Assembly (NCBI GenBank): GCA_030614005.1
Contig: JAUWKS010000002.1
Span: forward strand, 137,888-169,887
DNA from: Candidatus Heimdallarchaeota archaeon
Lineage (GTDB): Archaea > Asgardarchaeota > Heimdallarchaeia > JABLTI01
DNA length: 32,000 nucleotides
Direction: 5' to 3'
Shown here: piece by piece, positions 1-32,000 of the stretch
Numbering within the stretch: position 1 is the first letter of the stretch
Layout of the letters: each line of letters starts with the position of its first letter
The notes under the pieces: generated by a model
What the model saw: only the letters and a program-made list of their open reading frames with translations
Database searches by the model: none
What the model was told of the DNA's origin: nothing
Program-made: the position numbers and the translations under genes

Positions 1-1884
1 CAGCTATTAGACAATGCTATGAAGGATAGTGACTGGGTGTCATTTTATAACTTTATGAATGGCATTTTTCTAAATAACCCCTCTATTCTGAAAGTTGAAA
101 GGTATCTAGAGTTTTTGCTTAAAAGTGAATATCCGGTTTTCAGATTTCTAGGTGTAAATGCATTATTCTTCTCTGAAAATACTTTACAAGAAAAACGGCT
201 AGATGGAATTTTAGCCAAAGAGGAGAATCCAAATGTAATTGCTGCAGCTATTAGAATTAAAGCACTAAGTGGAGGATTAAATTTCGATAATGTTATTAAT
301 TTCTTTAATTGGAAATTTCAATTCAAAAGAATGTATATGAAAGAAATTAATATTGGTGCTACAAGAGATATTGAACTTACAGTTATCTCCACACCAATGA
401 ATGAAGATCTTAAATTTGAAATAAAGAATAGAATGTATTCCTTTGGAATTGCCACTAATCATTTTACTTCTTTTCTGCAGACATTGCATACAAAATACGG
501 ATACAAAAAGAGTAAAATGTATCCCTTTGATATAATTAAAAAACTTAGACAAAAAGAGAATTTGAAAGATATTGAATTTGAAATACCAAATTGGTTAATC
601 ATTGGATTAAAAAACAAATATGAACCTCTAATTAGAGCATCATTGGTATACTTGATTGCATATTTAATGGAAATAAAATCGATAAATGTAAATACTATTG
701 TTGAGCTCATCAAACCATTAGATGAACACGATGATAAAGAAATAAAAGCATATAGTAAATTTCTTCTATCATTGTATCAAGAAGGTTATTTCCTTAATTG
801 TTTAAATGAAATATCCGAATTCACAAATATAGAACAATTAGCTCTCATATGGTCAATTTCACTAAATACAGATTTTAGTGTTCATAGAAAAATTTTCAAA
901 ATACTACCTTCACTATCTGAACGTATAAGAGAGTTATATTTCTCTTTTATACCTCAAACCAATGAGTTATTCTATTTATACTTAGAGGAAATTACAAAAA
1001 ATCCAACAGTTGCTTATCCAGAGTATGTCTCACAATTTGAAAAACATAAATGGGGATTCTCACCAAGAAAGGAGTATATTCCTGGGAGAGATGTTCTATT
1101 CACTTGGAATTACGTTTTTGCAGATTCAATTATTTGGACTCACATAAAGAAATCTCTTAATATAAACCCAAATGATAAACCATATCCTGAAGATATAATT
1201 GATAAATCAATGAATTGGTTATCAAAATTGAATACTCAACCATTTGATATTTTGGGTACAAAAATATATCAAATTATCGAAGAAATGTTAGATTCAAAAG
1301 ATTCAATTATTTGTTCCCTTGGAATATTATTATCATCCATGACTAAAAAATTTCCAAAAAATTTCTCATCAAAGATAAATAATGAAAGCTGGGTTAAAGC
1401 TAATATTTATTCTTTATTGATGTTATTTGATGATTTACCACTCGATAATTCTTTAAAGATTATTCAAATTGGTTTGAAATCAAATCATCCAATAAATGTC
1501 TATTTGGCATTAAAGTGTATAAAATTAGAATTTGGATTCAAAAAAGTAATCGAATTATTGGATAAGAAGCTATTACAATTTGGCTTGCACAATGATCTAT
1601 ATTATCATGATAATCGAATCAAAATCATTGAAGCTATTCGTTTATTCTGGAAGGAGAATTGTAATCAATTACTGAAAGAAGATTTTGATTTTGTAATGAA
1701 ATGGGCTGCTGAGACAAATAGAATCATTTGGTTATCATGGGAACAAATTCAACGTAATACTTTGTTTGATATTCTAAATTGGTCTCTTGAAAATGAAGAG
1801 AACCAAAACTTGTATTGGACTATTACCCATGTTTTATTTAGCAGAATTTGGTTCTCAAAAGGACTGCCTTGGAATAAAAGATGA
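1..1884 (+). CDS. Hypothetical alpha-helical (HEAT/ARM-like) protein, probably 5'-truncated by the window edge
   Basis: 621-aa ORF from ATG 19. The frame is open back to base 1 (CAG CTA TTA GAC AAT GCT ATG). Leu/Ile-rich helical pattern with HEAT-like segments (ENPNVIAAAIRIKAL; no catalytic motif recognised). Confidence 0.6.
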   Translation, partial: QLLDNAMKDSDWVSFYNFMNGIFLNNPSILKVERYLEFLLKSEYPVFRFLGVNALFFSENTLQEKRLDGILAKEENPNVIAAAIRIKALSGGLNFDNVINFFNWKFQFKRMYMKEINIGATRDIELTVISTPMNEDLKFEIKNRMYSFGIATNHFTSFLQTLHTKYGYKKSKMYPFDIIKKLRQKENLKDIEFEIPNWLIIGLKNKYEPLIRASLVYLIAYLMEIKSINVNTIVELIKPLDEHDDKEIKAYSKFLLSLYQEGYFLNCLNEISEFTNIEQLALIWSISLNTDFSVHRKIFKILPSLSERIRELYFSFIPQTNELFYLYLEEITKNPTVAYPEYVSQFEKHKWGFSPRKEYIPGRDVLFTWNYVFADSIIWTHIKKSLNINPNDKPYPEDIIDKSMNWLSKLNTQPFDILGTKIYQIIEEMLDSKDSIICSLGILLSSMTKKFPKNFSSKINNESWVKANIYSLLMLFDDLPLDNSLKIIQIGLKSNHPINVYLALKCIKLEFGFKKVIELLDKKLLQFGLHNDLYYHDNRIKIIEAIRLFWKENCNQLLKEDFDFVMKWAAETNRIIWLSWEQIQRNTLFDILNWSLENEENQNLYWTITHVLFSRIWFSKGLPWNKR

Positions 1885-1917
1885 TGATATTTACGAACAT
1901 TCAAATTTACACCCAAG

Positions 1918-2397
1918 CTACAATTGAAATGGTATTAGATAATAGCTTAGTTCAATGGTTCCACCCAATTTTGGATAGTTTATGCTTTGCAATATAATTT
2001 TGTTCGTTTCGACAGTGATTGGAGTTATTAACTTCATTGAGTTTTTACCCACCATTTTTGTTATCAAAACTATATAGTAGCTTTCATTTACCAGTTGCTC
2101 TCCATAAACTACAAATGCAGTTAGGTTATCGTAGATGTATGTTCCACGTGGGTTTAAACTGGCAGGGTACTCTTGATAGCCAAATTGTGCATTTGATCGT
2201 ATTTTGAAATCATACCAAATTGATCCACTAAAACTATCGCTTATATTTAGATCCACTATTATCATTGATAATTTCTGCATCTTATCCTGCTGGTTCTGAT
2301 AATATGAATTCACACTGACTGGTATGACTATCGAACTAACAACCACTATTCCTACTATTGAAAAAAACAATATCTTTGTTTTCTTTTCTCGATCCAT
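1918..2397 (-). CDS. Membrane-anchored hypothetical protein
   Basis: 159-aa ORF: basic N-terminus, one hydrophobic helix (ILFFSIVGIVVVSSIVIPV), then a beta-rich domain. Confidence 0.7.
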   Translation of the reverse strand: MDREKKTKILFFSIVGIVVVSSIVIPVSVNSYYQNQQDKMQKLSMIIVDLNISDSFSGSIWYDFKIRSNAQFGYQEYPASLNPRGTYIYDNLTAFVVYGEQLVNESYYIVLITKMVGKNSMKLITPITVETNKIILQSINYPKLGGTIELSYYLIPFQL

Positions 2398-2645
2398 ATG
2401 AAGTTCTCTCCTAGGCTATACTTTGTTCATCTGTTATATTAATCTTTTTTTTATAAAGTTGAATTTTTTTCTAATTATCTTTTTATCCGGTTATGTTTCT
2501 TACTTTATCCATTTTCGAGCTGAACGAGCTCTACGATATAGCATTGCTCATGCTGAAGAATAGATGCATCTCAGCTTCCCTAGTAGGTTGGAGTTTTCCT
2601 CTTTTCCTTACCGACGTTGAGAATATTTTCCACCTAAATAAGAAT

Positions 2646-3027
2646 TCAAGCGGATTGCAGAAGGAGGAAATACAGTAAAAGTGGGAAACCAACACCAAAA
2701 GCAAGTAGGGATGCAAATGAAACAAAATATTTCACCCATTTCTTTGTTACTGTTCTTACATATCCGGCCGATCTTCTCGAGATAGAATATTTCCTAAATT
2801 GCCAATTTGTTAAAGGTGTTACCGGTGGATCATATTTCTTTCCTTGTGGTTTTTCTGTAATGCTTAGTAAATGATTCCAAGTTTTCACTTGTAAAATACA
2901 TCGATACTCTTCAAATGGGCTATAACCAAGTTCTTGGTCCTTCGTTTTGTTGTAGTATTTTTCCCCTTTCTTTTCTATTTCTGTGAATTCATGTCCGGGA
3001 GCTTCTATTGTTGACCGTTCCTTTTTT
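2646..3027 (-). pseudogene. 3' half of the host membrane-protein gene interrupted by the 3028-14168 element
   Basis: The frame of the 80-aa track ORF (2646-2888) stays open upstream to the TIR (KKERSTIEAPGHEFTEIEKKGEKYYNKTKDQELGYSPFEEYRCILQVKTW...). It has no ATG there and ends in a C-terminal TM helix. Confidence 0.75.
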
Positions 3028-3045
3028 TATGGACAAATAGGACAT
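3028..3045 (+). repeat. Left terminal inverted repeat TATGGACAAATAGGACAT
   Basis: Exact reverse complement of 14151-14168; contains GGACA twice, 9 bp apart. Confidence 0.9.
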
Positions 3046-3165
3046 TTATCCATCACCAGTCACCACAACAAGTCCAGAGGATTTGTTGCAGCTCATCTCT
3101 GAGCCCCCACTAGGAATAGTTGAGTGGAGGGTTCCCGAGTCCATGTAGGGCACGGGGCTAGTGTC
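3046..3165 (-). ncRNA. Candidate TnpB omegaRNA/reRNA scaffold overlapping the tnpB 3' end
   Basis: Three consecutive hairpins on the minus strand: CCUCCACU/AGUGGGGG (8 bp with a G-U pair), GCUCA-GAGA-UGAGC (GNRA loop), CAACAA-A-UCC-UCU-GGA-C-UUGUUG. The G-U pair and GNRA loop favour the minus strand. This is the known position of TnpB omegaRNAs. Ends are approximate. Confidence 0.65.
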
Positions 3166-4686
3166 TTTAAGACTTTTAATTTTAACATAATCTATGAAGC
3201 TTGCACGATAAATGTTCACAGAAGCATTATAGTCTCTGTCTGCAGTGAAACCGCATTCGGGGCAGTGGAAGAAGCGACCACATTTGTTCTCTAACAGATT
3301 GTTTGGTCCTTTCACTTTCAAGCCTTTTGCGCTGCATCTTGAGCAGTGACTGGAAGTATTCCAAGGACAAACTTTCACAAGTGTTAGCCCTTTTTGTCGG
3401 CACTTGTAGTCTAGGAGGAAGACTATTCTTCCTCTTAGCCAGTAGCTTAATTTTCTTGACCAGGATCTCTTTCCACGAGGAGGTTTGTAATCTCGCAGGT
3501 CTTCGATAGCGATTTTTGTGCACTGCCATTTTTGGGCAATTTCTATGAGCTTGTTTGTTGTATAATGAGCCAATTCTTCTCCTAAGCGATTTCTTTTTTG
3601 GTAGAGCTTGCTTCTCTCTTCTTCTCTTCGAGCGACTTTTATTTGCTTGCTTGGTCTTTTCTTTTTCTGCTTGGATAGTTGTCGTTGTATGCCGGCAATA
3701 TGCCCATATAGTCTTTCTATGTGCCTGTATTGTCCACCGATCATATTGATGAAAATTGGCTTGGAAATTTGTTTTCCATCCTCACAAACCACACATGTAG
3801 CCACTTTTTTCAAACCAGGATCTACTGCAAGCACTCGCTCTTTTCCTTCTTTTGGTATCGTTTCTCCTGGGTATTCCCATGGAAACTGTAAGAAGAAGTA
3901 TTCGAGCCCTGCTTTCAAGTTCTTGGTTCGCAAAGTAGGTTTTAATGGTTGAGGATATATTGCTTGTGCGATTTTTTCTTCTATTTTTTCGGGCACGAAC
4001 AGTGTTTGTTCTATCCAAACCCAATCGCTTCTCTTTTTTGGTTCCAAACTTGTTGGTAGCTTTATCTCTAGATTGATGGTTTGTTTTTCTACAGTATATT
4101 TTATTGCTTGGTCATCATCTGGTGCGTAAGGGAAAGTGTATCGTTTTATTTTTGGTTTCACAAAGTCTGTGTAAATGAAATTAGAAAATGCCTCTCCGAG
4201 TCTTTGGTGCAAATTCTTTATCATTTCTATTGTTTGCTCGATCATGACTTTCTTGTATCGGTAGTAAGTTTTTTCACCATTCTTTGCGGTATTTCTGCAG
4301 TGCTGTCTTACCACTGAAACCAATTTTTGTTCTGTTGTTTGTATCCCTAACCACTCGACTATTTGGATGCAATCATAGTAACAGCTCATGCGCTTATGTT
4401 GTCCTCTAATTATTCGTCCTACCCATTCTGTTACTCCTCTTAGTACCCTGGAGGGAAGATATACTCCTTCTGTTTTCGCTTGTGCTTCGTTGATTGCTTT
4501 GTATGCATTGAGTTTGCTTTCACCTATCCTTGTTATCCATTCTTCTGACCATATTTTATCGAGGAGGTCTTGAGCAGTTTTTGTCGTTAACTCTTTGAAC
4601 CAGTTTAATCTTTCATCTTGTGTCATTTTGAATTGGTAGCTATTGATTGGATTATTTTTGTTTCTCTTTTTCTTGTTGGAGGACAT
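3046..4686 (-). CDS. tnpB: TnpB/Cas12f-like RNA-guided endonuclease (IS200/IS605 OrfB family), 546 aa
   Basis: RuvC-I VLAVDPG (D289), RuvC-II IAIEDL (E395), Zn finger CSRC...CPEC, RuvC-III ADRDYNAS (D485). All three catalytic acidic residues are present. Confidence 0.92.
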   Translation of the reverse strand: MSSNKKKRNKNNPINSYQFKMTQDERLNWFKELTTKTAQDLLDKIWSEEWITRIGESKLNAYKAINEAQAKTEGVYLPSRVLRGVTEWVGRIIRGQHKRMSCYYDCIQIVEWLGIQTTEQKLVSVVRQHCRNTAKNGEKTYYRYKKVMIEQTIEMIKNLHQRLGEAFSNFIYTDFVKPKIKRYTFPYAPDDDQAIKYTVEKQTINLEIKLPTSLEPKKRSDWVWIEQTLFVPEKIEEKIAQAIYPQPLKPTLRTKNLKAGLEYFFLQFPWEYPGETIPKEGKERVLAVDPGLKKVATCVVCEDGKQISKPIFINMIGGQYRHIERLYGHIAGIQRQLSKQKKKRPSKQIKVARREEERSKLYQKRNRLGEELAHYTTNKLIEIAQKWQCTKIAIEDLRDYKPPRGKRSWSRKLSYWLRGRIVFLLDYKCRQKGLTLVKVCPWNTSSHCSRCSAKGLKVKGPNNLLENKCGRFFHCPECGFTADRDYNASVNIYRASFIDYVKIKSLKDTSPVPYMDSGTLHSTIPSGGSEMSCNKSSGLVVVTGDG

Positions 4687-4857
4687 TTTTTCTTCGCGTT
4701 TACTGTTGTTTAGCTAGATATAATTAAATTCTCTAAGGAGATTACCGAAAGTATTAGAGATTTGTTTAAAAGAATAGTTGAACGAATAGCTAAACGTACA
4801 GCTTTTCTAAGAGGTATTTAATAAAGGAAGTGGGAATAACCTTCTAGGAGAACAGCT

Positions 4858-6486
4858 ATGCAAGACTTTCTCAATTGGCGAACGGATCCATTACTAGTGG
4901 ATATTGAACCTGCCAGACCTAACCAATGGTTCACAGCAAATGAGTTAATAGAGGGAGATAGAAGAGATTCATTCATAACACCGGAAAATCAATTGCTTCT
5001 TTATCCAATCATGATCCGAAAAAACGATTTCATAACCGGGGAACGAATCTTGCAATCGTTTCCATATATTCTATTAGACACTAGAATAATTTCCAAATGT
5101 CGTAAACAATCTCTTGCATTAGCAGAAAAAACCCATTATTATTTTCAAGGCTCTAATTATAATCATTCTATTCGTGATTGGCAGAAAAAGTTCATCAGTT
5201 ATTTAGAAGAACAACAACGCCTGCCTTTTCCTCTATTTCGACTTTATGATGATTGGTTAGATTATATAAAAGAGAAAAAATTTGCTCGATTCCAATCTGC
5301 TCGAGGAGAGAATTTTCAATTACCACTTTATCTTTCCGAGGACTTGGCTTATCTTTCCGGTGTGGTTATGGGTGATGGTCATCTGGCGGAATATTTTGTT
5401 AATATCATTGATTCTTCAAAAGAGCACATTCTAAATTTAAAAGAAAAGCTTGAAGAGCAATTCAATTCCAAAACGGAATTTTTCAAACAACCAAACGCTA
5501 AAGCTTGGAATGTCAATATTCTAGGTAAATGGATCGTTCGCTTCTTTAACTTTATTTTATCACAACCAATTAAAGAGAGAAAATATCCTGCTCTTAGAGA
5601 ACCATTTATTTTTCGAGAGAATGAGTATTTTCGCAGTAGGTTTTGGTCAGGATTGATGGATGCAGATGGTACCTATAAAAGAGTTATTGGATTTAGTTCT
5701 GCATCCAAACAACTTCGATCTGACTTTTCTAATTACTTAGATGAAAACAATATAAAACATCGATTTTATGAGTATAGTGTTTTTGGTGGAACTACTTTTA
5801 GTATAACTATTGCAGGTCATTCAAGAAAGCCATTTGCTCAACAAATAGGTTCAAATCATCCAGATAAACAACAAGAACTGCAGTTACTATTACAGAAAAA
5901 AGTCTATCGATTTTCACCTCGAATTACTACTCTCAGAAAAAAAAACTCATGGAACGAGCAAGTTCAAGACTTTTCTAAAGATGCAATCCTTGATGGTTTT
6001 TTTAATCTTTCATTAATTACCACTCTACAAATTTTAGATTTAGGTAGTGATATAAAATCACTGCGAAAAAAGCACAAGGAAAAACAAAAAGAATTAGCTT
6101 CATATTTAGAGATTACCCCTAGTTTACTTTCAAAATATGAATTAAATAAAACAGCACTTCCAATTTATATTCTTAAAAAGATACTTTCAAAATACAATGT
6201 TTCATTTAATCACTTTTTTTCTCAATTAAGTAATTTAATTTTCCGTTCTACAAGTTCTAGTTGTCAGTTTCCATTAAAACCAGAAGAAAGGTTATTGACT
6301 TTAATTAGAGGATTACAAATTATGCCAGAAAATTATTTTCGAGTTATAGGATTGAGAGAAGTGTCAATTGAACATTATAAGAAAGAAATTAGTGATTATT
6401 TTAAAATTAATGAACCTATAACAGATGTTTTTCATAACGCTTGTTTAGTTGAATTGATTCGATCATTTTGCTTAATCCGAAATTAA
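4858..6486 (+). CDS. Stand-alone double-motif LAGLIDADG (DOD/intein-type) endonuclease with a C-terminal XRE-type HTH
   Basis: Motifs LAYLSGVVMGDGHL (~5344-5385) and FWSGLMDADGTY (~5641-5676). HTH IKSLRKKHKEKQKELASYLEITPSLLSKYELNK (~6055-6150). RBS AGGAGA upstream. No intein splicing termini recognised. Confidence 0.85.
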   Translation: MQDFLNWRTDPLLVDIEPARPNQWFTANELIEGDRRDSFITPENQLLLYPIMIRKNDFITGERILQSFPYILLDTRIISKCRKQSLALAEKTHYYFQGSNYNHSIRDWQKKFISYLEEQQRLPFPLFRLYDDWLDYIKEKKFARFQSARGENFQLPLYLSEDLAYLSGVVMGDGHLAEYFVNIIDSSKEHILNLKEKLEEQFNSKTEFFKQPNAKAWNVNILGKWIVRFFNFILSQPIKERKYPALREPFIFRENEYFRSRFWSGLMDADGTYKRVIGFSSASKQLRSDFSNYLDENNIKHRFYEYSVFGGTTFSITIAGHSRKPFAQQIGSNHPDKQQELQLLLQKKVYRFSPRITTLRKKNSWNEQVQDFSKDAILDGFFNLSLITTLQILDLGSDIKSLRKKHKEKQKELASYLEITPSLLSKYELNKTALPIYILKKILSKYNVSFNHFFSQLSNLIFRSTSSSCQFPLKPEERLLTLIRGLQIMPENYFRVIGLREVSIEHYKKEISDYFKINEPITDVFHNACLVELIRSFCLIRN

Positions 6487-6524
6487 AGTAATGTTTTGAT
6501 TCTAGACAAAAAAAAGTTAATAAT

Positions 6525-6593
6525 TCGCACTTTGGGGTGCGTTCGCATCGACGCTACTCATCGCTTACAGCGATTCCTCACGCGTCAGAGCGA
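6525..6593. other. GC-rich multi-hairpin intergenic segment (candidate ncRNA or cis element)
   Basis: About 58% GC by hand count, in AT-rich surroundings. Stems CGCAC/GTGCG (6526-6541), ATCGCT/AGCGAT (6560-6574), enclosing GACGC/GCGTC (6550-6586) and TCGC/GCGA. Confidence 0.5.
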
Positions 6594-6806
6594 TTTTCTA
6601 TTAGTTTTTTGTATAAAAAAGTCAAAAGTTTTGAAATACAGCTAATCAGAAAGGAATGTCATTATTTTTGACGTTTATAAATGAAATAGATTTTTGGGCT
6701 TTTTTAGTCATTTTTAAAGAAAATTGGCTAGTGTTTAATAGTTAAGGGTTAAATTTCAGGAAATTAGCAAAAAAGACTGAAAAAAGTGTTAAAATGAGGT
6801 TTTTCT

Positions 6807-9800
6807 ATGAGTAAAGCTGTTTCTTCCACAAAAAAACTTCCTCTTTGTCTTTCTATGGGTGTGACAGAGGTGCTAGAAGGAAGGGAGAGCATAACAGGTA
6901 AAGACCTTCTAGATTATTTTTCTTTACAGGATAAAACATCTTTTCTTACTAACACGAAAAATTTTGTTCTTGTTTGTGGAAATAAACAGAGACCAAATGA
7001 CTATGAGCCTAACAAATTCCTCGGCTCTTTTGGTGTTCGAAGAGCACTAGCAATGAAGAATTACACTCGATTGCCTGTAATTATTGTTACCAATAACCGT
7101 TTTGAAACTTCTATGCTTATTGAGCAGTTTAATAAACTAACTTCTTGTTTCAAACTATACACATCAAAGAAAAGTCAAAGAGAAAATATTAATGAAGAAA
7201 TTAAAGCGGACTACCCGAATGAAGCAGACTTTATACTGACAACATATAGCTCTTTCTGGGATCAAACAACAAACAAGGATGATCCATCTTCAGAACAAAT
7301 TATCTTAATCAATCCATTAAGACTAAAATATATCATCGAGGATGTAGGCAAATTAGATGTCATTTTTGGCTGTATACATAGGCATAAGCGAATAAGACCG
7401 AATTATTCCTTCATTCTTGATGAAGCACACTACCCAATTCTATCAAAGAAAGATTATCAATTCTTATTTAAAGCAGGCAATAGTCTTTTCTTTAGATGCA
7501 AAGAGAGAATGCTTTTAGAATATAATAATCCATTCAGAGAAGCTATTTCTCACCTAACTAGTGATCAATTCCAGCTATTTATTTTCACAGATCTTTTTAG
7601 GGGAAGAAAACTGATAAAAGAACTGGTTAAAGAGTTCAAATCAACTTTTACTTATAAAATGTACCTCTACAGTAATGGTATTTTTCCAACAATTGATGAA
7701 AAATTGCCTTCAAAAGAACTTCTTAAAGAAAAGAATAGGCTTGATAAGAAAGTTTTAAGTGGAATTGTAAAACAAATACATTTATTCACAAAAGGAAGCA
7801 ACACCAAAACGATAACAGGAAAAGTAACTTACAGCGATTTTGATTTTAACGTTGGCCTCAGTAAACAAGAGATATCTCGAACGTATTCCTGGGATAAACC
7901 AAAAGAAGCAGCAAGATTCCTTCCGGTAGTCACTAAGGAAGAAGGAAGATTCAAACTTAGCGCTCTAGGAGAAGAAATATTTGGTGTGTCATCATGGTTT
8001 AGTGGTGTTGAGGACAATTTTAGCGAACTTTTAGCTCACTTTTCTAGGATCCTTTACAAAAACAAGAAGGAAAACCACAAATTTTCCGTGAAAGAGATAA
8101 TCATTTTTTATCTTCAAATGATAGATTGCAATTATGAAACAGTGAAAAGATTTGAGGAGGCAATTCCTGAAAAGTTAGACACAGAAAAAAAGAATGACCA
8201 AATGATCGCAATCCTTGAAAAGAAATTCAAGCCACTAGTTAAAAATTTCAAAAGAGTTTCAGCAAAAAAAATCCTTGGTGCTTTTGAAAAATTAATGAAT
8301 ACTGAAGCATACATTTTCTATCAACAATTCAAGAATTATAAGAAAGAAGAGAAACGTTCCTGGGAAGAGAGAAGGAGAAAAGCGGTCCTAAGAAAAGCAA
8401 ATTATCAGCCCTTAGCTGTGAAATTCACAGGTGATTATTATCACATGTTTTGGCAAGACGCCAAGAAGTTATTGGAAGAATTAGTTGAAGAAGGGCGACT
8501 TGTCAGGATTATTTCTTACAATGGTAGAGGAAAACCGATACTAAAGTACCTTACTCAAGAATTACTGGATGCGAACCCTCATTTCCAAAAGAATTGCGGG
8601 AACTGTCAATGGTACAATCAACGCTTCAAAACATGCACCTTTTTACGTTTAAAACAAGCGAAAAACCCGAGTACAATGACAAAAGAAGAATTTGAATATG
8701 CTAATGATACACTAAGATTTGAAGCAACTGCTTGTGAGAAGTACATAGAAAAAGATGATTTTCAGTCGATGGAAGGCAATGTTAAGTTCACTGCTACCGT
8801 TGAGAAGTTAACTAAAGATATGAAGAATATATCAATGAGCTTTTTATCAGGAGATATTGCAGAGTACAAGTATCATTGTCTTTCTTGCCAGGAACAAATA
8901 GAAGAATTTGGTACAGGTGATAGAATCTTCTTTCCAAGGAGAAGAATTATTTGTCCTAACTGTTCGACAGTTTATCTTCAACTAAAAGATCGGAAAAAAG
9001 TAAAAGTGAAAATGGAGGAAAGAGATCATCAAAGAAGCTTATACTTCAAAGAAACTGGGACCATTACTGACGTTTTGAGGAAGAAAGATTCTGCTCGTGT
9101 TTTTGTCATACATGACATAGATAGTGCTAGATTAAGAATCAACGAAGAAAATGATGAGCCACCTTATTTTCTAGTGATAGGTAAAAATGAAATAGCTCTG
9201 GATTTGGTGCAGTTTGTCTATTTTTCAGGTATACGTCATCAAGAATTAGAAGAAACAATGTGGTTACTAGCGGACCTTGATTCTGAAAGATACAAATACA
9301 AAATTAAGCGAACAGAACAAAAGTCAAAGAAGAAAAAAGCAAAAAGTCGATATAAAAGACCCTTTTCAGCTGAAGACTATTCCAATATCATAAAAATAAT
9401 CAAAAAAAGCTCCGATAAAGAAATATTCAACCATCAATTTTTGGAAGCAAGGCTTATCTCAAATATTGCTGGAATGTTATCAATAAAATATGAAATAGAA
9501 ATGGAAAGCTTCTCTGACTGGCATTACAATCACCAATTGTTGGAAATGGTTGATTTGCATATGAAAGTAATTGGCGGAGAAGTAAAGTCAAGCTATTATG
9601 GAACTCAATTAGAAGCACTTAGCAACAAGCACTTTTTTGACTTTTTGAAGGGAGAAGCTGCGAGAGTAGGTCTCTGGTCAAAAGGGCGAGTGAATAGCAG
9701 GCTAGTGATAGATATGCTTAAATCCTTCAGCCAAAAGGTTAGTAGTGCTTTTTCACCTTTAGATGCTTTACTGAATCAAATGTTGCGCTCATTCAGAGTA

Positions 9801-10985
9801 GAATTAGATCCGTTGTTTCACAGGATGGGCATGGATCCTGCAATGTTAGGTCCAGGTTTGTTTCATAGACGAAAAACAAAATCTGATATTGACCAGCTAG
9901 GTTTTTACTTCGACTTAATAGAAGCTGTGCGAGTTCTAGTGCTTGTAACTATTGTTAAAGCTATTCGAGATGGCACCCTCGGTTTTGATGATTGTAAATA
10001 CGTACTAGGTGAGGATGGACAAGAGATCTATCAAGTGAAAGGTTCTTCCCTGGATAAATTCACCAATCTGGTTTCAGAAGCTCTTGAACAAACCGTTTCA
10101 CATCAAGGGCAAAGAATGACTTTTAAACAAGCTTTTGAATTCAATCTTTTGTGCTTAAGAGTTGCTTTTGAAAAATGTCTTTCAGAGATAGAAGAACATA
10201 AACAAATTACTTTGAAAAAAATCAAGAAGTGTTTTGATGATTCACTTTTTATTTCATTTACTTTCTGCCCTGAAGGACTAGAAGAGAAGTTAATAGATTT
10301 AAATCGATTTGCAAGTAAAGAAGGAGTAATTTTCTTTGGAAAAGAACAAGAAGTTTTGGAACGAAAAGAAACAAGAGAAAAATATAGAAAAGAAGTAAAG
10401 AGTCATTGGTACAACGAAAATGTGATTAAAAAGCTAAATGCTTTTCGGTTGACCAAACATCAAATTAAAGAGCAAGATAGAAGTTTGCTTGTTATTTTGT
10501 TGTTATTGTACAATACTTTTGAAAGAGATTTTACAATTGATGAATACTCAACTAATCATTTTAAGGAATTACTTGGAATAACTCAAAACCAAGTACAGAG
10601 ATTACTTGATCAAATGGTTTCCAGTGGATTGCTTCTTCGAGAGAAAGTAAATAGAAAGAATTTCTACGAGTTAAATCTTAAAAATCTAAATGTTAAGGAC
10701 TTTCGTTTTCTTCTTGGAGTAAATCTCTCTTTAGAGGAACATCTTCAAAGAGAGTTTATCATCAATATTCCTCCTCATTTAGAGCGAGTTGAAAAGATTA
10801 TTTCTCAAATCAAATTGCTTCCTACTAATCAACAAAAAGTCATAAGAAGTAATTTTTGGTTTGATTGGGAACCAACAGAAATTATTCGAAGAGTAATTGT
10901 TTGGGCAGAAGAGAAAGCTGTAACTAGTAAAGCATTTTTCAAAATGATAGGTGATATTCATGGTAAAAAGCAGTTACATTTTTAA
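6807..10985 (+). CDS. cas1: Giant multidomain Cas1-like integrase (casposase-like): degenerate SF2-helicase-like domain, Zn fingers, Cas1, wHTH; 1392 aa
   Basis: Cas1 beta-domain pattern from ~aa 763 (RVFVIHD...IALDLVQFVYFSG). Helical domain with LEA (E936), SPLDALLNQM, MGMDPAMLGPGLFH (H1020), LGFYFDLIEAVR (D1036/E1039). wHTH ~aa 1245-1291. N-terminal VIIVTNNR, FILTTYSSF, ILDEAH (D205). Cys motifs CGNC (597), CLSC (691), CPNC (716). Confidence 0.8.
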   Translation: MSKAVSSTKKLPLCLSMGVTEVLEGRESITGKDLLDYFSLQDKTSFLTNTKNFVLVCGNKQRPNDYEPNKFLGSFGVRRALAMKNYTRLPVIIVTNNRFETSMLIEQFNKLTSCFKLYTSKKSQRENINEEIKADYPNEADFILTTYSSFWDQTTNKDDPSSEQIILINPLRLKYIIEDVGKLDVIFGCIHRHKRIRPNYSFILDEAHYPILSKKDYQFLFKAGNSLFFRCKERMLLEYNNPFREAISHLTSDQFQLFIFTDLFRGRKLIKELVKEFKSTFTYKMYLYSNGIFPTIDEKLPSKELLKEKNRLDKKVLSGIVKQIHLFTKGSNTKTITGKVTYSDFDFNVGLSKQEISRTYSWDKPKEAARFLPVVTKEEGRFKLSALGEEIFGVSSWFSGVEDNFSELLAHFSRILYKNKKENHKFSVKEIIIFYLQMIDCNYETVKRFEEAIPEKLDTEKKNDQMIAILEKKFKPLVKNFKRVSAKKILGAFEKLMNTEAYIFYQQFKNYKKEEKRSWEERRRKAVLRKANYQPLAVKFTGDYYHMFWQDAKKLLEELVEEGRLVRIISYNGRGKPILKYLTQELLDANPHFQKNCGNCQWYNQRFKTCTFLRLKQAKNPSTMTKEEFEYANDTLRFEATACEKYIEKDDFQSMEGNVKFTATVEKLTKDMKNISMSFLSGDIAEYKYHCLSCQEQIEEFGTGDRIFFPRRRIICPNCSTVYLQLKDRKKVKVKMEERDHQRSLYFKETGTITDVLRKKDSARVFVIHDIDSARLRINEENDEPPYFLVIGKNEIALDLVQFVYFSGIRHQELEETMWLLADLDSERYKYKIKRTEQKSKKKKAKSRYKRPFSAEDYSNIIKIIKKSSDKEIFNHQFLEARLISNIAGMLSIKYEIEMESFSDWHYNHQLLEMVDLHMKVIGGEVKSSYYGTQLEALSNKHFFDFLKGEAARVGLWSKGRVNSRLVIDMLKSFSQKVSSAFSPLDALLNQMLRSFRVELDPLFHRMGMDPAMLGPGLFHRRKTKSDIDQLGFYFDLIEAVRVLVLVTIVKAIRDGTLGFDDCKYVLGEDGQEIYQVKGSSLDKFTNLVSEALEQTVSHQGQRMTFKQAFEFNLLCLRVAFEKCLSEIEEHKQITLKKIKKCFDDSLFISFTFCPEGLEEKLIDLNRFASKEGVIFFGKEQEVLERKETREKYRKEVKSHWYNENVIKKLNAFRLTKHQIKEQDRSLLVILLLLYNTFERDFTIDEYSTNHFKELLGITQNQVQRLLDQMVSSGLLLREKVNRKNFYELNLKNLNVKDFRFLLGVNLSLEEHLQREFIINIPPHLERVEKIISQIKLLPTNQQKVIRSNFWFDWEPTEIIRRVIVWAEEKAVTSKAFFKMIGDIHGKKQLHF

Positions 10986-13900
10986 CAAGAAAGAAATCTT
11001 CCCGATTAATCCTGGTAAACCCCGAAAATGGATCACTATTCATAACCTTCCTGCTACTGAACCAAGGAAAATAACTGGTCTCACATGGCAAGAAGTACTA
11101 CCTGGTTATGCTCAAGCTTTAGCAGAAGTGATCGAAGAAATAACTGGTAGTAAGAACCCCTATGAGCACCAAGAACAAGCAATAAAGCATTTATTGAATA
11201 ATTCTGCTAATAAGAAATGCCTGGACCTCATAATTAAAGGTGGAACTTATTCAGGAAAATCACTATCTTTCATCGTTCCTGGTATCATCAAGCAAATAAA
11301 TGAGGAAACGGATTTTACAGTCATTTTTTACCCTTCGAAACAATTACTCCTAGACCAATTTGAAAGAGTGAAAGAGTATTTGGTGAAATTCGAGGAAAAA
11401 ACAGGCATCAGATTAATTTGTGAAAAGTACAGTGGAGATACTGGAAATACTAATTACTCTAAAGGGGTAGCTCGTGTAAATGATCAAGAGCTGAATAATT
11501 TAGAACAGAACCCGCCGAATGTCTTGCTTGCCACTTTTGACAAATTTTGGCATCATTATGAGAGTGGGAACAGCAGTCCGTTAATAAAGAAAATAGCATC
11601 TGCAAATTATCTTGTTTTTGATGAGATACATGCATTTGACGGTTACGCTGCAGGTAACATTAAGGGCTTTATTGCTATTCACAAGAAAGCTAATCCTCAG
11701 GGGCAATTTATACTTTCCTCTGCTACTATAGCTAATGTTGAAGGATTCAGAGACGATTTCTTGCCTAATGCTAAAATAATTACTTGCCCACCAGTGAGAG
11801 GAGAACAAGTGTATGTTGGCACAACAATTGAACACACAGTTTCACTGCTTGCAGATTTCTGGAAAGAAATGGAAAAAATGCCAGGAAAAACCGGTCTTGT
11901 TTTCCTTGATTCGAAAGAAAACATCGAATTATTAACAGACCTACTCTGTAGGAAACTCAAGCAGGATGACCCTTTCTTTGATCCTGACACTGTGCAGATG
12001 ATCCACGCAGATTTGGAATATTATCATCGTAAAAGAGTGCAAGATGAGCTTCGAAAAGGAAATAGAAATATTATTAGAATTCTCATCTCTTCCTCAGTCT
12101 TGGAGCTTGGTGTAAATATCCCTAACATTCAAACAGTATTTAATATTGGCATTCCGATAACACAGAAAGATGGTATTATTCAAAGGATGGCTCGCAATCG
12201 CTCTGTTCCCGGTGAAAGAAGAACGAATGTTTTTCTGTTCGACCTTTCTAAGAAACGTGACAGTTTTTACTGGAACAATAAGGAAATCCTCAAGGACATT
12301 CTTGAAACGAATGCTTGTAACCCTATTCTTTATCCCAAACTTAACCCGAAGATATTGGCGGGGCAAATTATCTTGCACCTTAGATACGGTATTAATGACT
12401 TTGGAGAGATAATGCAATTCTTCCTTGATCAAGGACCACAAGTTTATCGCTTAGCAAGACAACAATACACTAAACTTGTTAGTTTAAATGTCCTGAAAAA
12501 AAGCAGCGATGGTAAAGTTCTCTTCACAAGCCAAGGAGAAAAAAAGCTAAAAGTGCAAGCAAAAAAGAAAAATCATCTTGTTCCGTTCTCCATACGAGCT
12601 ATTAAAAATAATTGGTCTATTAAGAAAAAATTTGGAGAAAGTTCTTACTGGCATGAAAATAGAAAATCTAGTCTTGGTAAGATCTCTACCAAGGATGTTT
12701 TAAAGAAAGGATTGCCTGACAATATTATTACTCGTAACAAAAAACAGTATCTTGTTACGGATAAAGATCAGCAATTAAGAACTATTTACGTTAAAGAATT
12801 ACTTTCTAAAGAAAAAAGTGCTGGAAATTTTTCCGGAATAACTAATCGTTTACTTGACCCTCAGATAACTCCTGGTGTTTTCTCTAAGAAAGTTAAAGGA
12901 ACAAAAATAGTTGACATTAGTTTTGGTCAAGTTTCAATTAAGCAACAACCTTTAGCTATTGTTAACTCTAATCCCGAAAAAATTAGTTCTAATAATACTC
13001 ATGTAAAGGATAACAAGAACTTTTTTTGGCAAGAATTAACCCCAAAACGCTCGGAAGAATTGGCTAATACTGAAAAGTCAGATGGATTAGCCATTACATT
13101 AACTTCTGATATTCCAAAACCAAAAGAACTTACAACTAAGAAATTACTAGAATATTTTGGGCGCGTCCTACAAGTTGAGATTGAAACCGTTCTTTCAATT
13201 CCAGGTAGTGAATTCGCACTTGCGATTAATACTAATCAATTAGCAATTTATGATAAAGGAGACCCAAATGGAAACTCAGAGTATTTGTTTAGTCATTTAC
13301 AAAAAGTCGCTGCTCGAACGCTCAAAAGATTGACAGATTGTTCTTGTGAAAATGGTTGCAAAAATTGTTATGGTGAAATTCTTGGCTTATTTCCTAAAGG
13401 AGTAAAAGAATCACTAAAAATACTTTTCAAGGATTTAACGCTGATTTCTGAAGTGGAGTTTGATGATGAATTGTTGCATGAAATCAATCCTGAGCAAATG
13501 AATTTCAAAGAAAACAGAATTATTGCTTTTTCAGATATTCATCTTACAAACAAGCTTTGTTTCCAGGAAGAATTTTTCGAAGCGCTCAAAGAGCAGAGTA
13601 AACAAGCTGATATTATCATCATCAATGGTGATTTATTAGATACTATTTCAGAAGATAGTTATCAGGCTTTTAGTGAATTCAAAAGCATGGCTATACGTGA
13701 AGGTTTTTGGTCGAAACTAGTTCTGATACGCAGTTCTTCTATTCATGACGGCAATCTTGAGCAATTCACAGGTTTCCTCCATCAAGATTATGTTGAAGTT
13801 GAGATCGGTTCTGAACAAGTATTATTCGTCCACGGAAATAGGATCGGCATAAATCCTAGTTTAGTAGATAAAACAAGTATAGGAAAAGCTGTCTTTGAAG

Positions 13901-14127
13901 CAAAAAAGGCTTTAATAAAGCCGGGCAAGATTTGGCTTCCTGTTATTCTCCCTGAAACTCATCTTGTTATTGGCCATGTTCATCTCCGATTTTATAATGA
14001 ACGCTTTCGAGTTTATGGTTCTGGTCACTGGACAAAAAAAGGTGACCCTTACAATCAACGATGCATGATAATTCTTGACCCTAATTCTTTAGATGTGCCA
14101 AAAATCGTTTCATTTGATAACTATTAG
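10951..14127 (+). CDS. DEAD/DEAH-box (YprA/Hrq1/SftH-like) helicase + DUF1998 Zn domain + calcineurin-like metallophosphoesterase
   Basis: Q motif PYEHQEQA, Walker A GGTYSGKS, YPSKQLLLDQ, DEIH, SAT, SSVLELGVNI. DUF1998-type IYD..PNG...CSCENGCKNC. C-terminal SDIH, NGDLLD, FVHG, GHVH. Likely start is ATG 10960 after a GGTGA RBS, overlapping the cas1 stop. Confidence 0.88.
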   Translation: MIFMVKSSYIFNKKEIFPINPGKPRKWITIHNLPATEPRKITGLTWQEVLPGYAQALAEVIEEITGSKNPYEHQEQAIKHLLNNSANKKCLDLIIKGGTYSGKSLSFIVPGIIKQINEETDFTVIFYPSKQLLLDQFERVKEYLVKFEEKTGIRLICEKYSGDTGNTNYSKGVARVNDQELNNLEQNPPNVLLATFDKFWHHYESGNSSPLIKKIASANYLVFDEIHAFDGYAAGNIKGFIAIHKKANPQGQFILSSATIANVEGFRDDFLPNAKIITCPPVRGEQVYVGTTIEHTVSLLADFWKEMEKMPGKTGLVFLDSKENIELLTDLLCRKLKQDDPFFDPDTVQMIHADLEYYHRKRVQDELRKGNRNIIRILISSSVLELGVNIPNIQTVFNIGIPITQKDGIIQRMARNRSVPGERRTNVFLFDLSKKRDSFYWNNKEILKDILETNACNPILYPKLNPKILAGQIILHLRYGINDFGEIMQFFLDQGPQVYRLARQQYTKLVSLNVLKKSSDGKVLFTSQGEKKLKVQAKKKNHLVPFSIRAIKNNWSIKKKFGESSYWHENRKSSLGKISTKDVLKKGLPDNIITRNKKQYLVTDKDQQLRTIYVKELLSKEKSAGNFSGITNRLLDPQITPGVFSKKVKGTKIVDISFGQVSIKQQPLAIVNSNPEKISSNNTHVKDNKNFFWQELTPKRSEELANTEKSDGLAITLTSDIPKPKELTTKKLLEYFGRVLQVEIETVLSIPGSEFALAINTNQLAIYDKGDPNGNSEYLFSHLQKVAARTLKRLTDCSCENGCKNCYGEILGLFPKGVKESLKILFKDLTLISEVEFDDELLHEINPEQMNFKENRIIAFSDIHLTNKLCFQEEFFEALKEQSKQADIIIINGDLLDTISEDSYQAFSEFKSMAIREGFWSKLVLIRSSSIHDGNLEQFTGFLHQDYVEVEIGSEQVLFVHGNRIGINPSLVDKTSIGKAVFEAKKALIKPGKIWLPVILPETHLVIGHVHLRFYNERFRVYGSGHWTKKGDPYNQRCMIILDPNSLDVPKIVSFDNY

Positions 14128-14150
14128 TAACTTTTTTTCACATTTATCTT

Positions 14151-14168
14151 ATGTCCTATTTGTCCATA
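14151..14168 (+). repeat. Right terminal inverted repeat ATGTCCTATTTGTCCATA
   Basis: Exact reverse complement of 3028-3045. Confidence 0.9.
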
Positions 14169-14319
14169 TTTTGTGGCAACAGTTGACACCCTTAATTATA
14201 TCACTTGTTTTCAGAACAGAATAATTTCTTCGTTCCATACCTGTTAATTTCAAGCCGGTTAGAAAAGCAATTAACCCTAGAGTAGGTCCGATGAACACAA
14301 TAATAGCTATTACATTCAT
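14169..14319 (-). pseudogene. 5' half of the host membrane-protein gene interrupted by the element
   Basis: MNVIAIIVFIGPTLGLIAFLTGLK...KGVNCCHK (ATG 14319, N-terminal TM helix) reads into the TIR (IWTNRT) and stops at 14149, just inside the element. Confidence 0.72.
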
Positions 14320-14434
14320 AGTTTCCACGACAAAACTCAACTCTGTAGTGATTAGGATGTTATTTCTACTATTTGAATTATGCCACAAATTACTTGCAGT
14401 CTATATTTGCTATTTTTGACTTTATTCAGTTACT

Positions 14435-15301
14435 ATGATAACATTATTCAAATGGATAAAGGAAATTATTACTATGCCAACGATAGCAATTAGTGATATT
14501 GATATTTATTATGAGATTCTTGGAAAAGGTCCCTCATTGCTTTTTATTCATGGTGGATGGGTTAGTCGAAAGATGTGGACCCCCCAAGTGAAACATTTTT
14601 CAGCTAATTATCAAGTTATTACTTGCGATATTAGGGGTCATGGACGTACTGGTGGTTCTTTAAAGAAGAGATATTCAATGGAACTCTTTGCTTCTGATAT
14701 TGTAGAGATGTTAGAGAAGCTTCAAATAAATGAACCAATTATCGTTGGACTTTCAATGGGTGGAATGGTTGCTCAGGTTTTAGCTACAAAATATTCCGAT
14801 TATCCCATCAAAGCACTAATTTTATCTGATACTGCTATTTCCTCGGAACTTACCTTCAATGACAAATTAATAAAATATCTTTTCGCTCCAAAATGGTTGT
14901 TCTTATTAATAGTGCGATTATTAGGAGTGAAAAGATATGCCAACTTTGCTTTCTGGTTTGCAAAAAAATCTCGCGGTGAGAAGTGGGTTGGCGAAGATGA
15001 AAGTATTATTGACTATGAAAAAGAAGAGATGAATAGATTTGACGTTAAAGAATTTAACAAGATATTTAGTGCTATCTATGATTATAAAATTCAAGATCTT
15101 TCAAAAGTCAAGGTTCCCACTTTACTAATTAATGGTGAATTTGAATCGAAATCTGTTTTTCAACATGCTAATAAAATGAACGAATTAATAGAACATTCCA
15201 CTATGAAAATAATTGCTAATGCAGGTCATACCTCAAATATGGAAAATCCTGATGAATTTAACAGAGTTTTAGCTGAATTTCTTCTTAAGAATAAATTATG
15301 A
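14435..15301 (+). CDS. Alpha/beta-fold hydrolase (abhydrolase_1, enol-lactonase/esterase-like)
   Basis: LLFIHG, DIRGHGRT, nucleophile elbow GLSMGG, C-terminal AGHTSNME. Probable start is ATG 14474 (MPTI). Confidence 0.9.
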   Translation: MITLFKWIKEIITMPTIAISDIDIYYEILGKGPSLLFIHGGWVSRKMWTPQVKHFSANYQVITCDIRGHGRTGGSLKKRYSMELFASDIVEMLEKLQINEPIIVGLSMGGMVAQVLATKYSDYPIKALILSDTAISSELTFNDKLIKYLFAPKWLFLLIVRLLGVKRYANFAFWFAKKSRGEKWVGEDESIIDYEKEEMNRFDVKEFNKIFSAIYDYKIQDLSKVKVPTLLINGEFESKSVFQHANKMNELIEHSTMKIIANAGHTSNMENPDEFNRVLAEFLLKNKL

Positions 15302-15306
15302 AAATC

Positions 15307-15693
15307 TCAACCATGAAAAAGATCATCAGTTGTGTCAAAATTTTGTTGTTGTTCGTCTTCTTCTTGCTCCTTTCTTTTGTTATTAGCAATATAACCATAG
15401 ATACTATTTGATAGGAATATTAGTGTAATTGAGCAAGCAAAAACACTTACAATAATTGAACCAGCATGGGGCACATCATCTAGAAAAAGCATTATTACGC
15501 ATGCTATTGCTATGATAAGAAACACTATAGAAACAACCAGTAGTTTATTCCTTTCACCTATTGCATTACATTTGAAAGAACAATAATATGGTGGATCGTT
15601 ACGTCTATATCGTGTTCCACTATGAAAACTACTTATCGGTGATTTCCCACAAATCTTACAAACCTCTTCTTTGTCAGAATAACCCAATACCAA
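15307..15693 (-). CDS. Small Zn-finger membrane protein
   Basis: CKIC...YCSFKC followed by two hydrophobic helices and an acidic tail. Confidence 0.7.
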   Translation of the reverse strand: MVLGYSDKEEVCKICGKSPISSFHSGTRYRRNDPPYYCSFKCNAIGERNKLLVVSIVFLIIAIACVIMLFLDDVPHAGSIIVSVFACSITLIFLSNSIYGYIANNKRKEQEEDEQQQNFDTTDDLFHG

Positions 15694-15809
15694 TTTTCTC
15701 CTTTGAAATATTTCATCTATAAATATTTAATACTAAAAAATAGAAATCTTGGATATGTTTCTATTAGTTAATTTTTAGATTTACTTTTTCATTCTAGAAA
15801 AAAGAAAAA

Positions 15810-16613
15810 TTATTCTTGCGTACTAAATTTTTTGTGCTTGTCAGTATCAATTATTTTTTGTGTTACTAAACGGAATTTAATTGAAGTTTCTATAAGAAAA
15901 GCGAGAAAAACTGCAGCTAAAACAATATGAATAATAAACAATACTAGAAACATTGGTTCAGTGTTAGCATTTAATACAAAACCGTTACCTATAATACATT
16001 GTTCAATTATTAGTGCATCTGAATTATAGAAAATGAATTTTAGCAAAATTATTGGATAAGAAAAGAATCCAGTAAACAATCTTCGATTCTTATAGCTAAA
16101 ATTACCAACCATTTTTGTATGAATTATTGATATTGCATAGAAAGAATATCCGATGAAAATATATCTAACAAAATAGACTATTTCGAAAACAATGTATGAT
16201 GATTTCACTAGTGAATCAGTAACATCCCAATTGCTACTAGTATATATAAAGAACACTAGGAGGAAAATAGCTATTATTATATCGATAATTATTGCTATTA
16301 ACTGACCAATAACTAAATTTCTAAAACCGTTTTTGACATTATCATCATTTATTTTTGTTCCAAATCTTTTCATTATACTTAAAACAATAGCCAATGAGGT
16401 TATACTCCCACCCAAGAAAATTACTAAACTTATAGCATTATTGAGCGAAAAAATCATCACACTATATAAAATAAAACTTGTAATTATCACTGAACTACAA
16501 GATTTCAAAAGATTATAAGCAACATAAGGTTGATTGCCGAAATGCGAAATTGTATAATTAGAATAAGCTTCAGACATTATTTCTCTAAATCCACTAATAA
16601 TAATTGTATACAA
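15810..16613 (-). CDS. Polytopic membrane protein of unknown function
   Basis: 267 aa with roughly 6-7 hydrophobic segments. Confidence 0.7.
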   Translation of the reverse strand: MYTIIISGFREIMSEAYSNYTISHFGNQPYVAYNLLKSCSSVIITSFILYSVMIFSLNNAISLVIFLGGSITSLAIVLSIMKRFGTKINDDNVKNGFRNLVIGQLIAIIIDIIIAIFLLVFFIYTSSNWDVTDSLVKSSYIVFEIVYFVRYIFIGYSFYAISIIHTKMVGNFSYKNRRLFTGFFSYPIILLKFIFYNSDALIIEQCIIGNGFVLNANTEPMFLVLFIIHIVLAAVFLAFLIETSIKFRLVTQKIIDTDKHKKFSTQE

Positions 16614-16809
16614 CCTAGTATTTAAAGCGAATCATTTGAATCCCAGTTTTTATTGAAGAATCATTTTCGACACTTGATTGCGCTTCCCTAGGTTTTCATT
16701 TGTAAAAAAAATTAATAGCATTTCTTTAATAGAAAAATAATTTATTATTGGAAGATCTATTATTTATATTCCAATAATGAACTTTTTTTTCAAACTAAAA
16801 TCTCTGTGT

Positions 16810-17532
16810 TTATGGTTGCAACCTTCTTTTTAGATCCTTATTTCTTGTAACACGAAAATGTAGATAGAGTAAGAATCCTCCAGATAGAACCGCAGGCACT
16901 AGAACATATAACGACCACCCTAATTTGAGAACACTAAAGAGATAATTTGTAACACATACATCAACTATTAGGCAAATTATACTTGTTCCAAATAAGATAA
17001 AAGCTGGTATATTCAATCCTTTATTTTTTGATTTCAAAGTTCCAAATGCAATTATGAAGCTTGCTACTCCAATAGAGGCAATTATTGGCAAGGCTACTCT
17101 AACATACCAATTTAAGGTTCCATTATCTATTAGATCAATAACTAAAAAGTAGACTAATAATGGAATAAATTCACCTGCTGCTAATACAACAATTTTATTT
17201 GGAAAAAGCAGTGGTGCTGAAATCATAAACCACATAAGTAACAAAGTTGCAGTTGGGTATAGTGCCCAAGTAACTGTTTGATCTATTATGAGGTTTGTTG
17301 TTATTGATATTATTAGTGGAATAACTAGTACAACGCTTGTAATTTCAAAAGCTAGCAACCGTTTCTTCTTCTTCTCTTTCGGTGGTTTTTGTTCATCCTT
17401 TGGAACATCATCCGGATATTTGCTTTTATAATCGGGTTTTTCTTCATCAAGTGGTTGTAATGTAGTATTACATAGTGGGCATTTTAGTATATTTGCTTCC
17501 ACTTCTACACCGCATCTTGGACAGTAGGTCAT
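16810..17532 (-). CDS. Zinc-ribbon + multi-TM protein (DUF6320-like)
   Basis: MTYCPRCGVEV...CPLCNT, Pro/Lys-rich linker, then about 6 TM helices. Confidence 0.8.
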   Translation of the reverse strand: MTYCPRCGVEVEANILKCPLCNTTLQPLDEEKPDYKSKYPDDVPKDEQKPPKEKKKKRLLAFEITSVVLVIPLIISITTNLIIDQTVTWALYPTATLLLMWFMISAPLLFPNKIVVLAAGEFIPLLVYFLVIDLIDNGTLNWYVRVALPIIASIGVASFIIAFGTLKSKNKGLNIPAFILFGTSIICLIVDVCVTNYLFSVLKLGWSLYVLVPAVLSGGFLLYLHFRVTRNKDLKRRLQP

Positions 17533-17577
17533 TGGACTATCACCAAATAATTTTTTATTATTATTTTGCTTCTCTGC

Positions 17578-18717
17578 CTATGCTTCAAGCCTTCTCGTCT
17601 TCGAGGTGGTTGTCCTCTCAGAGAGAGCAGTATCATGGTCAGTGAAGGAAAGCATCTCAGCATCCATAGCAGTATCAAGTTCTTCTCTTCTACTTGCCGA
17701 TAATGAGATAATTTCATTATGTATTACTAATTTTCCATTATAAAAGTCATTTATTGCTAAATTTACCATTAACAAAAGATGATTTTTCAAGTAATTTTTT
17801 CCATACTGGAAGGATTCTACTATCCTTTCAAGATTATCTGAAAGAAGGAGATAATTATAAAGTTTTAGATGATTAACTTGATTCACTTCAATATCTTTTT
17901 TTAATTGCTGAAAGTCAATCTTCCCTTTTGACTTGTCATAGCGAAAGGTTGTCTGGTATGGCTTCTTTCGAGTGATGTAAGAGGCAAGTCTATCGTAATA
18001 CTGCACTATTGGTAGGAGCATATTGGTACTTCCTTCTCCATTGTGGTGGTTTAGACAAGCTTCTCTAACTTCTTCATCTACGATGTCTATCTGTTGGAAA
18101 ATTTTACTGTTGTGTTTCTCTGTGTGAACAAAATCGTGTAGCATGAGAGCAATAAGCAATCTTTGTAATTCCTCAGGGTAATCTGCTCGTAAACCAGCTC
18201 GAATTTTGAATTTCTTATACTGCCATGTTTGATTACAAGAAGTACATCGTTTGCGTTTAGAATTTTTATCATAGATTGTTGTTGAATTCTTGCATTGAGG
18301 ACATTTCTCAGATAAAGGAACGGTTACAGTAGGATCTGTTTTTGTAAAATGCTTGATTTCACATGATTCCCAAAGGACTCTACCATACCCTTCAGCAGTC
18401 TTTGGACCCAAGAATGATTTCTGGAGAAATGGTTCTATTTTCCTCTTTAGCTGTTCTTCTGAAAACCCCACACAACTGATTGTAACAAATCCTCGGAACC
18501 CATGTAAGACCGTAGGATACTGATTCTTGCCATAGACCAATTTACCTATAGTTGAAAAGAGAGGTTTAGTTTCCTTCTTTGGATCTCCGACCACTTTTAC
18601 CAAACACCCGTGCTTCCAATATGTTGATTGAGAAACGACAATTGGATTCACCAACCGACCCACGAGTGTAGCAATTTTCTTTTGTTTTATTTGTATGTTT
18701 TCCATGCGTCTAAACAT
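17578..18717 (-). CDS. Cas5-like RAMP fused to a Zn ribbon and a Cas10-type (circularly permuted) HD nuclease
   Basis: RAMP Gly loop FLGPKTAEGYGRV; CPQC...CTSC; HD motifs LMLHDF, CLNHH, YYDRLAS, and a downstream LKNHLLLMVNLA. Overlaps the cas7 stop. The Cas5 versus other RAMP subfamily assignment is inferred from size and position. Confidence 0.7.
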   Translation of the reverse strand: MFRRMENIQIKQKKIATLVGRLVNPIVVSQSTYWKHGCLVKVVGDPKKETKPLFSTIGKLVYGKNQYPTVLHGFRGFVTISCVGFSEEQLKRKIEPFLQKSFLGPKTAEGYGRVLWESCEIKHFTKTDPTVTVPLSEKCPQCKNSTTIYDKNSKRKRCTSCNQTWQYKKFKIRAGLRADYPEELQRLLIALMLHDFVHTEKHNSKIFQQIDIVDEEVREACLNHHNGEGSTNMLLPIVQYYDRLASYITRKKPYQTTFRYDKSKGKIDFQQLKKDIEVNQVNHLKLYNYLLLSDNLERIVESFQYGKNYLKNHLLLMVNLAINDFYNGKLVIHNEIISLSASRREELDTAMDAEMLSFTDHDTALSERTTTSKTRRLEA

Positions 18718-19631
18718 TCCTGTAATAGTTGATTTTGATATGTAGTTCTTTCTTCCTCAATGATAGCTAATTTCCCATCACCATTTTCTTGCCCTAATTT
18801 TCTCTCGAAAACTATCTTCTCATACGAAACATTTTTTATCTCAAGACGACCATACCCACTATTTTCTCCTCGACCAAGATACTTTAAAGAAAAAATTCCA
18901 TCAATAAGTAGCCCAAGTAACCATTGTGGGAGAGATTCTGAAAATTCAACATAGAATTGAAACTCTCCACTGAAATATTGTTCACTAAAATCTTGCAAGA
19001 CTTTTCCATCTCTTCGTGAAGCATGACGATTCTCAGTAGAAACATGAACAAATGAAAGGCCTTTTTGAGCAGTGATTTTATTAGAAGGTTTATCGGTTTG
19101 TACGAGAGCATCAGTCCATACTCTTATAGGGGACTTCTCACCAAGCATACCAAATAACTGTCTTACAGGGCATGGGTTCTCTCCACATTTACCCATAAGA
19201 TGCTCGTTGATTAGTAAGGTTGGTTCATTGTTTCCTTGAAATCTCTCTTTCATAGTAGGAGAGCAATATTCAATTCCTCTGTTATGTAGAATCTCCATGA
19301 TACTATGTCTAATTGCACCACGAACGCCTTTAACCATCCGAGAGCTTCCAAGTTCTTCTTTAAGAGTAAAGACTTGAATTTTAGCGTCGTTTTCCTTTCC
19401 TTCTGCTTTAACTTTTAGCTCGTTAAAATCATCAAGAATCAAATCTTTGTTGGTTAAGAGGAATTCCTCTAATTCTGAAACCTTAACATTTGTTCTACCT
19501 TGAAATTGATAGGGAACGTCTCCCCCTTTCATAAGAAAGGAACTTTTACCGCTACTTCCATTAAGCGTTTTCGTAAACCAAGCATATACCTTAACTGTTA
19601 AACGATTGAAAGTGTGTGTCATAATCATCAT
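18687..19631 (-). CDS. cas7: Cas7-group RAMP (Csm3-like)
   Basis: KGVRGAIRH (cf. SLKGALR), C...CGENPCPVRQLFG, thumb STENRHASRRDG, Gly loop LGRGENSGYGRL. KGGDVPY lies at about the position of the Csm3 GGxD catalytic loop. Confidence 0.82.
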   Translation of the reverse strand: MMIMTHTFNRLTVKVYAWFTKTLNGSSGKSSFLMKGGDVPYQFQGRTNVKVSELEEFLLTNKDLILDDFNELKVKAEGKENDAKIQVFTLKEELGSSRMVKGVRGAIRHSIMEILHNRGIEYCSPTMKERFQGNNEPTLLINEHLMGKCGENPCPVRQLFGMLGEKSPIRVWTDALVQTDKPSNKITAQKGLSFVHVSTENRHASRRDGKVLQDFSEQYFSGEFQFYVEFSESLPQWLLGLLIDGIFSLKYLGRGENSGYGRLEIKNVSYEKIVFERKLGQENGDGKLAIIEEERTTYQNQLLQECLDAWKTYK

Positions 19632-19727
19632 ATAACATTAATGATTCATTACTTTTAAAGGTTTCTAATTAGTATTTTTAAAGAATGTTTATATTGCCGT
19701 ATTCAGTAATTCTAATTTGTGGTAAAA
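19632..19727. promoter_or_regulatory. Divergent promoter region between cas7 and the AbrB-like gene
   Basis: 96-bp AT-rich gap between head-to-head ATGs, with TATA-like boxes (TTTAAA twice, TTTATA). Confidence 0.45.
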
Positions 19728-19898
19728 ATGAGCGAAGAAATACCAAAAATAGTATGGAAAAGGAAAGTAATCTACAATTCTGGTTCATTTCGAATATCAT
19801 TGCCGATAGAAATAGCTGATGCTTTTGATATTCAAAAGGGACAACTACTACAACTGTCTGTTGAAGGAAAACGGATTATCGTCGAACTAATTGATTGA
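19728..19898 (+). CDS. AbrB/MazE/SpoVT-family DNA-binding protein (56 aa; missing from the ORF track)
   Basis: Translated by hand: MSEEIPKIVWKRKVIYNSGSFRISLPIEIADAFDIQKGQLLQLSVEGKRIIVELID*. Matches the swapped-hairpin pattern (RKV...S..I.LP.E.A..L.I..G..L......IIV). Confidence 0.85.
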   Translation: MSEEIPKIVWKRKVIYNSGSFRISLPIEIADAFDIQKGQLLQLSVEGKRIIVELID

Positions 19899-19934
19899 AA
19901 TTTTTAGCCATATTAATTTAATTATTCAATAATC

Positions 19935-20004
19935 TCCCATGTGGAGCGTCGTTTATCACCGTAGGGGATAAACAGCGACTGCATGAGTCTGCTCCGAGCA
20001 AGGA
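19935..20004. other. GC-rich structured intergenic segment (candidate ncRNA, oriT or terminator)
   Basis: Stem GTCG-TTTATC...GATAAA-CAG-CGAC (19948-19979), flanking CATG/CATG, and GGAGC (19943-47) complementary to GCTCC (19991-95). Confidence 0.5.
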
Positions 20005-20054
20005 CATTGAAAGAAAATAACAACTATCTAATAATAGTTAAATCAAAAAGGGAT

Positions 20055-21677
20055 CTAATTCTTTCCAAGTAATTCCTTCGCTAAACACGGTCGTAACTCT
20101 GGCTTAGATTCCCAAATTTCTTTTATCTCAGACGGGGACTTCTTAACGGTTTCTTCTGCTAAAGTTGTCCGCTTATCACACTCAGCCAGAGTGATCTCTT
20201 TTGCACACAGAGAGCATTTCTCAGCAAACGTTATCAATAACTCTCGTTCTTCTTGAGTTATATTCTTAACATCAAATGTTAATACAACAATTGCTTTTTT
20301 TAATCTACTTGTATCTTGCACTGTTTCTGTTGGTTCTTGCTTTCCTACTGAACTAATCTGTTTGTATTCCATTTCTTTAAATTCATCTAATATCACCAGT
20401 GCTAAAAATTGTTGTAATTCAGTTTCTTTCTTCCAGACTTTGGGGATGTTTTCAATCCATTGAGTGTTTTCCTCTTCTGTTATTCCTAACAGGCTTTTAG
20501 CTATACTTCTCTTATCAACAATCTCTTCTGGTGAAAGTTTAGCATAATCTATTGTTGCAGCTACTATCTCAAAAATCTGTTTTGCTTCATCTATCGTCTC
20601 ACTATCGGACAGAGGATAATGAGTCATTGTCTCTTGAGGTACTTGTTTATCCGGTTCTTCTTCCTTTTCATCTTGTAGTAATTTTAATCCCATTCGCTTT
20701 TTCTCTTCGAGTGTCTTTTTATCGACTTGGAAAATCTCTCCGTAATACCTGAAGAATACCTCCAGACCATCAATTTGATCAAACTTGCTTAAAGCTGTTA
20801 GTTCTCGTATCAAATGACAGATTGAACATAACAAGAACTTATCCATTAGCTCAGGTGTTAATTCCCATTTCGTATATTTTCTAAGATATAGCTTTACTAT
20901 ATGTCGAAGTTCTTTGATATTGTATATTCGATCGTGTAAACACTCCGCTGTAAAATCATGTTTATCAGTAGTAGAACAAACTTTCTGTATAATTTTAGTC
21001 AATTTAGGATCTCCTTCAAGATTTTTCATAAAATCAAAAAACAAAACTTCCGGGGGTTCGGTTTCCATCACTATATCTTCCTCCTCCTCCTGTGAGAATG
21101 CTTCACCTATCTCAAAAGAATCATCATCAAAAGCAGTTTCAACTGTTTCGGGAGAACTCTCCTCGATTCTAATTAAATCCGTTTTTTTATTATTCCATCT
21201 CTTATTGATCCGTTCTTCATAATCTTGGATAGTTGCATTATTTGCATCAATATTCATCAAATAATAATAAACTAATAACAAGTTAGTGAGCAATGATTTT
21301 ATTTTTGATATACCTACTTTTTTCTTTTCTCTCTCTTTGAGTATCTTCTTGCATCCAAGAACACAAAAGGTCAATATCCTAACTGAATTTTTCTTATGTG
21401 TTTTGTAGAATGTTAATCCCTCTTCTGTTCTACGCAGGTGTTTTATTATCTTACTCTCTATTACACTAATCGTTTCATCAATCAAGGTTTTGTTTAGTTC
21501 TCTATCACCGGTCTTTCCCTTGATGAATTGGCTGAGAATGATATTTTCCTCGGATACGTCCTCGATAATTGCTGACCAATCTTGCATCATACATATTGGA
21601 AAGTGGTCAATTGCTCTTGGACATGGAGCTTTGAATAACTCTTGGTAGGCTTTCTCAGTCTTGGAAATATTCTTCAT
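20055..21677 (-). CDS. Hypothetical helical protein (540 aa)
   Basis: The track ORF starts at 21749, but ATG 21677 (MKNISK) has a GGAGG RBS and overlaps the ATPase stop by 23 nt. Acidic linker DDDSFEIGEAFSQEEEED. No family recognised. Confidence 0.75.
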   Translation of the reverse strand: MKNISKTEKAYQELFKAPCPRAIDHFPICMMQDWSAIIEDVSEENIILSQFIKGKTGDRELNKTLIDETISVIESKIIKHLRRTEEGLTFYKTHKKNSVRILTFCVLGCKKILKEREKKKVGISKIKSLLTNLLLVYYYLMNIDANNATIQDYEERINKRWNNKKTDLIRIEESSPETVETAFDDDSFEIGEAFSQEEEEDIVMETEPPEVLFFDFMKNLEGDPKLTKIIQKVCSTTDKHDFTAECLHDRIYNIKELRHIVKLYLRKYTKWELTPELMDKFLLCSICHLIRELTALSKFDQIDGLEVFFRYYGEIFQVDKKTLEEKKRMGLKLLQDEKEEEPDKQVPQETMTHYPLSDSETIDEAKQIFEIVAATIDYAKLSPEEIVDKRSIAKSLLGITEEENTQWIENIPKVWKKETELQQFLALVILDEFKEMEYKQISSVGKQEPTETVQDTSRLKKAIVVLTFDVKNITQEERELLITFAEKCSLCAKEITLAECDKRTTLAEETVKKSPSEIKEIWESKPELRPCLAKELLGKN

Positions 21678-24561
21678 AAGTTTCAGTCCTCCAATTGTAG
21701 TTTTCTCCCTTAGTATCAAAACCATACGAGGAAGTTTGTAATTTCTCAATTTCAGAGTCGTAATCGATCAAAAAACTGAAAGCTTCGGTAAACGAGAGTA
21801 ATTCCTCTTTCATCAACCCTTGAAGAATCCATTGAAAAGCACATTTGGTCAAATTTCTACGATCATCATTGGTTACTGCTCTCTTCCCCATTTTCAATTC
21901 ATCATCAATGCTTGTATTAACCATAATAGAAAGACTATCAAGGAAATCAGAGAAATCATCATTCAATTTCACAGAGATGTTTTCCCAACCATCGTAATCT
22001 TGTATGACAAATCTACGTGAGGATTCTTTCAAAATCTGAGCTAATTTTGTTTTCTTGAAAAGAAGACAATCACCTTTCTCTGAGAAAAGAAAACTACATT
22101 TTGAGAGGCAATTCTGCCCTAAATTTTCCACCTCTTCTTTCAACCGTGCATTATCTTGCATTTCGATTAATTCAGTATCAGCATCTTCGAGCAGATATGA
22201 TTGGTTACTCAATTCAATATATTTTGGGTGAGATTTTAGCAATGAACTATACTCCTCATCGGAAAGCTTCTTTCTTGTCGGACGGATTAATTGCACTAAT
22301 CTAATGGGAAACTCCTCATTGGGTAATTTGACGTCACATTGGAATTTTTTGAGAGAGTGAATGTCACGGATATCTTCATAGTTCATGTTTAAACTCAAGA
22401 CACGGGAAATACAGGAAAAATTAGCAAAGAATTTACTATCAAAAATAAACTCGGTTATTTTTTCAGCGGAAACACCGATGAGAATAAAACCCGCACCATG
22501 CTTTCTAATCGCTGTAAGGCATTCCTCAGCAAATAACATATCAGCATCATCTTTTCTTTTATTGCCTTTTCCAGGAACAACGATTGATGCCTCTTCGATG
22601 AAAACCAATACTTCTAATTCAGCAGGAGCTGTTTTTAGCAAATAATTTTGTAACTGATAGAGAATGAGACTCCCTATTGCTCGTTTTGCAACATTGCTTC
22701 GCAAACTTTTGAGGTTAACAATGATATTTGTTTGTTTTAACAGATTCATATTCAAATTACTTTTATTAGCGAAAACGATCTCTCTCAGTTCTCGCTCGAA
22801 GAGATTGAGTTTATTGAGTAATGATCTCCTACTCCACTCGGGATTGATAAACTCGTTACGATTATGGTCTATGAATTCTCTGATCTTTCTTTTGAAAGAC
22901 GGATAATTTCTATCTTCTGAATTCGCTTTCACTGTTGTTAATATCCCTCCCCAAAGCATTTGCTTTTGAGCTGGCGTGAATTCGGTGAAGGTTGAGTCAA
23001 TGCTGAGCGTTTCGTGAAAAAATTTGTTGAGCGAAGTAATATGTTCATTTTCATTGACAAAGTCGTCTTGAAAAGGATTGATATGCAAAGGAGCATTGGG
23101 ATTGTTCGCTTCAAGTATTAAGAAATCAGGGTCAGTAGCGAATCTTTTTGCATGTTCACCGGAAAAATCAAGTATTATTTTCCTTTTCGTTGGATAGTTG
23201 GAATGTATTTGTTCAATAAGTGCACTTACCCATTCACTCTTTCCATAGCCAGAAGTGCCGAAGATCCCACAATGATGGATGAAATCCTTGTAACTTATCC
23301 GTAACTGTTCTCCAGTTATCGTTTCCCCTAAAACTATCGGATGAGTTTCTATTGGTCTTTGTTCCGATGGCGGGGTGGTTATATCCTTGACAAATGGTAT
23401 GCCCGAAATCGGTCTTCGATACACATCGATGATTGCTCTGCCAGAATAACCACTGATCAGTTTGTTAGTTCTATTGACAAGACGATGATTTTTGATATTC
23501 CGGAGAATATATTTTGGTTTTAAGCTCATTACTTTTATTTTGCGAGTGAAACCATCATAAGCAGAATCTAAGCTACCTAACAATTGATTTTGAGTATGTA
23601 ATACTTTATCAGAATCATATCCCTTGAGTACTACAGATACTTCGCCGTGAACATAGCCACTCGTTTCCATGTCTTCGGTTTCTGAAATACGGTGTAATTG
23701 TTTCTTGCTAAGATTTCGCTCCCGACCATCTTTATCTGTGGTTCTGGGAAGCGTTTTCTTACGAAGCCAAAATTTAAGTTTAGAACCTTGGCGTAGATTA
23801 CTAAAAGTATGGATCTCAACATCTTGACTTAACTTTACTATTCTTTCCACAAGTCCATCTACAGGGGTAACAAATTTCTTTATGTGCTGATTTGCAGGTT
23901 CACCAACAATACTTAATCCTTTCACTTGGAATTTAGTAGGATTACCATACTGTAAATCTAAATCCTTCTGATAGTCATCAAAATCTCCTTTTTCAAAAGG
24001 AACGATTTCCATTCCGAAATTGCTGAATGTTCCTGCTAAACGATAAAAAATATCTGACGAGGACGGATAAAAAAATATTCTTGCTTGTGACGCATAGATA
24101 CAAATTTTCTCTATTCTGCCCTTAGAAGCTTTTTGATGAATTGTTACTTGTTTGAAATTCTTCGCAAGAGCTTTTGAAAGAGAAGCATTGGTAAAGTCAG
24201 TAGAATCTTCATATTCTCCTATTTGCTCGGTTGATATTCGAGTGACTTTGGCTAAAATAACTCTCTCTCTTTGAAATAGAATAATTATTCCCTTAATTAA
24301 CAGCCACAATAATATACCTACTACTACTGTCACTATTATTATCAAACATATATTGATTATAAGATTTAGCAGTTTAACAGTATATAATTTACTAAAATTC
24401 TGAAAATAACTCTTGCCAAAATTATAGTTAAAGAAGAACTTATCCGCAATTCTATAACCAATAAAAAATCCTAAAACCGCTAAACTGATAAACGAAAAAC
24501 CAATTAATAACTCAGTTTTTGGACTTTTTCTAAAACTATAATATTTTCCATTCGAATCCAT
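21655..24561 (-). CDS. Membrane-anchored HerA/FtsK/VirB4-VirD4-like P-loop ATPase (DUF87-type)
   Basis: Two N-terminal TM helices, HCGIFGTSGYGKS (Walker A), IILDFSGEH, LHINPF, VFIEEAS (Walker B), IRKHGAGFILI. Confidence 0.85.
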   Translation of the reverse strand: MDSNGKYYSFRKSPKTELLIGFSFISLAVLGFFIGYRIADKFFFNYNFGKSYFQNFSKLYTVKLLNLIINICLIIIVTVVVGILLWLLIKGIIILFQRERVILAKVTRISTEQIGEYEDSTDFTNASLSKALAKNFKQVTIHQKASKGRIEKICIYASQARIFFYPSSSDIFYRLAGTFSNFGMEIVPFEKGDFDDYQKDLDLQYGNPTKFQVKGLSIVGEPANQHIKKFVTPVDGLVERIVKLSQDVEIHTFSNLRQGSKLKFWLRKKTLPRTTDKDGRERNLSKKQLHRISETEDMETSGYVHGEVSVVLKGYDSDKVLHTQNQLLGSLDSAYDGFTRKIKVMSLKPKYILRNIKNHRLVNRTNKLISGYSGRAIIDVYRRPISGIPFVKDITTPPSEQRPIETHPIVLGETITGEQLRISYKDFIHHCGIFGTSGYGKSEWVSALIEQIHSNYPTKRKIILDFSGEHAKRFATDPDFLILEANNPNAPLHINPFQDDFVNENEHITSLNKFFHETLSIDSTFTEFTPAQKQMLWGGILTTVKANSEDRNYPSFKRKIREFIDHNRNEFINPEWSRRSLLNKLNLFERELREIVFANKSNLNMNLLKQTNIIVNLKSLRSNVAKRAIGSLILYQLQNYLLKTAPAELEVLVFIEEASIVVPGKGNKRKDDADMLFAEECLTAIRKHGAGFILIGVSAEKITEFIFDSKFFANFSCISRVLSLNMNYEDIRDIHSLKKFQCDVKLPNEEFPIRLVQLIRPTRKKLSDEEYSSLLKSHPKYIELSNQSYLLEDADTELIEMQDNARLKEEVENLGQNCLSKCSFLFSEKGDCLLFKKTKLAQILKESSRRFVIQDYDGWENISVKLNDDFSDFLDSLSIMVNTSIDDELKMGKRAVTNDDRRNLTKCAFQWILQGLMKEELLSFTEAFSFLIDYDSEIEKLQTSSYGFDTKGENYNWRTETYEEYFQD

Positions 24562-24570
24562 TTATTTTCA

Positions 24571-24622
24571 CTCTCGAGAGTTACCACTAATACTTCGACA
24601 ATAAGTTTCTACTCGAGAGTTA
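24571..24622. promoter_or_regulatory. Direct repeat CTCGAGAGTTA x2 upstream of the ATPase gene (candidate operator)
   Basis: Copies at 24573-24583 and 24612-24622 (39-bp period). The first lies in the palindrome CTCTCGAGAG (24571-24580). Confidence 0.4.
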
Positions 24623-24964
24623 AAAACACCACAAATTTGGTATTGTAATTCTTAAGGTTTATATTATAAAATAATACAAAATATTCTGGTAATGATTTTT
24701 TATGTCACACAAGGAGAAACAAGCACAGATAATTGGGATTTTATTTTTTCTAATCACATTAGCATCTGGATTTACAAACATATTTGCACCAGTATGGTCG
24801 TTTAGAACACATCTATAATAATCGTCTCTACGATAATTGGTTTTATTATTACTTTCATCTTTCAATTTTTCGCAAGTGAAATTTTAGGCATTCGATTTAA
24901 TAGTTTAGGAAATCTTACTATAAAGTACAAGTTTACAGCTAAGCAATTCCGATTAGGATTTACA

Positions 24965-25156
24965 ATGATACAATTTATCATAACAGTCTTTATTGTATTT
25001 GTAATTGATGAACTACTTGGAAATTTCATCGAGAATTTGGCTATAGGCTATGCTGCAACACCTGCACCAATTGTTTTTGGGATAATATCTTTTGGTGTTG
25101 CATTATTCCTACTGTTTATAGGAATCATCTATTACTTTGATGTTGAATTCAACTAA
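24965..25156 (+). CDS. Small two-TM membrane protein
   Basis: 63-aa ORF with two hydrophobic helices. Confidence 0.55.
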   Translation: MIQFIITVFIVFVIDELLGNFIENLAIGYAATPAPIVFGIISFGVALFLLFIGIIYYFDVEFN

Positions 25157-25300
25157 AGTTTAGAAACACTTGGTTTCTAAGATATGTTTGTTTTTTTTAG
25201 ATTTACAAGTTTGAATATAAAACTAAGAACATTGCAAACAATAAATGAATTTTTAAAATAATGATTTAGACTTTCTGAAAAAAAAAGAAGAAGAAGAAAA

Positions 25301-25717
25301 TTAGAGGTTTATGTAAGGATCTCTAAGGACTATAATCATAATTATTATACTAATATGTATAATAACGCCAATCGAGTTGAAAACTAATCCAATAATAGCT
25401 CTTTTTTTTCTCCCCTTTTTAACACTAATCGCTCCCAGAACGACTCCAACAACAACAAAAAATAATAAAACACTGTTGATTATTTTCAAACTAAGCAAGC
25501 CACCAAGCCAGCGACCGAAAAAATCAAATAGTATTACAAACCAAGAAAAGAGACCAATCTCAAAACAACCGATTACCAAAGATAGAGTTGAAAAAAGGGT
25601 GTAATGAGTATTGAGTTGATTTACTCTTTTAATGGTTTCACCACAAGAGGGACAAGTAGTACTCTCTTGATCAACTTTCTCACCACAATTAGTACATTTT
25701 CTTTTCATAATAATCAC
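25301..25717 (-). CDS. Double zinc-ribbon + multi-TM protein
   Basis: CTNCG...CPSCG followed by three hydrophobic helices. Confidence 0.75.
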   Translation of the reverse strand: MIIMKRKCTNCGEKVDQESTTCPSCGETIKRVNQLNTHYTLFSTLSLVIGCFEIGLFSWFVILFDFFGRWLGGLLSLKIINSVLLFFVVVGVVLGAISVKKGRKKRAIIGLVFNSIGVIIHISIIIMIIVLRDPYINL

Positions 25718-25803
25718 CTATTTTTTCTAAATATTTTTTTTTCATTATTTATTTTTTGTTAATTATCTATTAGAATAAAAAAAGAAAAATGTTTGGAAAT
25801 ATT

Positions 25804-27375
25804 TTAAATGTAGAATGAATGACTACCCCAATATGTCAGTGTAGTCATTTCTGATTCATCTTCATGAAGTTCGTCATTAAAATATTCCTCGATGTCGTCT
25901 CCAATAAAGGTAACACTGTATGGATAATATAACTTTAAATTGGTAAAGAACCATTCAGCTTCACAAGCATGATACCATGAATGATTATATTGCCAATAAG
26001 CATACTTGTAGTACGAAGGTTGTTCATCTGGTGTCCAAGCCATTTGATACCCCTTAGGGATATAATACCATATTTCTAAATGATTGTTATGTTGATTAGA
26101 ATTCCAACTACCCATCGTGTATCCTCGACAACAATCAAGCCAAAGAAAAACATAAGTACCATCATTAGTAATTGCACTGACTTTAGTTTTATGTTCTCCT
26201 GCTCTTATGACATTTGTCCATCCAAATATACCATTATGTGATTCAGAAGTTATTGTAACATGATATCCCCATTGAAAGCTGCCATGGCAATGTACAAATA
26301 CAATTAATTTATCACGATTGCCTAAGAGATTATCCGCTTCATCATACATTGCTTCTAAGAAGCCGTCATCTGTTTTAGCACAAGTTCTGGTTGGCAGATT
26401 TATCTCTGAGCCATCCATACAATACATAACACTATACCCATAATCATAAATTCCATTTGGATGTCTACATACACTACTTGGGTGTTCTCCAAAAATAAAG
26501 AGATAACCACCATGAACAAAAAATCGATAATCATTTAAATAAATTGTTTCGTAAGCTTCCGTAGCAAAGACAATTGCCCATTGATCATTTGGGCCTGTGT
26601 CTGTGGTTGTGTATGAAGACCATGACTTAACTTTTTGTTCAAGTCCAAGCTCAAATGCAGTATCTCTATTCTCAGTACCAATTTCATGATTCACCCCTCT
26701 GATAACAACAACAATATCGCTGCTACCATCAAAGAAAGGATGAAGTAACGTTTGGAATCTAATATCATTAAAGGTGATTTCAAATTTATTAAGAATGTTA
26801 ATATTTGGAACATAATCAGGGATAGTAACTAAAGTACCATTGATTTCTTCAGTAATATTTCTTTCATAACCATATGATATCCCATCAATTTTCTTTATCT
26901 TCAAATACCAAATTCTTTCTTCAGCTCGTACATATTCATTGGCAGAAAAACCAATTTCCAAGAGATTCCATTTCATATTCAGTCTATTTATGGAAAGAGA
27001 ATCTGAGTGAATCGCCAGACAATCTATACTCTTTGTAGGATAAAGGTCTCTTCCATTCCATAAAGAGATTTCCTTAGTCGGATGAGAAGCGTCCAATAGA
27101 TCATAGCTTGGTGTTTTATATCCAATAGATAGATCTAAATTGTTAGTATTGTTGCAGTCAATATCAATTTCCACTGAAGCAGTAGAAAGCTCATTTTTAG
27201 TAAAATAAGTTTGCGTATCGAAGACTTTTGCTGTCCCTTCGACGATTCCAGGAATTTTAGTATTGGAATAATAATCTGGCAGGATTTGAAAACCTGCGAA
27301 TAGCATTGTTCCAAATGCTCCTAAAACAATCACAATTGTCATCATAACAAGACTATTTTTTATCCTTTTATCCAT
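25804..27375 (-). CDS. Membrane-anchored/exported protein with a C-terminal caspase-hemoglobinase-fold (clan CD) peptidase domain
   Basis: N-terminal signal/TM helix; QWAIVFA, DKLIVFVHCHG (His-Gly) and VFLWLDCCRG (D-x-C) in caspase/legumain order and context. Confidence 0.6.
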   Translation of the reverse strand: MDKRIKNSLVMMTIVIVLGAFGTMLFAGFQILPDYYSNTKIPGIVEGTAKVFDTQTYFTKNELSTASVEIDIDCNNTNNLDLSIGYKTPSYDLLDASHPTKEISLWNGRDLYPTKSIDCLAIHSDSLSINRLNMKWNLLEIGFSANEYVRAEERIWYLKIKKIDGISYGYERNITEEINGTLVTIPDYVPNINILNKFEITFNDIRFQTLLHPFFDGSSDIVVVIRGVNHEIGTENRDTAFELGLEQKVKSWSSYTTTDTGPNDQWAIVFATEAYETIYLNDYRFFVHGGYLFIFGEHPSSVCRHPNGIYDYGYSVMYCMDGSEINLPTRTCAKTDDGFLEAMYDEADNLLGNRDKLIVFVHCHGSFQWGYHVTITSESHNGIFGWTNVIRAGEHKTKVSAITNDGTYVFLWLDCCRGYTMGSWNSNQHNNHLEIWYYIPKGYQMAWTPDEQPSYYKYAYWQYNHSWYHACEAEWFFTNLKLYYPYSVTFIGDDIEEYFNDELHEDESEMTTLTYWGSHSFYI

Positions 27376-27548
27376 AATCTATCTCTCCTTTCTCATAATA
27401 AAGAATGAATCATATAATTATTGGAAAGTATCCCTTTAAATTTTGTGTGAAAAAAATTATTGTCGGATGAAAAATGAATAAAATTTCATTTAACTAATTA
27501 GCTCTTTTTAAACATAATTCTCTAAGTGGTGGTTTGAGCTGTTGATAG

Positions 27549-28985
27549 ATGCGAGGAAAGAAAATTCTGATATTAATATTGATTCTATTGATACCCATTT
27601 TCAGTAGAATTACTGCAATAGAAAATATCAATAATACAACTATGAACGTAAATCTTGATTGGATTTTTGAATCTCAAGATTACTTTACCGCTTCTCCAAA
27701 TGTGTTAGATATTAATAGAGATAATCAGTTAGAAATTATAATTGGATCTGTTGACGGTATTTTGGTATGTTTAGATTCTACAGGAAACGTTATTTGGGAA
27801 TATGATGCAAAAGATGATATTCGTTCAACACCAGCTATTTGGGATATAAATAATGACAACGAATTGGAAATATTATTTGGTTGCGATGATAAAAAAATCC
27901 ATTGTCTAAATGAAGAAGGAAATTTACTATGGACTTTTGCAACAGAAAACTGCATCTTTTCTTCTCCTACAATTGCTGATATTGATTTGGATGGAGATTT
28001 TGAAATATTATTTGGTTCAACAGATAATAGACTCTATTGTTTAACTGCCGAAGGTGAACTAAATTGGTCTTATAAAACCGGTGATTGGATTTTTTCATCT
28101 CCGGCAATCGCTAATCTCAACTCTGATAAAAAACTGGAAATAATTTTCGGTTCAGATGATAACAAAATCCATTGTTTGAATTATCTGGGAAAAGAATTGT
28201 GGTCATACAATACTTGGAGAAATGTTCGTTCTTCACCTGCTATTGGTGATTTAGATAGTGACGGTGATTTGGAAATAATTGTAGGCTCTGAAAATAGTAA
28301 CATTATTTGTTTAAACCAAAACGGAGAAAAAATCTGGTCATATAAAACCGATGGATGGGTGTTCTCTTGCCCAGCACTTAGTGATTTAAATAATGATGGT
28401 TATTTAGAGGTTGTAATCGGTTCGTACGATAAAAAAATCCATTGTCTAAACTATGATGGTTCTCTAAGTTGGAGCTTTCTTACCGGAGATATGATAGTCA
28501 CATCTCCCTCGATTGCTGACCTCGATAATAATGGCTTTAACGAAATCATTATTGGTTCAAATGATAAAAAACTCTATTGTTTAGATTATCAAGGAAATAT
28601 TCTCTGGTCATTCTTAACAGGTGATATGATTTTCTCAGCTCCATTAATTACAGATATAAATAATGATAATATTGCTGAAATAATTATCAGCTCAACTGAC
28701 AATTCAACCTACTGCTTACAACCAACTGATGTTACTGAATCAGGCAACATTCCTTGGTATTGTTTCAGAGGTTCAATTCTACATACCGGGTGGATGGATT
28801 CTGACAATGATTTCATAGATGATCTTACTGAAAGCTATCTTAATGATCCCGATTATCCTCTTACGAACAACAGCTTCCCCTCATTTGACTTGTCAAATAA
28901 GAATTCAATAATAATAGTAACTCTGGTATCCATAACACTAATATCTATACTTCGAACGAAGAGAAAAAGAAAACGCTTCGTTTAA
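27549..28985 (+). CDS. Secreted FG-GAP/PQQ-like beta-propeller repeat protein with a C-terminal membrane anchor
   Basis: Signal peptide; eight ~45-aa repeats W.(Y/F).T...I.SSPAI.D(L/I)..D...EII.GS.D..I.CL...G; C-terminal TM helix plus basic tail. Confidence 0.88.
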   Translation: MRGKKILILILILLIPIFSRITAIENINNTTMNVNLDWIFESQDYFTASPNVLDINRDNQLEIIIGSVDGILVCLDSTGNVIWEYDAKDDIRSTPAIWDINNDNELEILFGCDDKKIHCLNEEGNLLWTFATENCIFSSPTIADIDLDGDFEILFGSTDNRLYCLTAEGELNWSYKTGDWIFSSPAIANLNSDKKLEIIFGSDDNKIHCLNYLGKELWSYNTWRNVRSSPAIGDLDSDGDLEIIVGSENSNIICLNQNGEKIWSYKTDGWVFSCPALSDLNNDGYLEVVIGSYDKKIHCLNYDGSLSWSFLTGDMIVTSPSIADLDNNGFNEIIIGSNDKKLYCLDYQGNILWSFLTGDMIFSAPLITDINNDNIAEIIISSTDNSTYCLQPTDVTESGNIPWYCFRGSILHTGWMDSDNDFIDDLTESYLNDPDYPLTNNSFPSFDLSNKNSIIIVTLVSITLISILRTKRKRKRFV

Positions 28986-29215
28986 TAACATAAGTTAATG
29001 CTTGCAGCGACACCGATGTACAAAAAAATTTCAATAATAGAAAATGCTTTCATATTCCAAATTCTAAGAATCCATTTTTAATATTTGTCCATTCATGTGA
29101 AGTAAAACAAGGGATTGGAAATTTTCAGCAGATATTTTTTGTCCCTCGACGAAATTGGTCTTTTTGAAAAATGGTTAAATAATATCATCACTTTCGTTAT
29201 TCTGATTACTTCTCT

Positions 29216-30901
29216 TTGGAGAGAGAAAATCAGAGAAAGAGAACAAGGTGTAATATTTTGAAACATACGAAAGGAAAGAAATTTGGGCTTATGATATTTA
29301 TGCTTGCAATTTTCGCGTTAATACCCATTACTTCAGTCATTGCTGAAGCAGTTAAAATGGGCGACCCGACAATTGAATATGTATCTTCTCAGTTACGGGT
29401 ACCTGAAGATATGCAAAAATTACCCGCTAATGATACTGTGACAGATGCAGTATTTTATCTCGATGTCGTCTTGCAAGCGACAAAACGGATGGCAGCAAAT
29501 GTGAATGGAACGCTTTCATTCAAAGATGACTTACGTGATTACGGAATGGCAAATGGTCATCAATTAAATAGAAATTTATCCATTACAAATGATTTTAGTA
29601 TTTGGGCAGATATGAACTCCAAAGAATCAAAAACAACTACTGCACCATTTGTTATAAAAGGGTTGAATAGTGTACCCGAAAAAATAACTTTTAGGTTGGA
29701 ATTATCAACAATCAATCCAAATGATGGAAAGGAATATAGTAAGACAATAGAGTTTGATGTAACGACTTTTCAAACTGAAATTGATATTATCAGAATTTCG
29801 GACCCATGGGATAATTACAAAGGATATCACGTTCCAATAAGTATTTTTATTAAAAACGTAGGAAGCTTTTCTACATTTGGTTATTTATATATACAAGTGA
29901 AAATCAAATCAATTGAAGCAGGAGAAACAGGTGATAAGTATGATAATTTTATCTCTGGTCAAACACGCGCTTTAGAACTAACAGATATCAAATCATTTAT
30001 TGCAATAATTCAACCGTTAGAGACTGAACATATACAGTTTAATATTGATTTTTCAGACTACTCAAATGGTGCAATGAATATTGGTGAATGGAAAATTACC
30101 CATGTATACGTTAATGCTGTAAATGCGTATGATACTGTAGATGAAGACGACTCTGATTTCAATCAACATATAACTAATCCATATTATAGAATACTTAAAA
30201 GACCAAAAAGTATGCAACCACATCCAGTATTCGTATATTACATGTGGAATTCAGGAGGATCAGGAGACGATTGGGGTGGAACAAATCCTCTGCCATGGAT
30301 CATTGATGGGAATGGTGACGGTTCTGTTTCTGCAGGTTTGTGGCGATTTAATACCTATGATAGTAATATACCCGTTCGATTCAATATGATCATCTGTGTT
30401 GATGATTCAACATGGGATATTCCCTCAACGCTTTCTGATAGTCGAAATATTTTAACCAATGGAAAGAATCATGTAGCGAACGTTTTAAACATGGTTGGAA
30501 CTACTTGGATAAGAAGTTCCTCTTACTTAAAAAGACGAAATTGCGGGTTCGATATTCTATTAATGGCAGCTGGAAGGAGTGCTACATATGCCGCTGGATT
30601 AGGACCTGAAAATAGCGCTATTGTTTGCAAGTCAGGTCCTGCAACCCTAAATATTGATTGGAAAAAAAATATTGATGGTTTAGCTCAACATGAAGTTTCG
30701 CATCTTTTTGGTTGCTTAGATTATAATCCGCCTGATGGTCATCCAAAGACTGATTGTATAATGTTTTACAATTGGTGGAAAAATTGCATCTATGAAGTTA
30801 GTTGGAATGCATTCAATAAAGTACAAACGCCTTATTGGTGTAATCACTGCCAAACCATATTTGATACTAATTGGGATAGATTTGATTTTTACTATTCATA
30901 A
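29216..30901 (+). CDS. Exported protein with a C-terminal metzincin-type zinc metallopeptidase domain
   Basis: Hydrophobic signal; HEVSHLFGCLD (HExxHxxGxxD) followed by a CIM Met-turn. Start codon uncertain (TTG). Confidence 0.75.
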   Translation: MERENQRKRTRCNILKHTKGKKFGLMIFMLAIFALIPITSVIAEAVKMGDPTIEYVSSQLRVPEDMQKLPANDTVTDAVFYLDVVLQATKRMAANVNGTLSFKDDLRDYGMANGHQLNRNLSITNDFSIWADMNSKESKTTTAPFVIKGLNSVPEKITFRLELSTINPNDGKEYSKTIEFDVTTFQTEIDIIRISDPWDNYKGYHVPISIFIKNVGSFSTFGYLYIQVKIKSIEAGETGDKYDNFISGQTRALELTDIKSFIAIIQPLETEHIQFNIDFSDYSNGAMNIGEWKITHVYVNAVNAYDTVDEDDSDFNQHITNPYYRILKRPKSMQPHPVFVYYMWNSGGSGDDWGGTNPLPWIIDGNGDGSVSAGLWRFNTYDSNIPVRFNMIICVDDSTWDIPSTLSDSRNILTNGKNHVANVLNMVGTTWIRSSSYLKRRNCGFDILLMAAGRSATYAAGLGPENSAIVCKSGPATLNIDWKKNIDGLAQHEVSHLFGCLDYNPPDGHPKTDCIMFYNWWKNCIYEVSWNAFNKVQTPYWCNHCQTIFDTNWDRFDFYYS

Positions 30902-30977
30902 AAAAAATTATTATTGTGGAATGAGTATGTAACTATCATATACTCATTCTACAATTACATATAGGAGGAAAATTATA

Positions 30978-31586
30978 ATGCTAAAAGAAAAAAGAACAAA
31001 ACATAAAAGTAAATCACAATTAACCAAGATTTTTTCTAATATAGGATTAATGTTTTTGATTATGAGTATACTGTTTGCCAATGTATCTCAAAGCTTAGGG
31101 AGTATGGATTATTATCCAGATAACAAATTAAGAATAAATGAGAAAATACACCAAGAATCTTTCATCGACAATGGATATTGGTCTTTAGGTACGTTTTTGC
31201 TTCCTAAAGGGTCTACAATCAAAGTGAACTATACAGTCCTTCTTCAATCAAATTCAAGCGTTTCATTTCGTTATTACTATGATGAGCGTAATGATACTGA
31301 CACTATTTGGTCCCCAATACCCCAGAATTGTATTCTTGCTCCCGGGGAATTTTTTGAAGGTACTTTTACTCTCCTCAGGGGTGTAACATCAAATCTTGCT
31401 GAAGTAGGTTTTGATGCTATAGTTACAGATGGATTAACCAATGCCACTGTTCATTGGTGGTATGAAGTACTTGTGACGGGTAAAACTCCTGCTGCCGGTT
31501 TTCTTGTTCTAAGTGGTACGCTAATCCTATTTTCATTAGGAGTAATTATTCGCTCAAAAAGAAAAACTATTGAAAATAGCGGGTAG
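30978..31586 (+). CDS. Exported hypothetical protein with a C-terminal TM anchor
   Basis: N-terminal signal helix; C-terminal TPAAGFLVLSGTLILFSLGVII plus basic tail. Confidence 0.75.
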   Translation: MLKEKRTKHKSKSQLTKIFSNIGLMFLIMSILFANVSQSLGSMDYYPDNKLRINEKIHQESFIDNGYWSLGTFLLPKGSTIKVNYTVLLQSNSSVSFRYYYDERNDTDTIWSPIPQNCILAPGEFFEGTFTLLRGVTSNLAEVGFDAIVTDGLTNATVHWWYEVLVTGKTPAAGFLVLSGTLILFSLGVIIRSKRKTIENSG

Positions 31587-31746
31587 TTTTTCTTCTACAT
31601 TTTTTTCTTCTTTAACATCGCTTTCCTTTATCTTTTAAAACCTCTATTATTTACTTATTTCATTATGTATATTTTTTTCGTTCCTCTGTCCTTTTATACT
31701 CCTCTTTTCATTTCTTAGTAATTATTGACTTATTAAACCAAAACCT

Positions 31747-32000
31747 ATGGAGGTCTATCCGATAACTGCAAAAAATGATTGGAAGCAAAAACAAGCTGAT
31801 CTCAAAGAGCAGATAACAGATGCTATTGACGAACTTGCCAACCTCACAGAAAAAGCTCGTATCTCAGAGGAAATGCAAAAACACCTGCAATTGATGTCCA
31901 AGTTCCACAAATACTCCTACCATAACATTCTGTTAATTCTTTGTCAGCAACCGAACGCTTCCCTTGTTGCTGGATACACCCCTCAAAAAGTTGTCAGAAT
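31747..32000 (+). CDS. ArdC-like ssDNA-binding (DUF1738-type) N-terminal domain protein, partial
   Basis: Translated by hand: MEVYPITAKNDWKQKQADLKEQITDAIDELANL...MSKFHKYSYHNILLILCQQPNASLVAGY..., open to the window end. FHxYSxxNxLLIxxQxPxAxxVAGY is the ArdC-N signature. Confidence 0.75.
   Translation, partial: MEVYPITAKNDWKQKQADLKEQITDAIDELANLTEKARISEEMQKHLQLMSKFHKYSYHNILLILCQQPNASLVAGYTPQKVVR

Follow-up and report, generated by a model that had tools for sequence, protein, structure and literature searches.

An 11-kb block in the genome of a Candidatus Heimdallarchaeota archaeon, with a Cas1-related fusion protein, a TnpB, a LAGLIDADG protein, and a helicase encoded between inverted repeats, raises the question of whether it is a mobile element and, if so, which of its enzymes moves it. 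The window analyzed here is a 32,000-nucleotide stretch of that genome, and the host is a member of the Heimdallarchaeia from cold-seep or marine sediment. The original prediction was that an 18-bp perfect inverted repeat bounds a casposon-like, polymerase-free transposon that is inserted in a host gene and mobilized by Cas1. The window contains two copies of this repeat, TATGGACAAATAGGACAT, and no more (3028-3045 on the plus strand and 14151-14168 on the minus strand), compared with 0.05 matches expected by chance in shuffled sequence. Four intact ORFs, mapped at the coordinates below, fill the block, and the genes for the 1392-aa and 1058-aa proteins overlap by 35 nt; the perfect repeat around four packed genes was thus confirmed. 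The features of the locus are as follows.

2646-3013, minus strand: C-terminal fragment of the host gene, which aligns to an intact ORF of the sister genome G072 (L015 2451-3299)
3014-3045, minus strand: right end (RE), tnpB proximal, with a 14-bp outer segment (tnpB-sense ...AAAAAAAGGAACGGT) and the 18-bp core at 3028-3045
3014-3200, minus strand: candidate omegaRNA scaffold, with structure conserved across the tnpB 3' end and RE and kept by MITEs
3046-4686, minus strand: tnpB, 546 aa, predicted RNA-guided RuvC nuclease (NCBIfam guided_TnpB, 1.6e-31; Pfam Cas12f1-like_TNB and OrfB_IS605)
4687-4857, no strand: intergenic region from which tnpB and the three-gene operon diverge (ORF map), putatively the promoter region
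4858-6486, plus strand: LAGLIDADG-HTH protein (WhiA/meganuclease-like), 542 aa (Pfam LAGLIDADG_3, 1.5e-7; HTH_3, 6.9e-9)
6807-10985, plus strand: aCas1 fusion protein, 1392 aa, with a Cas1 fold by predicted structure and no Pfam match
9132-10271, plus strand: Cas1-fold domain of the fusion protein, residues ~776-1155 (AF2 pLDDT 76)
10951-14127, plus strand: SF2 helicase (DEIH, SAT) with an MZB/DUF1998 zinc domain and a calcineurin/Mre11-type phosphoesterase, 1058 aa
14151-14187, minus strand: left end (LE), with the 18-bp core at 14151-14168 and a 19-bp outer segment (tnpB-sense GTCAACTGTTGCCACAAAA)
14188-14192, minus strand: flanking target motif AGGGT (TAM-like), directly 5' of LE on the tnpB-sense strand
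14193-14320, minus strand: N-terminal fragment of the host gene, which aligns to the intact ORF of G072

The assignment of TnpB was upheld: its PDB matches were Cas12f and TnpB, the RuvC triad (D289, E395, and D485) is intact, and a CxxC...CxxC zinc finger (CSRC, CPEC) is present. The LAGLIDADG-HTH protein retains two acidic motifs (VMGDGH at 172 and MDADG at 268) and has ~14 paralogs in the source genome. Two LAGLIDADG motifs and HTH_3 are what this second ORF shares with WhiA and with single-chain LAGLIDADG meganucleases that end in an HTH; WhiA has lost both LAGLIDADG acidic residues, whereas the ORF of the element keeps both and is one of a multicopy family that accompanies aCas1 modules. 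The 1058-aa protein matched DEAD (7e-17), Helicase_C (2e-12), MZB (2e-6), and Metallophos (3e-4) in Pfam, and its top PADLOC match was SngC (1.8e-16). As had been noted originally, searches of the four ORFs against Pfam, NCBIfam, and PADLOC detected no PolB, DDE, Y1, serine recombinase, or tyrosine recombinase.

The aCas1 fusion protein comprises, in order, an SF2-helicase-like N-terminal half, a wHTH, two Cys4 ribbons, the Cas1 fold, and a C-terminal wHTH. Its family includes 18 full-length homologs, and those that are named are all from Heimdallarchaeota. At the sequence level, neither the whole protein nor five sub-segments matched Cas1 in Pfam, NCBIfam, or PADLOC at E values of up to 10; searches of PDB sequences with phmmer and a family profile returned noise only, P0050 had no sequence match in the PDB, and a search of the ESM Atlas by features returned nothing usable for the 1392-aa protein. 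The predicted structure of residues ~776-1155 was compared with known folds. The best Foldseek match was casposase 6OPM (1.7e-8), and 49 of the 49 matches with E values of ≤1e-3 were Cas1. VIA-align gave a Z score of 20.2 to 4n06_A, which dropped to 5.6 past the Cas1 entries; ranked by Z score, CRISPR Cas1s equal or exceed casposase. A weak match to Pfam Cas_Cas1 (hhalign, 94% probability) provided a profile bridge, and E936, H1020, D1036, and E1039, residues of catalytic type, are invariant in the family (17 sequences). The Cas1 that had been predicted in this protein, missed by every sequence library, therefore appears through its modeled fold and one weak profile bridge only. A structure search for a conventional transposase, which had been proposed as a check, covered the N-terminal half of the 1392-aa protein and yielded no fold of the DDE, Y1, Ser, or Tyr type there; neither modeled half of this protein showed a polymerase domain. 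The helicase protein, in its C-terminal part, or the LAGLIDADG protein, at its N terminus, could conceal a cryptic recombinase.

The boundaries of the element were determined by comparison of copies. Among ~25 genomic copies, the 18-mer is a subterminal core, and copy-to-copy conservation continues outward on both sides. On the tnpB side, 14 bp are conserved beyond the 18-mer (ACCGTTCCTTTTTT), up to the RE terminus at 3014; on the opposite side, conservation extends ~19 to 24 bp, with LE reaching 14187 and the flanking GGGT reaching 14191/2. Because this conservation reaches past the 18-mer on both sides, the transposon spans ~3014-14187, or ~11,174 bp rather than 11,141 bp. RE is kept in 10 copies of the source genome as well as in L009, L032, and L033 and terminates in a conserved T; beyond it lies variable flank, which diverges directly outside 3014. 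The LE of the window matches that of L009, L036, L040, L037, and the MITEs, and its boundary was placed between 14187 and 14188 by the joint in a metagenome contig (X5, below). The two ends thus differ from each other except for a common 18-bp inverted core, and what had been taken for simple 18-bp TIRs is the internal part of these asymmetric ends.

Insertion in a host gene was corroborated in the sister genome. The element splits a membrane-protein gene whose counterpart on contig C17 of G072 (L015 2451-3299) is an unbroken 283-codon open frame, a ~265-aa gene. Approximately 300 bp (~100 codons) of the host gene are missing from the window beside LE. The presence of a MITE between the window's flanks in G072 was considered and rejected, as the region is host coding sequence.

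The original prediction called for a search for the same ends around the same genes elsewhere, and these were found in G072 and in other Heimdall MAGs. L009, in G072, carries the same four genes, the same LE and RE, and the same LE-interior sequence between different neighbors, with an imperfect 33/34-bp inverted repeat that contains the identical 18-mer; its insertion site is empty in the source genome at C99. A further inverted repeat beyond the ends of L009 is host sequence, since the empty site carries it too. Three other Heimdall MAGs hold further copies, one of which (L036) is internally deleted, lacks aCas1, and keeps LE. The four-gene cassette was also found in other contexts at 54% (L010) and 44% (L011) identity, with a weak 21-nt imperfect repeat as the only candidate for the ends of L010 and none found for L011. 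In a second subfamily, represented by C63, tnpB and the operon point the same way; matching inverted ends were sought around this copy (C63:33.7-44.8 kb), and none were found. The aCas1 gene and tnpB lie 2.1 kb apart on opposite strands in the window, and the pairing recurs in L009, L010, L011, and C63. The four genes stay linked down to 44% identity and through the inversion of tnpB. The family is multicopy, patchy, and confined to one genus of the class, and internal stops are frequent.

The source genome also contains at least 12 MITEs of ~325 bp, which carry the element's ends and the TnpB-proximal structured region. The 18-mer itself is multicopy (~25 copies, mostly MITE ends), and the MITEs differ from the window in the sequence interior to LE. 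In G072, two MITE sites are empty, and MITE flank C1 has no usable ortholog. The proposed search for an empty allele yielded, in addition to the intact host gene of G072, one X5 metagenome contig (depth, 2.8) that joins 3020 to 14188, skipping 3021-14187, with a 7-nt footprint. Another X5 contig follows LE as far as 14191 and then continues in a different flank. Joints from 8700 to 5400 and from 3814 to 9474 are likely chance matches to other organisms (higher depth and tiny matched parts). Outside Heimdallarchaeota, six exact 18-mers (five in bacterial genomes and one in a Micrarchaeota MAG) were likewise set aside as chance, with ~17 expected in 596 Gb. Given the MITEs, the element-free contig, the four empty sites, and the copies found elsewhere, the block is very probably a discrete mobile element, as had been claimed, and belongs to the Asgard aCas1-TnpB family. 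All four genes are intact, and it has apparently been mobile recently.

Insertions occur at a short motif. GGGT, GGGC, or GGAC stands outside LE at each of the LE ends of the source genome (13/13) and in L009, L036, L037, L040, and the X5 copy, L033 reads GGAGT at this position, and RGGT/GGGY is found outside LE in more than 20 insertions. RGGT was already there in the four empty sites, and the vacated or empty target sequence is AAGGGT followed by CAACAATAG... In the comparisons of occupied and empty sites (n = 4), only GG(T)(T) is shared, with 0 to 4 bp duplicated. The element is thus inserted directly 3' of RGGT/GGGY with a duplication of 0 to 4 bp.

Asgard aCas1-TnpB transposons were reportedly predicted by Makarova et al. 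2020 (CRISPR J 3:156), a paper cited by Altae-Tran et al. 2023. The latter (PMC10691335) describes repeat-flanked aCas1-TnpB loci of Asgard archaea as a likely transposon family, with aCas1 proposed as the transposase, and names the groups Cas1H-Asgard-1/-2. The original prediction left it undecided whether this exact architecture had been described; as a kind, it is not new (PMC10691335), and the published loci resemble this one in the Asgard host, the extremely diverged Cas1 beside tnpB, and the flanking repeats. The element may differ from the Cas1H-Asgard groups in its 1390-aa fusion and in the LAGLIDADG-HTH and helicase-phosphoesterase partners. That text also describes a hypervariable region downstream of tnpB, between a conserved T and a GTTCACTCA motif (PMC10691335). 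No GTTCACTCA-like motif was found near tnpB in the window (~2900-3050), and the motif may belong to the other published group instead of defining the family. As far as the published text shows, the exact ends, the RGGT target, the near-absent duplication, the MITEs, and the empty sites are additions to the published picture. Elements of this kind had been predicted before; the present copy stands out by how well its ends are defined and by its empty sites and miniature derivatives. No experimental study of Asgard aCas1-TnpB elements was found in the literature searched, where they are catalogued by computation only.

What moves the element, or whether it moves as a unit, was then weighed. A resident gene island, consisting of a defense or repair operon with a domesticated TnpB and flanked by chance by two MITE or solo ends of independent origin, could account for the multicopy 18-mer with its many MITE copies, the LE interior unlike that of the MITEs, and the ~300-bp deletion beside LE. 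This reading is very improbable and largely refuted by the presence of the four genes with both ends at an unrelated G072 locus, the clean empty site in the source genome, the contig that skips 3021-14187, and the full or deleted copies with the same ends in other MAGs. Casposons encode a Cas1-family integrase and a family B polymerase between TIRs and duplicate 14 to 15 bp of target, and known Cas1/casposase integrations duplicate 14 to 15 bp or a whole CRISPR repeat. The element resembles casposons (families 1 to 4) in its Cas1-family integrase, inverted terminal repeats, and archaeal host, and casposase is the best Foldseek match of its Cas1 domain. Unlike casposons, it has no PolB or other polymerase in any ORF, asymmetric ends, a giant multidomain Cas1 fusion, and TnpB; CRISPR Cas1s match its Cas1 domain as well as or better than casposase by Z score, and its duplication was ≤4 bp in all four empty/occupied comparisons. 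The description "casposon-like" was abandoned on the strength of this short duplication beside RGGT, and a true casposon relative, whether self-synthesizing or at least integrating as casposases do, through a long staggered cut, is very improbable.

IS200/IS605 and IS607 OMEGA elements have in common with this element tnpB at RE, a candidate structured RNA region that runs into the end, asymmetric ends, a short fixed motif 5' of the insertion, no long duplication, and short end-keeping derivatives; this element differs in its 11-kb size, three extra conserved genes, 18-bp inverted core, and the absence of any TnpA of the Y1 or serine type, both within it and elsewhere in the genome. It might be an IS200/605-type (peel-and-paste, single-strand) TnpB element that is moved by a transposase other than Cas1, either within the element (e.g., the LAGLIDADG-HTH or helicase-phosphoesterase protein) or in trans, with the aCas1 operon as cargo for defense or DNA repair, for example. 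The asymmetric ends with possible subterminal hairpins, the fixed 5' motif with 0 to 4 bp duplicated, and the omegaRNA-like region with tnpB at RE all favor such an element. The first two are also points against the explanation that we prefer, as are the co-directional tnpB of C63 with its missing ends and the dependence of the X5 joint on a single contig. The helicase has weak PADLOC matches to the defense systems SngC, DruE, and BrxH, L036 retains LE without aCas1, and modules of aCas1 and LAGLIDADG-HTH without TnpB are present elsewhere in the source genome and could have a role other than transposition. We nevertheless consider this reading unlikely. Y1_Tnp, Resolvase, and canonical Cas1 were all absent from the 90%-complete source genome, while control genomes were positive; the persistence of all four genes to 44% identity and through the tnpB inversion is unusual for cargo; and the catalytic-type residues of aCas1 are invariant in 17 sequences. 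No LAGLIDADG enzyme or SF2 helicase-nuclease is known to act as a transposase, which also counts against this reading.

By elimination and conservation, the aCas1 fusion protein is modestly favored as the transposase. The claim of mobilization by Cas1 depends on elimination, with no rival enzyme found in the genome: we only infer this role, because the duplication of ≤4 bp resembles that of IS200/605 and not the 14 to 15 bp of casposons. The best explanation as a whole, a recently active aCas1-TnpB transposon with the mechanism proposed here, is reasonably probable. The 1392-aa fusion would bind the core repeat at both ends and join the 3'-OH ends of the element to the target, and the LAGLIDADG-HTH protein and the helicase-MZB-phosphoesterase may be conserved accessory factors that cleave the ends or the target and unwind or process the DNA. 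TnpB would carry an omegaRNA with a scaffold formed by the tnpB 3' end and RE and a guide from the RE flank; it would cut the vacated donor site (RGGT plus flank), and the element would be restored by homologous repair. Such donor-site cutting and restoration have been demonstrated for IS200/605 TnpB. The MITEs, each with a candidate omegaRNA scaffold of its own, would be mobilized in trans. More tentative is the full proposal that a Cas1-family enzyme, unlike casposases and CRISPR integrases, directs transposition by sequence to sites beside RGGT with essentially no staggered duplication and with a LAGLIDADG nuclease and a helicase-nuclease as partners, that RGGT is the TAM of TnpB/omegaRNA, and that the MITEs are trans-mobilized, omegaRNA-bearing satellites.

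Type V CRISPR-Cas systems (Cas1 with Cas12) also encode a Cas1-family protein with a RuvC nuclease of the TnpB/Cas12 family; unlike them, the element has no CRISPR array, Cas2, or Cas4, and the unit itself is mobile. If Cas1 transposition at RGGT is true, a Cas1 integrase and a Cas12 ancestor would cooperate in one living mobile unit. This copy provides experimental material, with intact genes, ends defined within a few bases, a target motif, ~325-bp MITEs, and empty and occupied alleles. It allows tests of a Cas1-family protein as a transposase without a polymerase or a long staggered cut and of TnpB homing with a non-TnpA partner, and both questions bear on how mobile elements gave rise to the modules for CRISPR adaptation and to type V effectors.

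The candidate omegaRNA scaffold had no match in Rfam at gathering thresholds, nor did any other part of the window. Approximately 170 nt of this region are conserved between full elements and MITEs, with compensatory changes in an 8-bp stem (CCCCCACU/AGUGGGGG versus CCUUCACC/GGUGAGGG) and an alifold energy of -41.

The 18-mer TATGGACAAATAGGACAT forms a perfect inverted pair in the window (3028-3045, forward strand, and 14151-14168, reverse strand), against a chance expectation of 0.05 matches in shuffled sequence. A search tolerating as many as three mismatches turned up no third copy in the window. The block between the 18-mers is slightly higher in G+C than its surroundings and contains four intact ORFs:

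3046-4686, reverse strand: ORF1, tnpB
4858-6486, forward strand: ORF2, LAGLIDADG-HTH
6807-10985, forward strand: ORF3, aCas1 fusion, 1392 aa
10951-14127, forward strand: ORF4, helicase-MZB-phosphoesterase

The whole genome of this archaeon (3.6 Mb) has ∼25 copies of the 18-mer, most of them within 300 bp of contig ends, and these fall into two classes by outer sequence. At the tnpB-proximal end (RE), ACCGTTCCTTTTTT lies outside the 18-mer and the tnpB 3' end lies inside; at the opposite end (LE), AGGGCTTCAACTGCTGTCATGAAA lies outside. Because flank similarity among the copies stops only past 14 bp (RE) and ∼24 bp (LE), the 18-mer is subterminal. The repeat and the four genes of the original prediction stand; the ends it placed at the 18-mers are corrected outward.

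The reading of this block as one mobile unit, a transposon, is supported by copies at other loci, by empty sites, and by a metagenomic joint. Three other Heimdall genomes carry this four-gene set among unrelated neighbors (aCas1 identities of 78%, 54%, and 44%), and a relative with 37% aCas1 identity is without tnpB. In the 78% copy (L009, from the related Heimdall genome G072), the block is bracketed by the identical 18-mer, and the ends form a 33/34-bp imperfect inverted repeat with outer segments as in the window copy. A scan of species-representative genomes located the exact 18-mer in three Heimdall MAGs besides the window genome, where it marks another full element, an internal deletion without aCas1, a ∼390-bp miniature derivative (MITE), and LE ends standing alone or in tandem. 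The aCas1 family is limited to one genus (8 of 10 genomes), is multicopy in some, and frequently has internal stops.

Contig C99 of the window genome carries both L009 flanks with ∼50 bp between them, an empty site, and the sites of two MITE insertions in this genome are empty in G072. In G072, the two window flanks are separated by 313 bp and spanned by an unbroken 283-codon frame (a ∼265-aa membrane-protein gene), so the predicted interruption of a host gene is real. Contigs from four metagenomes, three cold-seep runs and run X5 from a separate study, were placed on the region. The cold-seep runs covered it like single-copy DNA. In one X5 contig (depth, 2 to 3), 3020 abuts 14188, so that 11,167 bp are missing and 7 nt of RE remain; a second (again a single contig; depth, 2 to 3) departs from LE at 14191 into a different flank. 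The host gene in the window is additionally short of ∼300 bp (∼100 codons) beside LE (window 14188-14193), which G072 retains (contig C17, ∼8222-8534). Since the element-free X5 contig is also without these ∼300 bp, the deletion may predate the insertion or stem from recombination between two insertions.

The helicase-phosphoesterase of L009 (14154-17324) is called as two ORFs (440 and 572 aa) and is intact in the window; the L009 copy may be decaying. In the internal deletion without aCas1, at a second G072 locus (JABCTZ010000045.1, 5675-7806), helicase residues 629-1058 come after LE and are fused to LAGLIDADG-HTH residues 1-259. A further Heimdall locus has two LE-like ends in tandem and in the same orientation (7740-7757 and 7895-7912, 155 bp apart), each preceded by GGGGT.

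ORF1 is a TnpB (NCBIfam guided_TnpB, 1.6e-31; Pfam Cas12f1-like_TNB and OrfB_IS605) with residues D289, E395, and D485 and a CxxC...CxxC finger present. ORF2 has LAGLIDADG_3 and HTH_3 domains and keeps both acidic LAGLIDADG motifs. ORF4 joins an SF2 helicase (DEIH, SAT) to an MZB/DUF1998 zinc domain and a calcineurin-type phosphoesterase.

ORF3 had no match in Pfam, NCBIfam, PADLOC, PDB sequences, or the ESM Atlas. Its 18 full-length homologs (32 to 78% identity) all come from Candidatus Heimdallarchaeota where source names are informative. Residues 735-1185 were modeled from a 17-sequence alignment (pLDDT, 76). The first Foldseek match in the PDB was the Methanosarcina casposase 6opm (E, 1.7e-8), and all 49 matches at E ≤ 1e-3 were Cas1. 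VIA-align gave a Z of 20.2 over 288 residues with A. fulgidus Cas1; ∼40 Cas1 entries reached Z ≥ 8.8, and the best non-Cas1 fold reached 5.6. E936, H1020, D1036, and E1039, within LEAL, GLFH, and FDLIE motifs, are invariant in the family. A family profile run against 1.84 billion representatives retrieved just 35 proteins, one of which had a weak Pfam Cas_Cas1 match and an hhalign probability of 94% to the family profile with the E/H/D positions aligned. By its predicted structure, ORF3 carries a Cas1 fold that is invisible to every sequence library tried, which upholds the proposed Cas1 fusion. The N-terminal half (model pLDDT, 67) resembles Ski2/Brr2/Hel308/XPB-type SF2 helicases (E, ∼1e-4 to 1e-3), and its model lacked any DDE, Y1, serine, or tyrosine recombinase fold.

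Read along the tnpB-sense strand, the sequences of the four empty sites are AGGGT/TAACTC, AGGGT/CTACAA, AAGGT/TGGTAA, and TGGGT/TAACC (slash, junction). In occupied sites, GGG(T or C) is directly followed by LE, and RE, ending in GGAACGGT, is directly followed by flank. Only GG(T)(T), 0 to 4 bp, is common to both junctions, and this overlap makes the exact cut ambiguous by a few bases. No long target-site duplication was found in the four occupied/empty comparisons. Casposons, in contrast, duplicate 14 to 15 bp of target (PMC9939771), and the label "casposon-like" was not borne out. GGGT, GGGC, or GGAC lies directly outside almost every LE (>20 insertions), as would fit a TnpB TAM.

This pattern, a short fixed motif beside LE and no long duplication, is that of IS200/605-type elements, and the main rival explanation is an IS200/605-like mechanism driven by an unrecognized enzyme, with aCas1 as cargo. 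We consider this unlikely. Y1_Tnp, Resolvase, and canonical Cas1 were all absent from the window genome (90% complete), with control genomes positive, and the four genes are kept together across deep divergence, even through a tnpB inversion in a second subfamily. With competitors eliminated and the four genes conserved, the strongest candidate for the transposase is the aCas1 fusion. This assignment is somewhat favored, and it is held at that level because an overlap this short at the junctions departs from the known chemistry of Cas1. For a Cas1-family enzyme, such junctions are genuinely puzzling in mechanistic terms.

The kind of element is already known. Altae-Tran et al. 2023 (PMC10691335, citing Makarova et al. 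2020) assign "aCas1-associated TnpBs" to two groups of Asgard archaea and describe repeat-flanked loci as a likely transposon family with aCas1 as the proposed transposase, and Koonin and Makarova 2022 (PMC8730458) mention Asgard Cas1 homologs possibly tied to novel mobile elements. The novelty implied by the original prediction was therefore overstated; the locus is an unusually well-resolved new example. PMC10691335 reports a GTTCACTCA motif downstream of tnpB, and the window tnpB is without it. Experimental work on Asgard aCas1-TnpB elements was not found in the literature searched, and the element turns a computational prediction into something directly testable.

Complete short copies on contigs C5 and C124 are MITEs of ∼325 bp, built from LE, a stretch of ∼105 bp, the final ∼150 bp of tnpB, and RE. 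The genome has at least 12 MITE-type copies, and its only intact tnpB of this type is that of the window. Full elements and MITEs share a conserved stretch of ∼170 nt that runs up to the RE end and folds into helices with compensatory changes, as would be expected of an omegaRNA scaffold; for this candidate scaffold, the guide would come from the RE flank. An Rfam search of this region matched zero families.

A second subfamily of the cassette (40 to 59% identity) has one full copy in the genome (C63:33696-44784), with tnpB codirectional with the operon and three internal stops in the aCas1 gene; inverted ends matching those of the window element were not found around it. Fragments at the ends of contigs (C8, C29, C48, C18, C86, and C15) suggest several copies. 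The genome also has ∼14 LAGLIDADG-HTH paralogs (32 to 67% identity), at sites including C9:124392-125786 and C9:127798-129093 (upstream of the window), C41, C67, C78, C110, and C122. The paralog on C110 adjoins a helicase-phosphoesterase that is more distantly related and a short fragment resembling aCas1, and this group may represent a third module of the kind.

Close downstream of the element, the reverse strand of window 17578-24561 encodes a RAMP-superfamily protein (18687-19631) along with two unannotated proteins (379 and 564 aa) and an ATPase of the HerA/DUF87 type (968 aa); this stretch is possibly an ARAMP-like locus, with RAMP but no array, or a defense locus. Within the element, ∼5400-5417 and ∼8680-8700 are touched by contigs at 3 to 10 times the local depth in the three cold-seep runs. 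In those contigs, 22 unrelated letters separate the two matching stretches; the likely source is another organism, matched by chance, or a paralog.

Follow-up and report, generated by a model that had tools for sequence, protein, structure and literature searches.

The window considered here, a stretch of 32,000 nucleotides from the genome of a Heimdall-group (Asgard) archaeon (3.62 Mb, 90% complete), contains a mobile unit carrying tnpB and three further genes. A scan of the window for Rfam families, tRNA genes and tandem repeats returned nothing relevant, and no CRISPR array. The element and its surroundings comprise the following features:

3014..14187, the whole mobile unit, 11,174 bp, delimited on the basis of the two-ended architecture of G010:C17 and the clean empty site G000:C99
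3014..3027 (-), outermost 14 nt on the right, AAAAAAGGAACGGT, shared by all right-end copies up to the final T
3028..3045 (+), right-end copy of the perfect 18-bp inverted repeat, subterminal and within the predicted scaffold
3046..4686 (-), tnpB, 546 aa, coordinates including the stop codon, with RuvC residues D289/E395/D485 and a CCCC Zn finger (Pfam, PDB, alignment)
4858..6486 (+), orfA, a LAGLIDADG (I-DmoI-like, GDG/DADG intact) plus HTH_3 protein
6807..10985 (+), orfB, 1392 aa, with a Cas1-fold domain at residues ~840-1180 in which E936, H1020, D1036 and E1039 are invariant
10951..14127 (+), orfC, a fusion of SF2 helicase, MZB and calcineurin-type phosphoesterase (Pfam)
14151..14187 (-), left end, 19 outer nt (GTCAACTGTTGCCACAAAA) plus the 18-mer, from 23 aligned left-end copies
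14188..14192 (-), target-derived pentamer AGGGT, 5' of the left end, the candidate TAM (RGGRY)

The 18-mer begins one base past the tnpB stop codon, in agreement with the first-pass annotation, which had the stop codon abutting an 18-bp terminal inverted repeat, and its perfect partner lies at 14151-14168 (-), where 0.05 matches would be expected by chance. The genus provides some 20 right-end copies that differ from one another, taken from four genomes (G000, G004, G005 and G010); all of them run to ...AAAAAAGGAACGGT and diverge beyond it, and in 12 homologues at 38-50% identity the right end reads (G/A)GAA(C/T)GGT, with divergence directly after. As the 14 nt outside the 18-mer are conserved in all right-end copies, the 18-mer must be subterminal and the ends longer, imperfect and asymmetric; they are imperfect inverted repeats of ~33-37 bp, consisting of the 18-bp perfect repeat and an imperfect extension. 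At the left side, a deletion allele in a metagenome contig has its breakpoint exactly at 14187/14188. The same architecture as in the window, with both ends present and the full 11.1 kb, is found at G010:C17, for which G000:C99 is a clean empty site. Protein-less derivatives of ~325 bp, which retain the left end and the scaffold, occur at 15 left-end and 10 right-end places in the host genome.

The protein encoded by tnpB scores above the Pfam cut-offs for PF07282 (Cas12f1-like_TNB; 70.6 bits against 26.3, 1.3e-19) and PF01385 (OrfB_IS605; 32.3 bits against 30.5, 1.3e-7), and its sequence matches solved TnpB/Cas12f chains in the PDB. D289, E395, D485 and C448/C451/C475/C478 are unchanged in six homologues (44-67% identity), and the catalytic residues are all kept in homologues over 38-100% identity; the earlier description of an intact TnpB of 546 aa is thus borne out, and by its RuvC-like D-E-D triad and Zn-ribbon TNB domain the protein is a member of the TnpB family. 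Scanning genome contigs with the TnpB alignment gave no loci beyond those already known.

The absence of tnpA and the presence of a Cas1-type neighbour, both claimed previously, were also upheld. Neither the element nor the 90%-complete, 3.62-Mb genome yielded a Y1 or serine transposase; the genome has no match to Y1_Tnp (PF01797), a model that does match control genomes, or to Resolvase (PF00239, serine recombinase); the fold of orfA, which has paralogues at at least 13 loci in the host genome, is LAGLIDADG and not HUH. The Cas1 signal in orfB was detected solely by fold search: Pfam gave no Cas1 match in the element ORFs or the genome, five pieces of orfB searched at E up to 10 showed no Cas1 signal, and a comparison with the protein atlas gave no usable match. 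For the AF2 model (pLDDT 85.7), the best Foldseek match is the casposase 6opm (E 2.4e-7), and the top 50 matches are all Cas1. The orfB protein may be the transposase of the element, and a Cas1-type protein as mobility enzyme appears already in at least one published account (PMC10691335).

The 23 left-end junctions tabulated read RGGRY. The empty site G000:C99 is gaattAGGGTtaactca and its occupied counterpart G010:C17 reads gaattAGGGT/element/taactca; a second colinear pair is provided by G004:C70 (occupied) and G000:C42 (empty). The pentamer occurs once in both empty sites, and no target duplication, including one of 14-15 bp, was found at either pair. The element inserts immediately 3' of the G-rich pentamer RGGRY and does not duplicate its target; consequently, at a site that is empty or has been left by the element, the pentamer is followed by the guide match. 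In an intact host gene of G010, from the same genus, AGGGT lies directly 5' of CTACAATAGAAGCTCC, the homologue of the predicted window guide, and similar pentamers precede the homologous flank in relatives, right-side comparisons of this kind numbering three besides the two pairs. The window insertion itself is not simple, as ~300 bp that the host gene has in G010 and G007 are missing beside the left end, so that the window TAM plus guide reproduces the ancestral site on the right side only. The right end finishes ACGGT (...GGAACGGT is the 5' context of the guide in the occupied site), one base from AGGGT, and this speaks against the favoured reading, in which an occupied site would have to escape cutting. 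The TAM may differ from RGGRY or be longer.

Three other interpretations of the junctions were rejected. A target duplication, sought at the two clean sites and in the window, would have to be built on junctions which share only GG or GGT, the left pentamer varying (GGC, GAC, GGT) and the right always being GGT. A GG crossover core of the IS607 kind would suit the G010 site but is contradicted by the AGGAC copies, and the genome gave no match to serine recombinases. Joining the two parts of the interrupted host gene in frame is misleading, as relatives have ~300 bp more between the flanks.

The 3' end of tnpB and the right end together fold, on the minus strand, into a structure with the following parts, listed together with the predicted guide beyond it, the stems being those of the RNA covariation fold:

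3014..3173 (-), predicted omegaRNA scaffold, ~160 nt, with five stems, an A-rich linker and the 3' strand of a pseudoknot
3173-3163 (-), stem 1
3156-3134 (-), stem 2
3129-3105 (-), stem 3
3112..3120 (-), pseudoknot 5' strand, in the loop of stem 3, ACUAUUCCU in the window and ACUGUUCCU in most copies
3102-3056 (-), stem 4
3053-3031 (-), stem 5, in which the ORF end pairs with the 3' half of the 18-mer
3022-3014 (-), pseudoknot 3' strand, AGGAACGGU, the last 9 nt of the scaffold
2994..3013 (-), predicted guide (host flank), CAACAAUAGAAGCUCCCGGA, starting where all copies diverge

The scaffold takes in the last ~125 nt of tnpB and 32 nt past the stop codon (the 18-mer, an A-run and GGAACGGU). 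Hairpins had been noticed here in the single sequence, which folds at -52.6 kcal/mol (z -2.6), and they are real, since a covariation alignment of homologous tnpB 3' ends found compensatory pairs across 21 copies: RNAalifold gives 26 pairs, 15 of them with compensatory changes, and once the pseudoknot and stem 5 are added there are 16-18 pairs with double changes, 94.7-96.2% of cells pairing. When the partners are slid only 35-52% of cells pair, and the observed values were reached by 0 of 500 shuffles. The pseudoknot is kept in 21/21 copies (98.9% of cells paired), and in the C63-type clade it has undergone a clade-wide compensatory change, ACYGUUCUU with AAGAACGGU; the window copy, however, has one A.C mismatch here, which counts against the explanation favoured below. 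In the omegaRNA of ISDra2, the pseudoknot joins -105..-103 with -5..-3 (Nakagawa et al., 2023, PMC10097598), and the geometry in the window family, -107..-99 with -9..-1, matches it. With its origin in the gene 3' end plus right end and its guide-adjacent pseudoknot, the predicted RNA would, at the level of covariation, be an omegaRNA of TnpB type. Most of the stems lie within coding sequence, the conservation of which is partly a protein constraint.

It could be argued that the conserved structure is a recognition end for the transposase at the level of DNA, with TnpB either having no working guide RNA or having its guide encoded elsewhere. Transposon ends are conserved in any case, and the insertion signature is IS605-like in its position 3' of a short motif, its lack of a duplication and its asymmetric ends. 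However, when folded as DNA the ends form weak hairpins, the left end being no better than shuffles (z ~0), whereas the structure covers 160 nt and includes a TnpB-type pseudoknot. Moreover, it tolerates many G.U pairs, on the tnpB strand only, and does not tolerate A.C; as this tolerance is confined to one strand, it agrees with an RNA that has the orientation of tnpB. Together with the retention of the TnpB catalytic residues over the whole range of identity, this makes recognition as DNA quite unlikely.

Another arrangement to consider is one in which tnpB and the right end form an independent, IS1341-like passenger beside a Cas1 module. A paralogous clade (G000:C63, G010:C6 and G004:C364) has tnpB reversed, with its right end facing orfA and with flanks that differ per locus; at G000:C63 a tRNA gene lies between the right end of tnpB and orfA, and a search for an inverted-repeat partner of the C63-type right end found none. 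In loci of the window type, however, the order orfC-orfB-orfA-tnpB is common to six loci in four genomes, no left end adjoining tnpB was found, and G010:C17 carries the whole 11.1 kb against the clean empty site G000:C99. A passenger tnpB is therefore very unlikely.

Since the scaffold is conserved to 3014 and the 3' strand of the pseudoknot is terminal, the guide would start at window position 3013, and is predicted to be the flank (CAACAAUAG..., CAACAAUAGAAGCUCC...) outside the element, right after GGAACGGU. Every candidate guide, including that of the window, has its own flank as the sole perfect match in the genome. The first-pass annotation had offered two models, and the one with the repeat inside the scaffold and host flank as guide survives in both respects, but with the guide starting 14 nt further out; AAAAAAGGAACGGU, which it read as host flank, is part of the element, as all right-end copies share those 14 nt (3014-3027). 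In the window copy and the C5/C50 type tnpB abuts the repeat without a gap; across the subfamilies the gap is 0-24 nt, and in several homologues the repeat is replaced or absent.

This gap, a segment which varies in sequence among subfamilies, could itself be a guide, one carried inside the element between stop codon and repeat. Altae-Tran et al. (2023) appear to suggest as much for a hypervariable stretch just downstream of tnpB, which their paper places ahead of a conserved GTTCACTCA motif (PMC10691335); in distant homologues this motif takes the position of the 18-mer. However, the segment shrinks to nothing in the window copy and the C5/C50 type, is identical in four copies at different insertion places (C124, C79, C117 and C35) and is the loop of stem 5, and a guide at this position is highly improbable. 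The second of the two models, in which the 18-nt repeat is the guide and TnpB cuts the other repeat copy and thereby aids excision, is extremely improbable, for although the repeat is perfect, is as long as a guide and is matched by a complementary copy at 14151-14168, it lies within the conserved scaffold, half of it (the 3' half) is paired with the ORF end in stem 5, it is followed by 14 conserved nt with the pseudoknot 3' strand, a strand that directly precedes the guide in the solved RNAs of TnpB, it is replaced (e.g., by GGAAUAAUUGUCCAU) or absent (C63 type) in several homologues that keep the terminal GGAACGGU, and as a guide it would make targets of all ~25 genome copies.

The best explanation overall, and one we consider probable, is that of a right-end tnpB with an omegaRNA scaffold that runs through the repeat, a guide taken from the flank, and homing at empty sites. 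TnpB would be encoded at the right end of an 11.2-kb Heimdall transposon, along with the Cas1-fold fusion, the LAGLIDADG-HTH protein and the helicase-phosphoesterase. The 3' end of the gene and the next 32 nt would encode the scaffold, its last 9 nt pairing with the loop of stem 3 ~100 nt upstream, and transcription would continue into host DNA such that, in the processed RNA, the flank becomes the guide. At an empty site, the pentamer and the guide match would be a substrate for cleavage by TnpB-omegaRNA, if RGGRY is the TAM. The role of TnpB would then be the usual selfish one, in which empty sites are re-cut and the element is copied back.

An element of this type has already been predicted computationally, and the TnpB arrangement is a usual one. 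The aCas1 designation reportedly goes back to Makarova et al. (2020). The aCas1-TnpB loci of Asgard archaea, with the TnpB groups Cas1H-Asgard-1/-2, have been described (Altae-Tran et al., 2023, PMC10691335), and from that description they share with the present element an Asgard host, a TnpB beside a highly diverged Cas1 homologue, flanking repeats and, in the vicinity, a helicase and a gene of WhiA/meganuclease-like type. By its Asgard genome, adjacent TnpB and aCas1 and flanking repeats, the element belongs with these loci, clade-level placement aside. That paper specifies neither the ends nor a fold of the RNA, and neither a TAM nor an insertion signature, all of which are determined or proposed here, and it presents the hypervariable stretch as a possible guide, whereas in our analysis it is a hairpin loop and the guide lies outside the element. 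What is new in the present analysis is the exact element ends, the RNA fold, the candidate TAM and the ~325-bp derivatives bearing the guide RNA.

With IS200/IS605 elements such as ISDra2 the element has in common an omegaRNA (here a predicted one) overlapping the tnpB 3' end and right end with the flank as guide, a pseudoknot tying the residues that immediately precede the guide to a loop ~100 nt upstream, insertion 3' of a specific tetra- or pentanucleotide without target duplication, and protein-less derivatives that keep the ends. However, their Y1 (HUH) TnpA was not found in the present element or genome, and while IS200/IS605 elements have subterminal ssDNA hairpins and no inverted repeats, the present ends are inverted repeats with weak DNA hairpins; the element also differs in its 11 kb, its Cas1-fold, LAGLIDADG and helicase genes, its 546-aa TnpB and its G-rich candidate TAM. 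IS607 differs in its serine recombinase TnpA, not found in the host genome. With casposons are shared a Cas1-family protein (the casposase is the best structural match), inverted-repeat ends and an archaeal host, but Pfam found no PolB or other polymerase domain in the four ORFs of the present element, its Cas1 domain forms an internal part of a 1392-aa fusion, and TnpB is carried. Casposons also give a target duplication of 14-15 bp, seen at neither of the two clean sites here, and casposases are not known to insert 3' of a short motif without duplication. Aloposons (Wu et al., 2022), which carry giant genes and integrate at tRNA genes, were rejected.

For this family, the guide would be located outside the element, and both the inverted repeat and the variable stretch that follows the stop codon would be excluded as its position. 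The outcome is a concrete predicted RNA, consisting of the ~160-nt scaffold and the flank, and RGGRY as candidate TAM, both ready for a cleavage assay. A further and much more tentative idea, which we regard as unlikely, is that a Cas1-fold integrase, with the LAGLIDADG nuclease and the helicase-phosphoesterase, has replaced the Y1 TnpA in a transposon still IS200/IS605-like in its behaviour, that is, in insertion 3' of a motif without duplication, in TnpB homing at motif plus flank, and in ~325-bp derivatives which spread scaffolds and take a new guide from each new flank. If this replacement were true, a Cas1 integrase and a Cas12 ancestor would have been combined in nature outside CRISPR, and there would be a Cas1 chemistry without target duplication. 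That no duplication accompanies the insertion of these Cas1-bearing Asgard elements beside a short motif would not have been expected of a Cas1-type integrase, and it is relevant to how the ancestors of Cas1 and Cas12 came to operate together.

The genome from which the window is taken (3.62 Mb, 126 contigs, 33.5% G+C; the window lies within contig C9) carries here a tnpB reading frame that scores above the curated cut-offs of PF07282 (Cas12f1-like TNB, 1.3e-19) and PF01385 (OrfB_IS605), and whose product matched solved TnpB and Cas12f chains in a sequence search. In an alignment with five homologues (44-67% identity) D289, E395, D485 and C448/C451/C475/C478 are invariant; their contexts are those usual for RuvC I/II/III and the Zn-ribbon, making them counterparts of D191/E278/D361 and the CCCC finger of ISDra2 TnpB (PMC10097598). 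The first-pass annotation was therefore correct in describing a catalytically intact protein of 546 aa, and also in setting an 18-bp repeat against its stop codon, as the 18-mer starts one base past the stop. The features concerned are:

3014-14187: window element, 11,174 bp
3046-4686, minus strand: tnpB, 546 aa, Pfam PF07282 and PF01385
3028-3045, plus strand: 18-mer TATGGACAAATAGGACAT, repeat copy at the tnpB side
14151-14168, minus strand: 18-mer TATGGACAAATAGGACAT, repeat copy at the opposite side
~3173 to 3014, minus strand: predicted omegaRNA scaffold, mapped from the covarying fold of the right-end alignment
14192-14188, minus strand: junction pentamer AGGGT, target-derived, 5' of the left end

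The two window copies of the 18-mer compare with 0.05 matches expected by chance. In the genome it occurs about 25 times, mostly 300 nt or less from contig ends, and is thus part of a repeat family at which the assembly broke. Put in register, the copies form two classes: those at the tnpB side (the right end) share 14 more nt outside the 18-mer (3014-3027; AAAAAAGGAACGGT on the tnpB strand) and diverge only beyond, and those at the other side share about 24 nt. Some 20 non-identical right-end copies, drawn from four genomes of the genus, have the same limit, as do twelve TnpB homologues (38-50% identity) found in this genus and in another family of the class; every one of them terminates in GGAACGGT, GGAATGGT, GGTACGGT or AGAACGGT, beyond which the sequences are unrelated. 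By this comparison the element extends beyond the 18-mer, and AAAAAAGGAACGGU, previously read as host flank, is element sequence, being conserved past the 18-mer in all right-end copies.

Covariation of the homologous tnpB 3' ends, a check proposed in the first-pass annotation, was analysed in an alignment of 21 right-end copies (175 nt each), for which RNAalifold gave 26 pairs, 15 with compensatory changes. With a pseudoknot added between the stem 3 loop (ACUGUUCCU) and the final nine nt (AGGAACGGU), 96.2% of cells are paired (sliding the partners by 1-3 columns leaves 35-52%), and 16 pairs have changed on both sides; none of 500 shuffles reached any of five measures. The pseudoknot is nearly invariant within the family (98.9% paired); in a paralogous TnpB clade, here called C63-type after contig C63 of this genome, ACYGUUCUU pairs with AAGAACGGU, a compensatory change, and in the remaining homologues the only differences are G.U wobbles or a bulge of one base. 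Stem 5 joins the end of the reading frame (AUGGAUAAA, stop codon included) to the 3' half of the 18-mer (UUUGUCCAU) and is 88.9% paired. U.G pairs are frequent (at one pseudoknot position, for example, 20 of the 21 sequences have one) and would become A.C on the opposite strand, which places the structure on the tnpB-sense strand, where a transcript is expected to have it. Counted from the first flank base, the pseudoknot pairs -107..-99 with -9..-1, a geometry matching that of the solved ISDra2 omegaRNA, in which -105..-103 pair with -5..-3 directly before the guide (PMC10097598). The window copy alone gives -52.6 kcal/mol (z = -2.6) as a single-sequence fold, and its pseudoknot has one A.C mismatch, position 3117 being A in the loop and G in the 20 other copies, which may weaken its RNA.

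In solved TnpB RNAs the guide directly follows the pseudoknot strand (PMC10097598), and right-end conservation stops exactly after that strand, so that the predicted guide of the window copy should be the flank from 3013 downwards, CAACAAUAGAAGCUCC(CGGA). Of the two earlier proposals, the one with the repeat inside the scaffold and the guide in the host flank is supported in both respects, save that the flank starts at 3013, AAAAAAGGAACGGU being part of the element. The segment that separates the repeat from the stop codon (0 to 24 nt across copies) is, by our reading of the text, the "hypervariable region" suspected as guide by Altae-Tran et al. (PMC10691335); it is rejected, being absent in the window copy, identical in four differently inserted copies and the loop of stem 5. 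Their GTTCACTCA motif sits at the position of the 18-mer in distant homologues. The other proposal, the 18-mer itself as guide, is rejected because the 18-mer is scaffold-internal, partly paired, replaced in some homologues and multi-copy.

An element of the same build (left end, orfC, orfB, orfA, tnpB, right end; 11.1 kb) lies on contig C17 of a related genome, G010, its orfC, orfB, orfA and tnpB proteins being 84, 78, 51 and 66% identical to those of the window. Both its flanks are adjacent in contig C99 of the window's own genome (G000), where the empty site reads gaattAGGGTtaactca, and the occupied site reads gaattAGGGT, element (TGAAAC...GGAACGGT), then taactca. A ~320-bp derivative in a second relative (G004:C70) is colinear with G000:C42, the alignment having neither gap nor duplication and the empty site having AGGAT before the flank, whilst right-side comparison of two further derivatives gave AAGGT and (A)TGGAT at the pentamer position in relatives. 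The 23 left-end junctions are mostly AGGGC, AGGAC, AGGGT or GGGGT. These comparisons and junctions together indicate that the element inserts directly 3' of an RGGRY pentamer, itself target DNA, without target duplication; an unoccupied site thus consists of RGGRY plus a guide match. TnpB of IS200/IS605 re-cuts vacated or empty sites, and by the same logic the TnpB-omegaRNA would recognise RGGRY with a guide match at unoccupied sites, making RGGRY a candidate TAM. This should be considered with caution, as the right end finishes in ACGGT, which is similar to the pentamer and, at the occupied site, only one base off AGGGT. All three left ends with an AGGAC junction (L119, L120, L129) have T for C at one internal position (CTGTTG vs CTGCTG in nine others); this may be coincidental, or may hint that sequence within the element has a part in choosing the target.

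The membrane-protein gene interrupted in the window is intact in G010:C17 and in contig C42 of another relative, G007, with ~300 bp more between the flanks; the part missing lies by the left end (window 3013/14193 vs L030:1196-1498, G010:C17). AGGGT directly precedes the G010 homologue of the guide (CTACAATAGAAGCTCC), and at the point where the window's left flank stops, G010 has ATGGA, likewise a pentamer-like site. The extra ~300 bp and the two sites imply that one window junction is secondary, the loss probably being an adjacent deletion after insertion; as both flank ends lie at pentamer-like sites, the deletion may have been made by the transposase. The apparent in-frame rejoining of the host gene pieces was rejected as evidence of simple insertion because of these ~300 bp. 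Contigs covering the element occur in four sediment or cold-seep metagenomes. In one run, X2, a single contig of depth 2.8 lacks the element and has 3020 joined to 14188, in the order left flank plus AGGGT, the final 7 nt of the right end (GAACGGT) and right flank; its left breakpoint is exactly the inferred element boundary, and it may be an excision footprint. A second X2 contig has the same left end beside a different flank, preceded by GGGGT. The metagenome contigs point weakly to mobility in the population.

Protein-less derivatives of ~325 bp occupy 15 left-end and 10 right-end places in the genome, each built from the left end plus the omegaRNA scaffold and retaining 49 codons of tnpB. 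Over the left part their identity is 94-100%. Every one has a flank of its own, and the sole perfect genome match of each candidate guide is that flank. Most lie at contig ends, e.g., L046 (C5:1-317) and L057 (C124:1-335), and thus broke the assembly. A decayed element in G010 (L133:2659-4807, contig C6) consists of a left end and, after it, truncated pieces of orfC and orfA.

The first-pass annotation had noted the lack of tnpA and supposed that TnpB works with a Cas1-type transposase. A genome-wide search found no Y1 TnpA, serine recombinase or Pfam-detectable Cas1, whilst control genomes matched, which upholds the former point. Residues 840-1180 of orfB were modelled with 19 homologues (pLDDT 85.7) and matched Cas1 structures only, the best being the casposase 6opm (E 2.4e-7, TM 0.55), so the model confirms a Cas1 fold; E936, H1020, D1036 and E1039 are invariant. 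A transposase role for Cas1-fold proteins has been inferred for "aCas1-TnpB" loci (PMC10691335), and for orfB it stays putative. The product of orfA has an I-DmoI-like two-domain LAGLIDADG nuclease fold with intact GDG/DADG motifs plus an HTH, and no HUH fold; orfC encodes an SF2 helicase-MZB-phosphoesterase fusion. The orfA (4858-6486) family has at least 13 loci in the genome (32-67% identity, catalytic motifs intact), often adjoining tnpB or Cas1-fusion genes. The element differs from casposons, target duplication being absent, and from IS605 in its ends, which form only weak hairpins as ssDNA, so that an IS605-type mechanism is not supported.

In the C63-type clade (G000:C63, L079:5697-16785; G010:C6, L133; G004:C364, L137), with TnpB 44-46% identical, tnpB lies upstream of and co-directional with orfA, the right end and variable flank facing orfA. 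Within the wider family, tnpB thus varies in where it stands relative to the Cas1 module. Such variable placement had been named as an argument against a joint element; it is found in this clade and not in the window type, whose 11-kb unit, as the occupied G010:C17 and empty G000:C99 sites show, moved as one piece. A tRNA gene stands between the tnpB right end and orfA in G000:C63 and follows the right end in G008:C143, and in G005:C53 the right end abuts the inside of a tRNA-like sequence (G008 and G005 being related genomes).

The predicted TnpB/omegaRNA arrangement is canonical, and its setting, an Asgard aCas1-TnpB element, is already catalogued (PMC10691335). New are the precise element boundaries, the pseudoknotted RNA fold, the guide placement and the candidate TAM, together with the duplication-free insertion signature and the derivatives bearing the predicted guide RNA.

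Follow-up and report, generated by a model that had tools for sequence, protein, structure and literature searches.

The 32-kb window (the whole stretch of Heimdallarchaeota DNA that was analysed) carries an 11.2-kb insertion at positions ~3017-14190, in which four genes lie between imperfect inverted ends. One of these, P0001 (6807-10985, + strand; taken from the ORF list and its translation), encodes a 1392-amino-acid aCas1 fusion protein. Upstream of it lie tnpB (3046-4686, - strand), whose product has OrfB_IS605 and Cas12f1-like TNB domains and which is read outward, towards the insertion's A end, and a WhiA/meganuclease-like gene with LAGLIDADG_3 and HTH_3 domains (4858-6486, + strand). 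Downstream, and overlapping P0001, is a gene for an SF2 helicase joined to an MZB/DUF1998 zinc domain and a calcineurin-like phosphoesterase (10951-14127, + strand). These assignments were made with Pfam and, for the helicase, also with PADLOC, in which it matched SngC (Shango; E 1.8e-16), DruE, BrxH and Cas3-like proteins. The helicase is intact and keeps its GKS and DEIH motifs.

The insertion interrupts a host membrane-protein gene on the - strand, of which a C-terminal fragment (2649-3016) and an N-terminal fragment (14191-14319) remain on either side. The A end (3017-3045), which was placed against an empty site, consists of GTTCCTTTTTTT and the 17-nt core ATGGACAAATAGGACAT, with host ACC directly outside. 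The B end (14151-14190), located by repeat searches and by the same empty-site comparison, has the 17-nt core in inverted orientation and ~23 nt of outer sequence; the two ends share a perfect core of 18 nt. Three nucleotides at the tip of the B end (ACC) could belong to either element or host. The ends are defined to within ~3 nt.

No family B polymerase was found by Pfam among the four genes between the ends. Repeat searches gave no CRISPR array in the 32-kb window, which also holds no tRNA, and Cas2 had no match among the larger, non-nested ORFs scanned, all of at least 80 amino acids. Further downstream, at a distance of 4-10 kb, there are RAMP and HerA-like genes; the RAMP genes are absent at loci L002, L003 and L012, described below.

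Domain architecture of the Cas1 fusion protein

The earlier note on this DNA had reported P0001 as a single ORF, as is indeed the case. We found 17 full-length homologues of 1367-1392 amino acids (32-78% identity), all from Heimdallarchaeota where a source is named. Since the protein is full length in these 17 homologues, it is a genuine fusion rather than an assembly artefact. Mean identity is similar across all of its domains (0.46-0.59 per domain).

The N-terminal domain (aa ~12-330; 6840-7796) matched SF2 helicases in fold searches, namely Hjm (2zj2, Z 15.6, 251 residues aligned, rmsd 4.1), Hel308 (2va8, Z 15.2) and HamB (8vx9, Z 14.3), with matches that span RecA1 alone at Z ~12. Foldseek gave E values of 1.8e-4 to 1e-2, and the AFDB cluster matches were helicases. 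A Walker A motif (GxGK[ST]) does not occur in P0001: the P-loop position is occupied by the unconserved sequence VCGNKQRPN, in which N59 alone is nearly invariant. The earlier note had likewise seen an SF2 remnant without Walker A, and this part of its description stands. It had also read ILDEAH as motif II, which is probably wrong. According to the strand order of the model, ILDEAH falls at the position of motif III (SAT), and the motif II position is taken by an ILINPL strand with an invariant N169-P170-L171. Weak alignments of P0001 with the real helicase next to it (BLASTP E 0.007; hhalign E 0.037) also pair ILDEAH with motif III, and D205 is the sole invariant residue of this stretch. The motif III position is therefore the more likely one for ILDEAH, and with ILINPL at motif II both the Walker A motif and the DExH box have apparently been lost. 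From these motifs and the predicted fold, the domain appears to be an ATPase-dead SF2-like domain.

The modules that the earlier note had placed on either side of the Cas1 region were all recovered. The first, a winged-helix-like unit at aa 519-582 (8361-8552), is defined solely by the secondary structure of the predicted model, which has three helices and two strands forming a beta hairpin. It is followed by two Cys4 clusters, candidate zinc fingers or a zinc ribbon, at aa 597-719 (8595-8963). Both sets of cysteines (C597/C600/C610/C643 and C691/C694/C716/C719) are invariant among the homologues, and the region has weak matches to Zn_ribbon_8 and TIGR04104. The second cluster is common to shorter aCas1 proteins, and the distant paralogous families P0034 and P0032 align there. 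Towards the C-terminus, a probable wHTH (aa ~1225-1300; 10479-10706) gave sub-threshold but consistent winged-helix matches at aa ~1250-1290, to MarR_2 in 8 of the 17 family members and to TrmB in 5; the best HTH_36 match among the 17 had an E value of 9.6e-5, and PADLOC returned WH_III-A at E 0.0023.

Between these modules, P0001 has the Cas1 fold. For aa 740-1190, AlphaFold (pLDDT 80.7) predicts a Cas1 N-terminal beta domain (aa ~765-835; 9099-9311) and a catalytic helical domain (aa ~850-1155; 9354-10271). With this model, Foldseek returned 56 matches at E <= 0.001, the best being 6opm (E 1.2e-8) and 4n06 (E 4.4e-8), and all 50 of the matches listed were Cas1 or casposase. The top 12 rows from VIA-align were also Cas1 or casposase (Z 17-19.6), compared with Z <= 7.7 for unrelated rows. 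The best Z scores were 19.6 (4n06_B, 270 residues aligned), 19.4, 18.5 and 18.3 (6opm_A, 252 aligned); the 4n06_B alignment pairs model residues 48-416 with chain residues 18-345. The structural comparison that the earlier note had proposed for aa 760-1160 thus yields a Cas1 fold, at Z 17-20 for the modelled aa 740-1190. Casposase (Z 18.3) and CRISPR Cas1 (Z 17-19.6) score in the same range and are not told apart by this comparison.

Four candidate catalytic residues, E936 (codon 9612-9614), H1020 (9864-9866), D1036 (9912-9914) and E1039 (9921-9923), are invariant across all 17 family sequences and lie in the Cas1-like contexts quoted previously. When the P0001 profile was compared by hhalign with 24 canonical Cas1 sequences from its class (E 0.0064, 292 columns), these residues were paired with the Cas1 Glu, the His of GfLH and the Asp/Glu of LDlxE. 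The same residues are retained in P0032 and P0034, and their invariance implies that catalysis is under selection. In the model, then, aa ~765-1155 of P0001 is a complete Cas1 fold with its catalytic residues kept, within a protein three to four times as large as an ordinary Cas1.

The Cas_Cas1 profile PF01867 nevertheless misses P0001: no match was obtained via Pfam, NCBIfam or PADLOC, a six-frame search of its own genome with PF01867 did not report the locus, and a profile search of the PDB with P0001 found no Cas1. P0001 belongs to the very divergent Asgard Cas1 homologues termed aCas1, whose divergence is so great that sequence models miss Cas1.

Insertion sites, derivatives and distribution

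Together the four genes form a bounded insertion, whose position differs between two species of one genus. The sister genome G010 has the sequences that flank the window copy (87% and 84% identical) separated by 311 bp, without the element; relative to this empty site, the window copy has taken the place of 311 bp of target. G010 has its own copy, L002, at a different locus. Here the insertion is clean when compared with an empty site on contig C99 of the window's own genome, the one clean filled/empty pair available, and AACC alone (3-4 bp) is found on both sides, such that any duplication is at most 4 bp. The inverted ends of L002 form an imperfect repeat of 33-34 nt, of which 22 nt make up a perfect core; at L003 and L012, clear inverted ends were not found.

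The window's own genome has 25 occurrences of the 17-nt core, mostly at contig ends, compared with 0-1 for a control. The same genome contains ~10 short derivatives of ~0.3 kb each that carry the ends of the element. On two contigs the B end, the last 50 codons of tnpB and the A end all fall within ~0.3 kb. The B end of the derivatives differs from that of the window copy at 7 of 24 outer positions. All A ends (10 from the own genome, and that of L002) have ACC directly outside them, and CT lies outside all B ends with a visible flank.

Four paralogous modules are present in the own genome, and up to six matches occur per genome. Within the class, whose representative genomes were searched, strong matches occur only in the window's genus (the own genome and 6 of the 10 others); one weak match, in G019 (E 4.9e-7), belongs to another genus. 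Canonical Cas1 is present in 30 of 82 genomes of the class; a six-frame PF01867 search found none in the own genome. The Cas1 fusion gene is adjoined by the helicase-MZB-phosphoesterase gene at L002, L003, L012 and on contig C63, and the LAGLIDADG-HTH gene, which has at least 13 paralogues in the own genome, is kept upstream at all loci seen. The order of this three-gene core is constant with or without tnpB (L014, C63). At L002, L003 and L012 tnpB has the same position as in the window; at the C63 paralogue it is co-directional and lies beyond a weak 21-nt inverted repeat.

Possible roles of the Cas1 fusion

We favour the reading that P0001 is the transposase (recombinase) of an 11.2-kb polymerase-free element, and judge this to be probable, if by no great measure. 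It is the leading reading because a Cas1 fold, its catalytic residues, an intact helicase neighbour and a mobile insertion are found together. On such a model, the wHTH and zinc modules of P0001 would recognise the 17-bp inverted core at the element ends, and the Cas1 domain would carry out a metal-dependent transesterification that links the element's 3'-OH ends to target DNA, like Cas1 and casposases. The neighbouring helicase-nuclease might release or trim the ends, with the dead helicase domain of P0001 acting as a scaffold for DNA binding or docking. Using a guide RNA that is read out across the A end, TnpB could re-cut emptied donor sites and so restore the element, as in IS200/IS605, while the LAGLIDADG-HTH protein may be a regulator or an accessory nuclease. 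The roles given here to the extra domains of P0001, recognition of ends or target and docking of the helicase, are guesses.

Several observations count against a transposase role. The clean insertion has a duplication of no more than 3-4 bp, and the window copy replaced part of its target. The biased flanks and the outward-facing tnpB end recall IS200/IS605 single-strand transposition, which relies on an enzyme different from Cas1. The position of the C63 tnpB outside its weak repeat, the lack of clear ends at L003 and L012 and the differing B end of the derivatives point the same way.

A fuller proposal is that the aCas1 fusion, as a transposase, works by a new type of mechanism. In it, a Cas1-fold enzyme, a helicase-nuclease and a pseudo-helicase/zinc-finger DNA-reading module would move both the 11-kb element, which has no polymerase, and the derivatives of 0.3 kb with almost no target duplication and insert them beside a short motif, with the donor restored by TnpB and guide RNA. 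This we put forward tentatively, as a scheme that may well prove wrong.

It is conceivable, but in our view unlikely, that P0001, the helicase-nuclease and the LAGLIDADG-HTH protein are instead cargo, a CRISPR-less defence or DNA-processing module carried by an IS200/IS605-like TnpB element. The enzyme that moves this element would then be a different one, whose gene lies elsewhere or was not assembled. The resemblance of the helicase to the defence helicases SngC, DruE, BrxH and Cas3, the downstream RAMP and HerA-like genes, and the IS200/IS605-like logic of the ends (no long duplication, short biased flanks, outward tnpB) would all fit, and the ARAMP systems, Asgard CRISPR derivatives whose Cas1 proteins are unusual, are considered defence systems (PMC8730458). 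However, no Y1 TnpA or serine recombinase was found in the element or the own genome, from which PF01797 is absent, and the 11 genomes of the genus held no credible Y1 TnpA, only two marginal PF01797 fragments. These genomes are incomplete MAGs (the own genome 90%) in which repeats are often unassembled, so a trans-acting transposase could be missing from the data. Cargo would also sit poorly with a three-gene order that is constant whether or not tnpB is there, with several diverged paralogues in one genome and a patchy spread, both of which suit selfish elements, and with the lack of RAMP genes at L002, L003 and L012.

Homing driven by a nuclease seems improbable. Here LAGLIDADG or TnpB would cut the target and the block would be copied in by recombination, leaving the Cas1 domain for, for example, end protection or regulation. 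Both proteins are indeed present in the window and at L002, L003 and L012, and repair-mediated events can replace target DNA as seen for the 311 bp. However, homing requires homologous flanks and so leaves copies at unrelated loci unexplained, the LAGLIDADG protein has an HTH like WhiA regulators, and the invariant Cas1 residues imply selected catalysis. That P0001 has been domesticated by the host to serve repair or regulation, and plays no part in mobility, is very hard to credit: conservation is even over all domains, as such a gene would have it, but the gene lies in a bounded insertion whose site is empty in a sister species, and it is multi-copy and patchy, since 6 of the 10 other genomes in the genus have it and hardly any outside the genus in the class.

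Should the transposase reading be correct, aCas1 proteins would add a third, independent use of Cas1 to the two settings seen so far, CRISPR spacer capture and casposons. We know of no aCas1 protein that has been tested experimentally, aCas1-TnpB elements having been predicted by computer only. The P0001 copy is unusually suitable material for such a test because it is full length, has ends known to ~3 nt, filled and empty sites in two species and short derivatives in the same genome, and comes with known candidate catalytic residues and a known partner helicase-nuclease. A Cas1-type integrase that inserts beside a short motif with little or no duplication, and is coupled to an RNA-guided TnpB, would inform both the origin of CRISPR adaptation and DNA-insertion tools.

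Comparison with known systems

P0001 has the same two-domain fold and the same Glu, His and Asp/Glu positions as the Cas1 of CRISPR adaptation (Archaeoglobus fulgidus 4n06; Cas4-Cas1 7mi4; RT-Cas1 7kft). Cas1 fused to or associated with other enzymes has precedent there, as in the type I-F Cas2/3 helicase-nuclease. In contrast to adaptation modules, the window has no array and the own genome no canonical Cas1.

Casposons are marked by a family B polymerase, terminal inverted repeats and a 14-15-bp target duplication. Like them (e.g. the Methanosarcina mazei family 2 casposase, 6opm), the P0001 element combines a Cas1-fold integrase that has a C-terminal HTH with terminal inverted repeats. However, casposon identity was rejected because PolB and a long target duplication are both missing, at most 4 bp being duplicated. 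P0001 is also three to four times larger than casposases, with a pseudo-helicase and zinc fingers, and its element includes tnpB. Of the earlier note's picture of an active casposase-like integrase about three times the usual size, the Cas1 fold, the conserved residues and the size are borne out.

With IS200/IS605 TnpB elements the P0001 element shares an end-located outward tnpB and apparently a biased junction sequence and, judging by the one clean filled/empty pair, the lack of a long target duplication, and its short derivatives, like theirs, keep both ends and the 3' part of tnpB. It differs in having no Y1 TnpA, in its imperfect inverted ends of ~33 nt and in the ~9 kb of other genes that separate tnpB from the far end.

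The P0001 element also resembles the aCas1-TnpB loci of Asgard archaea. Asgard Cas1 homologues and aCas1-TnpB loci were reportedly treated by Makarova et al in CRISPR J in 2020. Although the earlier note had treated P0001 as new, aCas1 next to tnpB in Asgard archaea, flanked by repeats, is already published, with aCas1 proposed as the transposase and the TnpB groups Cas1H-Asgard-1 and -2 tied to it (Altae-Tran et al, 2023; PMC10691335). Downstream of tnpB, these authors report a hypervariable region and then the motif GTTCACTCA. Both features are absent at the window tnpB: GTTCACTCA had no match near it, and three one-mismatch matches elsewhere in the window are below chance expectation. The P0001 element, which belongs to this already predicted aCas1-TnpB kind, shares with the published loci an Asgard host, an extremely diverged Cas1 adjoining tnpB, flanking repeats and the lack of a CRISPR array.

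The Cas1 fusion protein and its domains

The ORF at 6807-10985(+) translates to a protein of 1392 aa (P0001). A search of 5.8 billion proteins returned 18 relatives, 17 of which have lengths of 1367-1392 aa and share 32-78% identity with it; two are named as coming from Heimdallarchaeota MAGs. The family alignment of 17 full-length sequences is unbroken over the full length, and its many invariant positions include E936, H1020, D1036 and E1039 as well as eight cysteines that make up two Cys4 clusters. Since mean identity to P0001 is alike across the domains (0.46-0.59 per domain), the entire fusion is under constraint. Searches with the whole protein (Pfam, NCBIfam, PADLOC, PDB phmmer and profile searches) gave nothing above noise and no Cas1; the Cas1 relationship is visible only to structure and profile-profile comparison.

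An AlphaFold2 model of aa 740-1190 was built from a 17-sequence alignment (mean pLDDT 80.7). When it was compared with the PDB by Foldseek, all 50 matches listed were Cas1 or casposase, the transposase of the Cas1-bearing mobile elements called casposons; 56 matches in total had E <= 0.001, and the best values were 1.2e-8 for the casposase 6opm and 4.4e-8 for A. fulgidus Cas1. VIA-align, which is independent of Foldseek, gave Z 19.6 for 4n06_B (270 residues, rmsd 6.4), 19.4 for 7mi4_A (254, rmsd 3.6), 18.5 for 7kft_D and 18.3 for the casposase 6opm_A (252 residues, rmsd 3.4). Its top 12 rows were Cas1 or casposase throughout, and unrelated rows appeared only at Z <= 7.7. For this predicted model, the fold scores do not tell a casposase from CRISPR Cas1.

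The P0001-family profile was also compared, by hhalign in local mode, with a reference profile of 24 canonical Cas1 proteins from genomes of the window's class. The alignment covered 292 columns (E 0.0064) and placed E936 opposite the Cas1 Glu, H1020 opposite the GfLH histidine, FDLIE (D1036, E1039) opposite LDlxE, and GRVNSRLV...SPLDALLNQ opposite the R-rich and N-x-x-L segment. A Cas1 tree including P0001 would rest on 10-15% identity, an unreliable level. The earlier note had described this ORF as a 1392-aa Cas1 fusion, a description borne out by the reading frame, by its 17 full-length homologues and by the Cas1 fold that structural comparison of the region returned.

The model of the N-terminal 760 residues had a pLDDT of 69.4, high at aa 40-330 and mixed outside. 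Residues ~12-330 matched SF2 helicases, with Z 15.6 for Hjm, 15.5 for Slh1, 15.2 for Hel308 and 14.3 for HamB of Hachiman, and about 12 for matches spanning RecA1 alone; Foldseek E-values were 1.8e-4 to 1e-2, with helicases as AFDB cluster matches. The N-terminus also aligned weakly with the neighbouring intact helicase (BLASTP E 0.007; hhalign E 0.037, 278 columns). The strands of the model run in the order I, Ia, Ib, IILINPL, long helix, SFILDEA. This order and the two weak alignments place ILDEAH at motif III (SAT) and ILINPL at the motif II position, and within ILDEAH invariance is limited to D205 (17-sequence alignment). The earlier reading of ILDEAH as motif II was thus probably off by one strand. 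As the P-loop position, VCGNKQRPN, is unconserved and motif II is occupied by ILINPL, the modelled domain appears to be a pseudo-helicase without either nucleotide-binding motif.

Residues 519-582 were modelled as a winged-helix-like unit, and the two invariant Cys4 clusters lie C-terminal to it. At the C-terminal region of P0001 all matches were sub-threshold, all were to winged-helix families and all fell at one shared location. Two distant paralogous Cas1-like families, P0032 (1215 aa, 24% identical to P0001 over 554 columns) and the short aCas1 P0034 (645 aa), retain the catalytic residues that align with Cas1 (Glu, His, Asp/Glu set). The second Cys4 cluster is common to P0001 and P0034; the combination of zinc ribbon and Cas1 therefore looks like an older core, and sequence comparison suggests that the Cas1 fusion may have grown stepwise from it. 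Both distant families retain a zinc ribbon and the His/Asp/Glu motif; the putative pseudo-helicase N-terminus is present in one and absent from the other.

Gene neighbourhood and distribution

The downstream gene (10951-14127(+)) overlaps the stop codon of the Cas1 fusion gene by 35 nt and encodes an intact SF2 helicase (GKS and DEIH) that also carries a zinc domain of the MrfA type and a calcineurin-like phosphoesterase. Upstream lie a LAGLIDADG plus HTH_3 gene and then tnpB, which is divergent. The four genes recur in unchanged order at three homologous loci, L002, L003 and L012 (Cas1 protein 78%, 54% and 44% identical, respectively), where the blocks are flanked by quite different host genes; a fourth locus, L014 (37%), is without tnpB. 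More diverged copies are found in the window's own genome on contigs C63 (complete), C8, and C48 plus C29, with a remote variant on C110. When a Cas1-domain profile was searched against 82 representative genomes of the class, strong matches were confined to the window's genus, in the own genome and six of ten others. A single genome had as many as six matches. Outside the genus there was one weak match, in a genome of another genus (G019, E 4.9e-7).

The complete paralogous module (L043, C63:32500-46500) shows identities of 39% for Cas1, 60% for the helicase, 54% for the LAGLIDADG protein and 44% for TnpB. All four of its genes, tnpB included, point the same way, and a 21-nt inverted repeat (3051-3071 / 12538-12558) encloses the Cas1, helicase and LAGLIDADG genes but leaves tnpB outside. 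This repeat is weak, and we rejected it as firm element ends, because it matches only its own two arms and an equally stringent control search returned two chance hits.

Several other features of the surroundings were recorded. The own genome encodes a large family of paralogous LAGLIDADG plus HTH proteins, 32-67% identical, with at least 13 loci (C9:124392-125786 and C9:127798-129093, for example); several adjoin tnpB or Cas1-like genes, and two lie directly upstream of the window. A RAMP-superfamily protein (PF03787, E 8.6e-6) is encoded beside a zinc-ribbon protein at 17578-19631(-), and a 968-aa HerA/DUF87-type ATPase at 21655-24561(-). These genes could form a RAMP system without an array, like the ARAMP systems that PMC8730458 mentions; RAMP genes were absent from the vicinity of the other Cas1-fusion loci examined. 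The 32-kb window contains no CRISPR array and no tRNA, and the own genome no canonical Cas1. At the left edge, an open-ended 621-aa ORF (19-1884(+)) gave no match on its own in Pfam, NCBIfam or PADLOC.

Element ends, short derivatives and insertion sites

The four genes lie within an 11.2-kb insertion (~3017-14190), with an A end on the tnpB side (3017-3045), a B end at 14151-14190 and a perfect 18-nt inverted repeat at 3028-3045 / 14151-14168. The same sequence brackets the four genes of L002, where 22 nt are perfect and 33-34 nt imperfect; searches at L003 and L012 gave no convincing inverted ends. The own genome has 25 copies of the 17-nt core of this sequence (control, 0-1), mostly <300 nt from contig ends. 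The copies form two classes: in the A class GTTCCTTTTTTT and the core are followed by the tnpB 3' end, and in the B class the core is joined to about 24 nt of different conserved sequence. Contigs C5 and C124 each show, within about 0.3 kb, a B end, the final 50 codons of a tnpB and an A end. The own genome therefore carries some ten short derivatives that share these ends. The ends are identical over 29 nt, against 58% protein identity for the adjacent tnpB; conservation so far beyond that of the coding sequence implies a trans-acting factor that reads them. We have high confidence that the P0001 gene belongs to a mobile element.

In the short elements (~0.3 kb; C5:1-305 and C124:1-310, for example) a B end is followed by about 100 nt, then by the final 50 tnpB codons and an A end. 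They break the assembly, being seen at about 20 contig ends. Their A end equals that of the window over 29 nt, and their B end differs at 7 of 24 outer positions.

The element boundaries were fixed by two comparisons of a filled with an empty site. In the sister-species genome holding L002 (G010), the counterparts of the window flanks (87% and 84% identical) are separated by 311 bp and belong to an uninterrupted gene for a small membrane protein of 269 aa (L016 1048-1857). In the window this gene is interrupted (2649-3016(-) and 14191-14319(-)), and the element occupies the place of the missing 311 bp. The event is consequently no simple insertion, or a deletion came afterwards. We considered in-frame rejoining of the split gene, either directly or through a 2-bp TT duplication. 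Both joins are open, but the G010 orthologue is ~105 codons longer between the halves, so this is coincidental. The L002 element, compared with own-genome contig C99, is a clean insertion (...GAGTTAACC^CTAATTC...), with only AACC on both sides.

All A ends, ten in the own genome (3014-3016 in the window) as well as that of L002, have ACC outside them, and all B ends with a visible flank have CT, which is AG on the tnpB strand (14191-14192 in the window). An A-end boundary at 3014 (ACCGTTCC) was rejected since the empty sites place ACC in the host or target. Should the guide of TnpB extend outward through the A end, its TAM would be the WAAG-like B-side flank and its target the A-side flank, and the two together would spell the empty site.

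A candidate transposase and known systems

Of the element's proteins, P0001 alone has a predicted active site of recombinase type. Searches of the own genome found neither a Y1 nor a serine transposase, and 11 genomes of the genus yielded no credible Y1 TnpA. Taken with the conserved ends, these results lead us to favour, by a modest degree, the Cas1 fusion as the transposase of the element. Against this stand the lack of a long target duplication, a junction logic that is IS200/IS605-like, the incompleteness of the MAGs and the differing arrangement on C63. The main rival, which we regard as rather unlikely, is that the Cas1 fusion, helicase and LAGLIDADG-HTH genes are defence-type or DNA-processing cargo. 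For a Cas1 fusion acting as transposase, casposons offer one comparison. The earlier note had proposed an active casposase-like integrase, a reading that is partly supported: the Cas1 fold and catalytic positions are upheld and the gene lies in a mobile element. The element fails the definition of a casposon on polymerase and target duplication.

A closer counterpart is described in the passages on aCas1 (Asgard Cas1 variants) in Altae-Tran et al. 2023 (PMC10691335), which place aCas1 beside TnpB in place of TnpA in two Asgard groups, propose it as a transposase because repeats flank the loci, and credit the aCas1 families to Makarova et al. 2020. The window locus fits this kind. The GTTCACTCA motif of those loci is absent at its tnpB. 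It is a further case of the aCas1-TnpB kind, which has been described computationally and is so far predicted. To this description the present analysis adds the pseudo-helicase assignment, boundaries to about 3 nt, two filled/empty site pairs, the near absence of target duplication and a family of short derivatives.

Follow-up and report, generated by a model that had tools for sequence, protein, structure and literature searches.

Array-less derivatives of CRISPR-Cas systems in Asgard archaea have been described under the name ARAMP (Makarova et al. 2020, CRISPR J 3:156, as summarised in PMC8730458 and PMC12669027). In the passages of these summaries that treat ARAMP, a distinct Cas1 is reported for most loci (PMC8730458), and HNH or PD-(D/E)xK nucleases are given as the usual companions of the loci (PMC12669027). 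The haloarchaeal HRAMP (Makarova et al. 2019, FEMS Microbiol Lett 366:fnz079, per the corresponding passage of PMC8730458) was proposed to act in RNA-dependent defence. Both have been catalogued since 2019-2020 without an idea of the RNA that they use, if any. Among reduced derivatives of type III systems, type IV-C possesses a large subunit with a Cas10-related HD domain (PMC8730458, PMC13676074).

In a 32,000-nt stretch of DNA from a Heimdall-group Asgard archaeon (the window), we analysed a cassette of ~2.5 kb (~17545-20010), one of seven paralogous copies, which consists of five parts: a divergent AbrB/MazE-fold gene, a structured element lying 3′ of it, a Cas7 gene, a gene for a Cas5-HD fusion, and a tail RNA of ~155 nt. 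A previous sequence-only reading of the locus had tied it to the array-less RAMP modules known in Haloarchaea and Asgard archaea, and correctly so, the Asgard ones being ARAMP (PMC8730458, PMC12669027). Like ARAMP, the cassette has an Asgard host, highly diverged type III-affine Cas7 and Cas5, a nuclease and no array. It differs in being without Cas1, which most but not all ARAMPs have, and in carrying an HD domain fused to Cas5 instead of the HNH or PD-(D/E)xK nucleases, which are typical and not obligatory; no HNH or PD-(D/E)xK gene was found beside the pair in the window. An RNA component, an AbrB regulator and multi-copy cassettes go unmentioned in the available portions of PMC8730458 and PMC12669027. 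Placed by ARAMP's published descriptions, the module fits this named class, its function being predicted. Compared by description with HRAMP, it shares a Cas5 and a Cas7, both extremely diverged, and the missing array, but belongs to another archaeal phylum, and HRAMP includes a further conserved, uncharacterised protein and keeps its nucleases as separate, stand-alone proteins. With type IV-C it has in common the reduction from type III, a retained HD that is apparently of Cas10 type, the lost cyclase and the Cas7 plus Cas5 pair, whereas type IV-C has a separate large subunit, Cas11 and arrays, and the cassette has its HD fused to a Cas5 of ~120 aa and no array. The best explanation of the whole, to which we assign a probability of roughly 0.55, is a seven-copy miniature array-less cassette of the ARAMP kind, whose proteins would assemble on the tail RNA into an HD-nuclease particle.

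Two RAMP genes without CRISPR-Cas machinery

The two open reading frames, both on the minus strand, occupy 18687-19631 (314 aa, likely start 19622) and 17578-18717 (379 aa), with an overlap of 31 nt that shrinks to 19 nt should translation begin at the likely start, Met5 (18705), which the homologues use. Both are genuine and under purifying selection, with dN/dS values among paralogues of 0.06-0.18 at near-saturated synonymous divergence. Truncated and stop-containing copies of the cassette do occur in its own and in related genomes, as would be expected if the genes were decaying, functionless leftovers of a lost type III system. This reading is scarcely credible, for it is contradicted by the selection data, the frames are intact here, catalytic-type residues are invariant, and the cas7-cas5HD gene pair is kept in six Asgard families.

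The overlapping pair had been read as two RAMP genes from sequence, and the searches bore this out. The 314-aa protein matched Pfam RAMPs with 26.8 bits (cut-off 22.1) and the PADLOC Csm3 model with 1.6e-8, and its profile matched Csm3 of M. jannaschii (4qts) with an E of 4.4e-4. Its predicted model (pLDDT 87.6) gave 165 Foldseek matches in the PDB at E<=1e-3 (best 9.5e-8), all of them Cas7 of types VII, III, IV and I. The protein is a Csm3-like Cas7, whose Csm3-type core is interrupted by a helical insertion of ~55 aa (residues ~48-100). Tetanus-toxin matches of the Cas7 profile were rejected as a coiled-coil artefact arising from this insertion. The Cys cluster pointed out earlier proved to be a Cys/His cluster (C123, H144, C149 and C154) that is invariant across 37 homologues. 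The same cannot be said of the 'GGD' motif, which had been placed near the catalytic position of Csm3: its D38 is acidic in 32 of the 37 sequences (D in 5, E in 27) and missing from short paralogues, and no tool aligned it with the catalytic Asp of Csm3, the Csm3 alignments stopping short of the D38 region. A Csm3-type catalytic Asp in this Cas7 is not supported.

The 379-aa protein (predicted model, pLDDT 86.2) is a fusion of three parts, a Cas5-like RAMP domain, a zinc ribbon and an HD nuclease domain. The first of these (residues ~10-127, 18337..18690, minus strand) carries an invariant glycine-rich loop (G104, G110, G112 and W116). With VIA-align, the best match of its model was in the type III-A Csm complex of E. 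italicus (the 302-residue chain 9g9a_G; Z 8.5, 112 residues aligned at rmsd 2.7), followed by type IV 7xfz_B (Z 7.6), Cmr 6s6b_I (Z 7.5) and Cas6 3qjj_A (Z 7.3), and every Foldseek row was a Cas5, Cas6 or Cas7 with E about 1e-3. This indicates, at the level of the predicted model, a small RAMP fold of the Cas5/Csm4 kind, and the RAMP nature of this domain, on which the sequence-only reading had staked its case, held. The zinc-ribbon insertion (residues 138-164, 18226..18306, minus strand) contains two CxxC pairs with weak matches to Pfam zinc ribbons and is confined to the clade of the window, most homologues being gapped there in the alignment.

The HD nuclease domain (residues ~170-341, 17695..18210, minus strand) was delimited by VIA-align and by alignment. 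H194, D195, H202, K205, H224, H313 and N319 are invariant among 51 sequences, H225 and D242 are almost invariant, and the His/Asp pattern recurs in an alignment of the domain only. The top two VIA-align matches were N-terminal regions of Cas10/Csm1, namely residues 2-310 of 6ifk_A (Z 8.6, 19% identity, 148 aligned) and 6mua_A (Z 7.8, 21% identity). In the former alignment the model starts at residue 181 and the chain at residue 2, which would bring H194-D195 near the HD motif of Cas10 if the alignment is ungapped there. Language-model neighbours were 'HD domain' clusters (score 0.88), which we take as a lead only. The 379-aa protein has no Pfam HD match, sequence-only searches of the PDB with the whole protein or the HD domain gave nothing meaningful, and profile searches with the domain found no Cas10 sequence match, whether in the PDB or in a set of 1.84 billion representative proteins. 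The 117 matches of the HD profile among those representatives nearly all had the HD domain at the C-terminus after a short N-terminal part, and three longer ones contained no informative domains. From its fold, with a Z that is middling for a helical domain, the fusion looks like a Cas5 joined to a Cas10-type HD; the HD domain earlier proposed as a nuclease on Cas5 is present, with an invariant H194-D195, and its type appears to be Cas10-like and not a Cas3-like addition.

All three domains have their best sequence or fold matches in the type III-A Csm complex (Csm3 for Cas7, Csm4 for Cas5, and Csm1, a Cas10 with an N-terminal HD), from which the cassette differs in being without a Cas10 palm/cyclase, Cas11, Csm5, Cas6, an array, adaptation genes and a demonstrable Csm3 catalytic Asp. 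In that complex Csm4 touches both Csm3 and Cas10, which fits a fusion of Cas5 with a Cas10-type HD and also fits the predicted interface of the two proteins. The modelled complex of Cas7 and Cas5-HD scored an ipSAE of 0.71, against 0.00 for the best control, and passed a mark that 58 of 80 solved complexes attain, as do 2 of 110 mismatched pairs, although this pass may stem from memorised Csm3-Csm4 structures. Three runs shared at least 75% of contacts, the pLDDT of the partner was 77, and the predicted Cas7 interface on the fusion comprises residues 21-25, 53-57 and 91-121.

Neither a tandem array or Rfam CRISPR repeat nor cas1, cas6 or cas10 was matched in the window, as had been noticed from its sequence. 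The wider search for arrays, cas6 and a type III locus that the same reading had called for gave the same picture in the genome (3.62 Mb, ~90% complete). A k-mer scan, which does recover arrays in related genomes, found none of at least three repeats, and there was no Cas1 (PF01867), Cas6, Cmr2 or Csm1, nor any RAMP beyond the cassettes. The Cas10 palm/cyclase models TIGR02577 and TIGR02578 were unmatched genome-wide, the fusion having the HD part only. Neighbours of 672-698 aa beside three of the paralogues were considered as Cas1 and discarded, their Pfam signal for it being nil. One vestige was met on one contig (C42), an intact 37-nt CRISPR repeat with a degenerate second one, matching array repeats of related genomes. 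This vestige, the 90% completeness and the canonical Cas1 and type III RAMPs of some relatives are what one would cite for crRNAs borrowed from an array and Cas6 elsewhere in the genome. We regard such borrowing as very improbable, given the 3.62 Mb devoid of the machinery just listed, the relatives (G080, G082 and G089) that have modules and neither Cas1 nor canonical RAMPs, and the failure of the tail RNA to resemble CRISPR repeats from related genomes.

A structured RNA over the 3′ end of the effector gene

The tail RNA (17560..17715, minus strand, ~155 nt) was delimited by an nhmmer family, RNAalifold, a model (R1) and synonymous sites. It covers the last ~45 codons of Cas5-HD, extends ~18 nt beyond the stop codon, and is followed by an A/T hairpin and a T run to about 17545. 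Its structure is conserved: in 13 sequences analysed by RNAalifold and pair counts, 9 compensatory pairs were found versus 4.0 +/- 1.3 in shuffled alignments, and R1 scored 162 bits at the cassette, where all 29 pairs form. Across 34 copies, 19 of the 29 pairs were compensatory and 92.2% of cells were paired, versus 83.0% in shuffled and 29-42% in slid controls, counts that are inflated by the fitting of the alignment to the model and by the relatedness of the copies. The abundant G-U pairs are compatible with the sense strand only. Synonymous divergence was 0.10-0.38 over the tail-RNA codons versus 0.52-0.77 in the rest of the gene, and in one paralogue (E) the RNA lies outside the ORF. R1 matched the gene end in families f3 and f6, the short-form loci of f6 are directly followed by a structured RNA of their own, in which 10 of 23 pairs show compensatory change, and f28 loci have in common a different conserved downstream element. 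Rfam assigned no family to the tail RNA or the AbrB-side element, apart from a lone chance match to snoR28 (E 0.76). The tail RNA is a candidate for the missing RNA partner of the array-less pair.

No hypervariable, unpaired, guide-like stretch was found in the tail RNA among the 34 copies, and downstream of it follow the hairpin, the T run and the ribosome-binding site of the next gene, with no recognisable guide. Since no guide segment was found, the RNA may be a scaffold, handle or regulator rather than a programmable guide. Pairing of the tail RNA with the AbrB-side element, in the manner of crRNA and tracrRNA, was rejected because shuffled sequences did equally well.

In nearly all copies the next gene, with its ribosome-binding site and start, comes 10-15 nt after the hairpin and T run, the housekeeping genes RFC, ABCE1 and S19e being among such genes, so that part of the tail RNA could be a mere terminator or leader. 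A broader form of this reading takes the tail element for a cis-acting part of the mRNA (a terminator, stabiliser, processing or autoregulation site, or leader of the next gene), with the complex working without a dedicated RNA or on heterogeneous cellular RNAs. The missing guide-like variable segment agrees with it, as does type IV-B, which binds heterogeneous small RNAs (PMC8730458). We hold it to be unlikely, though deserving real weight, because termination alone would not call for ~155 nt folded into several helices with covariation at 19 pairs, because in distant clades the same two genes are accompanied by a different structured RNA in that position, and because RNA binding is a property of the RAMP family.

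Copies, the divergent AbrB gene and genome context

The genome holds seven such cassettes, in addition to which 5′-truncated remnants and solo RNA copies occur. Upstream of the RAMP genes and divergent from them lies the AbrB/MazE-fold gene (19728..19898, plus strand, 56 aa; Pfam PF04014 MazE_antitoxin, 27.2 bits, cut-off 24.7), and a small AbrB-like reverse ORF stands at the equivalent place in all seven when flanks are compared. A GC-rich structured element (19926..20010, plus strand) follows 20-30 nt 3′ of the gene. It is 81-88% identical over 8 loci in 5 genomes, directly 3′ of a detected AbrB-like ORF at six of these loci and without RAMP genes at four, and RNAalifold gives it 26 pairs, 3 of them compensatory. 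The divergent gene, its 3′ structured element, the seven-fold copy number and the RNA in the 3′ end of the fusion gene had been overlooked when the locus was read from sequence.

One solo RNA lies within the window itself (2473..2629, minus strand), 15 kb from the cassette, with an R1 score of 139.5 bits. It keeps 26 of the 29 pairs at 60% identity to the cassette copy, three of them with both sides changed; gene-less copies retain the structure of the tail RNA. A link of this orphan to the adjacent TnpB was considered and dropped: the insertion sequence (repeat boundaries about 3014-4967) ends 385 nt away from it, other orphans have no TnpB neighbour, and no Cas5-HD or Cas7 remnant was found upstream of the orphan.

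Similarity among three cassette copies (A, B and C) ends exactly at the AbrB-side element, which forms their left edge, and at the tail RNA. Essential genes lie immediately downstream of the copies, whose presence varies among related genomes. Structured non-coding RNA lying across the 3′ end of an effector gene and its downstream flank is also the arrangement of the omega RNA of TnpB/IscB (IS200/IS605). The likeness of the tail RNA to that of the OMEGA systems (named in PMC8730458) is one of layout only, a structured RNA over an effector gene's 3′ end; the proteins are RAMP and HD as opposed to RuvC, and neither transposon ends nor a guide segment was identified in the cassette. Together with the copy number, the remnants and the solo RNAs, these observations are compatible with the cassette being, or deriving from, a selfish mobile element with structured ends as borders, in which an omega-like tail RNA with a flank-derived target would direct the HD nuclease to keep or copy the element. 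That the cassette has such an origin appears distinctly unlikely, as it encodes neither a transposase nor an integrase, target-site duplications were not found, an empty site sought by way of a 564-aa neighbour was not found (the result being only that synteny is lost), no relative was confirmed on viral contigs, the AbrB-side element is limited to one clade and occurs also with AbrB alone, and the orphan RNA of the window lies outside the neighbouring TnpB element.

The MazE match of the small divergent gene invites another comparison, with toxin-antitoxin or abortive-infection modules. In ToxIN-type systems a nuclease is likewise accompanied by an adjacent structured RNA. On such a reading, drawn by analogy, the HD-nuclease complex would be a toxin checked by a labile tail RNA, by the MazE/AbrB-fold protein or by both, and additional RNA copies could buffer its toxicity. 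However, the AbrB gene is divergent and outside the RAMP transcript, as is typical of a regulator, and the tail RNA has no tandem repeat, unlike known type III antitoxins, and we judge the reading improbable.

Of 399 genomes from the phylum to which the window belongs, 29 carried the Cas5-HD gene. Its named homologues, among 87 in all, are from Heimdallarchaeota or Asgard archaea; over the homologue searches as a whole, the names were Heimdallarchaeota, Thorarchaeota or 'Asgard group'. The datasets containing the locus were eight DNA metagenomes from marine sediment and cold seeps, with zero RNA datasets among those listed.

Proposed working and meaning of the cassette

Under the preferred explanation of a miniature ARAMP-kind cassette, the Cas5-like domain and Cas7 would assemble, like Csm4 and Csm3, on the cassette's own tail RNA, and gene-less copies of this RNA could be supplied to the complex in trans. 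As the effector, the HD domain would cleave nucleic acid, its substrate probably being single-stranded DNA like that of the Cas10 HD, and AbrB would repress the shared divergent promoter. We infer from these parts that the complex may be a guided nuclease, with a likely role in defence or in conflict among mobile elements. A bolder proposal, which we consider doubtful, is that of a self-contained, CRISPR-independent RNA-protein nuclease whose RNA is encoded, like a TnpB omega RNA, at the 3′ end of the effector gene itself, whose gene-less RNA copies, dispersed over the genome, re-programme or regulate it in trans, and whose cassettes behave as selfish elements upstream of essential genes; if true, it would amount to a third, independent route to array-less RNA-directed RAMP nucleases.

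The cassette defines the smallest array-less RAMP module, which fits two proteins, a regulator and a structured RNA into about 2.5 kb. For the RNA candidate the coordinates are exact and covariation lends support, which makes the guide question for array-less Cas7/Cas5 pairs testable. If it is true that this RNA directs the HD nuclease, the cassette would encode a very compact class 1-derived RNA-protein nuclease.

Two RAMP-type genes and the folds of their products

Two overlapping minus-strand ORFs were found where the sequence-only reading had placed them, a Cas7-like RAMP gene (314 aa, 18687-19631) and a Cas5-HD gene (379 aa, 17578-18717), with an overlap of 31 nt, or of 19 nt if the start of the homologues (Met5, 18705) is real. 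The window is AT-rich (G+C ~33%), and a search of its whole length returned no tandem array, no cas1, cas6 or cas10 gene, as had been claimed, and no Rfam family. The original observation is thus confirmed, and the structural reading built on it was largely right.

The 314-aa protein exceeded the Pfam RAMP threshold (26.8 bits vs 22.1) and matched the PADLOC Csm3 model at 1.6e-8, while a profile of 37 homologues matched M. jannaschii Csm3 (4qts) at E 4.4e-4, with the Cys-rich segment included. For its AlphaFold model (pLDDT 87.6), every one of the 165 PDB matches that reached E<=1e-3 is a Cas7 subunit of type VII, III, IV or I. Residues invariant in the 37 sequences include K21, N24, K101, R104, H109, E200 and R202, together with C123/H144/C149/C154, which bears out the proposed Cys cluster. 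The "GGD" placed near the Csm3 catalytic position is not supported as a catalytic motif: D38 is D/E in 32/37 sequences, is missing from short paralogues, and was aligned by no tool with the Csm3 catalytic Asp; therefore, an RNase site in Cas7 is not established.

For the 379-aa protein, the only matches in Pfam, NCBIfam and PADLOC were weak ones to zinc ribbons (residues 138-164), and no family was assigned. Alignment of 51 homologues revealed a RAMP-typical glycine-rich loop (G104, G110, G112, W116), a zinc-ribbon insertion confined to the window's clade, and an invariant H194-D195, followed by H202, K205, H224, H225, D242, H313 and N319. The predicted structure was confident (pLDDT 86.2) except at residues 342-379, and Foldseek retrieved only Cas5, Cas6 and Cas7 proteins with it, at weak E values of ~1e-3. 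Exhaustive structural comparison resolved two domains. The N-terminal one (residues 13-127) resembles Cas6 and the RAMP subunits found in effector complexes of types III and IV; its best match, 9g9a_G (chain of 302 residues in a type III-A Csm complex; Z 8.5, rmsd 2.7, 112 aligned), upholds the earlier reading of this domain as a RAMP. Residues 181-354 best match the HD-bearing N-terminal region of Cas10/Csm1 (6ifk_A, Z 8.6, 19% identity; 6mua_A, Z 7.8, 21%), and H194-D195 would lie near the Cas10 HD motif if the alignment is gap-free from its start. With Z values in the middling range and no sequence profile of Cas5-HD reaching Cas10, "Cas10-type HD" is a fold-level statement. The language-model neighbours of the HD domain were HD-domain clusters (score 0.88), a lead only.

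Modelling of Cas7 with Cas5-HD residues 1-341 gave an ipSAE of 0.71, compared with 0.00 for the best control; the benchmark mark for such models is reached by 58/80 solved complexes and 2/110 mismatched pairs. At least 75% of the contacts agreed between runs, the partner pLDDT was 77, and the predicted Cas7 interface is located on the RAMP domain of Cas5-HD. Since Csm3-Csm4 complexes have been solved, the predicted complex represents a likeness and not a proof of binding.

A conserved structured RNA at the end of the Cas5-HD gene

A conserved structured element, the tail RNA, missed by the sequence-only reading, covers the final ~45 codons of the Cas5-HD ORF and ~18 nt past its stop (17560-17715, minus strand); its family was gathered with nhmmer. 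RNAalifold on 13 copies predicted 29 pairs, 9 of them compensatory (4.0 ± 1.3 in shuffles), with 94% of cells paired vs 29-42% when partners were slid. The covariance model, R1, collected 34 copies in the loci analysed, in which 19/29 pairs were compensatory and 92.2% of cells were paired vs 83.0% in shuffles, this alignment being one fitted to the model. G-U pairs are frequent and compatible with the sense strand only, and all 29 pairs form in the window's copy. Synonymous divergence was 0.10-0.38 over the tail-RNA codons vs 0.52-0.77 elsewhere in the gene, and in paralogue E the tail-RNA nucleotides lie outside the ORF. Therefore, the low-confidence protein tail (residues 342-379) is best read as an RNA element that is translated.

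R1 detected the tail RNA in 10/11 other genomes of the window's family, where copies often outnumber the protein gene (12 vs 6 in the relative G081), and approximately one third of the examined copies were gene-less or lay behind 5′-truncated Cas5-HD remnants. One such orphan (2473-2629, minus strand; 139.5 bits) keeps 26/29 pairs at 60% identity and, flanked by an ORF for a small membrane protein and another of 159 aa, lies 385 nt outside a TnpB insertion sequence. The latter (~3014-4967) is of the IS200/IS605 type and encodes a 546-aa TnpB with Cas12f1-like TNB and OrfB_IS605 domains; both of its ends recur on >20 contigs, in many cases at the contig end, which makes it a main cause of assembly breaks.

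The cas7-cas5HD order is kept in six Asgard families, and in two families, f3 and f6, R1 also matches the end of the gene. In f6 loci of the short form (L037, L041-L046), Cas5-HD ends right after the HD domain and a different conserved structured RNA follows directly downstream (10/23 pairs compensatory), having a short motif in common with the tail of family f1; f28 loci (L034-L036), whose Cas5-HD is also of the short form, carry yet another downstream element, GC-rich, ~130 nt long and 80-90% identical between genomes. By these sequence comparisons, RNA adjoining the two genes is a family-wide trait, which is the main argument for the tail RNA as a working part of the system.

Behind nearly every tail-RNA copy come a short hairpin with covariation, a run of T and, 10-15 nt on, the RBS and start of the next gene, a layout that keeps alive the reading of the tail RNA as a cis-acting messenger element. 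The RBS is also kept before RFC and ABCE1 where the window's genome has no tail RNA, so it belongs to the gene. The downstream genes are of many kinds, among them RFC, ABCE1, ribosomal protein S19e and tRNAs: in related genomes, the tail RNA, with or without Cas5-HD remnants, closely precedes the genes for the RFC small subunit, ABCE1 and S19e (L073, L079, L072, L064, L075, L066, L059), and of these three genes in the window's genome only S19e is so preceded (contig C94). The layout also keeps in play a second rival reading, that of a selfish cassette settled ahead of essential genes; a transposase, a target duplication and a viral relative were looked for and none was found.

The AbrB unit, the neighbouring loci and the rest of the genome

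A small divergent AbrB/MazE-fold gene (19728-19898, plus strand; PF04014, 27.2 bits), missed by the sequence-only reading, was present in 7/7 cassettes. A GC-rich element of ~85 nt, likewise missed, lies 3′ of it (19926-20010, plus strand) and occurs past the gene in cassette copies A, B and C; cassette similarity ends there. Across 5 genomes this element was found at 8 loci; at 6/8 an AbrB-like ORF was detected directly 5′ of it, and 4/8 are without RAMP genes. Small AbrB/MazE-like genes adjoin it at L088-L091 and L094, and its fold has 3 compensatory pairs. The element belongs to the AbrB unit, and the two together may form a unit of their own.

Directly upstream of the cassette (20055-24561, minus strand), a 968-aa protein (membrane helices at the N terminus, HerA/FtsK-type ATPase) overlaps a 564-aa one without a known family; the latter recurs near cassette C as a 257-aa fragment, which suggests, at the sequence level, an old segmental duplication. 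A 542-aa protein with HTH_3 and LAGLIDADG_3 domains (4858-6486, plus strand) has paralogues of 32-36% identity adjoining cassettes D, E and F and, on contig C7, an AbrB-plus-element locus; a loose functional or mobile link may exist. At 6807-14127 (plus strand), a 1392-aa protein of no known family overlaps a 1058-aa DEAD/DEAH helicase that also bears a calcineurin-like phosphoesterase and an MrfA zinc-binding domain; SngC is the best PADLOC match (1.8e-16), and the two look like an uncharacterised gene pair of the defence type.

In the genome assembly (3.62 Mb, 90% complete) the gene pair occurs seven times, as four long-type copies and three diverged ones (one with a stop codon); synonymous sites of these paralogues are almost saturated, yet dN/dS is 0.06-0.18. 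RAMP-family matches were confined to cassette genes, and models of Cas1, Cas6, Cmr2 and Csm1 matched nothing in the genome. A k-mer scan that finds arrays in three related genomes detected none here, the sole exception being a vestigial unit (contig C42, ~3406-3520) of one intact 37-nt repeat, a spacer-length gap and one degenerate repeat; the intact repeat matches array repeats of related genomes. As far as an assembly that is 90% complete can show, no complete type III locus that would supply the missing subunits was found elsewhere. Canonical Cas1 occurs in the relatives G081, G084, G085 and G090, and canonical type III RAMP clusters in G081 and G083, whereas G000 (the window's genome), G080, G082 and G089 have the modules and neither of these.

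Relation to known systems and proposed mechanism

HRAMP and ARAMP derive from type III systems, lack arrays and have homologues of Cas5 and Cas7; they are typically accompanied by HNH or PD-(D/E)xK nucleases, and most ARAMPs have a distinct Cas1 (PMC8730458, PMC12669027). Compared with ARAMPs as described in Koonin and Makarova's essay (PMC8730458) and the 2025 classification (PMC12669027), the cassette shares the Asgard host, the Cas5/Cas7-type proteins and the lack of an array, but its nuclease is a Cas10-like HD fused to Cas5, it has no Cas1, HNH or PD-(D/E)xK, and it carries an AbrB gene and an RNA that neither paper mentions; a full-text literature search on related terms added nothing further. 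The nearest characterised analogue of this nuclease arrangement is type IV-C, whose large subunit has kept a Cas10-related HD. The module is a variant of a known but uncharacterised class. No programmable guide is shown, and the RNA-partner step, which we infer, carries about half of our confidence in the mechanism: most likely, Cas7 and Cas5-HD would form a particle on the structured RNA that the cassette itself encodes, and the HD domain would be its effector.
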